Source: Minisyncoccota bacterium (GTDB lineage: Bacteria > Patescibacteriota > Minisyncoccia > Phycocordibacterales > JABAAK01). From it: a stretch of DNA of 64,000 bases. Under the pieces are notes generated by a model. That model was not told the origin of the DNA and ran no database searches. It saw only the letters and a list, made by a program, of their open reading frames with translations. The stretch is taken from assembly GCA_958295675.1 (NCBI GenBank), contig OY282360.1, positions 52,133 through 116,132 on the forward strand. Direction: 5' to 3'. Position numbers and translations under genes: made by a program. Below, one piece after another: positions 1 through 64,000 of this stretch (the first letter of the stretch is position 1; every line of letters begins with the position of its first letter).

Positions 1-1
1 T

Positions 2-124
2 AATACCGTTTCCCCGAATACCACGGTACAGGTATCAGAAGAAGATAAGGAAAAAATTAAATCATTGGTATCAGATCTCACAAATCAAAATGACACACAG
101 GAAGTGTACACCAATGAAGTGTAA
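2..124 (+). CDS. 3' end of an unknown CDS (partial, runs off the window start)
   Basis: Open frame from window edge to TAA at 122-124 (…QEVYTNEV*); no recognisable domain in the 40 aa seen. Confidence 0.3.
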   Translation, partial: NTVSPNTTVQVSEEDKEKIKSLVSDLTNQNDTQEVYTNEV

Positions 125-127
125 TAT

Positions 128-625
128 ATGAAACTTATATCCGTAGATCCGGGATACGGGCGAACAGGGTTCGCGATTCTGTCAGAAAAAGACAGAAAAC
201 CAATTCTTGTACACTCCGAGTGCTTTGAGACCGAAAAAAACACACCATATGAAGAACGGCTCACATTTGTCGGCAGACGACTGGAATACCTAATAAAAAC
301 ATATGGGCCGAACCATATGGCTATTGAAAAACTTTTCTTCGCAAAAAACAAAAAAACAGCGATGCATATCGCCGAGGTGCGCGGCATGTGTATCTATCAG
401 GCAAAGAACTTAAACATAGATATCACGGAATACACACCGAATCAGATAAAAAACGCGGTGACCGGAAACAGCAATGCGAACAAAAAAGATATTATCCGCA
501 TGATACCTCTCCTAATAACAATGAACGGAACGCAAAAAAAGCATGATGACGAATACGATGCGATAGCTGCCGGCATCACCCATCTTGCCGCGGCACGAGG
601 TGTGCATGTTGGCGAAGCGATATAA
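128..625 (+). CDS. ruvC: Crossover junction endodeoxyribonuclease RuvC (Holliday junction resolvase)
   Basis: 165 aa; N-terminal ISVDPGYGRTGFAIL (RuvC catalytic Asp motif); size and charge pattern typical of RuvC; ATG verified at 128. Confidence 0.85.
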   Translation: MKLISVDPGYGRTGFAILSEKDRKPILVHSECFETEKNTPYEERLTFVGRRLEYLIKTYGPNHMAIEKLFFAKNKKTAMHIAEVRGMCIYQAKNLNIDITEYTPNQIKNAVTGNSNANKKDIIRMIPLLITMNGTQKKHDDEYDAIAAGITHLAAARGVHVGEAI

Positions 626-657
626 GAAGGTATGCTGTACATAAGACACACAGATTT

Positions 658-3006
658 ATGATGAAACATAAAAAATACAGGTATGCGAAAGATATAATCC
701 TGCTCGGTGTATCGGGATGTTTTTTACTGATTGGCTGCATCGTTCTTTTCTATGCTCTCACACCGTTGCCGGATGTGGAAATAGAAAATATCGCGACCAA
801 ACAATCAATTGTCCTTGAAGACAGGAACGGTGAATTCCTCTTTGATTTCTCCAAAAATGAGAAAAGGATTTATACACCCCTCGGAGACATATCTGAAAAT
901 ATTATAGACGCGACAATCGCGATAGAAGACCATCTGTTTTTTGAACATAAAGGCATACGAATCGGCGCGTTCTTACGGGCACTGGTGAACAATATACGAA
1001 CCATGTCTTTCAGTCAGGGAGGGTCAACCATAACGCAGCAGGTGATAAAAAATGTTTTTCTTACAACAGAAAAAAACATAGAGAGAAAAATGAAAGAATT
1101 TCTTCTCGCAAAAAAACTTGAAGAACGGCTCGGCAAGGAAGATATCCTGGAATTATATCTCAACACCATACCGTACGGCGGCATAATCTACGGCATCGGT
1201 GAAGCGAGCAATTCATTTTTTGGGAAAAAGCCGAGCGAAATAACCATAGCCGAAGCGGCATATCTTGCGGCAATACCGAACGCACCAACCTATTTCTCAC
1301 CTTACGGATCTCACAAATCTGCACTGGAGGCGAGGAAAAATCTAGTTTTAGCGCGCATGCTTGAGTACGAACTTATCACCAGAAAAGAATACGCCGAAGC
1401 GAGGAAAGAACATGTTTACTTCCAGGAACAGGCCGCGTTTTCAATACAGGCACCACACTTTGTGTTCTTTGTGAAAGAGCATCTCGAGCGGGAGCACGGT
1501 GCAACTCTAAAACCGCTTGAGGGAACAAGAATACGCACCACCATTGATGTGAAACTGCAGAACGACATAGAAAAAATCATCACCGAATTCGGACCAACAT
1601 TTGAAGAGCGATATGGCGGAAAAAATATAGCATCTGTAGTGCTTGCAGCGAAAACTGGTGAGATACTGGCAATGGTCGGATCCAGAAACTTCTTTAACAA
1701 CGAAATTGACGGCAGGGTGAATATCATAACATCGTACAGGCAGCCAGGATCCACCTTCAAACCCATATCATACGCGAAAGCAATGGAAAAAGGTCTCCGT
1801 CCGGAAACGATTGTTTACGATGTTCCGACCCAGTTCAACAGTTCCTGTGATACGGATAAGTTTGAGACAACAAAAACTGACGGATGTTACTCACCGATCA
1901 ACTACACCGGAAAGTTTGCCGGTCCGGTATCGCTTCGTGAAGCACTCGCTCAATCAATTAACATCCCTGCTATCAAGGTACTGTATATAGCAGGAATCAA
2001 TGAAGTTGTAGATTTGGCGGAAGATATGGGAATTAACTCCATAAAAGATAAAAATCGGTTCCACGGCCTCAGTTTGGGGCTTGGCAGCGCGGAAATCACA
2101 CCATTAGAGCTGGCGCAAGCATATAGTGTTTTTGCGAATGACGGGATATTTATACCGTACATGTGGCTTCCAAATCAAGATAGGAATGGAAAAAGAAGAG
2201 TTCTTTCAAAAGATGCCGCACGGGATATCACCAGCATACTCACCGATGACAGCGCACGAGCGCCGCTATTCGGAAGAGGGTCTCCTCTGCACATCACCAA
2301 CCCTCGTGTCGCGGTAAAAACAGGAACGACGAACAACTCGGTGGACCTGTGGGTTGTCGGCTATTCACCCGATCTGGTTGTACTTGTATGGGGAGGGAAT
2401 TCAGACGGAACACCTCTTGAAATCGGAGCATCCGGTCTCGCATTCTCAAAAACATTCAAGAACATTATGCTCACCGCATCAGCAAAGTACGGAAATAAAG
2501 GGGCGTACTTCCCGACAAATACAAACGCATCTCATGGCGGTCCGAACATTCTTTTCGGAAAAATAAACACTGATGATCAGCACAGCATTCTTCACTACAT
2601 CCAAAAAGATGACATCGCGCAGGAACAAGAAAACCCTGAAAATGATGCGCAATATACACATTGGGAGTATGCCGTGCAACATTGGCTACAAAATAACGGT
2701 GAAAAAGAAATACAACAAAATAACAATCAGCAGGAACGCGCGCGCAGTTTCCAAATTCAATCACCGGAGCCGGGATCCGCAATACCGAGAGACCGCACAG
2801 TGACCATCATAACGACACAGGTACTCGCTGAAAACACACAATATGAATTCTATGTGAATGATCGTCTTATTGGCTCATCACATATCCCCCTGTTTGGATT
2901 TAATCCGGCGGTATCATCAGCTGATGAGAATGTGATTATACGGGTTGTCGCAAACAGTCCGATCGGAACATTTGTCGCGGAGGAATCCTATACAATTCAG
3001 AACTAA
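658..3006 (+). CDS. Class A penicillin-binding protein (PBP1A-type transglycosylase/transpeptidase)
   Basis: 782 aa; N-terminal TM anchor; GT51 motifs EDHLFFEHKGI and GGSTITQQ; transpeptidase SxxK (GSTFKP) and KTGTT motifs. Confidence 0.9.
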   Translation: MMKHKKYRYAKDIILLGVSGCFLLIGCIVLFYALTPLPDVEIENIATKQSIVLEDRNGEFLFDFSKNEKRIYTPLGDISENIIDATIAIEDHLFFEHKGIRIGAFLRALVNNIRTMSFSQGGSTITQQVIKNVFLTTEKNIERKMKEFLLAKKLEERLGKEDILELYLNTIPYGGIIYGIGEASNSFFGKKPSEITIAEAAYLAAIPNAPTYFSPYGSHKSALEARKNLVLARMLEYELITRKEYAEARKEHVYFQEQAAFSIQAPHFVFFVKEHLEREHGATLKPLEGTRIRTTIDVKLQNDIEKIITEFGPTFEERYGGKNIASVVLAAKTGEILAMVGSRNFFNNEIDGRVNIITSYRQPGSTFKPISYAKAMEKGLRPETIVYDVPTQFNSSCDTDKFETTKTDGCYSPINYTGKFAGPVSLREALAQSINIPAIKVLYIAGINEVVDLAEDMGINSIKDKNRFHGLSLGLGSAEITPLELAQAYSVFANDGIFIPYMWLPNQDRNGKRRVLSKDAARDITSILTDDSARAPLFGRGSPLHITNPRVAVKTGTTNNSVDLWVVGYSPDLVVLVWGGNSDGTPLEIGASGLAFSKTFKNIMLTASAKYGNKGAYFPTNTNASHGGPNILFGKINTDDQHSILHYIQKDDIAQEQENPENDAQYTHWEYAVQHWLQNNGEKEIQQNNNQQERARSFQIQSPEPGSAIPRDRTVTIITTQVLAENTQYEFYVNDRLIGSSHIPLFGFNPAVSSADENVIIRVVANSPIGTFVAEESYTIQN

Positions 3007-3013
3007 CAGGCAT

Positions 3014-4126
3014 CTATTTTTCAAGCAGCGGCGAAATAATTGTGGTAAGTGTTGTGTCATCAGCACCGCGAATCATAAGCGGTTTTGTTGCATCATTCAC
3101 CACACTGAAAACAATACGGTCGTCAGATATGACTGACAGCGCATCACTGACAAAGCGATAATTAAAGGACGGTAATGTATCAACCTTGCCTCGCATGGTT
3201 GCCGGGACAATATTTCTGGTTGATCCGACTGTTTCATTATCAAAACCAAGGAGAATTGATGACGCATCCTTAATATCAAACGAAAGTTTATTCAATTTAT
3301 CTGAAAATAGACGGGCCTTTTTCAAAAAATTCAAAAAATCACTCCGTAAAACAGTTATTTCAAGATCAAAATTACCCGGTATTATATTCCTATAATCGGG
3401 GAAACTGCCTTTCACGCTGTTCATCTTTATCAGCACATTTTCAGTAACCACAGTTATGGTGCCATCATAAACATACAAACTGACATCAGGGCTTGCAATA
3501 CCCTCTAAAACACGCAATATTTTAAGCACGCTCTTGATGGGAATGATAACAGATATATCATCACTTTGTGTTTCCTCCAGCAAAAACCTTGCTTCGGCAA
3601 GACGAAATGCATCAGTTGAAACAAAGTAAACTGAATCATTTTTTGTGTGTAAATACACACTTGCTATTTCAGGTTTTATCGCGCTTTCTGATGCGGCATG
3701 CTGCACATTCTTAAATCCTTGTACCAGCACCTCTCGTTTGATAACAAAAGATGGTTTTCCATCGGGCTTATCACCTTCAACAACGACATCGTCACCGCTT
3801 AGGATATATATTTCTGAGGTGCTGGTGTTGGTGCGGACAAGAATCTTCTTTTCCTCAAGTTCAATGGTTGTCATTGTATCTACTAACGATCCGACAACGC
3901 CGTCCAGTGCATGTATAGGAATAAAGGCTGTTCCATCCCGAACCTCGTCAACATCAACGGTGTATATAATATTAAAATCAAACTGCTGAGTTTTGAAAGA
4001 AACTTTTTGTGAAGAAACCTGAACAAGAATACCCCCGGATGATGAGCCCGGCACCTCTTTCGCAACAACTCTTGCGAGGGTGTTTGTGATGTTTTTCAAT
4101 ATATCTGTCTGTAGTGTAAATTTCAT
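3014..4126 (-). CDS. dnaN: DNA polymerase III beta sliding clamp
   Basis: 370 aa, immediately downstream of dnaA on the same strand; three-domain clamp length; ATG verified at 4126. Confidence 0.85.
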   Translation of the reverse strand: MKFTLQTDILKNITNTLARVVAKEVPGSSSGGILVQVSSQKVSFKTQQFDFNIIYTVDVDEVRDGTAFIPIHALDGVVGSLVDTMTTIELEEKKILVRTNTSTSEIYILSGDDVVVEGDKPDGKPSFVIKREVLVQGFKNVQHAASESAIKPEIASVYLHTKNDSVYFVSTDAFRLAEARFLLEETQSDDISVIIPIKSVLKILRVLEGIASPDVSLYVYDGTITVVTENVLIKMNSVKGSFPDYRNIIPGNFDLEITVLRSDFLNFLKKARLFSDKLNKLSFDIKDASSILLGFDNETVGSTRNIVPATMRGKVDTLPSFNYRFVSDALSVISDDRIVFSVVNDATKPLMIRGADDTTLTTIISPLLEK

Positions 4127-4358
4127 ATATAAAATATATTATTAGTATTATATATGGGTAAAAGTGTAAAAGCAAAAAATGTAATGAAACAAGCGTGTTT
4201 TTTCAGCAAAAGTTTTATGTACAAATATGTGTGTAATTTTTTGTAATTCATGGAATAAGTCGGTAAAAATATTTTTAATATCATTTTATGTGTACAAGAA
4301 AGACAATTAACAAGTTTTAGAGAAAATTTTAAAACTTTTACACAAAGTTTTCCATGTG
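4127..4358. promoter_or_regulatory. Candidate oriC / DNA unwinding element (extremely AT-rich dnaA-dnaN intergenic region)
   Basis: 232 nt of roughly 80% A+T between dnaA and dnaN; degenerate DnaA-box-like TTTTACACA / TGTGTAA elements; position matches oriC in many bacteria. Confidence 0.4.
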
Positions 4359-5720
4359 TTATATGTCAATTGTTTTCATCAAAGAGTCAAAATCTTTCTG
4401 AACAATGGAATTACTTTGCATCTCTTTCTGTATTTTTTCACATGCGTGCATGACTGTTGTGTGATCTCTGTTTCCGAATTGTTTGCCGATAAAGGAATAC
4501 GAAAGCCCTAAGTGCTCTCTGAAGATGTACATTATCACCTGTCTCGCATGCACCACCTCCCTTTTGCGCAACTTTGTTGAAAGAAGACCTGGTTGTATTT
4601 TATAAAATTCACAGACAATTTCAACAACATGTTCGTACGGTACAGAGGTTTTGGGGCGCACATGATTCCGTATATACTTCTTAACAGTAACAAGATCAAC
4701 CTGTTTTTGAGATGATTCCGCGGTGTGAAGGTGGATGCTTTTCAATGCCCCGCTCACCTCCCGTATATTTTTTGATACCTTTTCCACAACATAATCAATC
4801 GCATCGGGTGTCATATTTAAGCCCATCTTTCCTGCTTTTTCGGTGCAAACAATACGCATATCCTCATATTTTGGCTGTTCAATATCAATAACAACACCGG
4901 AGTTCAGGCGCGTTCTGATGCGGTCTTCCATTTTGTCCAGTTCCGCCGGGGGTTTGTCTGATGAAAGAACTATCTGCGCGTTTTTGTTTACCAGTGCATT
5001 GAACAGGTGAAACAATTCCATGAGAGTTGATTCGCTTTTCTGTAAAAAATGCACATCATCTATGACAAACAGCTGATAACTTCGGTACATATTCCTGAAT
5101 TCCTTCATGCGGTCTTTTTTCAGCGCAGAGATATAGTTTTCCACAAATGTTTCACTGGTTGTGTAATGCACATTTATTGAAGGATTTATTTTTTTTATCT
5201 TGTTGCCGATTGCCTGCAGAAGATGTGTTTTACCGACACCGGTCGGTCCGTATACATAAAACGGGTTGTACATTGTTCCGAATTTTTCTATAATTGTCTG
5301 AGCCGCTGTATATGCGAATCTGTTGTAAGGAGCAATAACAAAATCTTCAAAGGTAAGATCAGGATTAAGATTGGTTTCTTTATCAAAAGTATTCAATTCA
5401 AGCGGGAAACTTTTTATTTTACTCTTCGGTTTCACCGCTTTCTTGATTATCCTTCGTGATATGGTTAATTTTACACTGCGGACATTGGGACTTGCTTTCA
5501 TAACCTCAGAAGCAATGATACTCTGATAGTTTTTTTGTATCCACCCGCGGGTTAATTCATTCGGCACACCCAAAACAAGCACTCGCCCCTCTTCTTCAAA
5601 CCTGAGCGGAAATACACCCGAAAGCCATGTGTTAAAACTGTTCGCTGAAATGTACTCTTTAACAATCTCAGATACTTCAATCCATAGTGTTTGTATATCA
5701 AGGATGCGTGCAACATTCAT
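4359..5720 (-). CDS. dnaA: Chromosomal replication initiator DnaA
   Basis: 453 aa; Walker [20 protein letters not shown] box, C-terminal DnaA-box binding domain ([11 protein letters not shown]); ATG verified at 5720. Confidence 0.95.
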
Positions 5721-5835
5721 ATGCTTGTATTGTTCCCTATCCGACCCATTATGACAATAGTCAAAAAAGCGAGAAAACCGAAAAGACAGAAGAGAGATTT
5801 GTGCATAACTTGTTAATTAGTCGTCAGTATCGCCT

Positions 5836-5864
5836 ATTGCACCGACAGGCAGCTTGCTGTATAC
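5836..5864 (+). promoter_or_regulatory. Sigma70-like promoter upstream of rpmH (TTGCAC-17nt-TATACT)
   Basis: -35 TTGCAC (5836-5841), 17-nt spacer, -10 TATACT (5859-5864), ~27 nt before rpmH ATG. Confidence 0.4.
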
Positions 5865-5890
5865 TCAACAAACATAGAGTGCAAACTATT

Positions 5891-6025
5891 ATGAAAACAA
5901 AAGTGAAGAAAAGAATGCGTAAACACGGATTTTTAGCGCGCAGTAAAACACCCGCCGGTCGGAGGGTGCTTGCTCGGCGTCGAACAAAGGGCAGATCAAG
6001 ATTAGGTGTAAAAGGTCGCGCGTAA
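5891..6025 (+). CDS. rpmH: 50S ribosomal protein L34
   Basis: 44 aa [44 protein letters not shown]; classic L34; true start is the internal ATG at 5891 of the longer track ORF. Confidence 0.9.
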
Positions 6026-6033
6026 TACAAACC

Positions 6034-6324
6034 ATGAAAACATCATTGTGCCGAGACGAGGTGGGGCAAATTCTAAAAAAAGGAAAGAGAATTATACGCG
6101 ATGATATGATTATAGTTCATAGCGGCAAAAAGTCCGATGCCTGCAAGTATGCGATTCTCGTATCAAAAAAGAAGGTAAGAACAAGCGCGGAAAGGAATAA
6201 AGTGCGGCGAATCATGAGGGAGGTATTGAGGGAGACACCGCTGCCGTTTTCAAGGTTTGTCATTGTCTGTACTGCTAAGAAATATACAAATAAAAGTGTC
6301 AGGCAATCTTTGCAGAAGCAATAG
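6034..6324 (+). CDS. rnpA: Ribonuclease P protein component
   Basis: 96 aa basic protein directly after rpmH and before yidC (conserved rpmH-rnpA-yidC synteny). Confidence 0.8.
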   Translation: MKTSLCRDEVGQILKKGKRIIRDDMIIVHSGKKSDACKYAILVSKKKVRTSAERNKVRRIMREVLRETPLPFSRFVIVCTAKKYTNKSVRQSLQKQ

Positions 6325-6360
6325 ATAATGCTGTATACTGAATGTCATCATATCTAATCT

Positions 6361-7095
6361 ATGGGATTTTTTTTCACAACCTTTTATCAGCCAATAGCAA
6401 ATGTTCTTTTCTGGGTGATGGATGTGTTCAACAATTATAATCTCGCGTTTGGGATTCTGCTGCTTGTCATTATCGTCAAACTCGTCGTGCTTCCGTTGTC
6501 AGTAAAAAACACCAAGTTTCAAATACGAATGAAAGCCATCACGGACGATTTAAAAAAAATACGGGATACCATAAAAGATAAAAAAGAGCAGGCGGAAAAA
6601 ACGCTTGCTTTGTATAAAAAGGCCGGCATCAATCCTTTTACCCCTTTTCTTCTCCTGATTATACAAATACCGATATTCATCGGCGTTTTCTTTGTCGTTC
6701 GAGATTTGGGACAGGGAGATTTTTCGTACACAGACACACTCTACAGTTCCATTGTCCACCAGCCGATTGATCTGCAGTTTCTCTTTCTCAATCTTGCAGA
6801 TAAAGGCGGGCTTTTTATCGCATTGTTGGTCGGTATAACCCAATACATTTTAATGCATTTTTCTCAAAAACACCTCGGAACAACAGTATCAAAGGCACAA
6901 AAAATTGTTTTTACAGTCATTTTCCCCATCGTTGCGGGACTCATATCGTTTTTCTTTGTGGCTGCCGTCGGTGTTTACTGGTTGTTTATCAACCTTGTTT
7001 CAATACTGCAGGAATGTATTGTGCTGCATACTATACGGCAAAAGGAGAACAGGACACAGGACGACATCCCGGTATCTCCGCCAGATAATGTTTAA
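6361..7095 (+). CDS. yidC: Membrane protein insertase YidC/Oxa1 (short form)
   Basis: 244 aa, multi-TM, conserved position after rnpA. Confidence 0.85.
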   Translation: MGFFFTTFYQPIANVLFWVMDVFNNYNLAFGILLLVIIVKLVVLPLSVKNTKFQIRMKAITDDLKKIRDTIKDKKEQAEKTLALYKKAGINPFTPFLLLIIQIPIFIGVFFVVRDLGQGDFSYTDTLYSSIVHQPIDLQFLFLNLADKGGLFIALLVGITQYILMHFSQKHLGTTVSKAQKIVFTVIFPIVAGLISFFFVAAVGVYWLFINLVSILQECIVLHTIRQKENRTQDDIPVSPPDNV

Positions 7096-7221
7096 AACAG
7101 AGTATTTCCAGTACAAAACGCAACAGATTATTGACAATATAAATAATCACATTATAATAATAAATTGGTTGGCTCTTGACAGGGAGCCATTTCTTTTGCA
7201 CTCCATAAAACAGGAGGAAAG

Positions 7222-7533
7222 ATGATCAAACACGACATAGTCGGCTACCGTACCGAGGGTGGGGATATTGGGGCGGCGCGCCTTCTGGACATTTCTCGCG
7301 GATCAGTCGGAGAAGTCCAGCGGCTTGTCAAGAAATTGCCCGAAAACCGAGTCATCCTCATTATTGGCAATCCGGAGATGTTCGCCGATGTGGCAGCGAC
7401 AAAGGGCTGGCAATTGGGTGTTAGGTGTGACAGCAATAATCCACAGCAGTGGAGGTTTCGGGTTACAAACCACAACACCTTCTCAATATTTGTTGACAGC
7501 AGGTTGGTGACATTGTTCCCCACCGCCTGTTGA
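7222..7533 (+). CDS. Hypothetical protein (GC content visibly higher than neighbours)
   Basis: 103 aa ORF with AGGAGG 7 nt upstream of ATG and a stem-loop/T-run terminator right after the stop; no recognisable domain. Confidence 0.5.
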   Translation: MIKHDIVGYRTEGGDIGAARLLDISRGSVGEVQRLVKKLPENRVILIIGNPEMFADVAATKGWQLGVRCDSNNPQQWRFRVTNHNTFSIFVDSRLVTLFPTAC

Positions 7534-7537
7534 ACGC

Positions 7538-7570
7538 AAAGGACACCCTTTTGGGTGTCCTTATTTTTTT
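7538..7570 (+). terminator. Rho-independent terminator (GGACACCC-tttt-GGGTGTCC + T9)
   Basis: Perfect 8-bp GC-rich stem, 4-nt loop, followed by TTATTTTTTT. Confidence 0.6.
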
Positions 7571-7579
7571 GCACAACAC

Positions 7580-8920
7580 CTATATTTTCAGCATCCACAA
7601 AGAAAGATCAGTTTTGTTCACAAAAAAGAAGAATGCTCCGTCCTCGCTTATTCTCGGATTCACAACATCAAATGTTCTGTTATTTGATAGCCGTTGAATG
7701 TCGCTTTGATTGGGTGCCATAAGAAGTTTTTTCTCGCCGGTAACCGCATTGATCAGTATTATTGAATCGTTCAGTGTAATATCCCCCTGGTACCACGAAT
7801 CAGGAAAATGTGTTTCGTATCCGGATCGTGTTCTCGCCGGAACAGTGTTCGGAACAGCGCAAACGAATATTCCGTTAAAGCCGTCACATTTTTCCGGCAG
7901 AGTCATCGGCATCTTCACCACCTTTTCCCTTGATTGCTCAGTGATAACAGTGCTTCCGACCAATTCTCGTTTATTGGCTCGATACAAAACAAAATAACCG
8001 GACGATGTATCAACAAATGCCGAACCGCCGGACGGCACATTGACTAATTTATTTATCGGTATCTCATCCCTGGGATCAAGAAGGTACACATGACCTTTTG
8101 TGAGGTCGCTTATTGGCGTGGCGAGGGTGATGTACTCATTTCTTCCCCATTGCGGCAGCCAGTTAGTGAAATCTGATTCCCATATTACTTTTGTCTCTTC
8201 AGGGTTGGCAACATTAATCACCATACCGACAGTTTTATCATTAAACGACCTGACAAAGAAAAGATGGTTTGTATTGTTTGTTGCCACGCGGATATTGTTC
8301 TCAAACATTTGAATATTGTCAGATTCGGATGGCGTAAAAGAAACAAATGCTGATTTAATAACTGTTTCATCTTCCGGGTTCTCGTATAGCATCAGTGTTT
8401 TTCCGTTTGAAAATATATGGCTCTCCCGCACCCTGACAAACTCGCCCGGAGAAACGAAATTAAGTGAGTATGGGAATGTTTGAATACGATACCTATCACC
8501 TCTTCCGCCTTCAACAACTCGCACAATCCACCGTCCGTCAGCATTCTTATCAATGCGGTATCCGGCGGTCGGTCCGGCAAACAATCGAACTAATCTCGGC
8601 GCGCTTTCCGGTTCATTTTCCACTCTTTCTTCTTCGTCAGGAATAAAAAACACACGATCATCTCGCGGACCTTGATCATCAATATCGGTCACAGTATTAT
8701 CAGAAGGAAATTGCTGTTCGGGCAGCACTGTTATATTGTCAGCACCGAGCTGTCTTTCCGCTGTTGTTACAGCATCTCCGTTGCTCCGCTCAGTGGTACT
8801 TATATTCGGTTCGTTGTTGAAAATAAGAAAAAAAAGCAGAACAAGAGCAATAACTGACAGTAAAAAAATAATAGCAATCGTGATTTTTTTCCCTGTTAAT
8901 TTCATGCATGCAGTATACAA
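7580..8920 (-). CDS. Secreted/membrane-anchored hypothetical protein (last gene of the T4SS-like operon)
   Basis: 446 aa; N-terminal signal anchor (KKITIAIIFLLSVIALVLLFFLIF); likely start at the MKLTGKK codon (8905); no assignable domain. Confidence 0.6.
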   Translation of the reverse strand: MYTACMKLTGKKITIAIIFLLSVIALVLLFFLIFNNEPNISTTERSNGDAVTTAERQLGADNITVLPEQQFPSDNTVTDIDDQGPRDDRVFFIPDEEERVENEPESAPRLVRLFAGPTAGYRIDKNADGRWIVRVVEGGRGDRYRIQTFPYSLNFVSPGEFVRVRESHIFSNGKTLMLYENPEDETVIKSAFVSFTPSESDNIQMFENNIRVATNNTNHLFFVRSFNDKTVGMVINVANPEETKVIWESDFTNWLPQWGRNEYITLATPISDLTKGHVYLLDPRDEIPINKLVNVPSGGSAFVDTSSGYFVLYRANKRELVGSTVITEQSREKVVKMPMTLPEKCDGFNGIFVCAVPNTVPARTRSGYETHFPDSWYQGDITLNDSIILINAVTGEKKLLMAPNQSDIQRLSNNRTFDVVNPRISEDGAFFFFVNKTDLSLWMLKI

Positions 8921-8932
8921 TAACTATTATAC

Positions 8933-9550
8933 TTAATTACACCACCAGATATGCCAACACCCATCGTCGTCCGGCGGCTCTGCGACATCGTCACCCTTAT
9001 CACCTTTCTGGGTTTGTAAACTGGTTTGTGAGAGTCCAGAAAGGAGTTTTGAATCTAATAGCCTTGGGTTTATAAATTGTAAAATAAGATAGGAAAGCAA
9101 GAGCAAAACAATAGCGATAACAACACCAGTCAGCTTTGTTCGCATATCAAGCACCTTGCCCACATTGCCGCTCAATTTTCCGTAAATCATGCCGGTGCCA
9201 TGTACCGCAAGCATAATAACCGCGATTGTGCCGGCAAATGTGATTAGTATTTTGAGTAGTCCGTTGATTATATCACGCAACGTATCCCCATCCTTCTCAA
9301 CCGCGATTGTCTTCGTTCCGTTTGGTACTAAACCAAAAATATCTGTGACCAGTTTTAATTTTTTAAAACTTTCTTCCCCTCCTGGTAGTGGTATAGCTCT
9401 TATGTTTTCCGTTTCGAGATCTGCTGCTGCTTTTTTAGCATCTATTTCTTCTTCCTCTGCGATAACCGGATGAAACAGAAAGGCGAGAGTAAAAATGCTA
9501 TAAAACAACAGCAAATGTATAGTGTGCTTTTTGATTCTTCCTATTTTCAT
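8933..9550 (-). CDS. Candidate VirB2/TrbC-like pilin (signal peptide + two hydrophobic helices)
   Basis: Signal peptide MKIGRIKKHTIHLLLFYSIFTLAFLFHPVIA, acidic stretch, then two TM helices; placement inside T4SS-like operon; assignment by architecture only. Confidence 0.4.
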   Translation of the reverse strand: MKIGRIKKHTIHLLLFYSIFTLAFLFHPVIAEEEEIDAKKAAADLETENIRAIPLPGGEESFKKLKLVTDIFGLVPNGTKTIAVEKDGDTLRDIINGLLKILITFAGTIAVIMLAVHGTGMIYGKLSGNVGKVLDMRTKLTGVVIAIVLLLLSYLILQFINPRLLDSKLLSGLSQTSLQTQKGDKGDDVAEPPDDDGCWHIWWCN

Positions 9551-10508
9551 TTTCTGCCTGTATTCGCAGGGGTATAGTAACATCCTCCTGCCCATCCGCG
9601 GAAATATCAATTTTTCTACCTTCTTTGAGATGGTTTTGGTTGTTGTTCACAAACCACTTATATTGTATCGCATTTTTTTCAAAATCACCCTTACTGAAAT
9701 AAAACGGGTACACAGAGAAAGTTGCCGGTTTATCGTCGGATAAAGTAACATTTTTTGAGGCAGCGGCATTATCTGAAAGACCATGTAGGAGCGTTGAAGG
9801 ATAAACCAAAACCCTCGGTTCTGTTATAGGGACAAACAACACTCTTTCAAGCAACACATCGTTCCTGTTTATCAGCGTTGCTTCAACTCGCACAAAGACG
9901 GATTCACCAACATGTCGTGCACCCTTCCCGTACACCACACTACTGACCCCCGGTCCGCGGTCTTCAAGAAATTCAGATTTAACTTCCCAGCGAAACGAGA
10001 AATCGTCTTCTGTATATGTTGTGCCGTTTTGATCAATAAAATGTATTTTTGCGGAAATCTTTATCGGGGTTTCCGGGCTGACAAGACGGTGACCCCTATA
10101 CTGCGGTGTGGTCACCGCATCACCCTCCCACAGCAAATCAAAAACAATCGGTCTGACCCATTTTGTAACCTGCAAGGACCGCCTTTGGTCAAATGCGTTA
10201 AAATAAACAATATTCGCGACAATGTGTTTTGGGGAACTGTCAGTCGGCATGTCCAGCTGCAGTTTGTTTGCATATTGTTCCTGCTCATCGCCGTTGATGT
10301 ACCACCGAACCGATCGTATATTTGCCACCGAAGAACCGCCGGATCTGAGAGATGCTGTCACAAAACTGCCGGGAGATGGGTACTCTTCATCCAAAGAAAT
10401 GCTGTATGCGCCATGCTCTCCCTGCTGCGCGAGTGAAACTGTCGCTCCGACAAAAAACAGGAAAAGGAGGGTAATATAGGTAACGCAGGTGATATTTTTT
10501 ACATGCAT
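9498..10508 (-). CDS. Secreted hypothetical protein
   Basis: 336 aa with N-terminal signal peptide (…FFVGATVSLAQQ); part of co-directional operon. Confidence 0.55.
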   Translation of the reverse strand: MHVKNITCVTYITLLFLFFVGATVSLAQQGEHGAYSISLDEEYPSPGSFVTASLRSGGSSVANIRSVRWYINGDEQEQYANKLQLDMPTDSSPKHIVANIVYFNAFDQRRSLQVTKWVRPIVFDLLWEGDAVTTPQYRGHRLVSPETPIKISAKIHFIDQNGTTYTEDDFSFRWEVKSEFLEDRGPGVSSVVYGKGARHVGESVFVRVEATLINRNDVLLERVLFVPITEPRVLVYPSTLLHGLSDNAAASKNVTLSDDKPATFSVYPFYFSKGDFEKNAIQYKWFVNNNQNHLKEGRKIDISADGQEDVTIPLRIQAENENRKNQKAHYTFAVVL

Positions 10509-10573
10509 ACACAGTAGTATACATCACTACAGGGAAGTTACTTGTTTCTTCGTGAATACGGCGATCCTCAACG

Positions 10574-11083
10574 CTAATTTTTCAGCAACATCTTCGATAT
10601 TTCCCGTACCCGCAGAAACCACACAAAAAATGTCCAAAATGTAAAGCCGCCGACGAACGGCAATGATTCCACGAAAAAAACAAGAAGTCCGATAATACAA
10701 TCAAGCAGTGTGTAACTGCCTTTTGGTGTGGCGAGTACAATACTGAGAAATATACACAGCACGATGAGAGAAATGACAAAATGCAAGGTATACACACCAA
10801 GAGATGCACTTATAATAACCTCACCGGCTCGCTCTATATGCTCACCAACTTGCTCTATACTCTCAATCTTAAAATTAAAAAGCCAGTTCAGAGCATTGTT
10901 CACAACCTCGCCAAGCTTGCTCACAAGCTTGCCTACACCCTCAACAATGATACCTCCAGCAGCACCGATTGTTGCAGGCACTGCCGCCACAACCTGAAGA
11001 TTTAAAAAAACAACACCTATTGAATCAGCAATTGCAGCAATGCCGGTAAAAAAGAGCAGCGACATGGAAAGAGGTTTCTTCAT
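10574..11083 (-). CDS. Polytopic small membrane protein, translationally coupled to VirB4
   Basis: 169 aa, ~4 TM segments; start overlaps VirB4 stop by 4 nt (ATGA). Confidence 0.55.
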   Translation of the reverse strand: MKKPLSMSLLFFTGIAAIADSIGVVFLNLQVVAAVPATIGAAGGIIVEGVGKLVSKLGEVVNNALNWLFNFKIESIEQVGEHIERAGEVIISASLGVYTLHFVISLIVLCIFLSIVLATPKGSYTLLDCIIGLLVFFVESLPFVGGFTFWTFFVWFLRVREISKMLLKN

Positions 11084-12948
11084 ACCGTTTCCTGTTCATG
11101 GACAACAGGCGAGTCAGAGGTTTGGCTTTCAGGCGCACCTCCAATTTCTTCTTTCTTTGCCGCGGACTGTTGCGCCAACACCTGTGACGGATCGGAGGTG
11201 ATTATTTTATCTTCCGTCAGCGATGCGATTATTTTTATAGCAACCCTTTTAAGTCCGGCAATAAAAAGACCCTCGCCGAGACCTGCCTCTAAAAGCAGAT
11301 ATTTTTCATTATCAGTCAGGTTAAAAATCTCCTGTATTAAATCTATAGAAGTCGCCGATTGGCGCAGAAGCAGCACAAGTGATGCATTGTTCAATATTGG
11401 TTTCCCATATTTTGACCGAAGAAAGTCACTCACATCCTGTGTAATAGTACCGACACCGAGATAGTACTTTCTGCCCCGCTTCACAAGACCGAACAAAAAT
11501 GCCGCGGTATCATCCGATTGCATCATAATCCACGCTTCATCAACAACAAGCAGTCGTTTCTTCAGATTTTTTCGGACATTATTCCATATAAATCGGGTAA
11601 TAATATACATCGCCGCGGTTTTCAATTCGTCTTCCATATCACGAATTGAGAAGACGACAAACTGCTTGTCCATATCAACATTGGTCGGCTGGTTGATAAA
11701 ACCGGCCCACGAGCCGCTGGTATACCTGTCCAATCGCTCCGCAAGTTCTTCTCCGCCGTCAATGCCGGCAAGCACAAGCGCAAAATCAGACAAGAGAGGC
11801 GGCTCCATATTGCCGAACTCGCCGGACGGAGTGATGTCTTTCAACGCGTATGTTTCTCTGATGGCGCGGTCAACAATTGATTCTTCTTCCTGAGTTAAGC
11901 TGCCGAGCAGAACCCGGAAAAGACCTATAAGATTGATAATCGCACTCCGCAGTACATCGGCGGGGTTCTCATCCTCACCGACAGACGGCAAATCAAACGG
12001 ATTGATATGGTGGTGTGAATTAAGTGAGACATTAAAATACCTGCCTCCGGTTGCCTGCGCAAGCCGTTCAAACTCTTTTTCCGGATCTATAATAATAACA
12101 TTAGTGCCCACCATGAGTGATCGCAGCACTTCAAGTTTCATCGCGTATGATTTTCCCGCTCCAGATGTGGCGAATGTGACGGAGTTGTAGTTCGGCAGTG
12201 AGAAACGGTCAAACAGAATGAGAGATGCATTGTGTTCGTTAATGCCGTACAAGATACCTTTCTCAGACGATAAATCAAACGATACAAACGGGAACAAGCT
12301 CGCTAATGGTTCCGAATTTAATTTTGTGTGTATGGCGAGCAAATCAGTCCCGAAAGGACTGGTACTCCGGAATCCTTGTTCCTGCTGAAAGACGGTCGGC
12401 TTGACGAAAATAAGCCGCCCCTCAAGAATGGAGCGGACATCTTTCTCCACCTCATCAATTTCCTCAAGGTTTTCACCATAAATAGTGATATAAACACCAA
12501 CCTCAAACAGGCGTTCTGTCGCTTGCTGTATATTTGACCGCAAGGTCTCAAGGTCCTGATGAGCGGTATCTAGCTTCGGGTCACGCACCATTCCTTTCCG
12601 TTCCCGCTCAATAATCTGGCTTTCAACCTGCGCAACCTTTCTTCTGAATTTTCTCAGCACATCCTTTGATTCCATAGGGTGTATGTAAATAGCGATATCA
12701 AACTCCTTATTCATATTGATAATCGGAGAAAACCAGCCCTCATTGAGAAAACGCGGGTATGACACGATAGCGAAAGAGCGAACCACCTTATTGCCGAGAG
12801 AGATATTTTTTGGCGTAACCTGTATCGCTGCCGGAGCGATAACATCACGCAATCCGATGCTTGCCTGATCAAAAGATTCATGCGGAATGAAATGATCAAG
12901 GTCATTTTCTTCTTCCCTTCCTTTTTTTAAATTACTCAATAGACCCAT
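11080..12948 (-). CDS. VirB4/TraE/ConE-type type IV secretion ATPase, C-terminal 622 aa segment
   Basis: Walker A TSGAGKSYAMK, Walker B RLLVVDEAW; continuous in frame with upstream ORF across a single TAA. Confidence 0.85.
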   Translation of the reverse strand: MGLLSNLKKGREEENDLDHFIPHESFDQASIGLRDVIAPAAIQVTPKNISLGNKVVRSFAIVSYPRFLNEGWFSPIINMNKEFDIAIYIHPMESKDVLRKFRRKVAQVESQIIERERKGMVRDPKLDTAHQDLETLRSNIQQATERLFEVGVYITIYGENLEEIDEVEKDVRSILEGRLIFVKPTVFQQEQGFRSTSPFGTDLLAIHTKLNSEPLASLFPFVSFDLSSEKGILYGINEHNASLILFDRFSLPNYNSVTFATSGAGKSYAMKLEVLRSLMVGTNVIIIDPEKEFERLAQATGGRYFNVSLNSHHHINPFDLPSVGEDENPADVLRSAIINLIGLFRVLLGSLTQEEESIVDRAIRETYALKDITPSGEFGNMEPPLLSDFALVLAGIDGGEELAERLDRYTSGSWAGFINQPTNVDMDKQFVVFSIRDMEDELKTAAMYIITRFIWNNVRKNLKKRLLVVDEAWIMMQSDDTAAFLFGLVKRGRKYYLGVGTITQDVSDFLRSKYGKPILNNASLVLLLRQSATSIDLIQEIFNLTDNEKYLLLEAGLGEGLFIAGLKRVAIKIIASLTEDKIITSDPSQVLAQQSAAKKEEIGGAPESQTSDSPVVHEQETV

Positions 12949-12954
12949 ACGATG

Positions 12955-13566
12955 TTAGTATACCGCAGGCGGTGCTTGCGTGTCCCCAGGGTTAAATGTT
13001 TGATACAACAATTCGGTCACCTCTTCGGTGCCCAGCTGCACAGCACGCAGACCGAGAGAGCGAATATTGTTCTGTATGAAACCGACCCGCTGCAGCAGTT
13101 GTCCTTGCTGTTCCTCAAACTGCTTCTCTTTTTGTGTTTCAGTTTTTTTGAAGATTTGCAATCCACCTTTCCCTTTTGACTGCACCGGAGAGTAAGTAAC
13201 AATCACAAAGAATTGTTTGGTCATTATTTCATTCTGGTCGGTGAAATCTTTTATAAAATTAATGTATTCCTTTGTTTGCAGGCGAAGCAATTCATTCCCT
13301 TGTTTGTCATGAAGATCCTGCAGAAACTGAAGGTACGGCTTTATATTCAACCGTCTGGACTGTATAAGCACTTGAATACCAACCTCAAGAGAATTAAGCA
13401 GTGACTGAAATTGATACAGAATTGCCTCCCGCTCCGTTTCAGATTTTAAGTTAAAATTAAGAGCGGATACAAGCACAATTGCGCACAATACACCATCCTC
13501 ACGGACAATAATACCATCCTGTATCTCTCTGACAGGTACGAATGATTGTGTGGTGCTGTTTGTCAT
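12955..13566 (-). CDS. VirB4 N-terminal domain segment (203 aa), ends at an in-frame TAA 6 nt before the ATPase segment
   Basis: PVREIQDGIIVREDG…ALNFNLKSE resembles the N-terminus of Gram-positive-type VirB4 (ConE/TcpF/Orf16); same frame as 11080..12948. Confidence 0.7.
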   Translation of the reverse strand: MTNSTTQSFVPVREIQDGIIVREDGVLCAIVLVSALNFNLKSETEREAILYQFQSLLNSLEVGIQVLIQSRRLNIKPYLQFLQDLHDKQGNELLRLQTKEYINFIKDFTDQNEIMTKQFFVIVTYSPVQSKGKGGLQIFKKTETQKEKQFEEQQGQLLQRVGFIQNNIRSLGLRAVQLGTEEVTELLYQTFNPGDTQAPPAVY

Positions 13567-14000
13567 ATAGTTACTTCAATATCATCATCAGGAGCATCGT
13601 CAAACATAAGGTTAGTATTCAGATCATTCACTTTATTTGAATCATGAGTGGCCGCGCTTGACACATCTTCCGAGGTGCTTTGCCGCATTTTCCGTTCCAC
13701 ATATTTTTCATTTCCTTCCTTTTTCCACACATACATTTTTTTGCCGGTAAAAAAACGGATTATTGACTGCAGTACAACTGAGAACGGCTGATTGTTAAAA
13801 TTGAAAAACGCAAGCAATCCCGCGAGGAGCGCGACAGGGGACCCCAAAAACAAGGCGGGCAAGAAACCACCGGCAAAAAAGAAAAGAAATATCATAAAAC
13901 CACCCGCACCGCCGAGATACAACAACTGTTTAAAACTGAGCCCGAAGATGATAGTATCGGAAACATCCAAACTTTGCGGAACTTGAAAGCGCATACGCAC
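13563..14000 (-). CDS. PrgI/VirB3-like small membrane protein
   Basis: 145 aa, two adjacent TM helices, sits immediately upstream of VirB4 with 4-nt overlap, as VirB3/PrgI does in conjugation loci. Confidence 0.55.
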   Translation of the reverse strand: MRMRFQVPQSLDVSDTIIFGLSFKQLLYLGGAGGFMIFLFFFAGGFLPALFLGSPVALLAGLLAFFNFNNQPFSVVLQSIIRFFTGKKMYVWKKEGNEKYVERKMRQSTSEDVSSAATHDSNKVNDLNTNLMFDDAPDDDIEVTI

Positions 14001-14083
14001 ACAGTATACAACATATCAACAGCGCAAGACCAAACTCACGATCAAATCATGTATTACCACCTTCGTCCGTCCGAGGTCTGCCA

Positions 14084-16549
14084 TCACTCCCTGCCGCCGG
14101 GTCGTGGTGTTCCTTTTCTTGCAGCATTTACTTCCTGCCCAAAGTTGCCGATATCTGTTATTACCGGTTGCCCACCTCCTGGCGGTTGTGCAGGAGATGT
14201 TGGTGTTGTTGTCGGTGGTGGTGTTGTCGGTGGCGGCGTTGTCGGTGGTGGTGTTGGTGACCCACCACCACCTGCTAATATTTTTTCTGCCCTCCTCTTC
14301 ATATTTGGTTTTACATTAGGGTGTTTTTCAATAATTTCTGCTTGATAACGCGGTACTGTCGGACGGTTAAGAACAGTGTTCATAACACCAGTATTATTTG
14401 TATCCCCATCCATTGCACCCTTAATCATTTGTTTAAATTTCTCTTCCCCTTTTTCTCCACCGTCCTTCATCGTCTGACTTTGATTGAGAATATCATTGAT
14501 AACAGCACCACTTGCTTTTTTAACAAGTTTTTCAAACATTTCATCATATTGAGGTGCGGCAATATCACCGGGCACTTTTTTAACAATCTCAGATCGCAAT
14601 TTCATATTTTTATCCCCTGCGTAACTATTCAGAACATCAACATATGACCCTTCGTTATCATTCATATCTTCAATATTTTTCTCAATCTTCGCTTCCTCTG
14701 TTTTCATTCTCCTGATATCTTTTTCAATATTTGCCCTTCTGCTTGCTTTTTCAGGTTCTGTGATGTTTCGCGTGTTAAGATTCCTGATCATTTCCTCCGC
14801 TTGTCTTATATTTTCTTGAACTCCACTGAGTTCCTCATTCTCTTTGTTTCTCTCCTTATCATTTTCTTTAAGGTATGATATGGTCCCGTTAATGGATTTG
14901 ATCTGCTCTTTCTCATCAAGTTTTGCCGGCTCATATACCGATTGTTTTTGAATATTTTCCCTCGCCGCATTTCGGATAGCGATGTCAAGTTTCCCGTCAT
15001 CTGTTATTTTTTTCAAAGTTCTGGTCGAAGTATTTTTATTATTTGCAATCGCCTTCCAAGTCGCCTCATCTTTTTTGGCACCCTTTTCATTACCTTTTTT
15101 GAGACCTTGTTTAAGTATATTTAGTTGAGCCGCACTCAAGGTGTCGTTGGCGGCAAGAGTGGATCCGAAGCCGTTCTCTTTCAGATGTCTTACCTCTCTA
15201 TCCAAAAGTCCCGATGATTTGGCAAGTTTCATCTTCTCATCATATGTGCCGTCAACAACATCAGACCACCTTTCTCTCTGCTCGTTTCGCGTAGCGCGTA
15301 GTTCCTGTATACCTTTTTTCGCCTCTGGAGTGATTTTCTTCCCCCCGAGCACATCCTTGGCGACAGCGGTGTACGCTTTTCCGGTTCTATTGAGGTTTCG
15401 GAATGTTCGCCCCAAAAAAGCTCCCGCTCCAACCCCCACTCCGGTCTTTTGAGCAATCTTACCAAGAGTATTGCTCACGCGACCTGCCGGCAACATTCCC
15501 GCAACATTGCGGGCGATACCGAAGGATGCGCGACCAACAATACCTGCGCCTCGGGGCGAAACAAACTTGCGCAAGTGTTTACCAATCTCAAACTTGCCAA
15601 TCTTTATACTACTGACAATGCGACCCACATAGAAAATGCCGAAGATAAACACAATACTCACAATACACAATTCAACAAGAAATGCTTCAGTATTCGATGC
15701 ATTGTCCTTGAGTATCTTGTTGTTCGCTGTAGCGAATATGTTAAATATAATCAAAAAGCCAAAAATAAGCATGACCGGGGTCAGCAATGCCCTTCTGAAC
15801 ATGTCCTGCCATGTCTCAAAGAACTGCGCGATCATCTTAACACCCGGCGCCTCACGCACCTCTTTGGTAAAAAACCCTAAAAATGCAAGGGGTGATGAGA
15901 TGACCAATAAGATGGCGAGTATAAATCGTTCAATAAGCAGAATGGCAAACCACACAAAACCAAATGAAACAAAAAAGGTTGTAATAGCACCGATTGTTTG
16001 ATAAAGAAATCTCCATAATCCTGACTCAAATACGCCATCCAACCCCTCTTGAGTAGTAAAAAGACCTGTTTGCATAAGATGCTCAATCTCCACCACAGAG
16101 AGAACAGCAATAAACAGAGCGTTTGAAATGTCAAATAACGCTAACACAAAAAAAGCACTGAAGTTTACAAGCAGCGCCACCGCAAGCAGACCAAGTAAAA
16201 TTTTCTTGTTTCTCTCCCAATTTCCGAAAAGCGTGGTTATGGCGGTCAATATAAAGAACACCACAATGAGTAAATTGACGATATCCCGCACCGTCTGCCA
16301 AACGGGCTGCAATCCCAAATCTGTGGTCCAAAAATCGGCAAAATCAAGAATTGTGTACTGAATAACAAACAAAAAAAGTTTTATGCACAAGGCGAAAAAT
16401 CCATTGGCAGCATCCAATAATGCTGAACCCAACATATTACCGATTGCATTAAAAATAGCATATACCTCTATCGGGAATAATATTAACAGCAGCACAAAAA
16501 AGAGAAGCACTCTCAATATTGGTATGTTTTTTTGAAAAGATGTGCGCAT
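14084..16549 (-). CDS. VirB6/TrbL-like polytopic membrane protein with long coiled-coil and Pro/Thr-rich C-terminal tail
   Basis: 821 aa; ~8 TM segments in N-terminal 330 aa; C-terminal ~480 aa hydrophilic, K/E-rich, ending PTPPPTTPPPTTPPPTTTPTSPAQPPGGGQP. Confidence 0.6.
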   Translation of the reverse strand: MRTSFQKNIPILRVLLFFVLLLILFPIEVYAIFNAIGNMLGSALLDAANGFFALCIKLFLFVIQYTILDFADFWTTDLGLQPVWQTVRDIVNLLIVVFFILTAITTLFGNWERNKKILLGLLAVALLVNFSAFFVLALFDISNALFIAVLSVVEIEHLMQTGLFTTQEGLDGVFESGLWRFLYQTIGAITTFFVSFGFVWFAILLIERFILAILLVISSPLAFLGFFTKEVREAPGVKMIAQFFETWQDMFRRALLTPVMLIFGFLIIFNIFATANNKILKDNASNTEAFLVELCIVSIVFIFGIFYVGRIVSSIKIGKFEIGKHLRKFVSPRGAGIVGRASFGIARNVAGMLPAGRVSNTLGKIAQKTGVGVGAGAFLGRTFRNLNRTGKAYTAVAKDVLGGKKITPEAKKGIQELRATRNEQRERWSDVVDGTYDEKMKLAKSSGLLDREVRHLKENGFGSTLAANDTLSAAQLNILKQGLKKGNEKGAKKDEATWKAIANNKNTSTRTLKKITDDGKLDIAIRNAARENIQKQSVYEPAKLDEKEQIKSINGTISYLKENDKERNKENEELSGVQENIRQAEEMIRNLNTRNITEPEKASRRANIEKDIRRMKTEEAKIEKNIEDMNDNEGSYVDVLNSYAGDKNMKLRSEIVKKVPGDIAAPQYDEMFEKLVKKASGAVINDILNQSQTMKDGGEKGEEKFKQMIKGAMDGDTNNTGVMNTVLNRPTVPRYQAEIIEKHPNVKPNMKRRAEKILAGGGGSPTPPPTTPPPTTPPPTTTPTSPAQPPGGGQPVITDIGNFGQEVNAARKGTPRPGGRE
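14196..14280. repeat. Short tandem DNA repeat (GGTGGTGGTGTTGTCGGTGG units) encoding a PPTTPPPTT low-complexity tail
   Basis: Directly visible triplicated ~27-nt unit within the VirB6-like gene. Confidence 0.6.
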
Positions 16550-16557
16550 ACTCTATA

Positions 16558-18186
16558 TTACTCAAAAAACAACAGAATGTACTCCGGAGGAAGAGATTTT
16601 TGAATTCTGGTAATTGAATCGGTCATCTCCTTTTCTATTTTACCTCGGAACACACCGGCATTCCGATAGAGTGCGCGGGCATCTGATGCACTCAAATCCT
16701 TCCAAGTTCTCGTCAAGGCACTCAGATCGTTTTCTCCGACAAACACTCTTCCGAGTGAACTATATGCCTCCGAACGCCGCTGAGCCGCGGCGAAATCATA
16801 ATTCTCAAAATCGATTGATGGGGGTGTCAACGCCTGCTGTGCGGATGATGTCGGAAGAGTAACCTGTCCGGCATGTCCGAGCGCAAACAGGAGGTAAGCA
16901 ACCTCTTCTGTTTTTTGCGGCACGGTGTTTAGCATCAATGTAACTGCATTCCCAAAATCATTCAATGTGCAGTTTGTTTTGTATTTACCGGAGACAACCG
17001 GCGGTACCGGCGGATAGTGCCTTCCCAAACATGTCCGATCAGTCTCGTTCTCAAGGCATACAAACCTCCCTGTCTGACCCAATGTGGTAATATTCCTAAT
17101 TTCCGAAGAGGAATAGTGTCGTGCTGAACACTGCGCTTCCTCTTCTCCTTCATGGCACCCCATCTCTTGTGTTGTACATACTTCAGTTTCTGCGTTTTCC
17201 GCGCATACTCGCACATAGTTAACAAAACATCCGGGAAGAAAATCAAGGTCGTTGCGGTTTTGTACAAAAACACGCGCTGTTCCTGATCCAAAGGCGCGCC
17301 GCGTTGTTTCTTCAACCACCTGTCTCAATGAAATGCCCTGATAAAGAGATCTTTGTCCATCTTCACTCCTTTGTATATGCGTTTGATATCCGTTGAGAGA
17401 ACCGCCGTTCCCATAATCCTCATAAGTACCGACAAGTTCAATATATGCCTTTGCGGTTGTTTCATACACACCCTTCATGATAGACAGTCGACTCCGGTCT
17501 GTTTTCAATCCGCACCACGAATCAATAAACGGAGCGCGCTGTAGGTAGGAAGAGGGTCGTTTGATCATGTCAATAAGCTTCGCTCCTCCTCTGTATTGTT
17601 TGATCGCGCCGTCATGCACACCGATAAGATTGTTTTCCGGTCGGAGCACCGGTGTAGTTACAGTAAGATGTTCGGCAGAATCAAGCAGGGGTTCAGCAAC
17701 GCCATTTTGTGAATTCAAGGGGTTTTGATTCGTAACTGTGGCGATTGAAGAGGTCGCGCAGTTAATAGCAGAATCTGCCGTAAACAATAAAGTGTTCGGC
17801 ATTAATAAGGACGGAGTTCTGATATTTTTTAATATATATGAAAAAAGTGTGCTTCCGTCCCGAATAAGGATGTCGGCGACCACTAGTTCCATATATGTTT
17901 TGTTAAAAGAAACGCCGTTGAGTAAATTGACATCTTGCCCTATCCCTGCATTTCGGTTTATTGCTGTTTGTTCCGATGATATCCTCGGAATTTGTTCAAT
18001 ATAACTTCTGATACGGTCAATCTGCTGCTGTCGCTGTTTGATTTTTTGAGCAATTTGATCAATACTCAATTCACTTTTGCGGATGGTTTGAGCTGATACA
18101 GCATTATACTGACAAGAAACAAGAATAAAAAACAGAAAGAAAGCAAGAAAGATAAGGTGCGTGATTTTTGTTACATATATCGTCAT
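16558..18186 (-). CDS. Secreted Cys-containing hypothetical protein
   Basis: ~542 aa from ATG at 18186; signal anchor LIFLAFFLFFILVSCQ; multiple Cys in the C-terminal half. Confidence 0.55.
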   Translation of the reverse strand: MTIYVTKITHLIFLAFFLFFILVSCQYNAVSAQTIRKSELSIDQIAQKIKQRQQQIDRIRSYIEQIPRISSEQTAINRNAGIGQDVNLLNGVSFNKTYMELVVADILIRDGSTLFSYILKNIRTPSLLMPNTLLFTADSAINCATSSIATVTNQNPLNSQNGVAEPLLDSAEHLTVTTPVLRPENNLIGVHDGAIKQYRGGAKLIDMIKRPSSYLQRAPFIDSWCGLKTDRSRLSIMKGVYETTAKAYIELVGTYEDYGNGGSLNGYQTHIQRSEDGQRSLYQGISLRQVVEETTRRAFGSGTARVFVQNRNDLDFLPGCFVNYVRVCAENAETEVCTTQEMGCHEGEEEAQCSARHYSSSEIRNITTLGQTGRFVCLENETDRTCLGRHYPPVPPVVSGKYKTNCTLNDFGNAVTLMLNTVPQKTEEVAYLLFALGHAGQVTLPTSSAQQALTPPSIDFENYDFAAAQRRSEAYSSLGRVFVGENDLSALTRTWKDLSASDARALYRNAGVFRGKIEKEMTDSITRIQKSLPPEYILLFFE

Positions 18187-18188
18187 AC

Positions 18189-20690
18189 TTATGATTCTGA
18201 TGCACACTCTTCTCCCGCCTCTCTGATTTGTGCGCAAACATCAGAAAGGATATTTTCAACCTGAGAATGCACAAGGTTGAGATTATTCAATTCCTGCTCA
18301 AGGCGTTGTATACGATTAGTATATTCCTCATGAATGTCTTCATCTTCCTCCGTCCTCCTATCTATTCGAGATTGTTCAATCTGGGCGCGAATGTTTTCTT
18401 GCTCTTGTTCAATTTTTTCTTTCTCTGACATAAGTATGTTTCTAGATTCTCTATAACTACCAAGAAACAATGCTGCTTGACCTGTTTGGTTTGGTGTCGG
18501 GTTCTGGTTAGGATTATCATCTTGGAATTTAGTTCGAGAAGGTCTCGGCTGTTCGTCTCGAGTACCAGTCGGTCTATACTCATCACCGCTAATAGACCTG
18601 ACCAGCACACTCCCCCTTCCGTACGCTTTTCCACGTCCTTCTGTTATTGATTTTTTGATAAGACCGCCAACTGTCGCATCAACCACCTTTTGAAACACCT
18701 CACCCATCTCATCAGCTTCGGTAACCGGTTCAATCTGCAGATCTATAAACTTTTCCGCTCGATTGTTTATATTTTGTGCTGTTTGGTTAATTCTACAGCG
18801 AAGAAGATTTATTCTTGCCTCAGCACTATCTGTCTCACCAACCTCTTTCACTTCATCCGTGCAATCAAAAGCGGCGAGTGTGTCATCTTCAGCAAGGTTT
18901 GTGGAGCCGGGTGTTTGTTCGCCAATTTCTCTTGCGATCTCGTCAACTCTTCTCTGTTGTATGTGTCTCTGCATACCCAGCGATCCTCCGGTTTCTGCAA
19001 CATAATGTCCGAACAGCTTTGTCGTTTGATTAATCAAATTCTGCACCTCTCTGTTAATGCTTTCTCTCGGTCTGGTTCGCGGAACAGATCCGGAAGATAT
19101 ATTCACCGCACCTGAAATATTGATATCAAAAGGATTTTCCGCAAATTCTCTTAAATTATTTTTAAAATCAGACAGGGTGCACCTTGGTCTTTGAATTTGC
19201 GGTCGGGTGTACTGGATAGAGAGAATATTGGATATGTCAATCTCCACGCCATCAATATCACAGAGAAAACCAAGACCTTCCCGCTCCAACGCATCGCCGA
19301 TCGCTCTGTCTGTAAAATCTTTCCAGAACTGATTCGGATGTGATATGAAAAGTGGTCTACCATTAAAACCATCCATTGCAAAATTTATATATTCATTAGC
19401 AATATCAGCAGCTATTTCTTTAGCCCAATTATTGATATCAATATCACTAAAGCATTCCTTAAAAATATTTGGTCCATCAAGGTTTGCAACAGAAGTTGTT
19501 GCCACGAGGTTTGCAGCCAACCCGGCTGTGACACATGCGGCCATTGGACCAATCGTCGAAAAAGCCAACCCTTTTAATGCATTCTTAACAAAGTCATCCT
19601 CTTCATAACTACCCTCCTCAAAATTAAAATTCGGTCCATCTCCCGCGCTATATTGTGGGTCACCAAAGTCCAAAGGCGGTTGTCCGTCACCGCTCGGAAA
19701 CACAATACCCGGGAAATCAGCGGGAACAGCGGTTTGGTCAAAGGGGTTGCTACCCCCTTCGGAACCAGAAGGAGTGCTGTCCGGTGCATGCCGCGCCACA
19801 CACTCTGCATCAGTTTCATTCACAAAACACACATATTGTTTGCCGTCAATGGTTCGTACTTCAAACTGCGATTCAAAGCGATGTCTCGTGAGACACTCCG
19901 CATCAGTTTCATCTTTATGGCACAGAAGTTGCTGTGTTGTACATACCCGTTCTTCACCTTCACCGACGCACACCTCAATAGATCTGTACTCTGACTGTGC
20001 CGTATGCCGCGCCACACACTCCGCATCAGTTTCATTCACAAAACACACATATTGTTTGCCGTCAATGGTTCGTACTTCAAACTGCGATTCCAAGCGATGT
20101 CTCGCGAGACATTCCGCATCAGTTTCATCTTTATGGCACAGAAGTTGCTGTGTTGTACATACCCGTTCTTCACCTTCACCGACACACACTTCAATAGCTC
20201 TGTACTCTGATTGTGCTGTATGCCGCGCCACACACTCCGCATCAGTTTCATCTGTAAAGCACATAAATTGTTTGCCGTCAATGGTTCGTACTTCAAGACG
20301 GGCCAAATTCCTTTCCCGGCACTCTTCGTCAGTTTCGTCAGTGAAACACACCAATTGCCGTGTTGTACAGAATTCCCGCCCATCGCTTTCAATGCAAATT
20401 TCCATATTTTGTACCACAGTCCCTTGTATCACGGTTCCCTGTACCACAGTCCCTTGTATTCCACCTCGAGGAATACCTATTAAAAGACCGCCGTCCGGTG
20501 TGCCGGAGGCGACACGGTCCGAAAAAGGCGTACCGGATCCTCCATCACCGCCATTGAAACCAACATTGAAAACAAGCCAACCGCCAAGCGCTAAAGAGAG
20601 CACAACAACAACTCCCAGCACAATAGAAACCAAAGCAATACCACTATTGTCAGAGAAATATTTGTTCATACACACACAGTATACTCTCAA
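18189..20690 (-). CDS. Large membrane-anchored surface protein with tandem 82-aa Cys-rich acidic repeats
   Basis: 833 aa; N-terminal TM IALVSIVLGVVVVLSLALGGWLVF; ~3.5 repeats of CFTDETDAECVARHTAQSEYR…CVGEGEERVCTTQQLLCHKDETDAEC; coiled-coil C-terminus. Confidence 0.6.
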   Translation of the reverse strand: MRVYCVCMNKYFSDNSGIALVSIVLGVVVVLSLALGGWLVFNVGFNGGDGGSGTPFSDRVASGTPDGGLLIGIPRGGIQGTVVQGTVIQGTVVQNMEICIESDGREFCTTRQLVCFTDETDEECRERNLARLEVRTIDGKQFMCFTDETDAECVARHTAQSEYRAIEVCVGEGEERVCTTQQLLCHKDETDAECLARHRLESQFEVRTIDGKQYVCFVNETDAECVARHTAQSEYRSIEVCVGEGEERVCTTQQLLCHKDETDAECLTRHRFESQFEVRTIDGKQYVCFVNETDAECVARHAPDSTPSGSEGGSNPFDQTAVPADFPGIVFPSGDGQPPLDFGDPQYSAGDGPNFNFEEGSYEEDDFVKNALKGLAFSTIGPMAACVTAGLAANLVATTSVANLDGPNIFKECFSDIDINNWAKEIAADIANEYINFAMDGFNGRPLFISHPNQFWKDFTDRAIGDALEREGLGFLCDIDGVEIDISNILSIQYTRPQIQRPRCTLSDFKNNLREFAENPFDINISGAVNISSGSVPRTRPRESINREVQNLINQTTKLFGHYVAETGGSLGMQRHIQQRRVDEIAREIGEQTPGSTNLAEDDTLAAFDCTDEVKEVGETDSAEARINLLRCRINQTAQNINNRAEKFIDLQIEPVTEADEMGEVFQKVVDATVGGLIKKSITEGRGKAYGRGSVLVRSISGDEYRPTGTRDEQPRPSRTKFQDDNPNQNPTPNQTGQAALFLGSYRESRNILMSEKEKIEQEQENIRAQIEQSRIDRRTEEDEDIHEEYTNRIQRLEQELNNLNLVHSQVENILSDVCAQIREAGEECASES
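19780..20400. repeat. Intragenic tandem repeat, 246-bp period, ~2.5 copies
   Basis: Near-identical 246-nt units visible in the DNA and as repeated 82-aa blocks in both strands' translations. Confidence 0.7.
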
Positions 20691-21595
20691 TTTTCAGACG
20701 AAACACCTGATTGCAGTGAATTCACAACAGATAGTGCGATATTGATAAATGCGTTACGAGCCCCCTCTGTAGTCGGATCTTGAATATGTTGGAACATTTT
20801 TCCTGTAGTAAGCAGCTTGATCGCATAAAAATAGTTTTCCGCGGTATTGGATGCAACAGCGACATCAAGAGCTTCACAAAGATAGGTTATTCTCTCCAAA
20901 ATAAGATAATACGATTCATATACATCATTCGGCACATTTCTCGGTATAGTTTTCAGTGTAAAATCACATGCCGCTTGAACTCTTTTTGTGTCGGGAGACA
21001 CCGCGGTATTTTTTGCGAAAATCTCAAATACAAGATCGCCTATCGGTTGTTTTTCTTTAGAAAAAGATTGGAGTGCAAGCAGAAACTCACTCAGTACCAT
21101 CTCTCGGGAAACTGTGTTGTCAATATTCAAATGAACACGAGGCAAACCGCGCCGCTCAACCCGTTTCAGAAAATAGTCAGTGGATATATCAACAAATTGA
21201 TCTTTTTCTTCCGGAGAAACCTCAGAACCGTCAATATCACCCAGCAAGAACCTCATTACAATATCCTCAGTGAACTCCCCCGGACCGCCATACAACAATT
21301 CGTTAACGGTTATATTCTTGGTCAAGGCAATATCTTTGTGATACGGAAAAGAAGAGGCATTCAACGGATCGGATTCGGTGATATCTTCAAGCCAATCAGG
21401 AACACCATCACCATCACTGTCTGATTCTGTTGTGTGGGTTTCAAGACGAATACCGTGTTCGTCCAATTGGGATGTTGGCGTAGATTTCGAGAAAAAAATA
21501 ATAAGGAACACTGCGGCAAAAAAGATAAACAGCAACGCGATTCGTTTGCGAACAAGGGGTATGTTTTTAGGAAGTAATCGCATACCGTACAGCAA
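20687..21595 (-). CDS. Membrane-anchored hypothetical protein (first gene of the T4SS-like operon)
   Basis: 302 aa; N-terminal TM IALLFIFFAAVFLIIFF; acidic DSDGDGVPDW stretch. Confidence 0.55.
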   Translation of the reverse strand: MLYGMRLLPKNIPLVRKRIALLFIFFAAVFLIIFFSKSTPTSQLDEHGIRLETHTTESDSDGDGVPDWLEDITESDPLNASSFPYHKDIALTKNITVNELLYGGPGEFTEDIVMRFLLGDIDGSEVSPEEKDQFVDISTDYFLKRVERRGLPRVHLNIDNTVSREMVLSEFLLALQSFSKEKQPIGDLVFEIFAKNTAVSPDTKRVQAACDFTLKTIPRNVPNDVYESYYLILERITYLCEALDVAVASNTAENYFYAIKLLTTGKMFQHIQDPTTEGARNAFINIALSVVNSLQSGVSSEN

Positions 21596-21617
21596 TCATG
21601 GTACCATAATATGCATA

Positions 21618-22016
21618 ATGATATACTCAATATTCAATAGATTGTCTGCGAAAAAAACTATCGTTGCATTTTTTTGTTTTTTTTGTGTAGCACTGACTCC
21701 AATGACAGTACAGATGCAGGGTGTGTTGGATAATGAAGGCGGGCCGATTTTGGTATCCATTCCGTGCATATCCTCCGGTCCGTTCTTCGGTCCTGCTTTT
21801 TGGACGGTGAAACTTTCGTATCACGGTGTACCAATCCCAAAGACAATAATTTATCCGTGGCTTCCAGGTGCTGTTACAAAAATGTCGTTTCTACCAGCAA
21901 CTGTTGGCACTAAAACACTAGGGCATTCGTTTCCGACTGGTGTTTGTTATGCAGGATATACAGTGTTGACCGGCATGATGAGTGTTCAACACGGTATCGC
22001 GCCTTCCTCTTTGTAA
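21618..22016 (+). CDS. Small secreted hypothetical protein
   Basis: ~132 aa from ATG at 21618 with signal peptide (KKTIVAFFCFFCVALTP); opposite strand to flanking genes. Confidence 0.4.
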   Translation: MIYSIFNRLSAKKTIVAFFCFFCVALTPMTVQMQGVLDNEGGPILVSIPCISSGPFFGPAFWTVKLSYHGVPIPKTIIYPWLPGAVTKMSFLPATVGTKTLGHSFPTGVCYAGYTVLTGMMSVQHGIAPSSL

Positions 22017-22031
22017 CATATTACATACAGA

Positions 22032-22796
22032 TTAACCTGTTTTTTCGCGCGCGGTATCCAGCCACACAGCAAACGGCACATTCTCAGCACGGGCGGTGCG
22101 GTCAATGCTGTGTGCGGTTAAAATACGCTGTATTTGCGGTTCATTGTCAAATTTTTTAAACACATTCTTCCGTTTTTCATGGAAGGCAATATGTACAATT
22201 CTGAAAAATTCATCTTGAACCTCTTGCGATCGCGTACATATATCCGTTATAGTCACAAGCGCGGAATCTACAGCAGGAGGGGGTGAAAATGCGTTCGGTT
22301 GTATAGTCATGCCGTAGTGTGCTACACCAAAAAATTGCACAGAAAGCGAGAGAATGGATTCCTTGCCGTCTCTTTTTGTGATGCGTTCTGCTATCTCCCT
22401 CTGCACCACCAGTGCCATCGCGTTCGGCGGATGTGAATGTGTGAGCAGATCTCTGATAAGAAATCCGGTAAGGTAGTATGGAATGTTCGCGATAACGACA
22501 TAGGGTGTGTGCTGCACAAAGTCAACCCATCCTTCATCCCGCACATCGCCATGGTGGAGTACAAATGTTCCGTTTGCCACAGCATCAGCAAATCGTTCTT
22601 TCAATACAGAACAGAGTCCGCCATCTTTTTCAATCGCAAAAACTGTCCGTTTCTTCATCAGCAAATATTCCGTTAGTGCCCCCTTGCCGGGCCCAATTTC
22701 AACAATAACAGTATTATTCGGAACCGGCAGTGCGCGAGCGACGGCCTGCAGCACAGTTCGGGATCGCAGAAAATGTTGTCCGAGTTTCTTTCTCAC
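22032..22796 (-). CDS. rsmA: 16S rRNA (adenine1518/1519-N6)-dimethyltransferase
   Basis: LGQHFL, SAM-binding EIGPGKGALT, catalytic ANIPY motifs. Confidence 0.9.
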   Translation of the reverse strand: MRKKLGQHFLRSRTVLQAVARALPVPNNTVIVEIGPGKGALTEYLLMKKRTVFAIEKDGGLCSVLKERFADAVANGTFVLHHGDVRDEGWVDFVQHTPYVVIANIPYYLTGFLIRDLLTHSHPPNAMALVVQREIAERITKRDGKESILSLSVQFFGVAHYGMTIQPNAFSPPPAVDSALVTITDICTRSQEVQDEFFRIVHIAFHEKRKNVFKKFDNEPQIQRILTAHSIDRTARAENVPFAVWLDTAREKTG

Positions 22797-22797
22797 A

Positions 22798-24693
22798 TTA
22801 CCATTGTATATCTTCGGCGCTATTTTCGCCTGTTTCCGTATGATGAGTACTGTTTGCGGTAGGTGTTGTTGTGAGTAAGTGTTCCGGAATGTCGCTCAGG
22901 AAGGAGGACGGGTGCCTATTCTCATACCCTCCGAACACACCTCGCCGTCGCGCGAACGAACAGGACAAGGTGTCTTTCGCACGGGTCATGGCGACATAGC
23001 AAAGCCGTCGCTCTTCCTCCGGATCGTGAGTTGCGAATTCATCGCGCAGGAACGGAAATAATCCTTCTTCCATGCCGGCGATGAAGACATGGGGAAACTC
23101 AAGACCTTTCGCCGCGTGTACGGTCATGAGGCGCACGGTTTGCTTGTTAGTTGTACGCAGGGTGTCCTGATCGCTAACAAGCGCGACTTCTGCTAATAAT
23201 TGCGCGATACCGTCCGTGCCGGACAGGTGTGAAAAACGCTCGGCGAATACGATAAACTCGCGAACTTCATACATACGGTCTTCAGGATTATCAAATGTTT
23301 TGGTTAAATATGTTTTATAATCCAAGAAAGAGACGAGTTCACGCAGTACATGCGCGACCGGATGATGTTGCGCGAGTTCAGTAACCCGAGTGATATCAAA
23401 TCGTAACGCGGCAACTTTTGCTGAAATACCGGCGGACAGCAGGTGTTCCTCTTTGTTAAAAATGCGTTCCAGTGTTCGCGCGCCGATGCCGCGTTTCGGT
23501 GCGTTTGAAGCGCGTACAAACGCTTCCTGTGAAGCGGGATTCTGCACAAGAGTAAGATAAGCCAGTAAATCTTTTATTTCCGCGCGGTCAAAGAATCTTG
23601 CCCCCAACACAGTGTACGGTATGCGATTGGTGATCATGTGTGTTTCAAGGGCGCGCGCCTGAAAATTTACGCGAAATAAGACGGCGATATCACTATATGC
23701 GGCACCTTCGTTGCACAGGCGTATGATTTCCTTGGCGATCAATTCTCCTTCATGCTCTTCATCTTCGGCAGACAGCAGGGTGATAGGCGAGCCATCAGCG
23801 CGGGCGGTCATAAGATTTTTCTCCTGCCTGAAGACATTTTTCATAATAATGGCGTTCGCGGCAGCAAGAATATTGCCGGTTGAACGGTAATTTTGTGTCA
23901 GAAAGACGGTTGTTGCGGGTGCATATCGTTCTGTGAATCCGAGCATATTATGCACGCTCGCTCCTCGCCACGAGTAGATAGTTTGATCAGTGTCTCCGAC
24001 TGCGATAATACGGGTTTTCTCCCCTTTCAATAGCGCAACCAACTGATTCTGCAGGGTGTCGGTGTCCTGAAATTCGTCAACCAGAATGTAGGTGTAACGA
24101 TTCCGGACATGTTCGCGCACACGCGTTTCTTTTTGCAGCAGGGTAACTGTTTTGATAATAAGATCATCAAAATCAAGCGCGTGTTCATTCTGCATGGCAA
24201 GCGTGTATACCGGCAGCAGGTGCTCTGCCGTGTTCATAGTGTCACTTTCATCCTCTGCGGCAAGTCCTGTTTTGAGACGACCTATGGCATGCTGCATGGC
24301 GCGCGGTGTATAGTCGGTTATGCCTTCCTGTTTCATACACCGCTTTATCAGCCGTCGGCATGCATCCCGGTCAAAAATAATAAAATTGTTCGGCACCTTC
24401 GCTTCAACAGGAAATTCACGCAACAGTGACACACAGAACGAATGAAAAGTGCCGACAAACGGCACTTTGCCCGCGGTGAATCGTGCATGAACCCGGCCGC
24501 GCATCTCATCCGCCGCTTTGTTGGTGAATGTCAACGCGAGAACGGTATGTCCCGGTATGCCGTTTTGTAGTAGGCGGATAATTTTTTCCACCAATACATA
24601 TGTTTTTCCGGTACCGGCACCGGCAACAATTAACAATGAAGAGTCATTTGTTGCGATTGCCTTTTGTTGCTCTGTATTGTGTTCTGATTGCAT
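22798..24693 (-). CDS. ATP-dependent DNA helicase UvrD/PcrA family
   Basis: 631 aa; Walker A AGAGTGKT; LALTFTNKAADEM (helicase motif Ia), DEFQDT, later SF1 motifs. Confidence 0.9.
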   Translation of the reverse strand: MQSEHNTEQQKAIATNDSSLLIVAGAGTGKTYVLVEKIIRLLQNGIPGHTVLALTFTNKAADEMRGRVHARFTAGKVPFVGTFHSFCVSLLREFPVEAKVPNNFIIFDRDACRRLIKRCMKQEGITDYTPRAMQHAIGRLKTGLAAEDESDTMNTAEHLLPVYTLAMQNEHALDFDDLIIKTVTLLQKETRVREHVRNRYTYILVDEFQDTDTLQNQLVALLKGEKTRIIAVGDTDQTIYSWRGASVHNMLGFTERYAPATTVFLTQNYRSTGNILAAANAIIMKNVFRQEKNLMTARADGSPITLLSAEDEEHEGELIAKEIIRLCNEGAAYSDIAVLFRVNFQARALETHMITNRIPYTVLGARFFDRAEIKDLLAYLTLVQNPASQEAFVRASNAPKRGIGARTLERIFNKEEHLLSAGISAKVAALRFDITRVTELAQHHPVAHVLRELVSFLDYKTYLTKTFDNPEDRMYEVREFIVFAERFSHLSGTDGIAQLLAEVALVSDQDTLRTTNKQTVRLMTVHAAKGLEFPHVFIAGMEEGLFPFLRDEFATHDPEEERRLCYVAMTRAKDTLSCSFARRRGVFGGYENRHPSSFLSDIPEHLLTTTPTANSTHHTETGENSAEDIQW

Positions 24694-24967
24694 AGACAGA
24701 CACAGTATACATATTGTGGATTACTGCTGTTGCGTGAAATAAGTTACATTGGTACAATAACAACATAATTCGTTATGAAAAATTCATCAGGAACAGCCAA
24801 GTCACGGCGAAAACTGACAATGCTGCAGGTCTCTGTGATCATGATAGTAGTACTATTGTTTATTGCATGGAGTGTGAGCAGTATGATTACATACGGCAGC
24901 GACCGTCGTCCAAGTGAGGATTTATTTCTCAATTCACAAACAGTACAGGTAATGCAGGTGTAGGCAA

Positions 24968-26509
24968 CTACAAAGATGGCGGCACTCGGTAACTGACCGC
25001 TTCAAAAATATGGTCCGGCAGTATAGATTCACTATTTTCCATATCGGCGATAGTGCGCGCGCATTTCATGGTGCGATGATACCCGCGCGGAGAAAGCGAC
25101 ATTTTTACCGCGGCCTGCTGCAGCACAGATGCCGCTTCTGAAGAGATTGAAATATATTGTTCAATACCATCAGCATCAATTTCGTTATTTAGGTTGATAG
25201 GTGTGCCATCATATCGCTGTCGCTGCGCTTCCCGCGCCTCCCAAACCGCTTGTTTCACAGTATCACAGCGTGCCAAGTCGTCGGTATTCTGTGCCGACCC
25301 AAGCTCCTCAAATCCGGTTGCCTCAACAGAGACCCACACATCAATGCGGTCTACAATCGGACCTGTGAGTTTTTTTCGGTAGGACTGTTTTGTCGCAGGC
25401 GAGCAGGTGCACACCTTGTCTGTTCCGGTGTTGCCGCATGGACACAAGTTGAAAGCGATGACAAGTATACAGGATGCAGGAAAAGTGGCGATACCGCTGG
25501 ATCTGGTGATGGTGATGGAGTGTTCCTCAAGCGGTTCCCTGAGCGATTCTATAACCCGTCGGTCAAATTCGGGAAATTCATCCATAAATAAAACTCCGCG
25601 ATGCGCGAGGGATATTTCTCCGGGTCGTATCACAGTTCCACCGCCGATAACTGAAGTGTGGGATGAGGTGTGATGCGGATTTCTGAAAGGGGGTGTGCCG
25701 ATCGGGTCGGTTACATTTCTAGTGATAGAGTGCAATGCGGTAACTTCCACACACTCATCTTTGGTCAGTGGTGGAAGAATGGAGACAAGGGACCGCGCGA
25801 GCAGGGTTTTTCCGGTGCCGGGAGGTCCGTACAGAGCAATATTATGTCCGCCGGCACCGGCAACCGCAAGCGCCCGTTTCACACTTTCCTGTCCTTTAAT
25901 TGAAGTAAAGTTGATACTGTTTTCTGGCAGTGGAGGTGGTGTATATATGTGTGTAACGGGTTCAATACACTTTTCACCGCTCAAGTGAGTGATGATATCG
26001 CCGAGAGACATGCAGGGAAATATGGTTATACCGTCTATAAGCGCCGCTTCTTCGGCATTTGTTGCGGGAATGTATATTTCCGGAAACCCTTCTTGTTTTG
26101 CATGCTGCAACAGCGGCAGCATACCGACCGCCTTTTCCAGATTTCCATCCAATGTCAGTTCTCCAACAAATAATTTGCCTTCAGGGTTAAAATGAATATT
26201 TTTATTCGCAAGCAGATAGGTGAGTGCTATCGGCACATCAAACAATGTTCCTGTTTTGCGAAGTTCGCCCGGCGAAAGTGAAACAATAACTTTTTGATTA
26301 TTCCGTTCCGGCGGTATGAATCCAGCATGCTTGATCGCGGCGGAAACACGCCCGCGTGCTTCATCAACCGCCTTGTCCGGAAGACCGATGATTGAAAATG
26401 CGTACACACCCGGTGTTATGTCAGCTTCAACTCGGACAGTGCGCGCGGTAAGAGAAACGCGTTGCGCGCTGTATGTGTACGCGTGAAGTTTTTTCCGGTC
26501 GGTCTGCAT
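24968..26509 (-). CDS. comM: Mg-chelatase-like AAA+ ATPase ComM/YifB
   Basis: 513 aa; N-terminal Lon-like substrate domain (IIGLPDKAVDEARGRV), AAA+ core GPPGTGKT, C-terminal Mg-chelatase helical domain. Confidence 0.85.
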   Translation of the reverse strand: MQTDRKKLHAYTYSAQRVSLTARTVRVEADITPGVYAFSIIGLPDKAVDEARGRVSAAIKHAGFIPPERNNQKVIVSLSPGELRKTGTLFDVPIALTYLLANKNIHFNPEGKLFVGELTLDGNLEKAVGMLPLLQHAKQEGFPEIYIPATNAEEAALIDGITIFPCMSLGDIITHLSGEKCIEPVTHIYTPPPLPENSINFTSIKGQESVKRALAVAGAGGHNIALYGPPGTGKTLLARSLVSILPPLTKDECVEVTALHSITRNVTDPIGTPPFRNPHHTSSHTSVIGGGTVIRPGEISLAHRGVLFMDEFPEFDRRVIESLREPLEEHSITITRSSGIATFPASCILVIAFNLCPCGNTGTDKVCTCSPATKQSYRKKLTGPIVDRIDVWVSVEATGFEELGSAQNTDDLARCDTVKQAVWEAREAQRQRYDGTPINLNNEIDADGIEQYISISSEAASVLQQAAVKMSLSPRGYHRTMKCARTIADMENSESILPDHIFEAVSYRVPPSL

Positions 26510-26515
26510 AGAGTA

Positions 26516-28423
26516 TTATTGTGCGTTCGCTGAACGAATGCGGTTATTTATCTCCACAATTGCCTCCTCATTGCCGACAATAAACACAAGGATTGAACGG
26601 TTGAAGAAGTAGTACATCAAACGATACTCGCTTTTCGGGTTCTTTAGAATACGCACCTCTTTATTATCTATTAATCTCGTTTCAACAGAGGTGTTTTCCG
26701 TATTCGCGGATTGGATTGTGTTCGGAAATACATTGCTGAACGCGTTCAGCGCGTTCTTTTCCCAGTTGAGCATCCAAACAAGCGCGTCTCCATATCGTTC
26801 CACACCAACAATAAATACACCGTTCGCGCTCGTATTTGTGGTGTAATTGCCGGTGAAATACCAACCGCGCAATGTTTCAAGCAAACCGTTCGGCAGATTC
26901 ATGGTAAACAATCTTGAGAACTCCTCCAATGAGAGCAGAACATTCTGGTCTTCACGAATTGCATAAGGAATAAATTTGCTGATAGTGTATTGCTGACCGG
27001 CATTCCGTGTGATACCGTTCCAATCTTCAATTGCTGTGGTGATATCGACAGCAACCTGCCGCTCACTGATGATAACATCGGAAGATGGTTGTATTTCTTC
27101 CGGGGCAATAATACCGGAAGTTTCATTCGGACGGGTCGCTATAGAAATAATGACCACAACCAGTCCGACCAGAATAAGTAATACAATCAGTATCGCGACA
27201 ACACTTTGTTTCTGTATAATGATATTTTTCGGCGGGTGTACATCATATGACCGCACATCCCGTGTTTCAAATCCCTGTTCGCGTAACCGCTCTTTTTTCT
27301 CAGAAAATTCCTGCCATTTCTTTCGCATACTTTCTTTCTCAATCACCTCCTCTTGTTGTTGCTGCATGATCAGCTGTTCCGCTTCACTAAATGATTCTCG
27401 GCGTTTGCCGACATTGCGCAGCCATGCGAACATACCCGGCTTTTTAGGTAATTGTCCGGCGGTCTCCTGCGGAGCGGTTTCAATAGGGGCTGATGTTTTG
27501 TTTGTCTGAACTATGGATGCACCCAACGGCTGCGCGTTCATGGAAGGTTGTGTCGGTGCGGATTGTTCGGCGGCTGTTTCCGGCAATCGATCTCTTATCT
27601 CATCAACAGTCACAGTGTTCGGTTTTGTGCTTTTTTGTATGCTGTCCGAATCTGAACCATCCGCGACTGCATCGCTTGCGATATTCTGTTTCTCTGCTGC
27701 CGGAAACGGTTCAACATCTTTCATGTAGTCAGCCGCTCCCGCAATGGATTTTGTGATGTGCTCTTTATGTATATCTTGCTCCGTCTGTTCCGGTTTTCCC
27801 GTCTCTTTTTCCTTCCGCGACCATTTTTTCATGAGGTTTCGCTGTTCATCTTTCAGAACAGCGGATTCTTTCATAAGTTCACGCACATTCTGCCGGTATG
27901 TTTCCTGTGCTTTCTTTTTTTCTTCCATCTCGCGAGCAAGCACAGTTCGCAGTTCAGTACCTCCGGTCGTTTTTGCAACCTGCTGACTGTCGCCCCTATA
28001 TGTTCTGAGTGTCGGAATATGGATCACTTTCTTTTTTTCTTCAGGTGCAGCACCCTCTGTACTTGGGGAGGGTTCAGGAAAGCTTTTCGGACCGGATACT
28101 TTTTTTAAAGAACTTTCAGTTTCTACTGTCGGACCATCGGATGCGGATACCGCATGAGAATCAGCGGTACGATGGTCGGGCGGCACCTCATCCGCAATCG
28201 GCGCGTTCATCTGACTTGTATCACCACCTTGTTCTGATGGCGTTTCAGCAGCCACTGATTCAGGCGGTTTCTTTGATGCACCTGCATGTTGTGCGGTCAA
28301 CGCATTGTTTTTTGTCTGTGCGGACTCATTTGATCTCTCCACAGCGGAGTCGTCGGCTTGTTTTGCAGAACCCGGGATATCAAATTCACGCTTTACTATC
28401 TCTTTGTTGTCTTCTTCCTCCAT
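26516..28423 (-). CDS. Hypothetical membrane protein (long disordered N-terminal region, one TM, C-terminal globular domain)
   Basis: 635 aa; low-complexity charged N-terminal ~400 aa, TM VVAILIVLLILVGLVVVIISIA, ~200 aa C-terminal domain. Confidence 0.55.
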   Translation of the reverse strand: MEEEDNKEIVKREFDIPGSAKQADDSAVERSNESAQTKNNALTAQHAGASKKPPESVAAETPSEQGGDTSQMNAPIADEVPPDHRTADSHAVSASDGPTVETESSLKKVSGPKSFPEPSPSTEGAAPEEKKKVIHIPTLRTYRGDSQQVAKTTGGTELRTVLAREMEEKKKAQETYRQNVRELMKESAVLKDEQRNLMKKWSRKEKETGKPEQTEQDIHKEHITKSIAGAADYMKDVEPFPAAEKQNIASDAVADGSDSDSIQKSTKPNTVTVDEIRDRLPETAAEQSAPTQPSMNAQPLGASIVQTNKTSAPIETAPQETAGQLPKKPGMFAWLRNVGKRRESFSEAEQLIMQQQQEEVIEKESMRKKWQEFSEKKERLREQGFETRDVRSYDVHPPKNIIIQKQSVVAILIVLLILVGLVVVIISIATRPNETSGIIAPEEIQPSSDVIISERQVAVDITTAIEDWNGITRNAGQQYTISKFIPYAIREDQNVLLSLEEFSRLFTMNLPNGLLETLRGWYFTGNYTTNTSANGVFIVGVERYGDALVWMLNWEKNALNAFSNVFPNTIQSANTENTSVETRLIDNKEVRILKNPKSEYRLMYYFFNRSILVFIVGNEEAIVEINNRIRSANAQ

Positions 28424-28509
28424 ACCAGTGAATATGATACCTCATTCCGAGCGAAAGAACGGTACAAATAAAATAATTGACGCATGTGATTAGTTGTTCG
28501 GGTTGTATG

Positions 28510-30690
28510 TTAACGCCGCCTGCCTCGTGGCCGTCTTGTTTGTCTCTGTACATTTCCGCTTCGCCCTTTGCGCTGACTTTCTTTCGGTTGTTGTTTGATA
28601 AGCGCGTCAAAGAATGAAGGATCACGATCCTTGATACTCAGAGCAATGCGTCCGTCCGGACGAATTTCTTTTACTATCACAGGTACAGTGTCTCCAACCG
28701 CAACAATATCCTCAAGTGTATTCACCCGGGATGGAGAGAACTCGGAAATATGCACCATGCCGTCCTTGTTTGGTGTCATTTCAACAAACGCGCCGAATTC
28801 AATGATACTTTTAATTTTTCCTTCTAATGTATCTCCAACCTCAAACGAGCGGGTCATATTTGTTATCTGCGTAACAGCCGCAGTGACACAGTCCTTTTTA
28901 CCGCCCACTGTGACGGTGCCGTCATCATCAATATCAATACTATCAACACCGGTGTCAGCGCGCAGCGCTTTAACAGTTTTTCCGCCGGAACCGATTACCA
29001 AACCAATCGTGTCGGGATCAATAGTAACAGTTTGTATGTATGGCGCATACGGAGACATTTCACTTCTCGGTTCGGCAATCGCTTCGGCAATGGTTTCCAG
29101 TATAGTCATGCGTGCAGCACGCCCTTTTTCAAGTGCTTCATCAAGAATGTCCGGCGTAATGCCTTCAACTTTCACATCCATCTGTATCGCGGTAATGCCG
29201 TTTTTAGTGCCGGCAACCTTGAAATCCATATCGCCATAGTGGTCTTCAGGTCCCTGAATATCAGTCAACACCTTGTAGGTGTCACCGTGATGCATTAATC
29301 CGATAGCAATTCCGGCAACAGGTGCTGTGATAGGCACACCGCCATCCATCAGCGCGAGAGTTGAGGCGCACACAGATCCCATAGAAGTGGATCCATTGGA
29401 GGAGAAGCATTCGGAAACCAGCCGCATAGTGTACGGAAAATCATCCTGTGACGGTAGTGTGTAGCGCAGTGCCTTCTCCGCGAGTGCACCGTGTCCGATT
29501 TCTCGACGCCTCGGATTGCCGACCCGTCCGGTCTCACCTGTAGAGAATGGCGGAAAATTGTAGTGGTGCATGAATCGTTCGTTCGCATCCGGATCTTCAA
29601 CAGTGTTCAGTGCCAGCGCATCGCCGGGACTGCCGAGTGTTAATGCGGTGAATATGTGCGTTCCGCCGCGGTAAAAAATACCGGTGCCGTGTAAGCGCGG
29701 AGACACGCCGCCTGCCTGCGCGTACAACTGCCGAACCTCATCAAGAGCGCGACCGTCAACGCGCCGATTGTTTTCTACCGCTTCGGCGTGAATAAGATCA
29801 TCAATTGTTTTTTCAAAGTGCGCCTCGGCAAGCCGCCGTTCGGAAATGTCATCAATATGATCCCGGACAACCGCTCTCCATTCGCGCTCAAGTGTATGCA
29901 CATTCGTTCCCGGGTCAAATAAATTTTCTTTCAGTGTCGGCAGCGCGTGTTCCTTAAACAGGCGTCTGGTGTCGGCAGATATTTCCCGATTAGTAAGAAC
30001 TGTCTTCTCTTTGCCAATTTCTTTAATGATCCCATCTTGAAATTCCTGTAATTGTGTGATGATGGTCAGCGCATCCTTGCTCACCTGCTTCAGGTCTGTT
30101 TCCGGAACCTCTTTCCCCTCCATCTCAACCATGGTGATGCAGTTATCCTTACCGCACAGAAGAAAATGGTCTGTGCAGTCCCTCCCTTCCTCAAACGGTG
30201 TGAACACCTTCCAGTTATTTTTTGTATTGACATAGCGAACAGCAGAAACAGGACCGTTCCACGGAATGGATGAAGTGCCGAGCGCGAGTGATGCCCCAAT
30301 AACGGCAAGGACATCAGGATTATACATACCGAATGACAGCACGGTTGCGATGACCTGCACCTCGTTGCGCAGGTCTTTCGGAAACAGTGGTCGGATGGTG
30401 CGGTCAATGATTCTGGCGTTCAAAGTAGCTTCCTGTGACGGTCTTCCTTCCCGGCGCATAAAACGGCTGCCGAGAATAGCTCCGACAGAATAGAAGCGTT
30501 CCTCAAATTCAACAGATAGTGGAAAGTAGTCCTGAGACGCCTCATGATCTTCCATAACAGCAGTAACAAACACAACAGTATCACCGGCGCTGACCAATAC
30601 GGATCCATGCGCATGTTCCGCCATGTCAGTGAATGATGCGGTAATGGTTGTATCGCCCACGGTTGTCGTAAATTCTTGTTTTTTCTGCAT
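28510..30690 (-). CDS. pnp: Polyribonucleotide nucleotidyltransferase (PNPase)
   Basis: 726 aa; two RNase PH-like domains, KH and S1 C-terminal domains, basic tail; rpsO upstream. Confidence 0.95.
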   Translation of the reverse strand: MQKKQEFTTTVGDTTITASFTDMAEHAHGSVLVSAGDTVVFVTAVMEDHEASQDYFPLSVEFEERFYSVGAILGSRFMRREGRPSQEATLNARIIDRTIRPLFPKDLRNEVQVIATVLSFGMYNPDVLAVIGASLALGTSSIPWNGPVSAVRYVNTKNNWKVFTPFEEGRDCTDHFLLCGKDNCITMVEMEGKEVPETDLKQVSKDALTIITQLQEFQDGIIKEIGKEKTVLTNREISADTRRLFKEHALPTLKENLFDPGTNVHTLEREWRAVVRDHIDDISERRLAEAHFEKTIDDLIHAEAVENNRRVDGRALDEVRQLYAQAGGVSPRLHGTGIFYRGGTHIFTALTLGSPGDALALNTVEDPDANERFMHHYNFPPFSTGETGRVGNPRRREIGHGALAEKALRYTLPSQDDFPYTMRLVSECFSSNGSTSMGSVCASTLALMDGGVPITAPVAGIAIGLMHHGDTYKVLTDIQGPEDHYGDMDFKVAGTKNGITAIQMDVKVEGITPDILDEALEKGRAARMTILETIAEAIAEPRSEMSPYAPYIQTVTIDPDTIGLVIGSGGKTVKALRADTGVDSIDIDDDGTVTVGGKKDCVTAAVTQITNMTRSFEVGDTLEGKIKSIIEFGAFVEMTPNKDGMVHISEFSPSRVNTLEDIVAVGDTVPVIVKEIRPDGRIALSIKDRDPSFFDALIKQQPKESQRKGRSGNVQRQTRRPRGRRR

Positions 30691-30696
30691 AAATCG

Positions 30697-31206
30697 TTAT
30701 CGGGGGCGGATAAGGAATTTTCTTGAAGTAACGCATAAATCAACAAAATCGTCAGCAGTCTCCTGTAGTCGCTGCGAGCAGGTTTTACCGAACGCGATCA
30801 CCTCCACCTGACAGCCGAACTTTTTCACATACTCAAGCGCCGGTACAAAATCACCATCACCGGAAACCAATGCAATCACATCAAGTTTGGGCGCCAGCCC
30901 AATCATGTCAATCGCCAATCCGACATCCCAATCGGCTTTCTTTGCATTATCACTGAATATTTGTAAATCTTTGCTTCTTGTTTCAATACCCATATTTACT
31001 AACGCCTCAAGAAACCCGGTTTCCTCCCCGCTCTCAGTGCGGATAACATACGCGATAGCGCGTATAAGGGTGCGGTCGGATACGATTGTTTTCACAACCG
31101 ACTCAAAATTAACCCGCGAATCATAAAGATTTTTCGCGCTGTGATATAAATTTTGAACATCAAGAAAAACACCGACCCGCTGGTTTGGGTGCTTAATAAC
31201 TGTCAT
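30697..31206 (-). CDS. NYN-domain (LabA-like, PIN-like) ribonuclease-family protein
   Basis: GVFLDVQNLY … SGDGDF motifs of NYN/LabA fold; start taken at ATG 31206. Confidence 0.7.
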   Translation of the reverse strand: MTVIKHPNQRVGVFLDVQNLYHSAKNLYDSRVNFESVVKTIVSDRTLIRAIAYVIRTESGEETGFLEALVNMGIETRSKDLQIFSDNAKKADWDVGLAIDMIGLAPKLDVIALVSGDGDFVPALEYVKKFGCQVEVIAFGKTCSQRLQETADDFVDLCVTSRKFLIRPR

Positions 31207-31332
31207 ATATTTTAGAAAAGTAACATGAATAATGTGCAATTACTGACCTGCGCAGAGTGCGGTTGATACGCTCACACACCTTTGAAAAAATGTGCGCAAT
31301 AGGTGTGGAAATATACTTAAAAAACAATATGA

Positions 31333-31599
31333 TTACCTTCGCAGACCGAGTGTTTTGATGGTGTTCTCGTATATACCGTTACTCTTTCTTTTCAAATAAG
31401 AAAGGTGCTTACGCCGTCGCTCAACCAAACCGACCAATCCTCTGCGGGAATGCCTGTCTTTGTGATTATTTTTGAGATGATCACTCAATTTTTTGATACG
31501 CGCCGTCAGTATTGAAATCTGCACAGCGGAAGAGCCCGTGTCTGTATCACGAGTCCGTACCGCTGCTGCACTTGCTTGTTTTTCCTCTTTCGTAAGCAC
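31333..31599 (-). CDS. rpsO: 30S ribosomal protein S15
   Basis: 88 aa; …LTARIKKLSDHLKNNHKDRHSRRGLVGLVERRRKHLSYL…; likely GTG start at 31599. Confidence 0.85.
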   Translation of the reverse strand: MLTKEEKQASAAAVRTRDTDTGSSAVQISILTARIKKLSDHLKNNHKDRHSRRGLVGLVERRRKHLSYLKRKSNGIYENTIKTLGLRR

Positions 31600-31689
31600 A
31601 ATGCCAGTATATATGGGTGGTAAGGAATATGCAATAACACAAAACCTGTGCATCACACTGATGTGCAGAATGCATACTACAATATATAT

Positions 31690-32550
31690 ATGGAATTTTC
31701 CAAAGCAAAGCGGCAATTTCTGGAACATGTTGAGCTTGGGTTGGGGCGGTCAATTAAGACGGTTGAGAATTATGATCGCTATCTCACCACATTTGCCTCA
31801 ATAATGAAAGTAACAGACACAAACCAAATCACTGAGTCATTTATCCATACCTTCCGTCTCACACTAAACAGACGGGGGAATATGAAGAAAACGACGCAGA
31901 ATTACTATCTCATCGCACTACGGATGTTTCTTCGCCATTTGGAAAGCAACGGAGAACAATGTTTGTCGCCGACCGCGGTGGTGCTGGCGAAGACCGGCAT
32001 GCGGGATATTGATCTGATAACCGCGGATGAACTGAAACGCCTGTTTCAAACTGTATCCGGAGACACAACACAGGACATTCGTGATAGGGCAATTTTGGAG
32101 ACATTGTTTTCAACAGGGCTGCGCGTATCGGAATTGGTGTCGCTCACCCGCGACATTGATCTCTCCGCAAAAGAAGTGGTTGTGCGCGGCAAGGGTGAAA
32201 AGGTGCGCGTGGTTTTTTTCTCAGATTCGGCGGTGCGGGCTATACAAGCATACCAAAAGAAGAGAAAAGATATGTCCAGCGCGCTTTTTGCCGGTAGGAG
32301 CGATGCACAACTCACCGTTCGGTCTATTGAACGCATTGTCACTAAGCGCGCGCGCGAGGCGGGTATTACCAAAAAGGTAACACCGCATGTTCTGCGCCAC
32401 ATGTTCGCCACCACTCTGCTTGCGAACGGCGCGGATTTGCGCGCGGTGCAGGAAATGCTCGGGCATGCGCACATAGCGACAACGCAGGTCTATACACACA
32501 TCACAAATAAGCGGTTGAAAGATATTCATAAAAATTTTCACGGGTTGTAA
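31690..32550 (+). CDS. Tyrosine site-specific recombinase, XerC/XerD-like
   Basis: 287 aa from ATG 31690; catalytic region HVLRHMFATTLL … LGHAHIATTQVYTH (R-H-R-Y signature). Confidence 0.85.
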   Translation: MEFSKAKRQFLEHVELGLGRSIKTVENYDRYLTTFASIMKVTDTNQITESFIHTFRLTLNRRGNMKKTTQNYYLIALRMFLRHLESNGEQCLSPTAVVLAKTGMRDIDLITADELKRLFQTVSGDTTQDIRDRAILETLFSTGLRVSELVSLTRDIDLSAKEVVVRGKGEKVRVVFFSDSAVRAIQAYQKKRKDMSSALFAGRSDAQLTVRSIERIVTKRAREAGITKKVTPHVLRHMFATTLLANGADLRAVQEMLGHAHIATTQVYTHITNKRLKDIHKNFHGL

Positions 32551-32570
32551 GCGATGTATACTGACGGTGT

Positions 32571-33290
32571 ATGCGTCCTAAAACAGGCAATGGTTTTACA
32601 CTTATTGAACTGCTCATTGTGATTGCAATTCTCGGCATTTTGGTTGGTGTGGTTGTCGTCGCACTGTCCGGCAGTGGGACTGACACGGCAAGAATTAGTA
32701 ATACCATTCAGAATGCCGGTCGGGTGGAAATCTTCACCAAGCAACTGCATACACTCGGCTATGACGGCAATGCCATAGCGGCACGGATAAACAGTAATCC
32801 TGACTTTGCGACCTTCACAACAGCGGAAAAGGTGATAGGATCATACGGTTACATAATCAACTCGCTGGGCGGGAAAACATGCAATAGTGGTGTGGATAGT
32901 AGTGTGGGGGGTGGCAATAAAGAAGAAGTATATGAATTTTTGGAACATTTGGTGGGTGCATCGGCAGTGTTGGAGCATCATCCTGGTGGGACACTTCTGC
33001 AGAATGCCGAAATAAGCGTAATATGCTCGGCAGTTCGATCTGACTCAAGGCGTCTTTTCCTTATCGCTGTGAAAGTGGTTGACGACATTTGGTGGTGCTC
33101 GTCAAATTTTATATTCAACAAGTCTCATACACCGAGCGAAAAAAAATATCATAGTGGATTTTGGAATGGTTTCTATAGAACGGCACCATCAGGCAAGATA
33201 AATAAAGCATGTCACAATGCCAAAACACCTAGTAAGGACTCCACACTATTTGACGGCAGGCCGATACGGGACCACCAATCAAACTATTGA
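32571..33290 (+). CDS. Type IV pilin / pseudopilin with class III (prepilin peptidase) signal
   Basis: N-terminus MRPKTGNGFTLIELLIVIAILGIL: G|FTLIE cleavage/N-methylation motif followed by hydrophobic helix; 239 aa. Confidence 0.8.
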   Translation: MRPKTGNGFTLIELLIVIAILGILVGVVVVALSGSGTDTARISNTIQNAGRVEIFTKQLHTLGYDGNAIAARINSNPDFATFTTAEKVIGSYGYIINSLGGKTCNSGVDSSVGGGNKEEVYEFLEHLVGASAVLEHHPGGTLLQNAEISVICSAVRSDSRRLFLIAVKVVDDIWWCSSNFIFNKSHTPSEKKYHSGFWNGFYRTAPSGKINKACHNAKTPSKDSTLFDGRPIRDHQSNY

Positions 33291-33325
33291 ACACTGTGTT
33301 GCCGCAAATGCTACACTGCCTATAT

Positions 33326-34120
33326 ATGAAAATATATTCATGGAATGTAAACGGACTTCGGGCGGTACACAACAAAGGCGCACTGGACTCGTTCATAAAA
33401 AAAGAAAACCCTGACATTCTGCTGTTGCAGGAGATAAAAGTGAAGGAGGAGCAATTGAGCGATGCACTTACCGATGATTCTTTCATTCGCTGCTACAACC
33501 CTGCGGACAAAGCGGGATACTCAGGTGTCGCCATTTGGGTGCATCCGCGTAACAAAAAGATATTCAAGGAATTTTCAAAAGGTATGCCGCGCTGGAAAGA
33601 CGGTGAAGGACGGGTGGCGCAGTGTTCGTTGACAAACAAGACAGTCATTCTCTCCGTCTATGTACCGAACGGCGGCAAATCAGATGATGCGTATAAGGAT
33701 AAACTGCTGTTTTTCAACCTGCTCGCATCATACGCAAAAAAACTCCAGAAAGAGGGGCACAAGGTTATCATCGGCGGCGATTTTAATGTCGCGCGCAGCG
33801 AATTAGATCTTGCCGAGCCGGAAAAATTCAGAAACCATACCCACTTCAATGATGAGGTGCGGGCACACATGGAAAAACTCACAGCAGCCGGTCTTGTGGA
33901 TACCTACCGGACACGCAATCCGGACAAAGAAGGTGCGTACAGTTACTGGGACAACTTCAGTTTTTCACTTCCTCGCGGCACAAAACCCCGTGATGTAAAC
34001 AAGGGCTGGCGTCTTGACTACTTATTGGTTGATCCGTCTACAGACAAAAACATCAAAGAAGTTTCTATACACCAAAACATCTTCGGGTCGGATCACTGCC
34101 CTGTTTCAGTGCACCTATAG
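33326..34120 (+). CDS. xth: Exodeoxyribonuclease III (AP endonuclease, EEP family)
   Basis: MKIYSWNVNGLRA start motif, LLLQEIK, final SDHCPV; true ATG at 33326 (track ORF begins at an upstream TTG). Confidence 0.9.
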   Translation: MKIYSWNVNGLRAVHNKGALDSFIKKENPDILLLQEIKVKEEQLSDALTDDSFIRCYNPADKAGYSGVAIWVHPRNKKIFKEFSKGMPRWKDGEGRVAQCSLTNKTVILSVYVPNGGKSDDAYKDKLLFFNLLASYAKKLQKEGHKVIIGGDFNVARSELDLAEPEKFRNHTHFNDEVRAHMEKLTAAGLVDTYRTRNPDKEGAYSYWDNFSFSLPRGTKPRDVNKGWRLDYLLVDPSTDKNIKEVSIHQNIFGSDHCPVSVHL

Positions 34121-34126
34121 CGAACA

Positions 34127-35620
34127 TCACCGAACACCGTGTTTTTTGCGTATACTCATAATTTCTTCCTGTTCTTCCTCCATACGCCGCACCTTCCCTT
34201 TTTCACCAAGTGCCGCAAGTTTCTCGTCAGGCATTTGTGATAATTCCTTTGCGCGAACGAACAGCACCTCCTTCTCATTTTTTGTTGGATCTTCAAGCAC
34301 TTCGGCAAGCAGTGTATGCAGCATATAACCGATACGAGGTCCCGGTTTCATATCCAATTCCTTCATAAGCATGCTTCCGTCTATTACCAGTGTGCCGGGG
34401 GTAATCGGTTCTCGCAGCACTTCCTCCACCATTGCTGTGTACTTGCGCAGACGGTACGGCTGTTCTTTCGGACGACCGGTACCGATACGGTCGCACATAC
34501 GCAGATCAATCAAATCCCAAATATTTTGCGCGCCAACTCGTGCCACCATCCGCCGGACACCCGCCGCTGTAACTTGTTCTGTGTCCGAAAAAAACATGTG
34601 CCATCGCACCAGAAGTGATGCCATATCAACAATATCCTTTGAAAATCTCATACGCCGCAGAATCTTCCTCGCAACGCGCGCGCCGACAACTTCATGCGTG
34701 TAGAATGTCCAGTCCTGTTTCTCATTTGACCATTCGCGCGTTTCCGGTTTACTAATGTCGTGCAGCAGTGCGGCAAGCCGCAACTCAAGCGACAGCTCTT
34801 TCACCCGAGCGTGCTCAAGAGTGCGGACATTATGCTCAAACACATCGTACTTATGCGCCTGATTCTGTTCAATGGACACTCCGCGCAAAAGTTCAGGAAT
34901 AATATGCCGCATCAGTCCGATTTCTTTAAGCAGAAAAATACCCTCAGCGGGCTTGTCTGCCATTAGAATTTTCACAAATTCATCCCGCACCCGTTCCACA
35001 GCAATGACAGCGAGCGAATCAGCGTGTTTCCGTATCGCTTCTCCGGTTTTTTCTTCAATAGAGCCGTTTAGCTGGGTGGCAATGCGCACCGCCCGCATCA
35101 TGCGCAGCGCATCTTCATTAAACCGTTCTTCAGGGTTGCCGACTGCGCGTATGTGTCCGTTGTGCAGATCGGCAATCCCGTTGTGCAAATCAACCAATTC
35201 CTTAGTAATCGGGTTGTACGCCAATGCGTTTATAGTAAAATCCCGCCGCGACAAATCCTCTTCCAAAGAAACACCGAACATCACCGCATCCGGCCGTCTA
35301 TTGTCGCTATACCCTGTCTCCTTTCTGTACGGCGTCACCTCTATGAGATTTTGAGCAGGATCTTTAATATCGTCAAACACCACACCAACTGTGCCGTAAT
35401 CATTCTCATAAACAGTGTGATCAAACAAATCCTGTATCTGCTCGGGTGTCGCATTAGTGGTGAAGTCCCAGTCAGCAACCGGATACTTCATAATCATGCC
35501 GCGAACACATCCGCCGATAATGTACGCATCAAAACCGGCATTGTGCAGCGTTTCAGCGACGGAAAGCACATGCTTCGGAACATCAAGATCAACAATATTT
35601 TTTGTTTCTTGTTTTGCCAT
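34127..35620 (-). CDS. cca: tRNA nucleotidyltransferase (CCA-adding)/poly(A) polymerase family with HD domain
   Basis: GGCVRGMIM…DWDF pol-beta nucleotidyltransferase head; HD-domain in C-terminal half. Confidence 0.85.
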   Translation of the reverse strand: MAKQETKNIVDLDVPKHVLSVAETLHNAGFDAYIIGGCVRGMIMKYPVADWDFTTNATPEQIQDLFDHTVYENDYGTVGVVFDDIKDPAQNLIEVTPYRKETGYSDNRRPDAVMFGVSLEEDLSRRDFTINALAYNPITKELVDLHNGIADLHNGHIRAVGNPEERFNEDALRMMRAVRIATQLNGSIEEKTGEAIRKHADSLAVIAVERVRDEFVKILMADKPAEGIFLLKEIGLMRHIIPELLRGVSIEQNQAHKYDVFEHNVRTLEHARVKELSLELRLAALLHDISKPETREWSNEKQDWTFYTHEVVGARVARKILRRMRFSKDIVDMASLLVRWHMFFSDTEQVTAAGVRRMVARVGAQNIWDLIDLRMCDRIGTGRPKEQPYRLRKYTAMVEEVLREPITPGTLVIDGSMLMKELDMKPGPRIGYMLHTLLAEVLEDPTKNEKEVLFVRAKELSQMPDEKLAALGEKGKVRRMEEEQEEIMSIRKKHGVR

Positions 35621-35680
35621 ATATACAGTATATAGTTATTTGTCCGTGAACTGTAAAAACTGCTACACTGTGTGCTACAT

Positions 35681-35754
35681 GCGCCCGTAGCTCAGCTGGA
35701 CAGAGCGCCCGGCTTCGGACCGGGAGGTCGTGGGTTCAAATCCTACCGGGCGTG
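35681..35754 (+). tRNA. tRNA-Arg (anticodon TCG)
   Basis: Manual cloverleaf: acceptor GCGCCCG/CGGGCGT, D arm GCTC…GAGC, anticodon stem CCCGG/CCGGG with loop CTTCGGA, T arm GTGGG-TTCAAAT-CCTAC; 74 nt, no encoded CCA. Confidence 0.8.
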
Positions 35755-35798
35755 CTGAACACAAAAAACAATATACGAAAGCGTGATACAGTACCAGT

Positions 35799-37484
35799 AT
35801 GCAGAGCAAGCGCATAGGAGAAAAAGAGTTTAGTGCGGCACCATATTGGGCAGATGCCGTCGCCGATATCCTCATCGCTGCGCATCCGGACAAAAAAACA
35901 TTTGTCTGCGCCGCGGGCATTAGTCCCTCCGGATCGGTTCATTTCGGTAATTTCAGGGAAATTGTCACTTCATTCGCGGTCGCACAGGCACTCAAAGATA
36001 AAGGAAAAAAAGCGGAGTTAATATTTTCATGGGACAATTTTGACCGATTCAGAAAGGTGCCGGCAGGTATTCCAAAGGAATACGAGCAATATGTCGGCAA
36101 GCCGCTTTCAGGTATTCCATCCGCAAATAATACAAATGAATCGTATGCCGAAGTATACCAGAAAGAATTTCAGGATGCGATGAAAGAATTTGCAATCTCG
36201 ATTATTTATAAAGATCAAACAAAACTTTACACAGCAGGCACCTATGACCGCCACATTATTACCGCGATACAGAAACGAAAAGAGATAGCGGACATTCTGC
36301 TCGCGCACATGACGGATAAAGGAAAGGAACTGAAAGGTATCAGCGACCGTGAATACCGGGAATCCTACTACCCAATATCGGTATATTCGCGGTTTACAGG
36401 CAAGGATGCGACAGAGATTCTCTCATGTGACAATACAACTATCCGCTATCGCTGTAAAATCACAAAGGAGGAGGAGGAGATAGATTTCACACAAACACAT
36501 ATTGTGAAACTGAATTGGAAAATAGATTGGGCGATGCGCTGGATGCACGAGGATGTGTGTTTTGAGCCGGCAGGCAGCGATCACGCCGCGCCAAATGGCA
36601 GCTATGATGTTTCATCAGAAGTAGCGAGAAAGATATTCAACACAGAGCCGCCAATGTTCACCGAGTTCGGCTTCGTCGGACTGCGCGGTCTCGGCACCAA
36701 AATGTCCGGATCGTCGGGAAAAAATATCACACCGGCAATACTTCTCACCATCTACGAACCGGCACTACTGCTGTGGATGTATCTCCGTCGTCTTCCGAAA
36801 CAAACCTTTTCCCTCGCATTTGACACTGAAGTGTATAGGCAATACGATGAAATGGATAAAATATTTCGCATGCCGAAAGCAAATCGGTTAAAACATCTAT
36901 TAAAAATAAAAAAAGCGAATATCAACCGAACAGACGGCGCGGAAAAACGGGTAGCAGAAATGCTGAAAAAAATACACAGTATCAGCAGAAACCCAATTCC
37001 TTTCCGCCAGTTGGTGGGACTTGCACAAATTATTCAATGGGATGAAGCCAAACTCGGCAAACTGCTTGTGGCATCAGGACAATCGTTTGATTCTGAGACA
37101 ATCCGCGCCCGCTTACCGAAAGCGAAAACATGGGTTACTGAATATAACACGGATGCACTTGTCACTCTTCGGACTGAGGTAAACACAGAAGCATGGAAAG
37201 AGATAGATGAAGAAAACAGAGAATACATTCGTCAGCTTGGGGAATATATACAGCAGTACGGAACCGGCAATATACAAGAAACAGAGAAATTTCTCTACAA
37301 TCTTCCCAAAGTGCAGTACACAAATGAAAACGATTTAAAAAAAGCGCAACGAACCTTATTCAAACATATATATCGTCTTCTGATCGGTAAGGATGCCGGT
37401 CCGCGGCTCAGCACATTCCTTTGGTCTGTATCCGCAAAACAATTACTGCACCTTTTTTCATTTAATCAGGTGGAGGAACTTTAA
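35799..37484 (+). CDS. lysK: Lysine--tRNA ligase, class I (archaeal-type LysK)
   Basis: HIGH-type motif SGSVHFGNFRE, WDNFDRFRKVP (matches class I LysRS), KMSGS (KMSKS). Confidence 0.8.
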   Translation: MQSKRIGEKEFSAAPYWADAVADILIAAHPDKKTFVCAAGISPSGSVHFGNFREIVTSFAVAQALKDKGKKAELIFSWDNFDRFRKVPAGIPKEYEQYVGKPLSGIPSANNTNESYAEVYQKEFQDAMKEFAISIIYKDQTKLYTAGTYDRHIITAIQKRKEIADILLAHMTDKGKELKGISDREYRESYYPISVYSRFTGKDATEILSCDNTTIRYRCKITKEEEEIDFTQTHIVKLNWKIDWAMRWMHEDVCFEPAGSDHAAPNGSYDVSSEVARKIFNTEPPMFTEFGFVGLRGLGTKMSGSSGKNITPAILLTIYEPALLLWMYLRRLPKQTFSLAFDTEVYRQYDEMDKIFRMPKANRLKHLLKIKKANINRTDGAEKRVAEMLKKIHSISRNPIPFRQLVGLAQIIQWDEAKLGKLLVASGQSFDSETIRARLPKAKTWVTEYNTDALVTLRTEVNTEAWKEIDEENREYIRQLGEYIQQYGTGNIQETEKFLYNLPKVQYTNENDLKKAQRTLFKHIYRLLIGKDAGPRLSTFLWSVSAKQLLHLFSFNQVEEL

Positions 37485-37504
37485 AAAATGTATTCCATTG
37501 CCGG

Positions 37505-38473
37505 CTATTCTTTCAAATGTTTTTCAACAATTGAAACAACTTGATCAACACTAAGTTGTGAATCAACACCCTGCGGACTACCTCCGATAGTCGGCGATCC
37601 TCCCCACCCCGGCTCTAATTCATTGAGTTCCATAAGTGCTGCTTTAATATCTGCAAACTTCTTTTCAAAAGTGCAGACAGTGAACTTCTTGTATGGATCT
37701 TTTCCGTGCTGTTTGAAGGAGGGATTCAACGCAACAACAACCGGAGCGAGAGAATATCCGACAGTTGTTCCGGCTCGGTGTGTACTCTCCACAAATGCAA
37801 TTCTGCCGTCCGCTCTGGTTTCATAAGTAATATCACCATTTTCCAGCGCCTTTACCATATCCAATTTTTCTTCATGCACCTGCTTGCGGTATATTTCTGA
37901 TTCATTGCCGGTTTTTAACCACTCTTTCATTGATGCAACACGATCGGCAAGCGGTACCTTGAAGTCTGATATTTCCGCAGCAATCGCAGCAAGCACTTCT
38001 TCATTCTGATTATTCCATAATGTTTCTTGTGTGGGCAGCGGTTTCGGTCCGAGGTACCCTCCTTGTGCGAATTTATCAGAATCAGCAATGATTTTTACTC
38101 GTTCCATCGCTGCGTCATCAAGGACTCCGTCTTCAGATCGAATTGTAAATACAGCCATTGCGCCAACCGAATCAAGGTCAGCACGAACAGTGGCGAATAA
38201 GGCATCTTGAGGTGGGGTTTCAAATATAACAGCTTCCTCAATGGCGGCTGTGTCAGAATCCCCACCTGTGTGTTGGGGATCAATATTCACAACACAACGC
38301 TCCGCAAGTTCCGGTACAGTGACCTCAATACCGTATACATTATTACTTTCAAACACTTGATCATTATGCTCCCTTGCAGCCGGTATTGGTCTGGGGTCAA
38401 GTACTGCAAACGAATAAAAAGATGGTTTTTCCCGTTGCTCTTTATTTCCAAAATTATCAAATTTATTTTCCAT
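37505..38473 (-). CDS. Hypothetical protein (no recognisable domain; GC higher than the adjacent cassette)
   Basis: ~323 aa from MENKFDNF; acidic; ends at the left edge of the AT-rich cassette. Confidence 0.5.
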   Translation of the reverse strand: MENKFDNFGNKEQREKPSFYSFAVLDPRPIPAAREHNDQVFESNNVYGIEVTVPELAERCVVNIDPQHTGGDSDTAAIEEAVIFETPPQDALFATVRADLDSVGAMAVFTIRSEDGVLDDAAMERVKIIADSDKFAQGGYLGPKPLPTQETLWNNQNEEVLAAIAAEISDFKVPLADRVASMKEWLKTGNESEIYRKQVHEEKLDMVKALENGDITYETRADGRIAFVESTHRAGTTVGYSLAPVVVALNPSFKQHGKDPYKKFTVCTFEKKFADIKAALMELNELEPGWGGSPTIGGSPQGVDSQLSVDQVVSIVEKHLKE

Positions 38474-38599
38474 ATATACATCATAATAACACGCAAAACT
38501 CAAGACAGAATATATAAAAAACAATAAATGGATTTCTATAGATATCCAGGGTGCCGTTCAGGCGATTATGCTCGAACTATAGCACGAAAGTTGAAAGAG

Positions 38600-38760
38600 T
38601 ATTTTGAGAACAACACGCGCGCTCAGTAAGCACGAGAACTAGTCGCTCCGCCCTCCCGTGCCAATCACCGCTGTTATTTTCTTTTTCCATTCAATCCGTC
38701 CACTCCGTTTTTCCCACTCTGTCCTTTTGCTCCGCAAAAGTTCGAATCTGGAAATGCTTT
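38600..38760. repeat. Left copy of a ~130-nt imperfect inverted repeat flanking the AT-rich cassette
   Basis: CGCGCTCAGTAAGCACGAGAACTAGTCGCTCCGC…CTCCCGTGCCAATCACCGCTGTTATTTTCTTTTTCC is the reverse complement (roughly 80-85% by eye) of 43895-44025. Confidence 0.6.
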
Positions 38761-38776
38761 ATTATCTGTAGTATAA

Positions 38777-39691
38777 TTAGGCATCATCAAGATTATATTG
38801 TTTTAGTAATTCAACTCTCCAGTTAATAACTAGATTATTAAAAATCTCTACGCAATATTTTGTTAAAACCGTTTCTTCTAATAGAAATAAATTTGTATCA
38901 TAACACCTTTGTGTACGCGAATACTTATAATCTAATATACATTCCTCTTCCTCTCTTCTGATGTCTCCAATTTCAAATATAGATAATACACTAATAAAAT
39001 AATCTGTTAGAACAGTTTCTCCAAGAGGTTCAGACATGCTTAATCCAAGGTTTGGATTTCCAAATGGAGCTTGTGTTGGCATTATCTTATTCTTGTTCGT
39101 TTTTTGAATAAAATAATACCTTTCTACCCTAAAATTTATAAAAGAAAAAACTGTTTTTAATATCTGTTCATCAGTCATACTTTTTTTAAAAAAACTCTTT
39201 TTTGCCGCCATTTCTGATTGTACAAGAGTATTTAATTGTTCATTGAGTGTTTTAAATACTGATTCCTTAACAGACTTTTTCTCTTTCCGCTTTTTACACA
39301 AATTTTCTATGGTCATGTCATTCATAAAAACTTGCAACGCAAGGCTTTCAAAATAAATTAACAATCTTTGTTCTCTATCAGAGTATTTAAATTTAGTATT
39401 TTTAGGAGCTCGCATATCTTTTAGCATCTTATTGTGAAATTCCTTTATCTTTGCAGCGGAATTGCTTAATGAAATTGCGTGAGCACGTGAAATATGCATG
39501 AGAATAATTGCAAAATCATTTAAAGAAATACTTCCTTCCTCTTTTGCAGAATTCATTGTTTTTTTGAGAAAGTGGAAATTCTTTCTTGTCCCTTCAAGAT
39601 CAAACTTCACTCTAATTAATTTTTTTCGCCAATCTTTGAGCAAGTCAGCGCATTTTAACTCTGTTTTGTTTATGTTATCTCTTGTCTTCAT
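38777..39691 (-). CDS. Hypothetical protein of AT-rich cassette (possible abortive-infection/defense accessory)
   Basis: 304 aa, K-rich helical, no motif recognised; markedly lower GC than the chromosome backbone. Confidence 0.55.
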   Translation of the reverse strand: MKTRDNINKTELKCADLLKDWRKKLIRVKFDLEGTRKNFHFLKKTMNSAKEEGSISLNDFAIILMHISRAHAISLSNSAAKIKEFHNKMLKDMRAPKNTKFKYSDREQRLLIYFESLALQVFMNDMTIENLCKKRKEKKSVKESVFKTLNEQLNTLVQSEMAAKKSFFKKSMTDEQILKTVFSFINFRVERYYFIQKTNKNKIMPTQAPFGNPNLGLSMSEPLGETVLTDYFISVLSIFEIGDIRREEEECILDYKYSRTQRCYDTNLFLLEETVLTKYCVEIFNNLVINWRVELLKQYNLDDA

Positions 39692-39785
39692 AACTGAAAG
39701 GAAATTGCAGATACATAAAATATACCATATCTATTCTTTCGCACTGGGTCAGCGCCTACGATACCTCTAAGAAAAAGAAATTATA

Positions 39786-41258
39786 TCATGATGCTACAGA
39801 AGCTGACACTTTCTTTCTTGCGTCAATCAAAACAATATTTTCATCTTTTTCTAGACCAATCTCTTCTAGAATTTTAATAACTCTTTCATATTCACTTTTC
39901 TCAAAAAATAATATAACTGTAAAACCATTAAATGTTCTGTTTGCTCTTTTGTATATTTCTACCTGTTTTTGTAAATTTTGCTTTAATTTTTTATTTTTTG
40001 CAAGTTTAAATTCAACCAATGTCTTGTCTCTCTTGCTCGAGATAGTAAAATCAACTGAACCTCGACCATTATTCACCTCACGGTTTACATCAAAATCAGA
40101 ATTGTAACATGTCAAATGGAATAATAGTTGAAGATCTCTTTCATTGCTGATACATCCATCTTCACGATAGAAAAGCTTATATCCGTCCATGTTTTCTATA
40201 AAATCTTTCAGAATAAGAATCCTTTTCTTTGCCTCATGATAACTTCTCACTGGCTTATAAAAACCAAGGTTTTGTAATCGCCCAATCAGAGATTGTGCAT
40301 TTTCTACAAAGAAGGTATCAGAATAATCAACCTTTTGTTGACTGATATTTATTGCTTGGTCACCATTTTCTTCCTTATATTTTATGTAGTAATCAAAGAG
40401 CTCCGGAAACCTAATGAAAGTTGATCGTATCGCTGTATTCCTTTCTTCCTTTTTCATCTCCCTATTTCCTCTTTCGTACTGTTTTATACGATTTTTATAG
40501 TAATTATTTATTTGATGGCGTAGTTGAGCATTATCAATAGTACTTGGTATTTCTGTAAAATCTTCAATCAGACCTTTTCTATTAATCCATACATCATCTT
40601 TGGTCAATATATCTACTGGCGTTAAAATGACATAGTCATTTTCAAATTTTGGCAAGATAAAATTTTTTTCTGCCCACACTTCCGTATCATAGTTAAAATA
40701 AGATTTCTTGACCCTGAAAGTTCTCGTTAGTCTTTTGTCAATGTATCGTTTTGTAAATTTTTGGGTGTATTCAAGTAAAAAATGCTTGATTAAATTGGTA
40801 ACAAAATCACTTATATTATCCCTACCAACGCCATCCTTAACCAAGCACAATTTTTCTAAATGCGCCCCTCTCGTTATATTTTCTTCACCAAAATTTTGAA
40901 AAACAGTATTTAAATTTCCGTGCAGAGCTTCTGCAAATTTCATTCCGAGTGCGTGTCCTTTGTTTCCGATCACAGAATAACCAAGCCAGTTTTGCTGAAC
41001 CTCACTGAACATATACCATGACTTCATTTTGCCAACATCTACTTCTTCAGAAGATTTGTCTTTCACGAAAATTAAATATTTGATTATTTCATTGTGTAAT
41101 TTTTGATATTCTTCCTTTTCGCTATTAAAAAGAAGGAAAGGATCAATAAAAAGAGGTAAATCAGTAATAAGGGATATATTAAATGCTCCATATTCTTTGA
41201 GATCGTCTTTTTTTACATTAAAATAGTCTGAAAAGTGGGGTTTCACATGCTTGTGCAT
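39786..41258 (-). CDS. Hypothetical protein with C-terminal PD-(D/E)xK-like nuclease motif
   Basis: 490 aa; C-terminal …GRGSVDFTISSKRDKTLVEFKLAKN fits D…(D/E)xK spacing of restriction-endonuclease-like fold; N-terminal 380 aa unassigned. Confidence 0.5.
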   Translation of the reverse strand: MHKHVKPHFSDYFNVKKDDLKEYGAFNISLITDLPLFIDPFLLFNSEKEEYQKLHNEIIKYLIFVKDKSSEEVDVGKMKSWYMFSEVQQNWLGYSVIGNKGHALGMKFAEALHGNLNTVFQNFGEENITRGAHLEKLCLVKDGVGRDNISDFVTNLIKHFLLEYTQKFTKRYIDKRLTRTFRVKKSYFNYDTEVWAEKNFILPKFENDYVILTPVDILTKDDVWINRKGLIEDFTEIPSTIDNAQLRHQINNYYKNRIKQYERGNREMKKEERNTAIRSTFIRFPELFDYYIKYKEENGDQAINISQQKVDYSDTFFVENAQSLIGRLQNLGFYKPVRSYHEAKKRILILKDFIENMDGYKLFYREDGCISNERDLQLLFHLTCYNSDFDVNREVNNGRGSVDFTISSKRDKTLVEFKLAKNKKLKQNLQKQVEIYKRANRTFNGFTVILFFEKSEYERVIKILEEIGLEKDENIVLIDARKKVSASVAS

Positions 41259-41444
41259 ATGATATTATTATATCAAAACTGTCCTGTCAGGGCTTATTTC
41301 TCTTGCTTGTGATTGATTCAGGATTTTCTTCTGAATATATAAGGTTTGAAATACATAGTTCATTTTCTTTTTTCTTCATATCAACATTCTTCATTGCCCT
41401 GTTGTATCCTGTATGTTAGGCATTGAGGAGCCATCTTTTTCATT

Positions 41445-42536
41445 TTATTTTCCTGATTTAGTGCGGTTATCTTTTTTGCATAACATCTGGCAATTTTTTG
41501 CAATTGTTTTACCACCTTCATGCCAAGGGGTAATATGGTCAGCCTCCATCTCTTGAATCTCAAACCGTTTTTCGCATTTTGCGCAGATACCCTTTTGCCT
41601 CTCATACGCTTCTCGCTTCATGTTCTCGGTAAAGGTACGAATAGAAAGATGTTTTTCCTCTCTCGTTAAGACATAGGGGTAAATGCCAGATTTTTTAGTC
41701 ACATCTTCGTCTTGCATTAATTCAGTAATCTCAGTCTCTAGTTTTTTAGCATTCAGGTTTTGAGTATTGAATTGGTTATACAGTTCACCCCAATGTACAC
41801 TCGCCATCTCATTGCGGTAATTGGTAAAAGTCTTTCGCACCCAAGCAACCACCCTTTGAAAGTATTCCCATAATTCATCAGCATTTTTATCGTGCTGATG
41901 TTTTGCCATGTACTCTTCTATTTCTCCGTTATTGATCCAGGAAAGTGCAGTCTCTAGATAGTCCTGTCTTATCGGCGAACCCTTCAGAAGTGATCCATCA
42001 TCATTCGCCAAAAGGTATGCTGCACAACCTGTTTTGCTAAATTTTAGCTTTGCGTCAGAGAGCCACGGTCCGGTGTAGACCGCATTTCGTATTTCCTGGT
42101 CAGTTAATTCTGCACCGGCAATATTAATAATCCTAAACCAATCAAGCCGCTCTTTATCTGTGCCTTCGCAGAAGTAAATCATTAGTTCATAATTTAAAAT
42201 CTGGTCTTGTTCCTCGCCAGTTAAATTATGAAAATAGTGATTATTCAATGAAAAGTCACCGTTTATATATTGTCCTATACTTATAGTTCGTTGTTGACCG
42301 TCCAGCATTTCATAATTTCCACCTTCTTTTACCATCCAGTACATAACATTGAGTGGAAAACCATTTTTAATTGTTTCAATTACGGCATCACGCTGTTTGC
42401 CGGTATAGACAAACTCTCTTTGGTATTTAGGACGAATGTCTAATCTACCACCATAGGCGGTAACACCTTCCTCATCACTGTCTTTGTATTTCTCAACCAC
42501 ATCACGAACCAAAATCTTGTGTAATTCAATTTTCAT
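41445..42536 (-). CDS. DUF262 (ParB-like, DGQQR motif) + C-terminal HNH nuclease protein
   Basis: MLDGQQRTISIGQY (DGQQR signature) in N-terminal half; C-terminal CAKCEKRF…ADHITPWHEGGKT…NCQMLCKKDN = HNH (Cys4 + His-Asn-His); start overlaps MTase stop. Confidence 0.75.
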   Translation of the reverse strand: MKIELHKILVRDVVEKYKDSDEEGVTAYGGRLDIRPKYQREFVYTGKQRDAVIETIKNGFPLNVMYWMVKEGGNYEMLDGQQRTISIGQYINGDFSLNNHYFHNLTGEEQDQILNYELMIYFCEGTDKERLDWFRIINIAGAELTDQEIRNAVYTGPWLSDAKLKFSKTGCAAYLLANDDGSLLKGSPIRQDYLETALSWINNGEIEEYMAKHQHDKNADELWEYFQRVVAWVRKTFTNYRNEMASVHWGELYNQFNTQNLNAKKLETEITELMQDEDVTKKSGIYPYVLTREEKHLSIRTFTENMKREAYERQKGICAKCEKRFEIQEMEADHITPWHEGGKTIAKNCQMLCKKDNRTKSGK

Positions 42537-42537
42537 G

Positions 42538-43566
42538 TTATTTTTTTGCTTTTTTATTTCTTATTAATATTCTGAAGTATGTATACTTTCCATCTATCGA
42601 TAAATCCTTATCATCATCACCTTTTCTAAACTTTACTATCTCAAACTGGTCAGGATTATATTTGTCAAGGAATGTGATTGGGACACCTATAACACCATCA
42701 TAATTATAAGGTATATCGGTATATTTATCTACATTAATTGCATTATAATTATCATATTTTGGATATTCTTCCGGTGTGTATTTTTTATAAAGTACGATAT
42801 CGTTTTTGTGTTTTGTAACTTCAAGATTTGTAAACCAACATGAAGTTGCTACACGAGCAATCTTCTTGCCATTTTCATCAATATGGTGAAATTTTTCCCA
42901 ATCGTCTGGTACAACAAAAAACATTCCTACATTAAAATTAGTATAACCAGTTCGAATTTTATTTTCCTTGAAAAATTTAAAAATCTCTTTATATGTAATT
43001 GCATTTGTATTACCAATAATCAAGAATTCTTTATCAAGTTCTGTTAATTGTGTAACATACTCACGAAATAATGAAAATGGAGGGTTAGTAACCACCACAT
43101 CCGCTTGTTTGAGTAAATTGACACATTCTTCACTACGAAAATCACCATCACCTTCAAGAGGTTTTGCAACATTAGCATCTTGTCTCAGTAATTGCTCAAC
43201 GTCTTCCAAATTGACTGCACCATCATTATTAAGATCTTTAACTTCATTAATTTCAATTCTAAATGGCTCCTTTCCTTCAGGTTTTAATCCCTCTATTTCA
43301 ACGAGTGGCAACTGCCCACCAGCAATTGGTGACCTTATATAACTTGTGGCAATAAGTTTTTTAAGTTTCAGTGCGTTAAAATTAGCGGCAAAATACTTAA
43401 AAAAGTTACTTTCATAAGGATCATCGCAGTTACAGTACACAACCTTATCATGAAATTGTTCTTTGTAATGTCTTAACTCTTTCTCAATATCAACAAGTTG
43501 AGTATAAAACTCATCTTTTTTTGCTTTAGATGCCTGATGAAGAGCTGTATTTGAAGATTTAGCCAT
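42538..43566 (-). CDS. DNA methyltransferase (amino-methyltransferase, NPPF motif IV; N6A or N4C)
   Basis: DEFYTQ near N-terminus and VVVTNPPFS catalytic motif; 342 aa; translationally coupled to the DUF262-HNH gene. Confidence 0.8.
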   Translation of the reverse strand: MAKSSNTALHQASKAKKDEFYTQLVDIEKELRHYKEQFHDKVVYCNCDDPYESNFFKYFAANFNALKLKKLIATSYIRSPIAGGQLPLVEIEGLKPEGKEPFRIEINEVKDLNNDGAVNLEDVEQLLRQDANVAKPLEGDGDFRSEECVNLLKQADVVVTNPPFSLFREYVTQLTELDKEFLIIGNTNAITYKEIFKFFKENKIRTGYTNFNVGMFFVVPDDWEKFHHIDENGKKIARVATSCWFTNLEVTKHKNDIVLYKKYTPEEYPKYDNYNAINVDKYTDIPYNYDGVIGVPITFLDKYNPDQFEIVKFRKGDDDKDLSIDGKYTYFRILIRNKKAKK

Positions 43567-43894
43567 AACAATTTCTTATACTTAAAGTATGCCATCTAAT
43601 TTTTATGATAATCCAACAGAAGAAATTCCAGCAAAAACAAATTATCCACCCATTTTTCTTATAACGACAGTGTGTATTCTCATAATAGGAAATCCGTCCG
43701 TGAAAACCCTATCGGGAGGTTCACTGGCGGATTACTAGTTTTCCTCTCCTTCGCCAACGCCGAACATTTTCTTTTGCAGTTTTGATACGTGCCGTTAAGG
43801 CATAGAAAGGTTCTAGTGATACATATTGATGACCCACCTGCTCTCCGTACCGAATCCGCGGCGAGCACGCGGAGTTGGGGCGGTGGAAGAATAG

Positions 43895-44025
43895 AAAAAG
43901 AAAATAACGGCGGTGATTGGCACGGGAGCGGAGCGAACGGAGGGGTCTTGTCGCAGGCATGTCCCCGCAACGATGCGGAGCGACTAGTTTTCATGTTTAC
44001 TGAGCGCGAATGTGTGTCATCTTGT
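43895..44025. repeat. Right copy of the imperfect inverted repeat (contains a 46-nt insertion relative to the left copy)
   Basis: GAAAAAGAAAATAACGGCGGTGATTGGCACGGGAG…CGGAGCGACTAGTT…TACTGAGCGCG matches the reverse complement of 38600-38700. Confidence 0.6.
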
Positions 44026-44034
44026 ATCCTTGGG

Positions 44035-44105
44035 TGCGGGCGGGGAGAATCGAACTCCCGTTTTCCGCTTGGAAGGCGGATGTTCTACCACTAAACTACG
44101 CCCGC
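44035..44105 (-). tRNA. tRNA-Gly (anticodon TCC)
   Basis: Cloverleaf on minus strand: acceptor GCGGGCG/CGCCCGC, anticodon stem TCCGC/GCGGA, loop CTTCCAA, T arm GGGAG-TTCGATT-CTCCC; 71 nt. Confidence 0.85.
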
Positions 44106-44132
44106 GAGGTCAACGCTTTTACTATACTACAC

Positions 44133-44170
44133 AAAAAGCGAAGACAAGATTTCCTGCCTTCGCTTTTTTG
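44133..44170. terminator. Bidirectional-looking stem-loop (AAAAGCGAAG…CTTCGCTTTT) flanked by A-run and T-run
   Basis: 10-bp stem, 14-nt loop, T6 on plus side and A5 on the other. Confidence 0.45.
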
Positions 44171-44448
44171 TATTGCATAATTTTCAATTACTCACTTCCC
44201 TCTCCTCCAGCTGTTTCTGCACCTGCCTCCTTCCGCTCTTCATCGTTGCCCTCACCAGGAGTATTGTTCTGCATTTCGTCTGTGTTTTCGTTCATCATAT
44301 ATGATTGATTTGATTTTTTGATAATACAGTCCGTATGGACATAACCACATAATACTACATGCCAGCAAGATATCAATAGGAAGCAAAATACAGGAGTATA
44401 AAATACAATACTTGCATATATGTCAAGTTTATGCTAATATAGTACTAT

Positions 44449-44742
44449 ATGATTAATAAAACAGAACAAAAAACCATAAAAATCAAGGTCTTTTTCACCG
44501 TGTTTATCGCAGTTTTGCTGGCATCGTTTATAGCAGTACCTCTGTATACCAATGCGCATACACCCACCAATGATGTCTGTCAGGAAGAGAGAATAGAGGA
44601 AAACCGTCGCTTTCTTGGCATTCTCATCACACTTTTGGGTATGTTAGAGGATGAATCCGTAGGTGGCGAATCTCCTGCAGACGATGGCAGTGATAGGCAG
44701 AGTACAGCAACCACTGGTAAAAATATGCTTGCATCTGTCTAA
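44449..44742 (+). CDS. Small membrane protein, hypothetical
   Basis: 97 aa; TM FFTVFIAVLLASFIAVPLY; acidic C-terminus. Confidence 0.4.
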   Translation: MINKTEQKTIKIKVFFTVFIAVLLASFIAVPLYTNAHTPTNDVCQEERIEENRRFLGILITLLGMLEDESVGGESPADDGSDRQSTATTGKNMLASV

Positions 44743-44792
44743 GAAAGTGTCATAAACATCGTATTATTTCATTATCAATTACATTATTACCC

Positions 44793-44858
44793 CTCACGCC
44801 CCCTGGTGTGTCCGTGCTTTATTACTACCCTCTTCACGGACACACCAGGGGGCGTGAG
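44793..44858. repeat. Perfect 24-bp inverted repeat hairpin (18-nt loop) immediately 3' of tRNA-Pro(CGG)
   Basis: CTCACGCCCCCTGGTGTGTCCGTG …18 nt… CACGGACACACCAGGGGGCGTGAG; no mismatches. Confidence 0.7.
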
Positions 44859-44874
44859 CATTATATATACATTG

Positions 44875-44946
44875 TCGGAGAGCCGGGACTCGAACCCGGA
44901 GTCACACGCACCCGAAGCGTGTATGTTACCCTTACACTACTCTCCG
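44875..44946 (-). tRNA. tRNA-Pro (anticodon CGG)
   Basis: Acceptor CGGAGAG/CTCTCCG, anticodon stem CACGC/GCGTG, loop TTCGGGT, T arm CCGGG-TTCGAGT-CCCGG; 72 nt. Confidence 0.85.
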
Positions 44947-45022
44947 AATACTAATAATATAGTACACAACTTCAATACTATACAGCACCTGTAATCATTT
45001 CATATGATACAGTACCTACATC

Positions 45023-45751
45023 ATGGCGGTAGAAATTGTATCCCTGCTTATTGTTATCGGCATTCTACTATATGTGTTGCCGTCCCTTATTGCGCATTAT
45101 CGTGGACACAAGCACACACTCCAGATTATCCTACTCAACCTTTTCCTTGGTTGGACAATTGTTTGTTGGTTCGGTGCATTCGTTTGGTCTGTTCTGACAG
45201 ACACACCACCAATTGATCTGAAACAGGTACTTAAGAAAATATTGATCACACTTCTTATTGTCACACTGCTTTTCATTGGATTAGTGTTCGGAATAAATCG
45301 GTTTCTGTACACATCTATTACTTCAGAATCGGAAGATATTTCTTGGCAACTCTCCACACAAGTAGGTTATCTCATATCACCATATCCATTCGCACAATTA
45401 CATTCAGACACTGCGCATGGCAGTCAATCATCTCTCTACATACATTGTCGGCATGACTTTCTGCAAGTACATATAGCTACCAACTTGCACGGACAGTTAC
45501 CCGGTGATGAATCAGATAAGCAGGTAAGGGCGCGACATCGAATAGGTCAGGGTGACTGGATAGATTTGGAATGGATTGCAAAACGCGGCGGTGTTACTTA
45601 TCCAGACACTGATTTTGTTCATTTTGTGAATTCACTGGACCAAGAAAAATCTGACCTTGTGATTGAATTTGAAACCGGCACCAAAGTTCAATTCCCTATT
45701 TGGAACGGTTACGACGATATGCGCAATCATATTACTTGTTTGCGGCAATAG
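45023..45751 (+). CDS. Superinfection-immunity-like (Imm/SIP family) membrane protein with C-terminal extension
   Basis: N-terminal …LPSLIAHYRGHKHTLQIILLNLFLGWTIVCWFGAFVWSV matches the two-helix superinfection immunity protein signature; second TM pair follows; 242 aa. Confidence 0.6.
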   Translation: MAVEIVSLLIVIGILLYVLPSLIAHYRGHKHTLQIILLNLFLGWTIVCWFGAFVWSVLTDTPPIDLKQVLKKILITLLIVTLLFIGLVFGINRFLYTSITSESEDISWQLSTQVGYLISPYPFAQLHSDTAHGSQSSLYIHCRHDFLQVHIATNLHGQLPGDESDKQVRARHRIGQGDWIDLEWIAKRGGVTYPDTDFVHFVNSLDQEKSDLVIEFETGTKVQFPIWNGYDDMRNHITCLRQ

Positions 45752-45863
45752 ATGTTTTATCCGGTATTGTATAACGACAACACTTTCCGTGGTTGAACAG
45801 ATAGAGCACTGCATACAATTGAACCCGCATGTCCACAATAACAGATACAAAAATTCCTTTCAG

Positions 45864-45936
45864 TCGGGGAGCCGGGATTCGAACCCGGAGTCACCCGCAC
45901 CCAAAGCGGGCATGTTAGCCGTTACACCACTCCCCG
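45864..45936 (-). tRNA. tRNA-Pro (anticodon TGG)
   Basis: Acceptor CGGGGAG/CTCCCCG, anticodon stem CCCGC/GCGGG, loop TTTGGGT, T arm CCGGG-TTCGAAT-CCCGG; 73 nt. Confidence 0.85.
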
Positions 45937-45985
45937 GATAAGCAGTGGTAATTATACCATATATGCACTGTGCTATACTGTATAC

Positions 45986-46723
45986 ATGAAAGAAAAAAGA
46001 AATTTTTTTCTTGCTATTATAGGGATATTAATTATTCTATTAATTTTCTCTCTTTTTTCAGATTATAAGGAGCATGTATATGAAGAGAGAAAAGTGTTGT
46101 ATGAAGATGAAAGTGTTGAAGTTGCCAATCAGGAAAACCGTCCTAAATCCTGCAACAGTAATATTAAGGAGGTTGTTTCTGAAGAAGGTATGATTGCTGT
46201 TACATATGAAAGACCATCATGGCTGACCGGGCATGTAAAACAATGTGATATTGAACAATATATCTATGCACAGTATGCAGAGATTAAAAAAAGTGCGGAC
46301 GATTTGTTAGCCGAATTTCCGGATAGTGCACTACTTCCCTTTCGGCTGAATATAAAAATAAAACAGTATGTTGTTGATCCATACGAAAGTATTATTATTG
46401 AAAACTGGCATTATACCGGCGGCGCACATGGCAATGTTGCATATAAATATTATAATTTAAAGGAAAAGAGTGACATCTCATTTGAAAAATATCTGAATGA
46501 TATCAGATATGATAAGCAGAATCTATTACAACAAGTGAACAAGCAACTAGAAGAAGATGGAAATGATATGATAGAAAAATTTGAATCGGAATATGAAGAT
46601 CAGGAAGTTTCATTTCCATGGCATATACACCAGCGCGAAGACGAATCCTTGGGCATCACATTCATTTTTCCTCCATATTTTGTCGCATCATATGCGGCTG
46701 GCACGATTGTGTATTCATTTTAA
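45986..46723 (+). CDS. DUF3298/DUF4163-like membrane-anchored protein
   Basis: N-terminal TM FFLAIIGILIILLIFSLF; WHYTGGAHGN motif characteristic of DUF3298 (RsiV/PdaC-type) domains. Confidence 0.6.
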   Translation: MKEKRNFFLAIIGILIILLIFSLFSDYKEHVYEERKVLYEDESVEVANQENRPKSCNSNIKEVVSEEGMIAVTYERPSWLTGHVKQCDIEQYIYAQYAEIKKSADDLLAEFPDSALLPFRLNIKIKQYVVDPYESIIIENWHYTGGAHGNVAYKYYNLKEKSDISFEKYLNDIRYDKQNLLQQVNKQLEEDGNDMIEKFESEYEDQEVSFPWHIHQREDESLGITFIFPPYFVASYAAGTIVYSF

Positions 46724-46764
46724 ACACTTCTTTTCTTTCCTCCCTTTATATTGCTTAAAACAGA

Positions 46765-47172
46765 TTATACCCAGAAAATTTCTATACTCGGATACAAACG
46801 ATCGTGCGGCAAGATAACACCAATAACACCTAATGCAACACCAGTATATTTCGGATGACTATTTAAATAATAGTTGCCAAATTGTGACATTCGTTGTATT
46901 TTCTTTTTTGTAATTCGGTCTGATAGACAAAAATCAAAATCAATTATATTATCAACATTTTGTGTGTTTCTATGTGAAACATTAGAAGATGTTTCACGTG
47001 AAACACTCTTAACTTCAAATATATAAAGCACCTGATTCTTTTTTGCAATAATATCCACTTCTATAAATTTAGCTTTGTATTGCATGGCTATTATTGTATA
47101 TCCACAACTTTTCAAATACTTTTCCGCATATTTTTCCCCAGTATTTCCAATAAATTTCTGAAGTGTAAACAT
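46765..47172 (-). CDS. YraN/UPF0102-family predicted endonuclease (PD-(D/E)xK fold)
   Basis: GEKYAEKYLKSCGYTII…FIEVDIIAKKNQVLYIFEVKS matches the YraN signature; contains a perfect parS 16-mer in its coding sequence (46990-47005). Confidence 0.7.
   Translation of the reverse strand: MFTLQKFIGNTGEKYAEKYLKSCGYTIIAMQYKAKFIEVDIIAKKNQVLYIFEVKSVSRETSSNVSHRNTQNVDNIIDFDFCLSDRITKKKIQRMSQFGNYYLNSHPKYTGVALGVIGVILPHDRLYPSIEIFWV
46990..47005. promoter_or_regulatory. parS consensus site (TGTTTCACGTGAAACA) inside the YraN-like gene
   Basis: Perfect match to the 16-bp palindromic chromosomal ParB/Spo0J binding consensus. Confidence 0.7.
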
Positions 47173-47196
47173 AGTTCTCTACAATTTATATACCAT

Positions 47197-47858
47197 TGTT
47201 TCACGTGAAACATGTACAAATACACATATTTCACACACAAGTGTTTCACGTGAAACAGTTTCCTTGTGAAACGATTTACGTAAAATAAGGATATTTTTGC
47301 ACAAAGATGTTTCACGTGAAACATGCAGAGCCGTTAAACACACACAAGTGTTTCACGTGAAACAGTTTCCTTGTGAAACGATTTACGTAAAATAAGGATA
47401 TTTTTGCACAAAGATGTTTCACGTGAAACATGCAGAGCCGTTAAACACACACAAGTGTTTCACGTGAAACAGTTTCCTTGTGAAACGATTTACGTAAAAT
47501 AAGGATATTTTTGCACAAAGATGTTTCACGTGAAACATGCAGAGCCGTTAAACACACACAAGTGTTTCACGTGAAACAGTTTCCTTGTGAAACGATTTAC
47601 GTAAAATAAGGATATTTTTGCACAAAGATGTTTCACGTGAAACATGCAGAGCCGTTAAACACACACAAGTGTTTCACGTGAAACAGTTTCCTTGTGAAAC
47701 GATTTACGTAAAATAAGGATATTTTTGCACAAAGATGTTTCACGTGAAACATGCAGAGCCGTTAAACACACACAAGTGTTTCACGTGAAACAGTTTCCTT
47801 GTGAAACGATTTACGTAAAATAAGGATATTTTTGCACAAAGATGTTTCACGTGAAACA
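47197..47858. repeat. Tandem array of 13 perfect parS sites: six identical 107-bp direct repeats, two parS each, plus one flanking copy
   Basis: TGTTTCACGTGAAACA found at 47197, 47242, 47308, 47349, 47415, 47456, 47522, 47563, 47629, 47670, 47736, 47777, 47843; 107-bp period verified by coordinates; each unit also carries a GTGAAACG half site. Confidence 0.85.
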
Positions 47859-47961
47859 TGTTTCACAAGGTAACACTTACAAGGTGTTTATAGCATTATA
47901 GTAGATACTTGTATAGAATCCTATTTTATTAATAAAAAGAATGGGACAGATATATTATTTC

Positions 47962-47993
47962 AAAAAAATTCCTCTTTTGTGTAAAAGAGGAAT
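47962..47993 (-). terminator. Rho-independent terminator for the minus-strand small membrane protein gene
   Basis: On minus strand: TTCCTCTTTT-acac-AAAAGAGGAA followed by TTTTTTTG. Confidence 0.5.
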
Positions 47994-48021
47994 AATCAGG
48001 CGATGCCTGATGAGAATGTCG

Positions 48022-48309
48022 CTATGAACACTCAATTGATGTAAATGGAAAGATCTGCATCAACAGAACTCCGCCGAAGATGGTAAGACCGATCGTCAAG
48101 AAAAACACAAGTTCTGAGACACCTCCGTCTTTAACCCGCTTCAGCACAGAAATCGCTACTGAGATGACGGATGGGACGAGAAAAGCAAGCACAACGGCAT
48201 TGATCATTACTGGTGCCACATTCGGCAGTCCGGTTACAACAAAAATGCTGAGTATCAATGTGGCAACAAGAACAGAGAGAGTTCCCAGCCTAGTTGTTTG
48301 TTTTGCCAT
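48022..48309 (-). CDS. Small two/three-TM membrane protein, hypothetical
   Basis: 95 aa from ATG at 48309 with GGAG 8 nt upstream; hydrophobic helices throughout. Confidence 0.5.
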   Translation of the reverse strand: MAKQTTRLGTLSVLVATLILSIFVVTGLPNVAPVMINAVVLAFLVPSVISVAISVLKRVKDGGVSELVFFLTIGLTIFGGVLLMQIFPFTSIECS

Positions 48310-48480
48310 GTTTCTATCTCCTTTTATGGAAAGAAAGTGGAAATCTAGCAGGCGAGCACGAGAAAAGGTATTTTGCCTCCTACAAGCACTCAAGTACATA
48401 ATACCACTTTTAATGATATTTCACAATAAGTAAAATATCCATTTTTTAAAAAGTATCCCTATGTGAAAAAATTGACAATT

Positions 48481-48774
48481 TTATATCTTCACCTTATAAT
48501 TTTTCCCATTATATATAATAGCAACCCCTTCCTTTTCAAGTATATGTTTTTTTCGATGAATACCGCCACGATTGTAGTTACCGAGTGTGCCATCACTTTT
48601 TATCACTCTGTGGCAGGGAACTGACGGATTATGGTTATGTGCCATGAGAGTGCCAACAGCTCGTTGTGCATTAGGATTGCCGGCTTTGCGCGCAACTTCT
48701 TGGTATGTCATGGTACTTCCTTTCGGTATTGATGAGACAATATATAGAACTTTTTCTTTAAATGCGGTTGTCAT
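48481..48774 (-). CDS. Methylated-DNA-protein-cysteine methyltransferase DNA-binding domain protein (minimal MGMT/Ogt-like)
   Basis: 97 aa; active-site motif VPCHRVI with Cys retained; only the C-terminal alkyltransferase domain present. Confidence 0.7.
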   Translation of the reverse strand: MTTAFKEKVLYIVSSIPKGSTMTYQEVARKAGNPNAQRAVGTLMAHNHNPSVPCHRVIKSDGTLGNYNRGGIHRKKHILEKEGVAIIYNGKNYKVKI

Positions 48775-48782
48775 ATTATCAG

Positions 48783-48853
48783 TGCGGGTAGGGAGAATCG
48801 AACTCCCGTCTTAGCCATGGCAAGGCCACGTTCTACCACTAAACTATACCCGC
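48783..48853 (-). tRNA. tRNA-Gly (anticodon GCC)
   Basis: Acceptor GCGGGTA/TACCCGC, anticodon stem TGGCC/GGCTA, loop TTGCCAT, T arm GGGAG-TTCGATT-CTCCC; 71 nt. Confidence 0.85.
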
Positions 48854-48961
48854 GGACAGAATGCGACATGCATGCGGTACACACAATGTCGCGCGAATAT
48901 AGTATAGCGTATACAGACGATATGAAAACCAATCTCTGTTAATGGTACACACAACTTGTTT

Positions 48962-49032
48962 GACAAGCAGGTTAGTATGCAATACACTGGTGTTGTGTAA
49001 TAGTTGTATTCCGCCTCAGGCGGGATTTTTTA
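48962..49032 (+). promoter_or_regulatory. Possible nusA promoter (TTGACA-17-TACACT) followed by a leader hairpin with T-run
   Basis: TTGACAagcaggttagtatgcaaTACACT then CGCCTCAGGCGG + GATTTTTT ~25 nt before the nusA ATG. Confidence 0.3.
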
Positions 49033-49054
49033 ATCCAATTTTGTAAAAAAAGAT

Positions 49055-50386
49055 ATGTTTGATATAAAAGAAATAAAAAATGTTGTGCAGCAGATTGCGG
49101 AGACGAGACAATTATCCGAGGATGCATTATGGTCGGCGATTGAAGCGGCTTTTGCCGCGGCGTACAAAAGAGAGTATGCAAAGAACGATCAAATTATCCG
49201 AGCGCGTATCAATCGCGAGAACGGAGAATTCAATTTTTTTCAGGTGAAACAGGTTCTTGATGAGTCACAAATTCTTCCGGAGGATGAACAGTCGGAAGAT
49301 GAGGAGGAAACGCGTGTGCGGTTTAATCCGGAACGACATATGATGGTTGATGACGCGCAATTAGTCCGACAGGGTATTAAGGCAGGTGAGGAGATTCTGT
49401 TTCCGCTTGAAGTAAAGACCGATTTCGGTAGAATAGCGGCACAGTCAGCGCGACAGGCAGTAACGCAAAAGATACATGAAGCGGAACGGGAAGCTGCAAT
49501 GTCAGAGTTTGAAGGGAAAGAGCACACACTGGTGCATGGGCAGGTACAGCGCATTGAGCGTGGAAATGTGTTTGTTGATCTCGGCAGGACGGTCGCGATT
49601 CTTCCGTTTTCCGAACAAATTCGCAACGAGCGATTTAAACAAGGGGATACAATTCGCACATATATTCAGTCAATTGATACAACACGAAGAAGCGGCGGCT
49701 TTGTCCGCCTCTCCAGATCGGTGCCGGAGTTTGTTGTGAAACTGTTTGAGATGGAGGTGCCTGAGCTCATGGATGGTGTTTTAGAAATAAAAGCAATAGC
49801 CCGGGATCCTGGTGTACGGACAAAAATTGCAGTTGAAACAAAAGATCCGTCGGTTGATCCGGTGGGTTCGTTCGTTGGACAGCGTGGTGTGCGAGTAATG
49901 ACAGTGAAGAGTGAATTGGGGGGTGAACAGATTGATATTATCAATTGGTCAGAAAATGTTAATGAGTTTATCGGTGAATCATTACTGCCGGCGGAGGTAA
50001 TGGGTGTGACGGTTGATAATAATGCACAACGGGCATTAGTGCGGGTGACTGATGAGCAAATACCGATTGCCATCGGTCGCGGTGGTCAGAATATTCGGCT
50101 GGCCGCACAACTAACCAAATGGACTGTTGTTATTGTGGATAGTAGTGAGATTGAGGTTGCTCAGGCAAATCCTGAGGGTGAAATAAATATCATAAAAAAA
50201 GATGATCGTAATGCCACTCCGAACCAAAAGAAAGACGCGGCGGACGAAAAATCAGACATGGAATTGGCGGGCAATGAAGACACCAATAGTAATGGACAAA
50301 AACAAGAAAATATTACAGAAAGTGTTCCTGATGATATAGGAACAGATGAATTAAAAGAGAATGCAGATGAAAAAAAACCAGAGTGA
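49055..50386 (+). CDS. nusA: Transcription termination/antitermination factor NusA (with acidic C-terminal tail)
   Basis: 443 aa; NusA N-terminal domain, S1 domain (HTLVHGQVQRIERGNVFVDLG), two KH domains, long D/E/K-rich tail. Confidence 0.9.
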   Translation: MFDIKEIKNVVQQIAETRQLSEDALWSAIEAAFAAAYKREYAKNDQIIRARINRENGEFNFFQVKQVLDESQILPEDEQSEDEEETRVRFNPERHMMVDDAQLVRQGIKAGEEILFPLEVKTDFGRIAAQSARQAVTQKIHEAEREAAMSEFEGKEHTLVHGQVQRIERGNVFVDLGRTVAILPFSEQIRNERFKQGDTIRTYIQSIDTTRRSGGFVRLSRSVPEFVVKLFEMEVPELMDGVLEIKAIARDPGVRTKIAVETKDPSVDPVGSFVGQRGVRVMTVKSELGGEQIDIINWSENVNEFIGESLLPAEVMGVTVDNNAQRALVRVTDEQIPIAIGRGGQNIRLAAQLTKWTVVIVDSSEIEVAQANPEGEINIIKKDDRNATPNQKKDAADEKSDMELAGNEDTNSNGQKQENITESVPDDIGTDELKENADEKKPE

Positions 50387-50473
50387 AATCGGAACAGGAG
50401 AAAGAAAATACCAAGTAAATAAAGGGTATTTTGTGCCTTTGCGAAATATGAATCCATGGTATACTAAAAGCGC

Positions 50474-50998
50474 ATGAACTTATTGCACGATGTTGATCCA
50501 GGGGATAGTGATGTGATACATGCGATTATTGAAATCCCCCGTGGATCGAAAAATAAGTACGAAATAGATAAGGAAACCGGTTTTATTACTTTAGACCGGG
50601 CAATGCATACGGCGCAGGACTATCCTGTTGATTATGGGTTTGTGCCGCAGACCTTATGGGATGACAATGATGCACTTGATATTGCAGTTATCACAACCTA
50701 CCCACTATACCCCGGCATTATGGTACGCGCCCGTCCGGTGGGCATTATCCGGATGATTGATGATGGGGAGAGTGATGATAAGGTGATCAGTGTGCCGGTG
50801 GACGACCCAAGATTTGATGAGGTGCAGGATATACAGAATGTAAATAAACATAGGGTACTGGAGATACAACATTTTTTCAGCACATACAAACAGATGCAGA
50901 ACAAGGTGGTAACCATACAAGGTGTCGGCACCGCAGCCGAAGCAAAACAGGCATTTGAACGCGCTTGTAAGATGTACAAAGAAAGCCTAACCAAGTAA
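50474..50998 (+). CDS. ppa: Inorganic pyrophosphatase (family I)
   Basis: 174 aa; EIPRGSKNKYE, DYGF, DDNDALD active-site motifs. Confidence 0.9.
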   Translation: MNLLHDVDPGDSDVIHAIIEIPRGSKNKYEIDKETGFITLDRAMHTAQDYPVDYGFVPQTLWDDNDALDIAVITTYPLYPGIMVRARPVGIIRMIDDGESDDKVISVPVDDPRFDEVQDIQNVNKHRVLEIQHFFSTYKQMQNKVVTIQGVGTAAEAKQAFERACKMYKESLTK

Positions 50999-51006
50999 TA
51001 TCTGAC

Positions 51007-51651
51007 ATGTTTATACACCACGAAAATAACACAAGGGATCATACTGGCGGTATGCGCATTTCTGATGCGGTGGTGCTGGTGGTGATAGTGTGTATATTTG
51101 TTTCACCAGTACTTATACTGCCGCTATTTCGCGTGCTTGCGGAGACAGTAGTGGTACAACAGGAGCAGATTGACACATTGGAGACCACGATAAACCACAA
51201 GGACTATAACATACTGTTGTCGTCATTGTTCGGTCGTGTGCAGCGTGATGTTTCTGATGAGGCGCACGACTATGTGCGGGATATTGATGAATACCGTATC
51301 AGGGTTGCACGCGGTGTTGAGGAGAATAATGAACTGCTTGCAGCTGTTTCAGTGCTTATACAGGATTATCCGAAGCAATTGGCGGACGGTTATCGTGAAG
51401 AGATAGAACAATTACAGAGAAAGGTGCAGAAACACAAACAGACCCTCCTGCCATACATAGAGAATGATGTATTTCTCAGTGATGCGGTGGTAGATTATTT
51501 TGATTTATATCCGTCTATTGTTGAGCGGTTAATCGGACAGGTAAAACGGAATACATCAGTTGATTATTTGAATGCGATACGGCAGGATTCATACACACTG
51601 CGCCGGGAGATTACTGTTCTGTATGCACGGGCGCGTGATGTGCTGCGTTAA
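51007..51651 (+). CDS. Membrane-anchored hypothetical protein
   Basis: 214 aa; single TM AVVLVVIVCIFVSPVLILPLF; coiled-coil rest. Confidence 0.5.
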   Translation: MFIHHENNTRDHTGGMRISDAVVLVVIVCIFVSPVLILPLFRVLAETVVVQQEQIDTLETTINHKDYNILLSSLFGRVQRDVSDEAHDYVRDIDEYRIRVARGVEENNELLAAVSVLIQDYPKQLADGYREEIEQLQRKVQKHKQTLLPYIENDVFLSDAVVDYFDLYPSIVERLIGQVKRNTSVDYLNAIRQDSYTLRREITVLYARARDVLR

Positions 51652-51693
51652 TAACACATCATAAAGTTGCTTAAACTATAGCAAAGGTGTATC

Positions 51694-51999
51694 GTGCAGG
51701 TGATGGAGCGTAAAAAAGACCGATCAACCTATAGCGCAATCTTTGCAGTTCTCTTGATTGTCCTTATCATTGTCATTATCGGTTATAGTGCAGTGCAGGA
51801 TATTGTGCGCGACTGGAAAGATGGATTCGGAGATCAAGTAACAGCGGTAAATACCACAGATGTTCCGTCAGAGAGCACAGTGCTTTATGAAAATCTGTCT
51901 GATGAGGAGGCAGATCAGATTATTAAAGAACTACTGCAGTCGGGAAAGACAAACTTAGAGAGAATAGAAGAGATAGAATCAATAATTTTAGATAAATAA
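51694..51999 (+). CDS. Small membrane-anchored hypothetical protein
   Basis: 101 aa; TM AIFAVLLIVLIIVIIGY; stop overlaps tig start (TAATG). Confidence 0.45.
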   Translation: MQVMERKKDRSTYSAIFAVLLIVLIIVIIGYSAVQDIVRDWKDGFGDQVTAVNTTDVPSESTVLYENLSDEEADQIIKELLQSGKTNLERIEEIESIILDK

Positions 52000-53102
52000 T
52001 GAATACAGCACAACAAACATTTTCATTGGAAATTCAAAAGGATGAAGAAAGGTCGCATGCCGAAATAACAGGCACAGTTCCGAGAGAGAAGATAGAGGAG
52101 GTCCGCACATCTGTTTTGGAGCGTTTGCAGAAACAGAAGAAGATAGATGGATTCCGGGACGGCACTGCACCGCTTGATATCGTTGAACGCACAGTTGGTT
52201 CACTGGAAGTGTGGCGACAGAGCACACATGAAGTGATCATGCGCCATTTTCCTGAGATAGTCGCGGAAGAGGGATTGGCACCGCTCGGCTCTCCGAATTT
52301 ACAACTTACCAGCATGCCGGTTAATGGTGATGTCGCGTTTCGCATTAGTTTTTTCACAATGCCGAAAGTGACCTTGCCCGACTATGCGGCGATTGTAAGA
52401 GCGATGGATGATCCTAAGTCACCGGAACCTGCAACCGATGAGGAAGTACAACAGATAGTGAATGATGTTCGCAGAAGTTTATATAAAAAAGCGCATCTGG
52501 AAAAACAACCACCAACTGACGAGAAAGATCTTCCGGAACTTACTGATGAATACATTCAGGAGATATCGCAGCAGTACAAAGACAGGGAAAGTTTTCTGAA
52601 AGGAGTCCGAGAATCCATTACCGCAGAGAAGAAAATGCAGGCACGCGCGATGTTCCGGGAAAGCATGTTGGATGCGATTATCGCCAAGACAGCGATTACA
52701 ATACCGGATGTTGTGGTTGAAGAGGACAGTAAAAGGGCGTATATGGACCTTGAAAAACAAGCAGAGCGTCTCGGTACCACGATAGCACAATACCTCAAGG
52801 AACAAAATATTAATGAGGAACAGTTGCGCGGACAACTTAAAGAGGAATCAAAAAAGCGGGCACACTTGCAATTGGTGATGAATGCCATCAGCGCGAAAGA
52901 GCATATTCATCCGGACAGCAAGGATGTTGAGAAGGAGGTTGCGCGATTTAGGGATCGTGCGGGTGACATGACTGATGAGCAAGTGCATACCTATATTGAA
53001 TCAATTTTAACAAACGAGGCAGTGATGCAGTTTTTGGAAAAACAACAGGGAAAAGAGCATGATGCGCAAGGGAACCCGCCGCAAAATACCGCCAGTGGAT
53101 AA
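51999..53102 (+). CDS. tig: Trigger factor (short form)
   Basis: Ribosome-binding signature IDGFRDGTAP (GFRxGxxP); conserved position directly upstream of clpP. Confidence 0.8.
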   Translation: MNTAQQTFSLEIQKDEERSHAEITGTVPREKIEEVRTSVLERLQKQKKIDGFRDGTAPLDIVERTVGSLEVWRQSTHEVIMRHFPEIVAEEGLAPLGSPNLQLTSMPVNGDVAFRISFFTMPKVTLPDYAAIVRAMDDPKSPEPATDEEVQQIVNDVRRSLYKKAHLEKQPPTDEKDLPELTDEYIQEISQQYKDRESFLKGVRESITAEKKMQARAMFRESMLDAIIAKTAITIPDVVVEEDSKRAYMDLEKQAERLGTTIAQYLKEQNINEEQLRGQLKEESKKRAHLQLVMNAISAKEHIHPDSKDVEKEVARFRDRAGDMTDEQVHTYIESILTNEAVMQFLEKQQGKEHDAQGNPPQNTASG

Positions 53103-53135
53103 CATCTCTTGTTTTATGCTACACTGCGTGTACGT

Positions 53136-53714
53136 ATGAGTTTAATTATCCCAACTGTTATTGAGCAGACCAGCACCGGTACCCGTGCGTATGACATCTA
53201 TTCCCGTCTTTTGAATGATAGGATTATTTTTCTCGGCGGACCGATTGATGATCACAGTGCAAATCTCATTGTTGCACAGTTGTTGCTCCTTGATTCTCAG
53301 AATAAAGAGAAACCGATGCATCTCTACATTAATTCTCCGGGCGGTTCTGTCACTGCGGCAATGGCAATACTGGACACAATGAACCATGTGAAGGCCGATG
53401 TGGCGACAGTGTGTGTGGGGCTTGCAGCATCGGCGGGCGCGGTAATTCTTGCCAGTGGCGCGCGCGGAAAACGATCAGCATTAAAGAACGCCGAAATTAT
53501 GATCCATCAACCCCACGGAGGTGTGGAAGGTCAGGTGACGGATATCGCTATTGCGGCGAAGCGGATGCATGATATCAAGACACGAATGAACAAGATTTTG
53601 GCGAAGATAACAGAAAAAAGCGTGGAACAAATCGCAAAGGATGTTGAACGGGACAACTATATGACTGCAGACGAGGCAAAAAAGTACGGCTTAATAGACA
53701 AAATTCATAGTTAG
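53136..53714 (+). CDS. clpP: ATP-dependent Clp protease proteolytic subunit
   Basis: [11 protein letters not shown], catalytic Ser in GLAASAGA, His in MIHQP; ATG verified at 53136. Confidence 0.95.
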
Positions 53715-53839
53715 TATTGTAATAGGTATCCAAAGACGGAAATAGTGAATATATACAATATGTCCACCAACCTATTTTTCCTTTGCTATACTTATGACAT
53801 GGGCAAAAGCCCTCGTTACAAGAAATAAAATATAGCTAT

Positions 53840-54115
53840 ATGATAAATAAAGCAAACTTGATTGAGAAAGTGCAGGAGGAAAACGATTTTACCAAAGCAC
53901 AGGCGGAGCAAATTGTTGATATGATATTTGACTGCATTGTGGACGAGGTGAAAAAAGGTAGCACTGTTTCCGTTGCCGGCTTTGGTATTTTTGAGGCAAA
54001 AAAACGAGCTGCACGAATGGGGCGAAATCCGAAGACAGGTGAAACCATTCAAATCAAGGCATCTACTTCTCCGAAGTTTCGCCCGGCAAAGGCATTCAAG
54101 GAGGCGGTTAACTAA
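53840..54115 (+). CDS. hup: DNA-binding protein HU
   Basis: 91 aa; MINKANLIEKV…GFGIFEAKKRAARMGRNPKTGETIQIKAS…PKFRPAKAFKEAV. Confidence 0.9.
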   Translation: MINKANLIEKVQEENDFTKAQAEQIVDMIFDCIVDEVKKGSTVSVAGFGIFEAKKRAARMGRNPKTGETIQIKASTSPKFRPAKAFKEAVN

Positions 54116-54136
54116 AGGTGTCGCAAAAAGCATGCT

Positions 54137-54178
54137 ATATACAACGACCGCACCTGCGGTCGTTGTATATTATTTAAG
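54137..54178 (+). terminator. Rho-independent terminator after hup
   Basis: 13-15 bp stem ATATACAACGACCGC/GCGGTCGTTGTATAT with ACCT loop, followed by TATTTAA. Confidence 0.6.
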
Positions 54179-54208
54179 TGTAAAAATTAAGCGTATACTA
54201 ATACATAT

Positions 54209-54913
54209 ATGCGGTCTGTACTCATTCATAACTGGAAAACATATATACCATCTGAAGATGCGGCTGTTGCACTTGCTGCTGCGTTACATGCACCGACTGA
54301 TACACTTTTGGTTGTCTGTCCATCCGCAGTGCATATACCCGTGATTAGGGAACACCTTTCAGGAAAAGGGATACATCTCGGAGCGCAGGATATTAGCGTT
54401 TCACGTGAAACACCGCAGACAGGCAGGTTATCAGGGGATCAACTCACTGATATGGGCGTACAGCATGTCATTGTAGGACATGCGGAAACCAGAGCAAACG
54501 GAGTGATTAATGCTATGGTTGTAGAAAAGGTAAAACATGCTACGGCAACAGGTATAACGCCAATTATCTGTATAAGCGAGCAAAAGAAGGATGAACCGTC
54601 AATAGGGGATGAGGTAGTCGGACAACTGCAAGAAATTGTGGAAAAAACTGACTCTATAGAACAAAGCATCATCGCGTATGAACCAACCGCGCACATTGGT
54701 GCGGAAAACGCACTTGATACGCAGGCGATAGGGGTTATAACAGCACGATTGCGCGATGTGCTGAAGAAAGACAGTATCCCCATACTCTATGGCGGGTCTG
54801 TTGATGCTGACAATGCGGTAGATATTATGAAAAATGGCGGGGTAAACGGCTTTCTGCTCGGACGGGCAAGTGTCAAGGCGGACACAGCAAATGCTATAAC
54901 CGCATTATTTTAA
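54209..54913 (+). CDS. tpiA: Triosephosphate isomerase
   Basis: NWK start motif, GAQD, GHAETR (GHSERR), YEPTAHIGA (YEPxWAIGTG), YGGSV; contains near-perfect parS at 54397. Confidence 0.85.
   Translation: MRSVLIHNWKTYIPSEDAAVALAAALHAPTDTLLVVCPSAVHIPVIREHLSGKGIHLGAQDISVSRETPQTGRLSGDQLTDMGVQHVIVGHAETRANGVINAMVVEKVKHATATGITPIICISEQKKDEPSIGDEVVGQLQEIVEKTDSIEQSIIAYEPTAHIGAENALDTQAIGVITARLRDVLKKDSIPILYGGSVDADNAVDIMKNGGVNGFLLGRASVKADTANAITALF
54397..54412. promoter_or_regulatory. parS-like site CGTTTCACGTGAAACA (15/16) inside tpiA coding sequence
   Basis: One mismatch at position 1 relative to TGTTTCACGTGAAACA. Confidence 0.5.
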
Positions 54914-54915
54914 CT

Positions 54916-56094
54916 ATGTTACTGCCCACCATACAACAAAAACACATACCAAGCGGTACCCAGGTGCTTATCCGAACTGCGCTTAATGTGCCGATAGAGA
55001 ATGGTGAAGTAATCAGTATGTTTCGCTTATACAGTGCTTTGCCGACAATTAAATTTCTCAAAGAAAAAGGTGCGCGTATCACCTTAATAAGCCATCTCAG
55101 CGACGAGACCGCATCACTCGCACCAGTGCATCAAATGCTCAACAAATTCATACCCGTCTCATTCATTCCGCACCTGACAGGAGAAGCGCCGTTTGCGGCA
55201 CGGCAACAACTGCAGCCGGGTGAAGTGCTTCTCCTTGAAAATACAAGGCACGATAAGCGAGAAAAACAGAACGACAGTCTGTTTGCTGAAGAACTTGCCG
55301 CAAATGCAGATATGTTCGTGTTTGATGATTTTACTGCAGCACATCGCGAGCACACCTCAACAACCGGAGTTATGGAATATCTCCCGCCGTATGCCGGTAT
55401 AAGGTTTTATGAAGAAGTGACCGCACTTTTACGCATAACAGAACGGCTTGAAAGACCGGCGGTCGCGGTACTCGGCGGTGCGAAATGTGAGACAAAAATT
55501 CCATTGATAGCGGAACTTGTGGAAACATATGACACGATATTCGTCAGTGGTGTCATCGCCAACACTCTGCTGAAGCATCGCGGACACAATATCGGCAATT
55601 CAAGGGTAGAAGATGTAGAAATACCGAAAGAAGTTGCTGAGGCAAACAATATCATACTCCCACAGGAAGTTGTCGTTACAAAAGATTTCATGAAGACGCG
55701 TATGGTACCGCTGGAAAAGGTGGAGGAGGATGACACCATCGTTGATGTTGGTGATCAGGTACTGAAAATAATGCAGTATCATTTTGAAAAAGCAAAAACC
55801 ATTGTGATGAACGGACCGACCAGCTGGTATGAAAAAGGATTTACAAAACAGACCGTACTGATAACAGAGATGGTGCGGCAATCAAACGCATATAGTTTTC
55901 TCGGTGGCGGTGATATTGTCGGCTTGCTTGAACAGAGAGACATGCTGAAAGGATTAATGTTTGTTTCAACCGGAGGCGGCTCATTGCTTGAATATTTAGC
56001 GAGCGGCACACTACCGGTCTTACGCGCATTTGAAAAGAAAATACAGGACAGGCAGATGCTCGGTGAAATGGTTCAGGAAACAAATCATATATAA
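54916..56094 (+). CDS. pgk: Phosphoglycerate kinase
   Basis: 392 aa; N-terminal R…LNVP substrate-binding motif, hinge and C-terminal nucleotide-binding domain GGGDIV…; tpiA-pgk adjacency. Confidence 0.9.
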   Translation: MLLPTIQQKHIPSGTQVLIRTALNVPIENGEVISMFRLYSALPTIKFLKEKGARITLISHLSDETASLAPVHQMLNKFIPVSFIPHLTGEAPFAARQQLQPGEVLLLENTRHDKREKQNDSLFAEELAANADMFVFDDFTAAHREHTSTTGVMEYLPPYAGIRFYEEVTALLRITERLERPAVAVLGGAKCETKIPLIAELVETYDTIFVSGVIANTLLKHRGHNIGNSRVEDVEIPKEVAEANNIILPQEVVVTKDFMKTRMVPLEKVEEDDTIVDVGDQVLKIMQYHFEKAKTIVMNGPTSWYEKGFTKQTVLITEMVRQSNAYSFLGGGDIVGLLEQRDMLKGLMFVSTGGGSLLEYLASGTLPVLRAFEKKIQDRQMLGEMVQETNHI

Positions 56095-56109
56095 TGATAT
56101 TCTGAAAAT

Positions 56110-56946
56110 ATGAATAAAAAGATACTTATTCTTATCGCCGGCATTGCCATCATCACACTTTTTTATTGTTCAGCAACCACACTGTACCGGCATATATTTT
56201 CAGAAGAAGCGATGCCTCTTGATGAGCACATACACCTGCTTGAGCCGTTTCTTGAGGTGATTCGACCGGCGGACATTATAGGCAAAACACCAGTTGTGGT
56301 AATTGTACCCGGCTGTCTGCACACCGTCAGCCATAATCCCTCGTGGCATGATCTCTTTCTGGAATCAGGTTATGCAGTGGTCATAATGGACAGTTTTACT
56401 CCGAGAGATTTGGAGGGTGATGCGCTGGAGAGGGTATGCTCATTACTTGCTGTGCCGGGATTTGACAGGGCAGGCGACATGTACGCAACTGTGGAGTATC
56501 TCAGACGACAGGATTGGGTTGATGCGGACCGTATTGCACTCGCCGGCTGGTCTCATGGCGGATGGGCGGTGATGGATGCGATGGCATTTTACGAAGAGCG
56601 AAAAAATCCATACAACATATCAGGAGAGATACCCAATCACCTTGATGGTGTGAGCGCTATTTTCATTGTGTACCCGCATTGCGGATTCGGTACCGCGGCA
56701 CATAACGGCTTTTTATGGAGCAAACGCATCCCGACGCTTATACTTATCGCAGGACAGGATCGTGGAGTGGATCCTGAAAAATGTATCAAATGGCACAACA
56801 AGCAAGAAAACCCTAATCTGCGGTTCACGATTCTTGAGAATGCGGAGCACACTTTTGATATTCCTGCACCGTACAACAGAGATCCGGTCCGATTTTCAGA
56901 GGAGTACTTGCGCGAAGCGATGAATATGGTACGCAATCTACTCTGA
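56110..56946 (+). CDS. Dienelactone hydrolase-family alpha/beta hydrolase (membrane-anchored)
   Basis: N-terminal TM; nucleophile elbow GWSHGG; Asp/His downstream (AEHTFD). Confidence 0.65.
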   Translation: MNKKILILIAGIAIITLFYCSATTLYRHIFSEEAMPLDEHIHLLEPFLEVIRPADIIGKTPVVVIVPGCLHTVSHNPSWHDLFLESGYAVVIMDSFTPRDLEGDALERVCSLLAVPGFDRAGDMYATVEYLRRQDWVDADRIALAGWSHGGWAVMDAMAFYEERKNPYNISGEIPNHLDGVSAIFIVYPHCGFGTAAHNGFLWSKRIPTLILIAGQDRGVDPEKCIKWHNKQENPNLRFTILENAEHTFDIPAPYNRDPVRFSEEYLREAMNMVRNLL

Positions 56947-57372
56947 CTCTTTATATTGTGATTTAACCATATCGGCGATTTGTTGTGCAATTTTCACCTG
57001 TTCTTCATCACTTTCATACTTTGTGTGGGGCAATCTGCCGAATTCAGTTTTATTGAATCGGGGAATAATATGAAAATGTAAATGGAATACTTCTTGTCCC
57101 GCCTCCGATCCGTTGTTTGAGATGATATTGATACCCGGCGCACCGGTTGCCTTTTTCACCGCATCGGCAACTACAACAATTGCCCGCATAAGATCGCCGG
57201 CGGCGATGTCGGAGAGCGTATGTATGTCTTTTATCGGTTTCTTCGGTATCACCAATGTGTGTCCTTTATGTACCGGGTTGATATCTAAAAATGCAAGCAC
57301 GGTGTCGGTCTCATATACCTTGCTTGCAGGAATTTCTCCGTTAATAATTTTTTGAAATATTGTCTCTGCCAT
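56938..57372 (-). CDS. HIT-family (histidine triad) nucleotide hydrolase
   Basis: Histidine triad EVFHLHFHIIPR; start MAETIFQKIINGEIP verified at 57372. Confidence 0.85.
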   Translation of the reverse strand: MAETIFQKIINGEIPASKVYETDTVLAFLDINPVHKGHTLVIPKKPIKDIHTLSDIAAGDLMRAIVVVADAVKKATGAPGINIISNNGSEAGQEVFHLHFHIIPRFNKTEFGRLPHTKYESDEEQVKIAQQIADMVKSQYKESE

Positions 57373-57416
57373 ACATGGTTCAGTATAGCCGATTCGTAGT
57401 AAGGACACATGCTACC

Positions 57417-59117
57417 ATGCGTATAATGTATTCTGTAAGGGAGAATCCGCCTCAGGATATTCAAAAAACACTTGAAGGGCATGATGAACTCACCCAGCGT
57501 CTGCTCTATGCGCGAGGCATCACCACTCAAAAAGATGCAGATCTATTTCTCCGTAAAGTATGGGAGGATATTAATCCGTATATATATGCCGATATGCGCA
57601 AGGCGGCAGAACGCATACTTACTGCCGTGGCAAAAAAAGAGATTATCGGCATATATGGTGATTATGATTGTGACGGTATACCGGCAGCGGCAGCACTGTA
57701 TTCAACTCTCAGGGCGTTCGGACATAACGACATTGTGTACCATGTGCCGGACCGAAACAGAGATGGGTTTGGTCTGAACACCAAAGGCATACAGCATCTT
57801 ATTGACAGCGGCGTGACTGTAGCGTGTATTCTTGATTGCGGAACTTCAGATCCTGATGGTATTGCGCAGATGCGAACTGCGGGAATTGACACGGTGGTTA
57901 TAGATCACCATTTACCCGGCAAAACAGTACCTGATACATTCGCCATGCTGAATCCGACATTAGAAAAAGAAATATCTGAACCGCATCCATGCGCCGCCGG
58001 TATTACCTATTTCTTCATCCAAGCTCTTATTCTGCAGGCACAGGATATGCCGCTTGCTGTAAAACCGAAGCCGGGCTGGGAAAAATGGCAGTTAGATGTG
58101 GTGTGTTTAGCAACATTATCAGACATGGTGCCGTTACGCGGTATCAACAGACAAATTGCCCACTACGGTCTCTCGGTTATGCGAAAGAGTCCGCGCCCGG
58201 GTATTCACGCGCTTTGCGAAGATCTCAAAATTAATCAGCGGCAGATCACGCAGGATGACCTCACCTTTCTCATTGTTCCGCGCATCAATGCGGCATCCCG
58301 TATGGGTGATGCCCGCATCGCGTTCAATCTTCTCACTTCAGATGATGTGGTTGAGGCAAAAGAATTAGTAAAAATACTCACCAAACTGAATAATAAAAGA
58401 AAAACAACTGTGGCAACTATGGTGCGCGAAACACATAAACATGCGGAAAAAAAGAATGAGAATAAGGCGGTGTGGGTATTCGGCAACCGCACATGGAAAC
58501 CATCCCTTGTCGGATTGGTCGCGCAGAAACTGGTAGAAACATATGGCAAAACGATATTTGTGTGGGGACAGGAAGATAGTCGTGAGAAATCGGTTATTAG
58601 AGGGTCATGCAGATCAGCAAAGCACAACACTTTCAATATGATGCAGGAAATACCGGATCTTTTTGTTGAAGCGGGCGGTCATGCACAGGCAGGAGGATTT
58701 ACACTTACAGAAGCAGCTGAAATTACACTTGAAGATCGGTTAAATGAGACGCTCGCGTGCAAGCAAGAGGAAACATCCGTGTATTATGTTGACAGTGAAT
58801 GTGTGATTGGCGATATACAGCGGCTTCTGTCGCTTTGTGAGCGTTTCGCGCCATTTGGTGCGGAAAATGAGCAGGTGCGGGTCGCAATACCGAAATGCAC
58901 GGTACGCAGGCAGATTTGGTTCGGGAAGAATAAAGAGCATATACGGTATGTATTTTCAGATGATACCGGCGAGGTAGACGGCATATCGTTCTTTGCTGGA
59001 AAAAAGGAGGATGGTGAAACACTGGAACGCGCGTCCTTACGCGCTGTAATCGGTCTGCTTGAATGGGATTTTTTTAGAAACCGACCGCGTGTGCGGGTAA
59101 AAGATATTGTGCGGTAG
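57417..59117 (+). CDS. recJ: Single-stranded-DNA-specific exonuclease RecJ
   Basis: DHH-family motifs GDYDCDG, VIDHHLPG, DHHA1 region GGHAQAGG; ATG 57417 avoids overlap with divergent HIT gene. Confidence 0.85.
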   Translation: MRIMYSVRENPPQDIQKTLEGHDELTQRLLYARGITTQKDADLFLRKVWEDINPYIYADMRKAAERILTAVAKKEIIGIYGDYDCDGIPAAAALYSTLRAFGHNDIVYHVPDRNRDGFGLNTKGIQHLIDSGVTVACILDCGTSDPDGIAQMRTAGIDTVVIDHHLPGKTVPDTFAMLNPTLEKEISEPHPCAAGITYFFIQALILQAQDMPLAVKPKPGWEKWQLDVVCLATLSDMVPLRGINRQIAHYGLSVMRKSPRPGIHALCEDLKINQRQITQDDLTFLIVPRINAASRMGDARIAFNLLTSDDVVEAKELVKILTKLNNKRKTTVATMVRETHKHAEKKNENKAVWVFGNRTWKPSLVGLVAQKLVETYGKTIFVWGQEDSREKSVIRGSCRSAKHNTFNMMQEIPDLFVEAGGHAQAGGFTLTEAAEITLEDRLNETLACKQEETSVYYVDSECVIGDIQRLLSLCERFAPFGAENEQVRVAIPKCTVRRQIWFGKNKEHIRYVFSDDTGEVDGISFFAGKKEDGETLERASLRAVIGLLEWDFFRNRPRVRVKDIVR

Positions 59118-59118
59118 C

Positions 59119-60627
59119 ATGCTTCGCCTATTTATTGCGTCAATTTCAATTGCTTTTGTAATCGGCTGTATCATAGCGTACAGTATTGTCCCGCAATCGT
59201 TCTACATTGCGACCGCAATATCAGTAATAGCGGTAGTCATGTTCATATTTCGCAGGAGCGGCATAGCAGTTCTTGTATGTGTGTCGCTCATCGCTCTGCT
59301 TCTGGGCATGCTGCGTGTAGAACATTTAGAACAGATGCAGGTGGATGATTGGCAATCACTGTACGGCACAGAAGTATTGATTTCAGGGAAGGTGATAGGG
59401 GATATAGAACAGCGAGAATCCAGCAGTAGATTTGTGGTGGAGATACAGACATTAAAAACAGAACATGGTGAAATACTGCATCCGGATGGATCAGTTCTAT
59501 TATATGAACCATATCCGACAATGTGTGTTACAGGAGAAGAGATGTCCGCAGCAATACGGCTTCAGGAACCGGAGGATTTTTTGACAGAAGCAAATAGAAT
59601 CTTTCGCTACAAACAGTACCTCCGTCTGTTTGATATATACGCCACATCTTTTATACGGGAGAGCGGATGCGCAGGTAATTCAGAGCATACGGACATATTT
59701 GCCGCACTTCGTAAGCGTTTTATGGAAGCAATACACAGTGTGCTGCCGGTGCAGGAGGCATCACTCCTTGGCGGTCTTTTGCTCGGTCTGCGCGGATCGC
59801 TCTCAGATGAGATAATGGAGATATTCAGAGTTACCGGATTAATACATATTATTGTGCTTTCAGGATACAATATCACACTTGTTGCCGAGGCAGTCCGCCG
59901 TGTATTTGCTCGGACACCACGAATGATGTCGCTCATCATGTCACTTATTACTATCATTGCGTTTGTGCTGCTTGCCGGTGCGCAGACGGCAGCGGTACGC
60001 GCTGGCAGTATGGCAACTATTGCACTTGTTGCTCGAGCGAATTTTAGAGAGTATGACGGCGTCAGAATCCTATTGCTCGTCGGTGCACTAATGGTGCTAT
60101 ACAATCCGGATCAGATACTATTCAGCACTTCATTTCATATGTCATTCCTCGCCACTCTCGGTTTGCTCATTTTTTCTCCGGCGTTTGAGAACATGCTCAC
60201 AGGAATAACAGAACGATTTCAAATACGCAACATCATTGCTGCAACACTCGCGACACAGATTTTTCTGTTGCCGTATTTAGCGTATTCAATCGGAGAAGTG
60301 TCAATCATCGGCATTCTTGCGAATATTTTAGTGCTGCCGCTTGTGCCGGTGGCAATGGCGCTCGGCGCGCTGCTCATTGTTATAGCAATTATCGCGCCAT
60401 TTGCAGCGGCTGCTGTTGCGCCGGCGGCATATTTACCGCTCGCCGCTATTATTTGGATTGCCGACATGCTCGCGGTGCCGTTTGCGGTGTTCACACTGCC
60501 GAAAATTTCCGCGGTAACTATGCTGATCGCCGTCGCTGTTTTAGCGTACATAGGACTTAAAAGTAGTAAGGATAGCAGAGAAAAGTCGTATAGCAACAAA
60601 CATCTCTATAGTAATGATGATGGCTGA
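59119..60627 (+). CDS. comEC: ComEC/Rec2 competence channel, membrane core only (no fused MBL domain)
   Basis: ~10 TM segments; conserved competence-domain region LLAGAQTAAVRAGSMATIALVARANFR; ends without beta-lactamase domain. Confidence 0.8.
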   Translation: MLRLFIASISIAFVIGCIIAYSIVPQSFYIATAISVIAVVMFIFRRSGIAVLVCVSLIALLLGMLRVEHLEQMQVDDWQSLYGTEVLISGKVIGDIEQRESSSRFVVEIQTLKTEHGEILHPDGSVLLYEPYPTMCVTGEEMSAAIRLQEPEDFLTEANRIFRYKQYLRLFDIYATSFIRESGCAGNSEHTDIFAALRKRFMEAIHSVLPVQEASLLGGLLLGLRGSLSDEIMEIFRVTGLIHIIVLSGYNITLVAEAVRRVFARTPRMMSLIMSLITIIAFVLLAGAQTAAVRAGSMATIALVARANFREYDGVRILLLVGALMVLYNPDQILFSTSFHMSFLATLGLLIFSPAFENMLTGITERFQIRNIIAATLATQIFLLPYLAYSIGEVSIIGILANILVLPLVPVAMALGALLIVIAIIAPFAAAAVAPAAYLPLAAIIWIADMLAVPFAVFTLPKISAVTMLIAVAVLAYIGLKSSKDSREKSYSNKHLYSNDDG

Positions 60628-60746
60628 CCTATTGCAAAGATAATAAGCAGGAGAATAAGAAGCGGAATCCACATATTTCCGCCGCCATTGCTTGGTTTGT
60701 CTGCCATACACCGCTTAGTATACCAGTTGCTGTAAAATATACATGT

Positions 60747-61409
60747 ATGTATGAGACACATTTTCTGAAAGATGACGGCAGATTGTCTGCTGAAACAAAA
60801 GCACACATAGAGACGGTAGTCGGAGAAGGGTACGGCAAAGTACACACAACCCTCAACTTGATTGACTGCAACATCTTTTTTATTATCAGTGAGAAAAGAA
60901 TATTGCCGGGAGAATGTTTTCAGGAGTCACCATGCGATCATGATTCCTTATATATGTTTATTGACTGCGGTATAGAGAAGAGATTGGAAGATAATCAACA
61001 ATATGTCACAGACAACCTTATTGACCACCTGTTCGGCGGTCTGTACGCGACTGCACGAGCAAAAAATATAGGCCTTACTGCCGAGTGCGGTCTGATAGAG
61101 GAAATTATCAGTGAAGGTTTTTCCGGTCATTTTATAGCGGAACAGAACGGCGGACAGGTAAAGCCGTACTATACCAATTTACAAAAAAATGAAATTGCAT
61201 CACTGTGGCGGCACGTAATTGATGAAGGTGCGGTGAACAATACGGATATTGAAAAATGGTATTGGGGCAGCGATAAGGAAAAAATACCACCTCTTGCCGC
61301 GCTATCACTCGGTTATGCCGCAGTAAACAGCTATCTGCGACAAATAAAAAGAGACAGTGGTGTAGGACTCACAACACCGGCAGGGCGTGTCGTTGCGACA
61401 ATTCGTTAA
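60747..61409 (+). CDS. Hypothetical protein
   Basis: 220 aa; no recognisable motif. Confidence 0.5.
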   Translation: MYETHFLKDDGRLSAETKAHIETVVGEGYGKVHTTLNLIDCNIFFIISEKRILPGECFQESPCDHDSLYMFIDCGIEKRLEDNQQYVTDNLIDHLFGGLYATARAKNIGLTAECGLIEEIISEGFSGHFIAEQNGGQVKPYYTNLQKNEIASLWRHVIDEGAVNNTDIEKWYWGSDKEKIPPLAALSLGYAAVNSYLRQIKRDSGVGLTTPAGRVVATIR

Positions 61410-61996
61410 CGCGCGACAAATGTATCCTCAACAGTTTTCCAATTCACTGCCTGTAAGTATGCGTCAACATAACTCCCTTTTTCAGCCGGCACATAATCCA
61501 AAAGATACGCATGCTCCCACATATCAACCGCAAGCACCACAGGAAGATTTACATTACCGAGTTCGTGGTCGGACACCCACACAATATGCAGAGTTTCTTT
61601 CTCTTTATCATGGACGACAAGCACCCAACCGATACCACGCATCACCTCCGCGGTCTTTTTTACCCCATTGACAAAACCATCAAATGATCCGAATTGTTTA
61701 ATAACCTGTGCGTGAAGCGGACTTCCTTCAGTGCATGCGGACGGTCCGTTTTCCAAAGCACTGAAAAAACACTCATGATTTAGAACACCGGCGAGTTCAA
61801 AACCAATCCGCCTTGTCACCGCAGAAAGCACTGTCGGATCTCCGGGACCTTTTTCACACAATGAACGGAGTGCGGTATAGTGTGCGTTCAAATTTTTCAC
61901 ATACCCGGCATATAATCCGAGATGAATCTCCATCGCCTTTTCAGAAATGCCGTCCACTTTCGGAATAGAGAATGTTTTTACCTCATATTGTTTCAT
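61406..61996 (-). CDS. sodA: Superoxide dismutase (Fe/Mn family)
   Basis: Metal ligands in HLGLY…, DMWEHAYLLDY signature near C-terminus. Confidence 0.9.
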   Translation of the reverse strand: MKQYEVKTFSIPKVDGISEKAMEIHLGLYAGYVKNLNAHYTALRSLCEKGPGDPTVLSAVTRRIGFELAGVLNHECFFSALENGPSACTEGSPLHAQVIKQFGSFDGFVNGVKKTAEVMRGIGWVLVVHDKEKETLHIVWVSDHELGNVNLPVVLAVDMWEHAYLLDYVPAEKGSYVDAYLQAVNWKTVEDTFVAR

Positions 61997-62050
61997 GCGA
62001 AGACAGTGTACCACATACCAGCACCATAAAAACTTGCGGTATGATATTAT

Positions 62051-62941
62051 TTGATGAATTTTCGTATCGTACTTCTGATACAGATAATCCTCGTTCTACT
62101 CATCGGCTACTGGTGGTACACATTGGTGGTGGTGTCACTGCGCGCCGATACTGACGAGGTACGGGTACATTTTTTGAATGTCGGGCAGGGTGATGCTGTA
62201 CTTATTGAAACAAGCAATACAGGACAGATACTTATTGACGCAGGACGGGGTATTAAAGTGTTGGATGAATTGGATAACATACTGCCGATGCATGACAGAG
62301 AGATTGAGATTGTGGTGATGACACATCCGGATGCCGACCATGTGGGCGGGTTTATTCCGGTTTTTAGGCAGTACGATACAAATACAATCATCAGGTCTTT
62401 TGTTGAGTCAAAGACAAGTGTGTGGAAAAAAGTAAAGGAGGAAATACAGAAAGAATTGAAAGATGGCGCGAAGGAGCATGTTATTACCCGCGCGTACTCA
62501 TTCTCACTGAACGGCGCGAAGTTTGATATATTGTGGCCGTTAAATGAAGAGGTGAAAGAAACAAACGCCGCATCAGTTATTCTCCTAATGACCTATGGTG
62601 ATAACAAAGTGCTGCTCACCGGAGATGCAAACATGGCGGTTGAAGATAAAATGGTCAGTATTTTTGGCGGACTGATTGAGGATGTAGATATATTGAAAGC
62701 AGGGCACCATGGATCAAAAACATCAACATCTGCGTTATTTTTGAATCATACAAAACCGAATGCAATTGTATATTCAGCATCTGAACATAATCGGTACGGA
62801 CATCCGCACGACATAGTGCGTGAACGCGTGCTTGTTTACAGTGAGCATCATCCGGAACAGCAATTACAGGAGTATGAGACAAAGGATGGCGCAATTTCAT
62901 TCTGTCTGAGCAGAACAATATTCAAAGAGTGTGACGCATGA
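62051..62941 (+). CDS. ComEC-associated metallo-beta-lactamase-fold protein (stand-alone MBL domain with N-terminal TM)
   Basis: HFLNVGQGDAVLIE and MTHPDADHVGG (HxHxDH) motifs typical of the ComEC C-terminal MBL domain; N-terminal TM. Confidence 0.75.
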   Translation: MMNFRIVLLIQIILVLLIGYWWYTLVVVSLRADTDEVRVHFLNVGQGDAVLIETSNTGQILIDAGRGIKVLDELDNILPMHDREIEIVVMTHPDADHVGGFIPVFRQYDTNTIIRSFVESKTSVWKKVKEEIQKELKDGAKEHVITRAYSFSLNGAKFDILWPLNEEVKETNAASVILLMTYGDNKVLLTGDANMAVEDKMVSIFGGLIEDVDILKAGHHGSKTSTSALFLNHTKPNAIVYSASEHNRYGHPHDIVRERVLVYSEHHPEQQLQEYETKDGAISFCLSRTIFKECDA

Positions 62942-62946
62942 AAGAT

Positions 62947-63189
62947 TTAAATAATCCGAGCACTGCGAAGACCTTTTTCAACTCCTTGCTTCTTCAAAAC
63001 ACGCAATCCCTTCGGTGTTAACGCGACTTTGACTGATTTGCCGAGCGACGGTATAAATATCTTCTTTTTTTGCAGGTTTATCTGCTTTCGAACCTTGCCA
63101 GTCGGATTAAACTTAGTCGCGCGGGTACGATTACTATACCCGCCTCCGACGGTTCCGGTCTTTTGTGTAATCGGACAGATTTTTGCCAT
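62947..63189 (-). CDS. rpmB: 50S ribosomal protein L28
   Basis: 80 aa basic protein MAKICPITQKTGTVGGGYSNRTRATKFNPTGKVRK…. Confidence 0.75.
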   Translation of the reverse strand: MAKICPITQKTGTVGGGYSNRTRATKFNPTGKVRKQINLQKKKIFIPSLGKSVKVALTPKGLRVLKKQGVEKGLRSARII

Positions 63190-63325
63190 ACAGCACATAC
63201 TGTACCATACAGGTATCGCAAACCGCAACAAATCAGCGGATCACTCTTAAACGCAAAAATTTATAATATATCCTTTCGTACACTGCACAGAGAAACCACA
63301 TCTATGCTGTGGTCCGTCTAAAAGC

Positions 63326-63673
63326 TTATGTATCAGACCAAACAGCAAGTTCATTGCCGAATGGATCGCGGAAATGAAAGCGCCGCCCACCGGGAAATGA
63401 AAATATCTCTCTTAAAATAGTGCCACCCGCTTTTTGAACCGACATCGCACTTTCTTCTAAATTGTGTGAGTAGAGCACAACAAGCACACCGCCTTCCCGC
63501 ACCTCGGCGGTCTGAGTAAAACCACCAATCTCTTTATCACGACCTTTGATGCCGACATAGGTTGAGGAATAATCCGTGAATTCCCAATCAAACGCTTTGC
63601 TATAAAAATGTTTTGCCTCGGCGATATTAGTCACACTGAATTCAATATAATCAACTTCGTGATGTATATGCAT
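63326..63673 (-). CDS. Glyoxalase/bleomycin-resistance (VOC) family protein
   Basis: 115 aa; paired beta-alpha-beta-beta-beta modules (VDYIEFSVTNIAEAKHFY … HFRDPFGNELAVW). Confidence 0.7.
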   Translation of the reverse strand: MHIHHEVDYIEFSVTNIAEAKHFYSKAFDWEFTDYSSTYVGIKGRDKEIGGFTQTAEVREGGVLVVLYSHNLEESAMSVQKAGGTILREIFSFPGGRRFHFRDPFGNELAVWSDT

Positions 63674-64000
63674 ATATGCAGCATAACCCGCAGAATATCT
63701 AGCGAATGATATACAATAGTATATATGGTTCAACATCTAAAAAATTGGATTTTCAACAGATTTTTTAATATTCCAAACGGCAATAGATGGTTCTCCGGTA
63801 GATTTTTAGCGGTAAACTTTATCTCAATTATTCTTGTGATTCTATATGCCATAATTGTCGGCATCATCCCTCTGTGGTTAGATAGATTGCTGACCAATCT
63901 TTTTATACTCGTATGGTTTTTGATTGCGCTCAGATATATCGTGCAGGCAATCCGAATGCGAAAAATACTTGATACTGCCGGTGTGGTGTTTATTACACTT

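Follow-up and report, generated by a model that had tools for sequence, protein, structure and literature searches.

The 64-kb stretch of DNA analysed here (the window) carries on its minus strand the gene of a 135-residue protein, yraN, and next to it a tandem array of parS sites (Table 1). The gene had been called YraN-like in a preliminary description of this DNA, which the PF02021 match above cut-off supports, and we assign its product to the UPF0102 family of PD-(D/E)xK nucleases. D40, E53 and K55 are intact in the protein, and the catalytic columns are invariant in the alignment. The AF2 model (pLDDT 78.7) displays an alpha-beta-beta-beta-alpha-beta topology; in the PDB it matches 3fov best (E 3.4e-7), with Hjc and HincII next. 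Besides yraN, the array is neighboured by a PdaC-like gene, a membrane-protein ORF, tRNA-Gly and an MGMT-like gene. The latter, a conserved neighbour across the array from yraN, is syntenic in the related loci L001-L005, L009-L011, L133 and L136.

Table 1 Positions of the features discussed in the text, in window coordinates
Feature	Position	Strand	Details
comM (Mg-chelatase-like helicase)	24968-26509	-	Pfam Mg_chelatase, E 2e-79
yraN	46765-47172	-	PF02021, E 6.3e-13, 49.4 bits (cut-off 23.6)
In-gene +1 parS variant	46965-46981	.	TGTTTC-TATGT-GAAACA; codons 64-70
In-gene parS	46990-47005	.	TGTTTCACGTGAAACA, perfect; codons 57-61
-10-like hexamer	47185-47190	-	TATAAA
Promoter parS	47197-47212	.	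perfect; spacer/-35 region
Tandem array	47232-47860	.	
Terminator-like hairpin	47968-47993	-	after upstream membrane-protein ORF
MGMT-like (DNA_binding_1) gene	48481-48774	-	Pfam E 3.5e-29
tpiA	54209-54913		Pfam TIM, E 2.8e-49
tpiA parS	54397-54412	.	CGTTTCACGTGAAACA, 15/16

A parS array beside yraN

Chromosomal parS sites of ParABS systems of the Bacillus subtilis Spo0J/ParB type are 16 bp long, share the sequence TGTTNCACGTGAAACA and form origin-proximal clusters, with several sites lying inside genes. The sites in the window match this palindromic consensus. Fourteen of them are exact, where 1.5e-5 would be expected in 64 kb, and one further site matches at 15 of 16 positions (7e-4 expected). 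Allowing up to three mismatches yields 16 matches, against a mean of 0.62 in shuffled sequences, and this number was reached in none of 100 shuffles. One of the 14 perfect sites lies inside yraN, one in the yraN promoter region and 12 in the tandem array.

The array is assembled as 5.9 copies of a 107-bp unit, a copy number that could be wrong because the units are 100% identical; the two sites in and upstream of yraN are unaffected by this. Its 12 perfect parS sites, from 47242 to 47843, fall two or three to a unit, and each unit additionally contains one variant with an extra central base pair spacing (+1 variant, GTTTCCTTGTGAAAC) and one AAATATCCTTATTTT motif. The sites in and upstream of yraN, both pointed out in the preliminary description along with the 15/16 site in tpiA, were all recovered at the positions given there, and those at yraN are confirmed as real. 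For these two, chance and assembly artefact are ruled out by their unique sequence and by their conservation in other assemblies. Neither falls within a perfectly repeated 107-bp unit, so the latest expansion of the array did not generate them as a side effect.

Three other identities of the array were rejected. The units are 100% identical including their spacers and no cas or tas genes accompany them, which excludes a CRISPR or TIGR guide array (TIGR arrays are described in PMC12045711). A structured RNA was dismissed as Rfam gave no match beyond sub-threshold, microRNA-like matches to the palindromes, and a plasmid or mobile partition cassette as parAB is not adjacent and the flanks are syntenic housekeeping genes. 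Neither parB nor parA was found in the 64-kb window or in the gene tables of the fetched related loci.

Conservation of parS in and around yraN

The preliminary description had suggested checking whether the YraN homologues of related genomes carry parS as well; they do, and more strongly than expected. A parS with at most one mismatch lies within yraN or no more than 700 bp away from it in 12 of 13 distinct related loci (the window, L001-L005, L007, L009-L012 and L136), while the identity of YraN across related loci is 41-66% and the GC content ranges from 29% to 50%. Judged from these sequences, many related ultra-small bacteria (CPR/Paceibacterota) have parS inside yraN or beside it. A general, bacteria-wide link between close parS pairs and yraN was rejected, with 0 of 120 metagenomic loci that contain such pairs encoding a YraN detectable by the clade profile. 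Dense parS arrays elsewhere adjoin other genes, e.g. in L061, where 15 sites lie directly upstream of dnaA-dnaN. Within this comparison, the parS-yraN link is specific to this lineage.

The in-gene site is read as (S)-V-S-R-E-T within the minus-strand ORF, with V57-S58-R59-E60-T61 directly following the catalytic E-x-K strand. In the AF2 model this is the end of strand beta3, where the chain enters a disordered loop (residues 61-80, pLDDT <50), suggesting that the site occupies a tolerated part of the protein. Its offset of 167 nt from the ATG is common to the window, L001, L003 (15/16) and L007, and L136 has a parS at the same position after EVK, bringing the number of lineages to five; L002 has lost the site through three mismatches. 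In the window, L001, L003 and L007, the codons for V-S-R-E-T are identical, whereas of 12 other conserved columns with 4- to 6-fold degeneracy only one has retained its codon (Fisher p = 0.0027). By this codon evidence, the in-gene parS is maintained by selection on the DNA itself.

It is very improbable that V-S-R-E-T after E-V-K is instead a conserved motif of the YraN protein and its match to parS incidental. VSRE does occur in ~31 of the 150 best YraN representatives, mostly right after EVK[ST] and in many cases with N or S in place of the T; in these proteins it may stem from parS sites that have decayed (GTTTCACGTGAA) or be a genuine motif of the protein. However, the codons are identical across lineages in which synonymous sites are otherwise saturated, and a flanking T together with the ACA codon completes a perfect 16-mer in the window, L001, L007 and L136. 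Moreover, the same peptide is found at unrelated positions of YraN and in tpiA, M-F-H-V-K starts occur as well, and identical 16-mers fill the adjacent non-coding DNA.

Only two reading frames through parS are open, giving V-S-R-E-T or F-H-V-K. A profile search yielded 15,616 members of the YraN family. In the best 150 of these representatives we counted 17 VSRET, spread over 12 proteins, and 10 VSHET, where 0.019 and 0.007, respectively, would be expected. These peptides sit in the N-terminal extension, behind the catalytic D, in the loop that follows EVK or ahead of the last strand, and at least six different positions are used across many lineages; one protein (P0184) begins with M-F-H-V-K and carries three VSRET. 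For the MGMT-like gene, which flanks the array on its other side, 120 homologues were free of these peptides. The yraN of L136 uses a perfect 16-mer for each of its two VSRET peptides, and a further two perfect sites begin right behind its stop codon, so that all four parS in 20 kb sit in or directly after yraN and the upstream intergenic DNA is free of them. VSRET or FHVK in a predicted protein can serve as a cheap marker for in-gene parS sites. For one VSRET-bearing YraN cluster only, a name was available (Candidatus Paceibacterota). As a side observation, the M-F-H-V-K N-termini of L001, L012 and P0191 mark start codons that were called too far upstream, through parS.

The site in tpiA encodes S-V-S-R-E-T and is found at the same offset (188 nt) in L133 and L135, where it is perfect, and in L134 (15/16). 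Its retention at one offset in four genomes with a TIM identity of 52-59% also speaks for selective maintenance of the DNA sequence, and VSRET is present in seven TIM homologues at 52-97% identity.

Gene order in the neighbourhood NusA...MGMT-array-yraN...CCA is widely conserved, L136 included. Since this holds for the neighbourhood as a whole, adjacency alone is no proof of regulation and could reflect inherited gene order. In L133, an array of 11 sites occupies the syntenic place without a yraN there, and the array therefore does not need yraN. Both observations fit an explanation that we consider unlikely but give real weight, namely that the sites are functional centromere sites and their link to yraN is without regulatory meaning: yraN would happen to adjoin the ancestral centromere in a lineage with a very stable gene order, local duplication and decay of parS would have spilled into this small, tolerant, loop-rich and rarely transcribed gene, and ParB might even load preferentially at a quiet competence gene. 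Such a neutral origin would also suit the conserved in-gene parS of tpiA, the location of the yraN site at a disordered loop and the length of the array unit, which differs between genomes (98-175 bp) and indicates continual turnover of the array. It is harder to reconcile with the occurrence of parS peptides at so many positions of YraN and at none in the MGMT-like homologues, and with L136, whose parS sites keep to yraN and its 3' side.

The yraN promoter region and predicted control by ParB

The promoter parS is not part of the tandem units but sits in unique sequence. Counted from the A of the ATG at 47172, its closest base is 25 nt away, as described before, and it ends 6 nt upstream of the -10-like hexamer, such that the order on the minus strand is parS, ATGGTA, TATAAA, 12 nt and ATG. 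The TGG in front of the hexamer forms an extended -10 arrangement. The element first reported as TATATAAAT (47192-47184) contains this hexamer, and its assignment as a -10 box fits the genome's own promoter style: TATACT is found 6-10 nt upstream of the ATG, with no Shine-Dalgarno sequence, at six other genes of the window (uvrD, pilin, cca, PdaC, ppa and tpiA), and a TATACT aligned to the -10 position of yraN is conserved in 10 relatives. A two-hexamer scan upstream of yraN found no canonical -35/-10 pair, and our promoter call therefore rests on this pattern of a -10 box near the ATG. The terminator-like hairpin before the array implies that yraN needs a promoter of its own.

The distance between parS and the -10 box is kept at 5-7 nt in four genomes, i.e. 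the window, L001 (15/16), L002 and L003, which argues against a neutral association. In L007, 10 nt separate the equivalent parS from the ATG. No promoter-proximal parS is present in the sister clade (L004, L005, L009, L010 and L011), where the nearest one is 124-165 nt from the ATG; this weakens the case for repression and fits a neutral association. Relative to the predicted transcription start, the promoter parS covers ~-19 to -34. By its sequence, yraN is predicted to have a short leader and to rely mainly on its -10 box, and a putative ParB-binding site abuts or overlaps this core promoter at what would be the classical position of a repressor, as at promoters repressed from P. aeruginosa parS3/4 or silenced by KorB or SopB.

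The explanation that we favour, and regard as reasonably probable, is that the two sites at yraN are working members of a centromere and that ParB would be expected to hold yraN low. The 12-site array and the two outliers would together form the main chromosomal ParB-loading centromere of a Paceibacterota-type CPR bacterium, with the tpiA site as a satellite 7 kb away. The outliers enclose the promoter of yraN along with its first 61 codons. With one parS on the promoter and the entire 5' half of yraN between presumed loading sites, ParB, which forms CTP-dependent clamps, is expected to keep yraN transcription low; it is plausible that the parS sites switch the gene off, and expression of yraN would be tied to the ParB occupancy of the origin region. 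Already before these lineages split, yraN would have lain within the centromere or on its border, and individual parS sites would since have arisen, vanished or persisted at several places in the gene and near it, those inside the gene in tolerant parts of the protein. Counting against this explanation are the absence of parB and parA from the window and the fetched loci, the loss of the in-gene site in L002, the array without yraN in L133 and the missing promoter-proximal site of the sister clade.

YraN has recently been described as the partner of ComM, a single-strand DNA endonuclease acting in D-loop maturation during natural transformation (bioRxiv 10.1101/2024.02.06.579203). The window gene resembles this system in being a true PF02021 member with the D...E-x-K residues and in sharing the window with comM, comEC and a type IV pilin gene. 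The same study reports co-localisation of yraN and comM in 34% of genomes, as we also see in L008, whereas yraN of the window stands 20 kb apart from comM and is embedded in the putative centromere. Its product further differs by the 20-residue disordered loop that hosts the DNA sites. A parS persistently embedded in yraN would tie the segregation machinery to natural transformation, a process thought to matter for episymbionts with reduced genomes.

Known systems, companion motifs and possible origin context

Repression by ParB from a chromosomal parS has a precedent in competence. In Streptococcus pneumoniae, ParB represses comCDE from parS(-1.6 deg) by spreading over more than 5 kb, as shown by ChIP and genetics (Attaiech et al. 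2015, PMC4488948). Both cases have a chromosomal parS adjoining a competence gene and link segregation to transformation; the pneumococcal target, however, is a regulatory operon, whereas the predicted target in the window is the effector nuclease YraN, with sites on the promoter and within the coding region that are known from sequence. In Pseudomonas aeruginosa, the intergenic parS3 and parS4 repress PA0011 and PA0013 directly downstream of them (PMC7022226); these are single sites without a conserved host gene, in contrast to the array and the embedding in yraN seen here. The preliminary description had called the coupling of in-gene parS to a nuclease promoter unusual. Repression of parS-adjacent genes by ParB is known (PMC4488948, PMC7022226) and not unusual as such; what does stand out is the long-term embedding of parS at multiple positions of one particular gene. 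If the regulatory link is real, the one precedent known, comCDE of the pneumococcus, would gain a counterpart in a distant phylum, with an effector gene as the target.

Among tandem centromeres, sopC of the F plasmid comprises 12 tandem 43-bp repeats that each contain a SopB site and directly adjoin the sopAB operon, and genes flanking P1 parS are silenced by the ParB-family protein (cited in PMC7022226). A tandem-repeat centromere with ~12 binding sites is common to sopC and the window. The sopC centromere is plasmid-borne beside sopAB, whereas the window array is chromosomal, has no adjacent parAB and uses the chromosomal parS consensus. Chromosome segregation in CPR/Patescibacteria is essentially unstudied, and we found no paper on parS of these lineages among the open-access PMC and bioRxiv papers searched. 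The locus offers a testable picture of it, consisting of a dense tandem centromere, in-gene satellite sites under DNA-level selection and two companion motifs.

With parS of the B. subtilis type, the window has in common the consensus, the placement of some sites in coding sequence and a putative clustering near the origin. It differs by its homogenised array of 12 sites, with a +1 variant and a 15-mer in each unit, and by a host gene, yraN, that is conserved across many lineages. The +1 variant follows the pattern GTTTCACA-NN-GAAAC and was found in eight genomes, while a spacing of N3 or N6 was never seen. The second companion is an exact, AT-rich 15-mer common to the arrays of five genomes.

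These two conserved companions of parS would be in keeping with a different binder, be it a ParB paralogue or a transcription factor acting besides or instead of the segregation ParB, or with an array that is part of the origin as an iteron-like composite of origin and centromere. So would the location of the array at a gene-strand switch and at the cumulative GC-skew minimum (45.5-49 kb), 41 kb from dnaA-dnaN and dnaA-rpmH in a genome of ~724 kb, with no DnaA-box cluster near dnaA. In 11 of 11 relatives, the GC skew on the right-hand side of the parS cluster also exceeds that on its left. The skew minimum and this asymmetry likewise fit the origin-proximal centromere favoured above. We regard a different binder or an origin role of the array as quite improbable. 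In sequence, the 16-mer is identical to the parS consensus of chromosomes across bacteria, which also forms close pairs or dense arrays in unrelated metagenomic contigs such as L061. Moreover, DnaA boxes are not enriched in the window and do not cluster at the array either, and the skew partly follows gene orientation.

Beyond the favoured explanation of a centromere whose ParB holds yraN low, a more far-reaching proposal, which we put forward as speculative and rather doubtful, is that in Paceibacterota-type CPR bacteria the parS centromere and yraN belong to one functional module of ancient origin. ParB clamps loaded at the promoter and the coding sequence would gate the D-loop nuclease, thereby coupling the recombination of incoming DNA to the state of the origin with respect to replication and segregation, and the array would be a composite at the replication-strand switch that recruits other factors via the undescribed +1 variant and the 15-mer.

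The +1 variant is also found within yraN itself, where its 5-nt centre separates the two arms and the motif encodes N-V-S-H-R-N-T. The same motif is present within the yraN coding sequence of L003, L004, L005/6, L007, L009 and L011, and in the VSHRN clade the codons of the motif are identical (Fisher p = 0.007). All +1 variants found keep an intact GTTTCAC heptamer. P. aeruginosa ParB binds GTTTCAC half-sites (PMC10419367); there the heptamer stands alone, whereas the +1 variant has a second arm, GAAAC, at a fixed spacing.

parS sites within and around yraN

The minus-strand ORF carrying an internal parS, the 16-bp binding site of the segregation protein ParB, encodes a nuclease of the YraN/UPF0102 family (PF02021, 49.4 bits vs a cut-off of 23.6), in which residues D40, E53 and K55 are conserved as judged from the alignment. 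Its AlphaFold model (pLDDT 78.7) matches PDB entry 3fov best, followed by Hjc-type nucleases. In this model, the parS-encoded residues V57-T61 lie where the E-x-K strand ends and run into a loop (61-80) with a pLDDT below 50. According to a recent study (bioRxiv 10.1101/2024.02.06.579203), YraN is a single-strand DNA endonuclease that interacts with ComM and is required for D-loops to mature during natural transformation.

In the window, the parS sequence TGTTTCACGTGAAACA occurs 14 times without mismatch, against ~1.5e-5 copies expected by chance in 64 kb, and no shuffle came near the observed number. The preliminary description had placed one perfect site inside yraN, a second upstream of its ATG by a -10-like element and a further 15/16 site inside tpiA. 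All three were located accordingly, and its sequence statements proved correct throughout. The complete identity of the tandem units between yraN and its upstream neighbour points to a very recent expansion or homogenisation; the copy number of such identical units in the assembly may be unreliable. A 14/16 parS-like sequence, TTTTTCAGGTGAAACA, occurs inside nusA (49236-49251), as does a similar 14/16 sequence, TCTTTCAGGTGAAACA, in nusA of the related locus L134 (2644-2659). Both probably reflect a conserved NusA peptide and not a site.

Coordinates of sites, array elements and neighbouring features in the window, unless a related locus (L number) is named
Feature	Position	Strand	Remarks
yraN ORF	46765-47172	minus	
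parS, exact	46990-47005		inside yraN; codons V57-S58-R59-E60-T61
parS, exact	47197-47212		upstream of yraN
Tandem repeat, 107-bp units	47232-47860		5.9 copies, 100% identical; twelve exact parS, two per unit
+1 variant of parS	array 47258-47272, 47365, 47472, 47579, 47686, 47793; yraN 46965-46981		seven copies (six + one)
15-mer AAATATCCTTATTTT	47282-47296 and five copies at 107-bp steps	minus	
15-mer AAATATCCTTATTTT, relatives	L001 4628...; L002 4566...; L005 4448...; L133 3334...		
Terminator-like hairpin	47993-47968	minus	3' of the gene upstream of yraN
parS-like, 15/16	54397-54412		inside tpiA; same frame as yraN site, S-V-S-R-E-T
dnaA-dnaN	3-5.7 kb (dnaA 4359-5720)		adjoins rpmH-rnpA-yidC; rpmH about 5882-6025
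T4SS-like block, probable island	7580-21595		TraG-like ATPase, T4SS pilin, several large ORFs without Pfam match; one large ORF with internal 216-bp tandem repeat, 19788-20296
Low-GC (0.34) restriction-modification block, probable island	37505-43566		EcoRI-type methylase, GmrSD/HNH nuclease

Conservation among relatives and selection on the DNA

The relatives belong to Candidatus Paceibacterota/Kaiserbacteria (CPR). Inspection of YraN homologues in related genomes, as proposed in the preliminary description, gave a positive result: together with 12 further yraN loci that we fetched, 12 of 13 distinct loci hold a parS (at most 1 mismatch) inside yraN or no more than 700 bp away, the sole exception being L008, where yraN directly follows comM. 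The gene order NusA-PPase...MGMT-array-yraN...LysRS/CCA, with an MGMT-like gene across the array from yraN, is syntenic throughout the relatives. Array units measure 98, 107, 118/150, 138, 162, 173 or 175 bp depending on the genome, which suggests concerted evolution; the arrays appear to have been re-expanded lineage by lineage.

Four loci (the window, L001, L007 and, as a 15/16 match, L003) carry the in-gene parS at an offset of 167 nt from the ATG; L136 carries one at the equivalent place behind EVK. L136 is a circular genome of 483 kb (GC 32%), and its YraN is 41% identical. Within 20 kb, L136 holds only four parS, two inside yraN and two directly past its stop codon. The 641-kb circular genome L133 carries an 11-site array (3215-3826) at the syntenic place between PdaC-like and MGMT-like genes, and yraN is absent there. 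Relative to its flanking genes, this array is inverted compared to the window. The tpiA site is a conserved satellite: seven TIM homologues (52-97% identity) share the position of VSRET, and the underlying parS is a perfect match in L133 and L135 and a 15/16 match in L134, with an offset of 188 nt in all three and in the window.

In a codon comparison, yraN from the window, L001, L003 and L007 agreed in a degenerate amino acid at 46 columns, and at 18 of these also in the codon. For residues with 4-6 possible codons, codon agreement was 4/4 inside parS (V, S, R, T) vs 1/12 outside (Fisher p = 0.0027). Selection on the parS of yraN is thus on the DNA and not on the protein.

Only two reading frames of parS are open, encoding VSRET and FHVK. 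A YraN profile was searched against 1.84 billion cluster representatives, and peptides were counted in the best 150 matches. Twelve proteins contained 17 VSRET between them (0.019 expected), and VSHET was present 10 times (0.007 expected), while reversed control peptides occurred 0-1 times; 120 homologues of the MGMT-like neighbour, serving as a control, contained no parS peptides. The peptide positions vary by protein, being found in N-terminal extensions, after the catalytic D, 4-21 residues past EVK or before the last strand. One protein, P0184, combines an M-F-H-V-K start with three VSRET. In P0144 (locus L136), the only such protein with DNA compared, both VSRET peptides are encoded by perfect 16-mers. 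VSRE is present in about 31 of the 150 best representatives, most often directly after EVK[ST], and may there be a decayed parS or a protein motif.

False YraN N-termini such as M-F-H-V-K arise where gene callers run upstream through parS (L001 5001-5069, L012 3889-3982, and the proteins P0184, P0191 and P0223). Peptides of this type mark both start codons placed too far upstream and hidden parS sites.

The yraN promoter and possible damping by ParB

The hairpin following the upstream gene implies that yraN needs its own promoter; a two-hexamer promoter scan upstream of yraN found none. Many genes of the window, among them uvrD, cca, ppa, tpiA and the pilin and PdaC-like genes, have a TATACT that precedes the ATG by 6-10 nt and lack a Shine-Dalgarno sequence. 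These are putative short-leader promoters relying mainly on the -10 box, which suggests an organism in which most mRNAs are leaderless or nearly so. On the minus strand upstream of yraN, parS is followed by ATGGTA, TATAAA, 12 nt and the ATG; in relatives, the order is parS, 5-7 nt, TATACT, 10-12 nt and ATG. With this layout, the proximal parS would span about -19 to -34 from the predicted start, a classical repressor position. The proximal site is present in the window, L001 (15/16), L002 and L003, and also, placed differently, in L007. In a sister clade (L004, L005, L009-L011), the nearest parS lies 124-165 nt from the yraN ATG. Four of these loci without a promoter-proximal parS (L004, L005, L009, L011) share a conserved palindrome, TTTGAC-N5-6-GTCAAA, ~45-60 nt upstream of the yraN -10 box, which could be an operator for another regulator.

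Repression of parS-adjacent genes by ParB is a known phenomenon; in P. aeruginosa, parS3 and parS4 repress PA0011 and PA0013 (PMC7022226). This precedent makes a ParB-dependent damping of yraN plausible. The preliminary description had expected ParB spreading from the array to silence the gene, an interpretation that is partly supported. The conserved promoter geometry speaks for such damping; it is weakened by the sister clade lacking the proximal site, by the L133 array lacking yraN and by the generality of the synteny. The main rival explanation, a neutral co-location of the sites in a permissive, quiet gene, we consider rather unlikely. Most economically, the array is read as the chromosome's centromere, in which yraN would have long been embedded.

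Chromosomal parS sites and effects of ParB on neighbouring genes are already known. New is the conserved embedding of parS in yraN, at several positions, under DNA-level selection and in an unstudied phylum; in the open-access PMC and bioRxiv papers searched, we found no description of parS in CPR bacteria.

Array architecture, genomic setting and parS arrays elsewhere

The array holds a +1-spaced parS variant, GTTTCACA-NN-GAAAC, with a 5-nt instead of a 4-nt centre and an intact GTTTCAC half-site. It recurs in arrays and/or yraN of L003, L004, L005/6, L007, L009, L011 and L133 (eight genomes with the window), at an expectation of ~0.06 per 64 kb, and its codons are identical in the VSHRN clade (p = 0.007). 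The motif with N3 or N6 spacing never occurs in these loci; one unrelated N6-spaced match lies elsewhere in the window. Furthermore, the 15-mer AAATATCCTTATTTT, mostly as part of AAAATATCCTTATTTTwCGT, recurs without mismatch in the arrays of five genomes, with one copy in each long spacer, the remaining spacer sequence having diverged. It is a third conserved array element.

The exact window protein is encoded on a 724,510-bp contig. The window also holds comM, comEC, recJ and the pilin gene. Both probable islands lie between dnaA and the array, and the scanned ORFs of the window include neither parA nor parB. Cumulative GC skew reaches a flat minimum between 45.5 and 49 kb, with genes oriented leftward on its left and rightward on its right. 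This minimum and orientation switch fall on the parS array, which is 41 kb away from the junction of dnaA and rpmH, and GC skew is higher right than left of the parS cluster in 11/11 relatives. The array or its immediate surroundings may contain the replication origin. No part of the window is enriched in DnaA boxes. An origin at dnaA would put the genes at 7.5-31 kb head-on to replication. Taken together, the +1 variant, the 15-mer and the GC skew suggest an array that does not consist of ParB sites alone.

In the reverse direction, we scanned metagenomes for close parS pairs and obtained at least 120 loci. Among the matches listed, most have 2-3 sites and none has a YraN detectable with the clade profile, which argues for a lineage-specific link between parS and yraN. 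Dense parS arrays as such are not unique to this lineage: L061, an unrelated low-GC metagenomic contig, has 15 near-perfect parS within 1 kb (1044-2027), directly upstream of dnaA-dnaN and without a regular tandem-repeat arrangement.

Follow-up and report, generated by a model that had tools for sequence, protein, structure and literature searches.

The F plasmid centromere, sopC, consists of 12 tandem repeats of 43 bp, each with a 16-bp inverted repeat that is bound by SopB. For chromosomal partition systems, the model in which ParB acts as a CTP clamp is established for the proteins of B. subtilis, Caulobacter, and Myxococcus. Most bacteria cluster their chromosomal parS sites within 5–40 kb, and only a few lineages, Bacilli among them, have scattered sites (PMC8357415). 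A dense arrangement is already on record for Myxococcus xanthus: upstream of parA, at a distance of 4 kb, a stretch of about 3 kb contains 22–24 parS sites and was bound by ParB in vitro (PMC3899335). The preliminary description of the locus studied here started from the premise that parS sites on chromosomes normally lie apart as single copies, which was overstated and biased toward B. subtilis (PMC8357415, PMC3899335). Our literature searches retrieved nothing on chromosome segregation in bacteria of the candidate phyla radiation (CPR), nothing usable on ParB in CPR bacteria, Parcubacteria or Saccharibacteria, and no description of natural tandem arrays of perfect chromosomal parS. To our knowledge, nothing is known experimentally about chromosome segregation in CPR bacteria.

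We analysed a 64-kb stretch of DNA (the window) from a Paceibacterota bacterium, a member of the CPR. A mismatch-tolerant search found 13 perfect copies of the 16-bp parS palindrome TGTTTCACGTGAAACA at 47197–47858. The whole window contained 14 perfect copies of TGTTTCACGTGAAACA, all matching the parS consensus TGTTNCACGTGAAACA, as compared with 0.00 expected from 100 shuffles. The sites and repeats were as follows (none of them assigned to a strand).

46972–46980: half-site TGTGAAACA, within the coding sequence of a YraN-like protein
46990–47005: 14th perfect parS, within the same coding sequence and outside the main array
47197–47858: parS array of 13 sites, with a start-to-start spacing of 45 bp, then alternately 66 and 41 bp
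47232–47860: tandem repeat with a period of 107 bp, 5.9 copies (TRF, 100% matches, no indels)
47859–47867: half-site TGTTTCACA, abutting the last parS at the distal end of the array
49236–49251: parS-like site with two mismatches, inside nusA
54397–54412: parS with one mismatch, CGTTTCACGTGAAACA, inside tpiA

Within each 107-bp unit, two parS sites are accompanied by a degenerate parS or half-site (GTTTCCTTGTGAAACG) and by an AT-rich spacer motif that is conserved. Read in the direction of yraN, the order is parS, a 50-bp spacer, parS and a 25-bp spacer; the long spacer holds both the degenerate parS or half-site CGTTTCACAAGGAAAC and the AT-rich motif. A half-site or degenerate site GTGAAACG was found in every unit. 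These half-sites resemble what is left of a third parS in each unit, because the same position in one relative (L121, see below) holds CGTTTCATGTGTAAACA, which is three mismatches away from parS. The preliminary description was therefore accurate as to the structure: its 13 perfect sites in about 660 bp were recovered at exactly the same coordinates, its identical 107-bp direct repeats are those called by TRF at 100% identity, and its two full sites plus one half-site per unit were seen when we dissected the units.

The array resembles the chromosomal ParB/Spo0J-parS systems of B. subtilis, Caulobacter, and Corynebacterium in that its 16-bp palindrome has exactly the universal consensus sequence, that it is origin-proximal (5.7% of the replicon from dnaA), and that weaker sites occur in nearby genes. 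It differs from them in its compactness, the model organisms having 1–10 sites spread over 5–40 kb or more while here 13 sites made of identical units occupy 0.66 kb, in that no parAB lies nearby, and in the additional conserved non-parS motif of each unit. The M. xanthus cluster, with its many densely packed chromosomal sites close to the origin, is a precedent for a ‘regional’ bacterial centromere; its sites vary in sequence, however, and are about 140 bp apart (about 7 per kb), whereas those of the window are all perfect at about 20 per kb, belong to homogenised units of an ultra-small-genome CPR bacterium, and have a predicted function. With F sopC, the array shares the tandem direct repeats bearing inverted repeats (here two palindromes per 107-bp unit), with one palindrome for roughly every 41–43 bp, and the short spacing of 40–42 bp, which is kept across the clade, is close to the sopC period of 43 bp. 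Yet sopC is plasmid-borne, lies beside sopAB and has another palindrome sequence, while the window array lies on a chromosome, combines two spacings (41 and 66 bp) with canonical parS sites, and has no parA or parB in the window. No plasmid or phage centromere matched the array region in a blastn search of plasmid and phage collections. The likeness to plasmid centromeres put forward in the preliminary description thus holds for the tandem repeats with palindromes but not for plasmid residence, adjacent parAB or sequence relationship. Taken with the evidence below, we consider it likely that this bacterium uses the array as the main centromere (parS) of its chromosome, and that tandem amplification built it.

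The window is chromosomal: its proteins lie on a single contig of 724,510 bp together with housekeeping genes. It encodes ruvC, a class A PBP, dnaN, dnaA, rpmH, rnpA, yidC, a T4SS-like cluster, PNPase, UvrD, class-I LysRS, a CCA enzyme, five tRNA genes, nusA, ppa, tig, clpP, hup, tpiA, pgk, recJ, and comEC, beside many genes that could not be annotated. The contig size, the class-I LysRS and the abundance of such genes are in keeping with a Patescibacteria (CPR) genome. The features that matter for the position of the array are listed here.

3014–4126, minus strand: dnaN, downstream of dnaA
4359–5720, minus strand: dnaA (Pfam), the reference point for origin proximity
46765–47172, minus strand: gene for a UPF0102/YraN-like predicted nuclease (Pfam PF02021, E=6e-13)
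47185–47192, minus strand: -10-like element TATATAAA, read from the sequence, between the first parS and the YraN-like ATG
47968–47993, minus strand: intrinsic terminator of the small membrane-protein gene, at the distal edge of the intergenic region that contains the array
48022–48399, minus strand: gene for a small membrane protein without a Pfam match
48481–48774, minus strand: gene for an MGMT-like DNA-binding-domain protein (PF01035), found to the left of the array in relatives too, as a conserved neighbour

The distance between dnaA and the array is 41.5 kb (5.7% of the 724,510-bp contig), in agreement with the value of about 41 kb given before. The YraN-like gene is the right-hand neighbour, conserved in all relatives, and as previously noted the array is directly upstream of it, the first parS lying 25 bp from its start codon at 47172. 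A scan for consensus promoters did not call the -10-like element TATATAAA. The corresponding place behind the last parS nevertheless holds a TATAnT sequence in five relatives (L121, L123, L124, L025, and L126), and this conserved position puts the proximal parS on the -35 region of the putative yraN promoter. ParB would therefore probably repress the YraN-like gene as a side effect.

This arrangement raises the question of whether the array could mainly be an operator or silencer for the YraN-like gene and its neighbours, recognised by a ParB-type or another palindrome-binding repressor and devoid of any centromere role. The overlap of the proximal parS, 25 bp from the ATG, with the -35 region of a -10-like element that is conserved in most relatives speaks in its favour, as does a still more distant genome (L138) in which a single parS stands in the same place, 10 bp upstream of yraN. 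Repression would call for no more than one operator, however, and 7–13 perfect sites kept by selection would be superfluous; furthermore, no sigma-70 promoter was predicted inside the repeat units. The sites in tpiA and nusA and the origin-proximal position also fit a centromere. Extra sites inside tpiA, nusA, and yraN are typical of ParB regulons and hence count for the centromere reading. The tpiA site is perfect in the closely related strain L123 and has one mismatch in the tpiA of L124; the intragenic yraN site (46990–47005) is also present in L122 and L123, and with one mismatch in L124; the nusA site, possibly a weak parS, recurs in L123. Altogether, we regard a purely regulatory role as very improbable.

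We then compared the locus with that of relatives, whose contigs were reached via homologues of the YraN-like protein. The same array was present in L123, an independent assembly from another ENA sample with about 98% nucleotide identity, but there it comprises 5 units and 11 sites, with 3 substitutions in the unit closest to yraN. Seven less closely related Paceibacterota carried 3–11 perfect parS at the same MGMT-like/YraN-like locus, though their flanking proteins are only 49–66% identical to those of the window. The closest named relative is L025 (OZ241963.1), a complete chromosome of 661,662 bp from ‘Candidatus Paceibacterota’.

L121: 11 perfect parS at the MGMT-like/YraN-like locus
L122: 9 parS with a period of 107 bp, the units being only 88% identical
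L124: 7 parS with irregular spacing
L025: 7 parS with spacings of 68/42/69/64/42/69
L125: 3 perfect and 4 one-mismatch parS
L126: 6 perfect and 2 one-mismatch parS
L127: 7 perfect and 1 one-mismatch parS

At the non-syntenic locus of L128, parS was absent. A comparison of syntenic loci had been proposed at the outset; it revealed arrays between the same two genes, with variable length. The nine orthologous arrays together contain 74 perfect and 8 one-mismatch 16-mers, while their spacers are only 36–75% identical between genomes. That the sites are near-invariant while the spacers diverge points to strong selection on the 16-mer and to concerted evolution of the units. Judging from this comparison, the pattern is the signature of a sequence-specific binding protein that selects all 16 positions. 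The difference between 5 units in L123 and 6 in the window means that the copy number turns over between strains. The recent expansion or homogenisation suspected earlier was borne out in that the 98%-identical strain has 5 units rather than 6, one of them diverged, and the window units appear to be homogenised or recently amplified. In the same strain, the small membrane protein (48022–48399) is variable, with 31% identity between the positional counterparts.

The relatives also bear on two other explanations. One is that the array is an assembly artefact, through expansion or collapse of a repeat, or a generic MITE-like element. Six 107-bp units with 100% identity are indeed hard to assemble from short reads, but independent assemblies from other samples resolved homologous arrays in which some units have diverged (88–98% identity), and a unit-specific 31-mer, searched in the whole window with up to 3 mismatches, was found in the six array units and nowhere else. 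We therefore give next to no weight to this possibility. The caveat of misassembly is contradicted by independent assemblies of long-read style, so that the array is real, the exact copy number of 6 in this assembly being provisional; the MITE alternative is not borne out, as no further copy of the unit lies elsewhere in the window.

The second explanation is recent capture, the array having come from a plasmid or phage centromere or belonging to a mobile element that integrated here. Plasmids such as F, with its sopC, typically have centromeres made of tandem iterations; defence and mobile genes abound in the flanks of the array (an EcoRI-type methylase, GmrSD, superinfection immunity, tRNA genes); the local GC content is low, at 0.33; and 8 IMG/VR contigs contain 3–6 perfect parS. 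These 8 were, however, the only ones among 2.9 million viral contigs with at least 3 perfect parS at such spacing, and none of them contains the spacer motif of the clade. Neither the 72,556 plasmid records nor the 50,697 phage records searched with blastn showed any similarity, there is no adjacent parAB, and the array has kept its position between two housekeeping-type genes across genomes with 49–66% protein identity. The absence of a blastn match and the conserved position between the same two genes largely refute the capture option of the preliminary description, which we now hold to be scarcely credible. A CRISPR array was rejected as well, since the spacers consist of two alternating repeated sequences and no cas gene was among the Pfam matches; a TIGR reading was also rejected.

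We also searched for the proteins expected to act on the array. No ParA, ParB or SMC is encoded in the 64-kb window, as determined with Pfam on large ORFs, a scan for the GERRxRA motif and tblastn, which agrees with the earlier remark that parA and parB are missing from it. The same three approaches, tblastn being run with 23 ParB sequences and one ParA, revealed no ParA, ParB or SMC in about 150 kb of related Paceibacterota DNA either. When a profile made from 5 ParB sequences was run against 5.8 billion proteins, the best 120 matches were of the Lachnospiraceae type and none could be tied to the source genome or its relatives. From the selection on canonical parS, we infer that the source genome encodes a cognate ParB.

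Of the three functions that had been suggested for the array, the super-loading site for ParB is the best supported. Our best reading is that the array is a ParB loading platform, in other words a compact “regional” centromere. Each 16-bp palindrome would serve as a loading gate, at which a ParB dimer binds, forms a closed CTP clamp and then slides away, and with 13 such gates in 660 bp the flanking DNA would receive clamps at a multiplied rate. The outcome would be a single large partition complex near the origin, for segregation driven by ParA, for SMC loading, or for both. With engineered DNA carrying 7, 13 or 26 parS sites, the ParB-dependent condensation force was found to rise with the number of sites in vitro, and the authors of this single-molecule study concluded that more parS sites lead to a greater rate of clamp loading (PMC8299390). 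The benefit of 13 sites over one in the present case would be an extrapolation from these data on B. subtilis ParB. Having a single loading position would also mean that SMC complexes coming from different sites cannot collide, and avoidance of SMC collisions has been put forward as an argument for tight parS clustering (PMC8357415). In an ultra-small cell with few ParB molecules, we suppose that dense and perfect gates would make nucleation robust. The identity of the units would be kept by unequal recombination or slippage, i.e. by concerted evolution, while selection would keep each 16-mer perfect; tandem duplication and unequal exchange would account both for the identical units and for the difference between strains with 5 and 6 units.

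A pure ParB model does not explain the conserved non-parS motif of the units. The two spacer elements that we examined are the following.

47272–47837, minus strand: six copies of the long-spacer motif GTGCAAAAATATCCTTATTTTACGTAAATCG, one per unit, found by sequence comparison
47295–47838, plus strand: TTTTGCACA, one per unit, starting at 47295, 47402, 47509, 47616, 47723, and 47830, which fits the relaxed DnaA-box consensus TTWTNCACA

The core of the first motif, AAAAwAyCyTTrATTTTyCGT, was present in every long spacer of 8 of the 9 arrays (window, L025, L121, L122, L123, L125, L126, and L127). It always had the same orientation relative to yraN and was followed by a half-site of the GTGTTTCACA type and then by the next parS. 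Its density amounted to 7.4 per kb inside the arrays as compared with 0.04 per kb outside (about 200-fold), and the few matches outside were only loosely similar. Identification of the motif as a DnaA box was rejected on account of 3 mismatches to TTATCCACA, and as an IHF site on account of its misfit, by eye, to WATCAANNNNTTR. In P1 parS, IHF is an accessory factor, and by analogy one may speculate that the spacer motif binds a bending or accessory protein. HU, encoded at 53840–54115, is a candidate for such a second factor at the spacer motif AAAATATCCTTATTTTACGT. A metagenome scan for parS combined with the clade motif returned two contigs only. Contig L137 was discarded as a member of the clade: it belongs to an unrelated organism, with the gene order mnmE-gidA-gidB-parA-parB, and matched the motif by chance.

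The position of the array raised the question of whether the replication origin is at the same place. From about 2.4 kb onward, the cumulative GC skew of the window declines until it reaches its minimum at 45.5 kb, after which it increases; the skew changes sign and the prevailing gene strand switches at the array, the genes being mostly on the minus strand to the left and on the plus strand to the right. In the window, L025, and L121–L124, the skew is likewise negative to the left and positive to the right, with a minimum 0.5–3 kb away from the array; the minimum was near the array in L125, L127, and L138, and not near it in L126, it being understood that the skew is confounded with gene strand and was computed on 8–64 kb of sequence per genome. 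Whether or not oriC is co-located with it, the array is origin-proximal. Two relatives had DnaA-box-like sequences at this locus. In the orthologous intergenic region of L124, 5 DnaA-box-like sites were found in 637 bp, as compared with 0.29 expected (P=1.3e-5; 0/5000 shuffles), and these are interleaved with the 7 parS; in L138, a perfect TTATCCACA and two boxes with one mismatch lie within 400 bp of the single parS and flank it. In the MGMT-YraN region of the window, by contrast with L124, there was no DnaA box with up to one mismatch to TTATCCACA, and no cluster of boxes was found anywhere in the 64 kb, including around dnaA. AT-rich stretches are present near the array (47860–47960 and the spacer motif), without a defined DUE and with dnaA 41.5 kb away, and the AT-rich spacer between dnaN and dnaA (4127–4358) offers a conventional alternative for oriC. 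Co-location of oriC with the array is thus plausible but unproven, and on balance we lean against it.

One reading of this kind would make the locus primarily an oriC, or a composite of origin and centromere, 41 kb from dnaA, with initiator sites interspersed among the parS and the spacer motif as an unwinding or accessory-factor element. It can call upon the skew minimum near the array in the window and most relatives, the gene orientation that diverges from the locus, the boxes of L124 and L138, and the fit of TTTTGCACA in each window unit to TTWTNCACA. The significance of TTTTGCACA as a DnaA box is weak and uncertain, since the sequence is not kept in L121 or L126. As the array region of the window lacks any box with up to one mismatch, the skew is confounded with gene strand and has its minimum elsewhere in L126, and the dnaN-dnaA spacer is a conventional alternative, we find this reading improbable. 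Another reading, which we also regard as unlikely, although less so, is that in this Paceibacterota clade the origin and the centromere are fused in one module that has moved about 41 kb away from dnaA. If this were true, each unit would combine two ParB gates with a second protein-binding or unwinding motif (the spacer core given above), the module would undergo concerted amplification like the satellite centromeres of eukaryotes, and its flanks would be a hotspot for the insertion of defence islands.

To return to the reading of the array as a centromere, its series of 3 to 13 perfect parS at one orthologous locus, with a count that differs between 98%-identical strains, is a natural series with which one could examine the influence of parS multiplicity on ParB-CTP clamp loading, on the size of the partition complex and on SMC loading; multiplicity has so far been addressed with engineered arrays only. 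It would also mean that bacterial centromeres can evolve through tandem amplification and homogenisation, and would provide a first handle on segregation, and possibly on the position of the origin, in CPR bacteria.

Finally, we scanned one genome for each of 185,579 species of GTDB for three perfect parS separated by 20–50 bp. At least 120 species-level loci had at least 3 perfect parS within about 130 bp. Most of the loci listed correspond to a conserved Collinsella triplet (39/39 bp), and 48 distinct spacing patterns were represented among them. No general rule of helical phasing emerged over all arrays, the short spacing being 40–42 bp in the clade of the window and 37–57 bp in other lineages. 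Arrays outside the clade, some of them at classical ParB loci, included the following.

L027, a Bacilli MAG: 10 parS with a 55-bp period, between dnaX and tadA/gyrA
L093, a complete Hyphomicrobiales chromosome: 9 parS with a 50-bp period
a gammaproteobacterial MAG: 9 parS
L017, Lachnospiraceae: 7 parS, directly upstream of parA-parB
L041: 6 parS, between gidA and gidB

These clusters resemble the window array in being made of tandem or near-tandem perfect canonical parS at chromosomal loci of the origin type; they differ from it in having at most 10 sites among the at least 120 loci listed, simpler one-site units, and often adjacent parAB or gidAB. The occurrence of dense arrays at classical ParB loci (L017, L041, and L027) counts for the centromere reading, and the scan suggests that dense arrays of perfect parS are an under-described but recurrent chromosomal architecture. 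The exceptional status first claimed for the locus has to be tempered accordingly, dense clusters having been published for Myxococcus and being present in at least 120 species. With similar arrays at the same place in relatives, we take the array to be genuine and to represent an ordinary bacterial centromere in an extreme version, and with 13 sites at about 20 per kb it was the largest and the densest among the loci listed.

In L124, a more distant relative with an array at the same locus, the orthologous intergenic region (9364-10000) contained 7 perfect parS sites interleaved with 5 DnaA-box-like sites (TAATCCACA twice, and TGTGGATAG, TGTGGAAAA and TGTAGATAA). This enrichment in DnaA-box-like sites was highly significant (0/5000 shuffles), and we consider the region a candidate for a combined oriC and centromere. 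Another possible place for the origin is at dnaA, 41.5 kb from the array of the window. No canonical DnaA boxes were found in the dnaN-dnaA spacer (4127-4358), which is extremely AT-rich, and the dnaA-rpmH spacer (5721-5891) is just 171 bp long, with one TTATGCACA. With oriC at dnaA, the strand of the window genes at 7.2-31.7 kb would be head-on to replication.

Dense parS arrays were also found in other lineages, in the scan of GTDB species-level genomes for closely spaced perfect sites. More than 70 Collinsella species-level genomes, among the matches listed (L001-L120), had in common an identical triplet of perfect parS with a 39-bp spacing, a conserved compact centromere architecture that has apparently not been described so far. 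Two examples of this triplet and four perfect-parS tandem arrays, all four chromosomal, are the following.

L003 2083-2176: Collinsella triplet
L019 80-173: Collinsella triplet
L027 5384-5894: Bacilli MAG, 10 sites, 55-bp period, between dnaX and tadA/gyrA
L093 402-816: complete Hyphomicrobiales chromosome, 9 sites, 50-bp period
L017 1014-1353: Lachnospiraceae, 7 sites upstream of parA-parB
L041 6325-6709: 6 sites, with gidA on one side and gidB on the other

Sites were also found inside coding sequences. The tpiA coding sequence contains a parS that is kept across relatives (window 54397-54412, L123 2890, L124 1418) and codes for ...VSRET...; in L123, the ~98%-identical strain, the match is perfect, and window and L124 each differ from the 16-mer at one position. 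An internal parS has been retained in the yraN ORF too.

A low-GC island (GC 0.33-0.36), flanked by LysRS and tRNA-Gly, occupies window 37505-43566. Besides unannotatable proteins of 490 and 304 aa, it encodes:

42538-43566: EcoRI-type adenine methylase
41445-42536: GmrSD_N+HNH (DUF262) nuclease
37505-38524, minus strand: unannotatable 339-aa protein (L124 counterpart, 17467-18486)

The neighbourhood of the centromere has the look of a hotspot for defence islands: this island is not present at the syntenic position of L025, a Candidatus Paceibacterota chromosome, and other defence genes (type I R-M, Fic, SocA/Panacea, AbiJ) are found on the opposite side of the array in the relatives L121 and L122. 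A repeated intergenic element (gaactattaaggaatccttaatagttcaAATACCCTTATTTTTcc...ttgtaaa...) lies upstream of defence genes in L121 (6090-6240) and L122 (4570-4720 and 6850-7000).

The 339-aa protein, for which Pfam gave no match, shares 94% identity with its L124 counterpart, versus 42-64% for neighbouring proteins, which suggests that it moved recently between lineages by horizontal transfer. L122 has two paralogues of it, one on each side of an extra perfect parS at 16574.

Directly beside the array, on the side of the MGMT-like gene, the small membrane-protein gene (window 48022-48399, L123 8943-9242) showed only ~31% identity between window and L123 inside flanks of 98% identity, and looks like a replaced cassette. 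An Imm_superinfect (superinfection-immunity) domain protein, with one tRNA-Pro gene on each side, is encoded at window 45023-45751, and is kept beside the array locus in L121-L124. Farther away, at window 8933-21595, large unannotatable ORFs form a cluster that also includes a T4SS-type pilin and a TraG-like P-loop ATPase, as is typical of the surface or uptake machinery of CPR bacteria.
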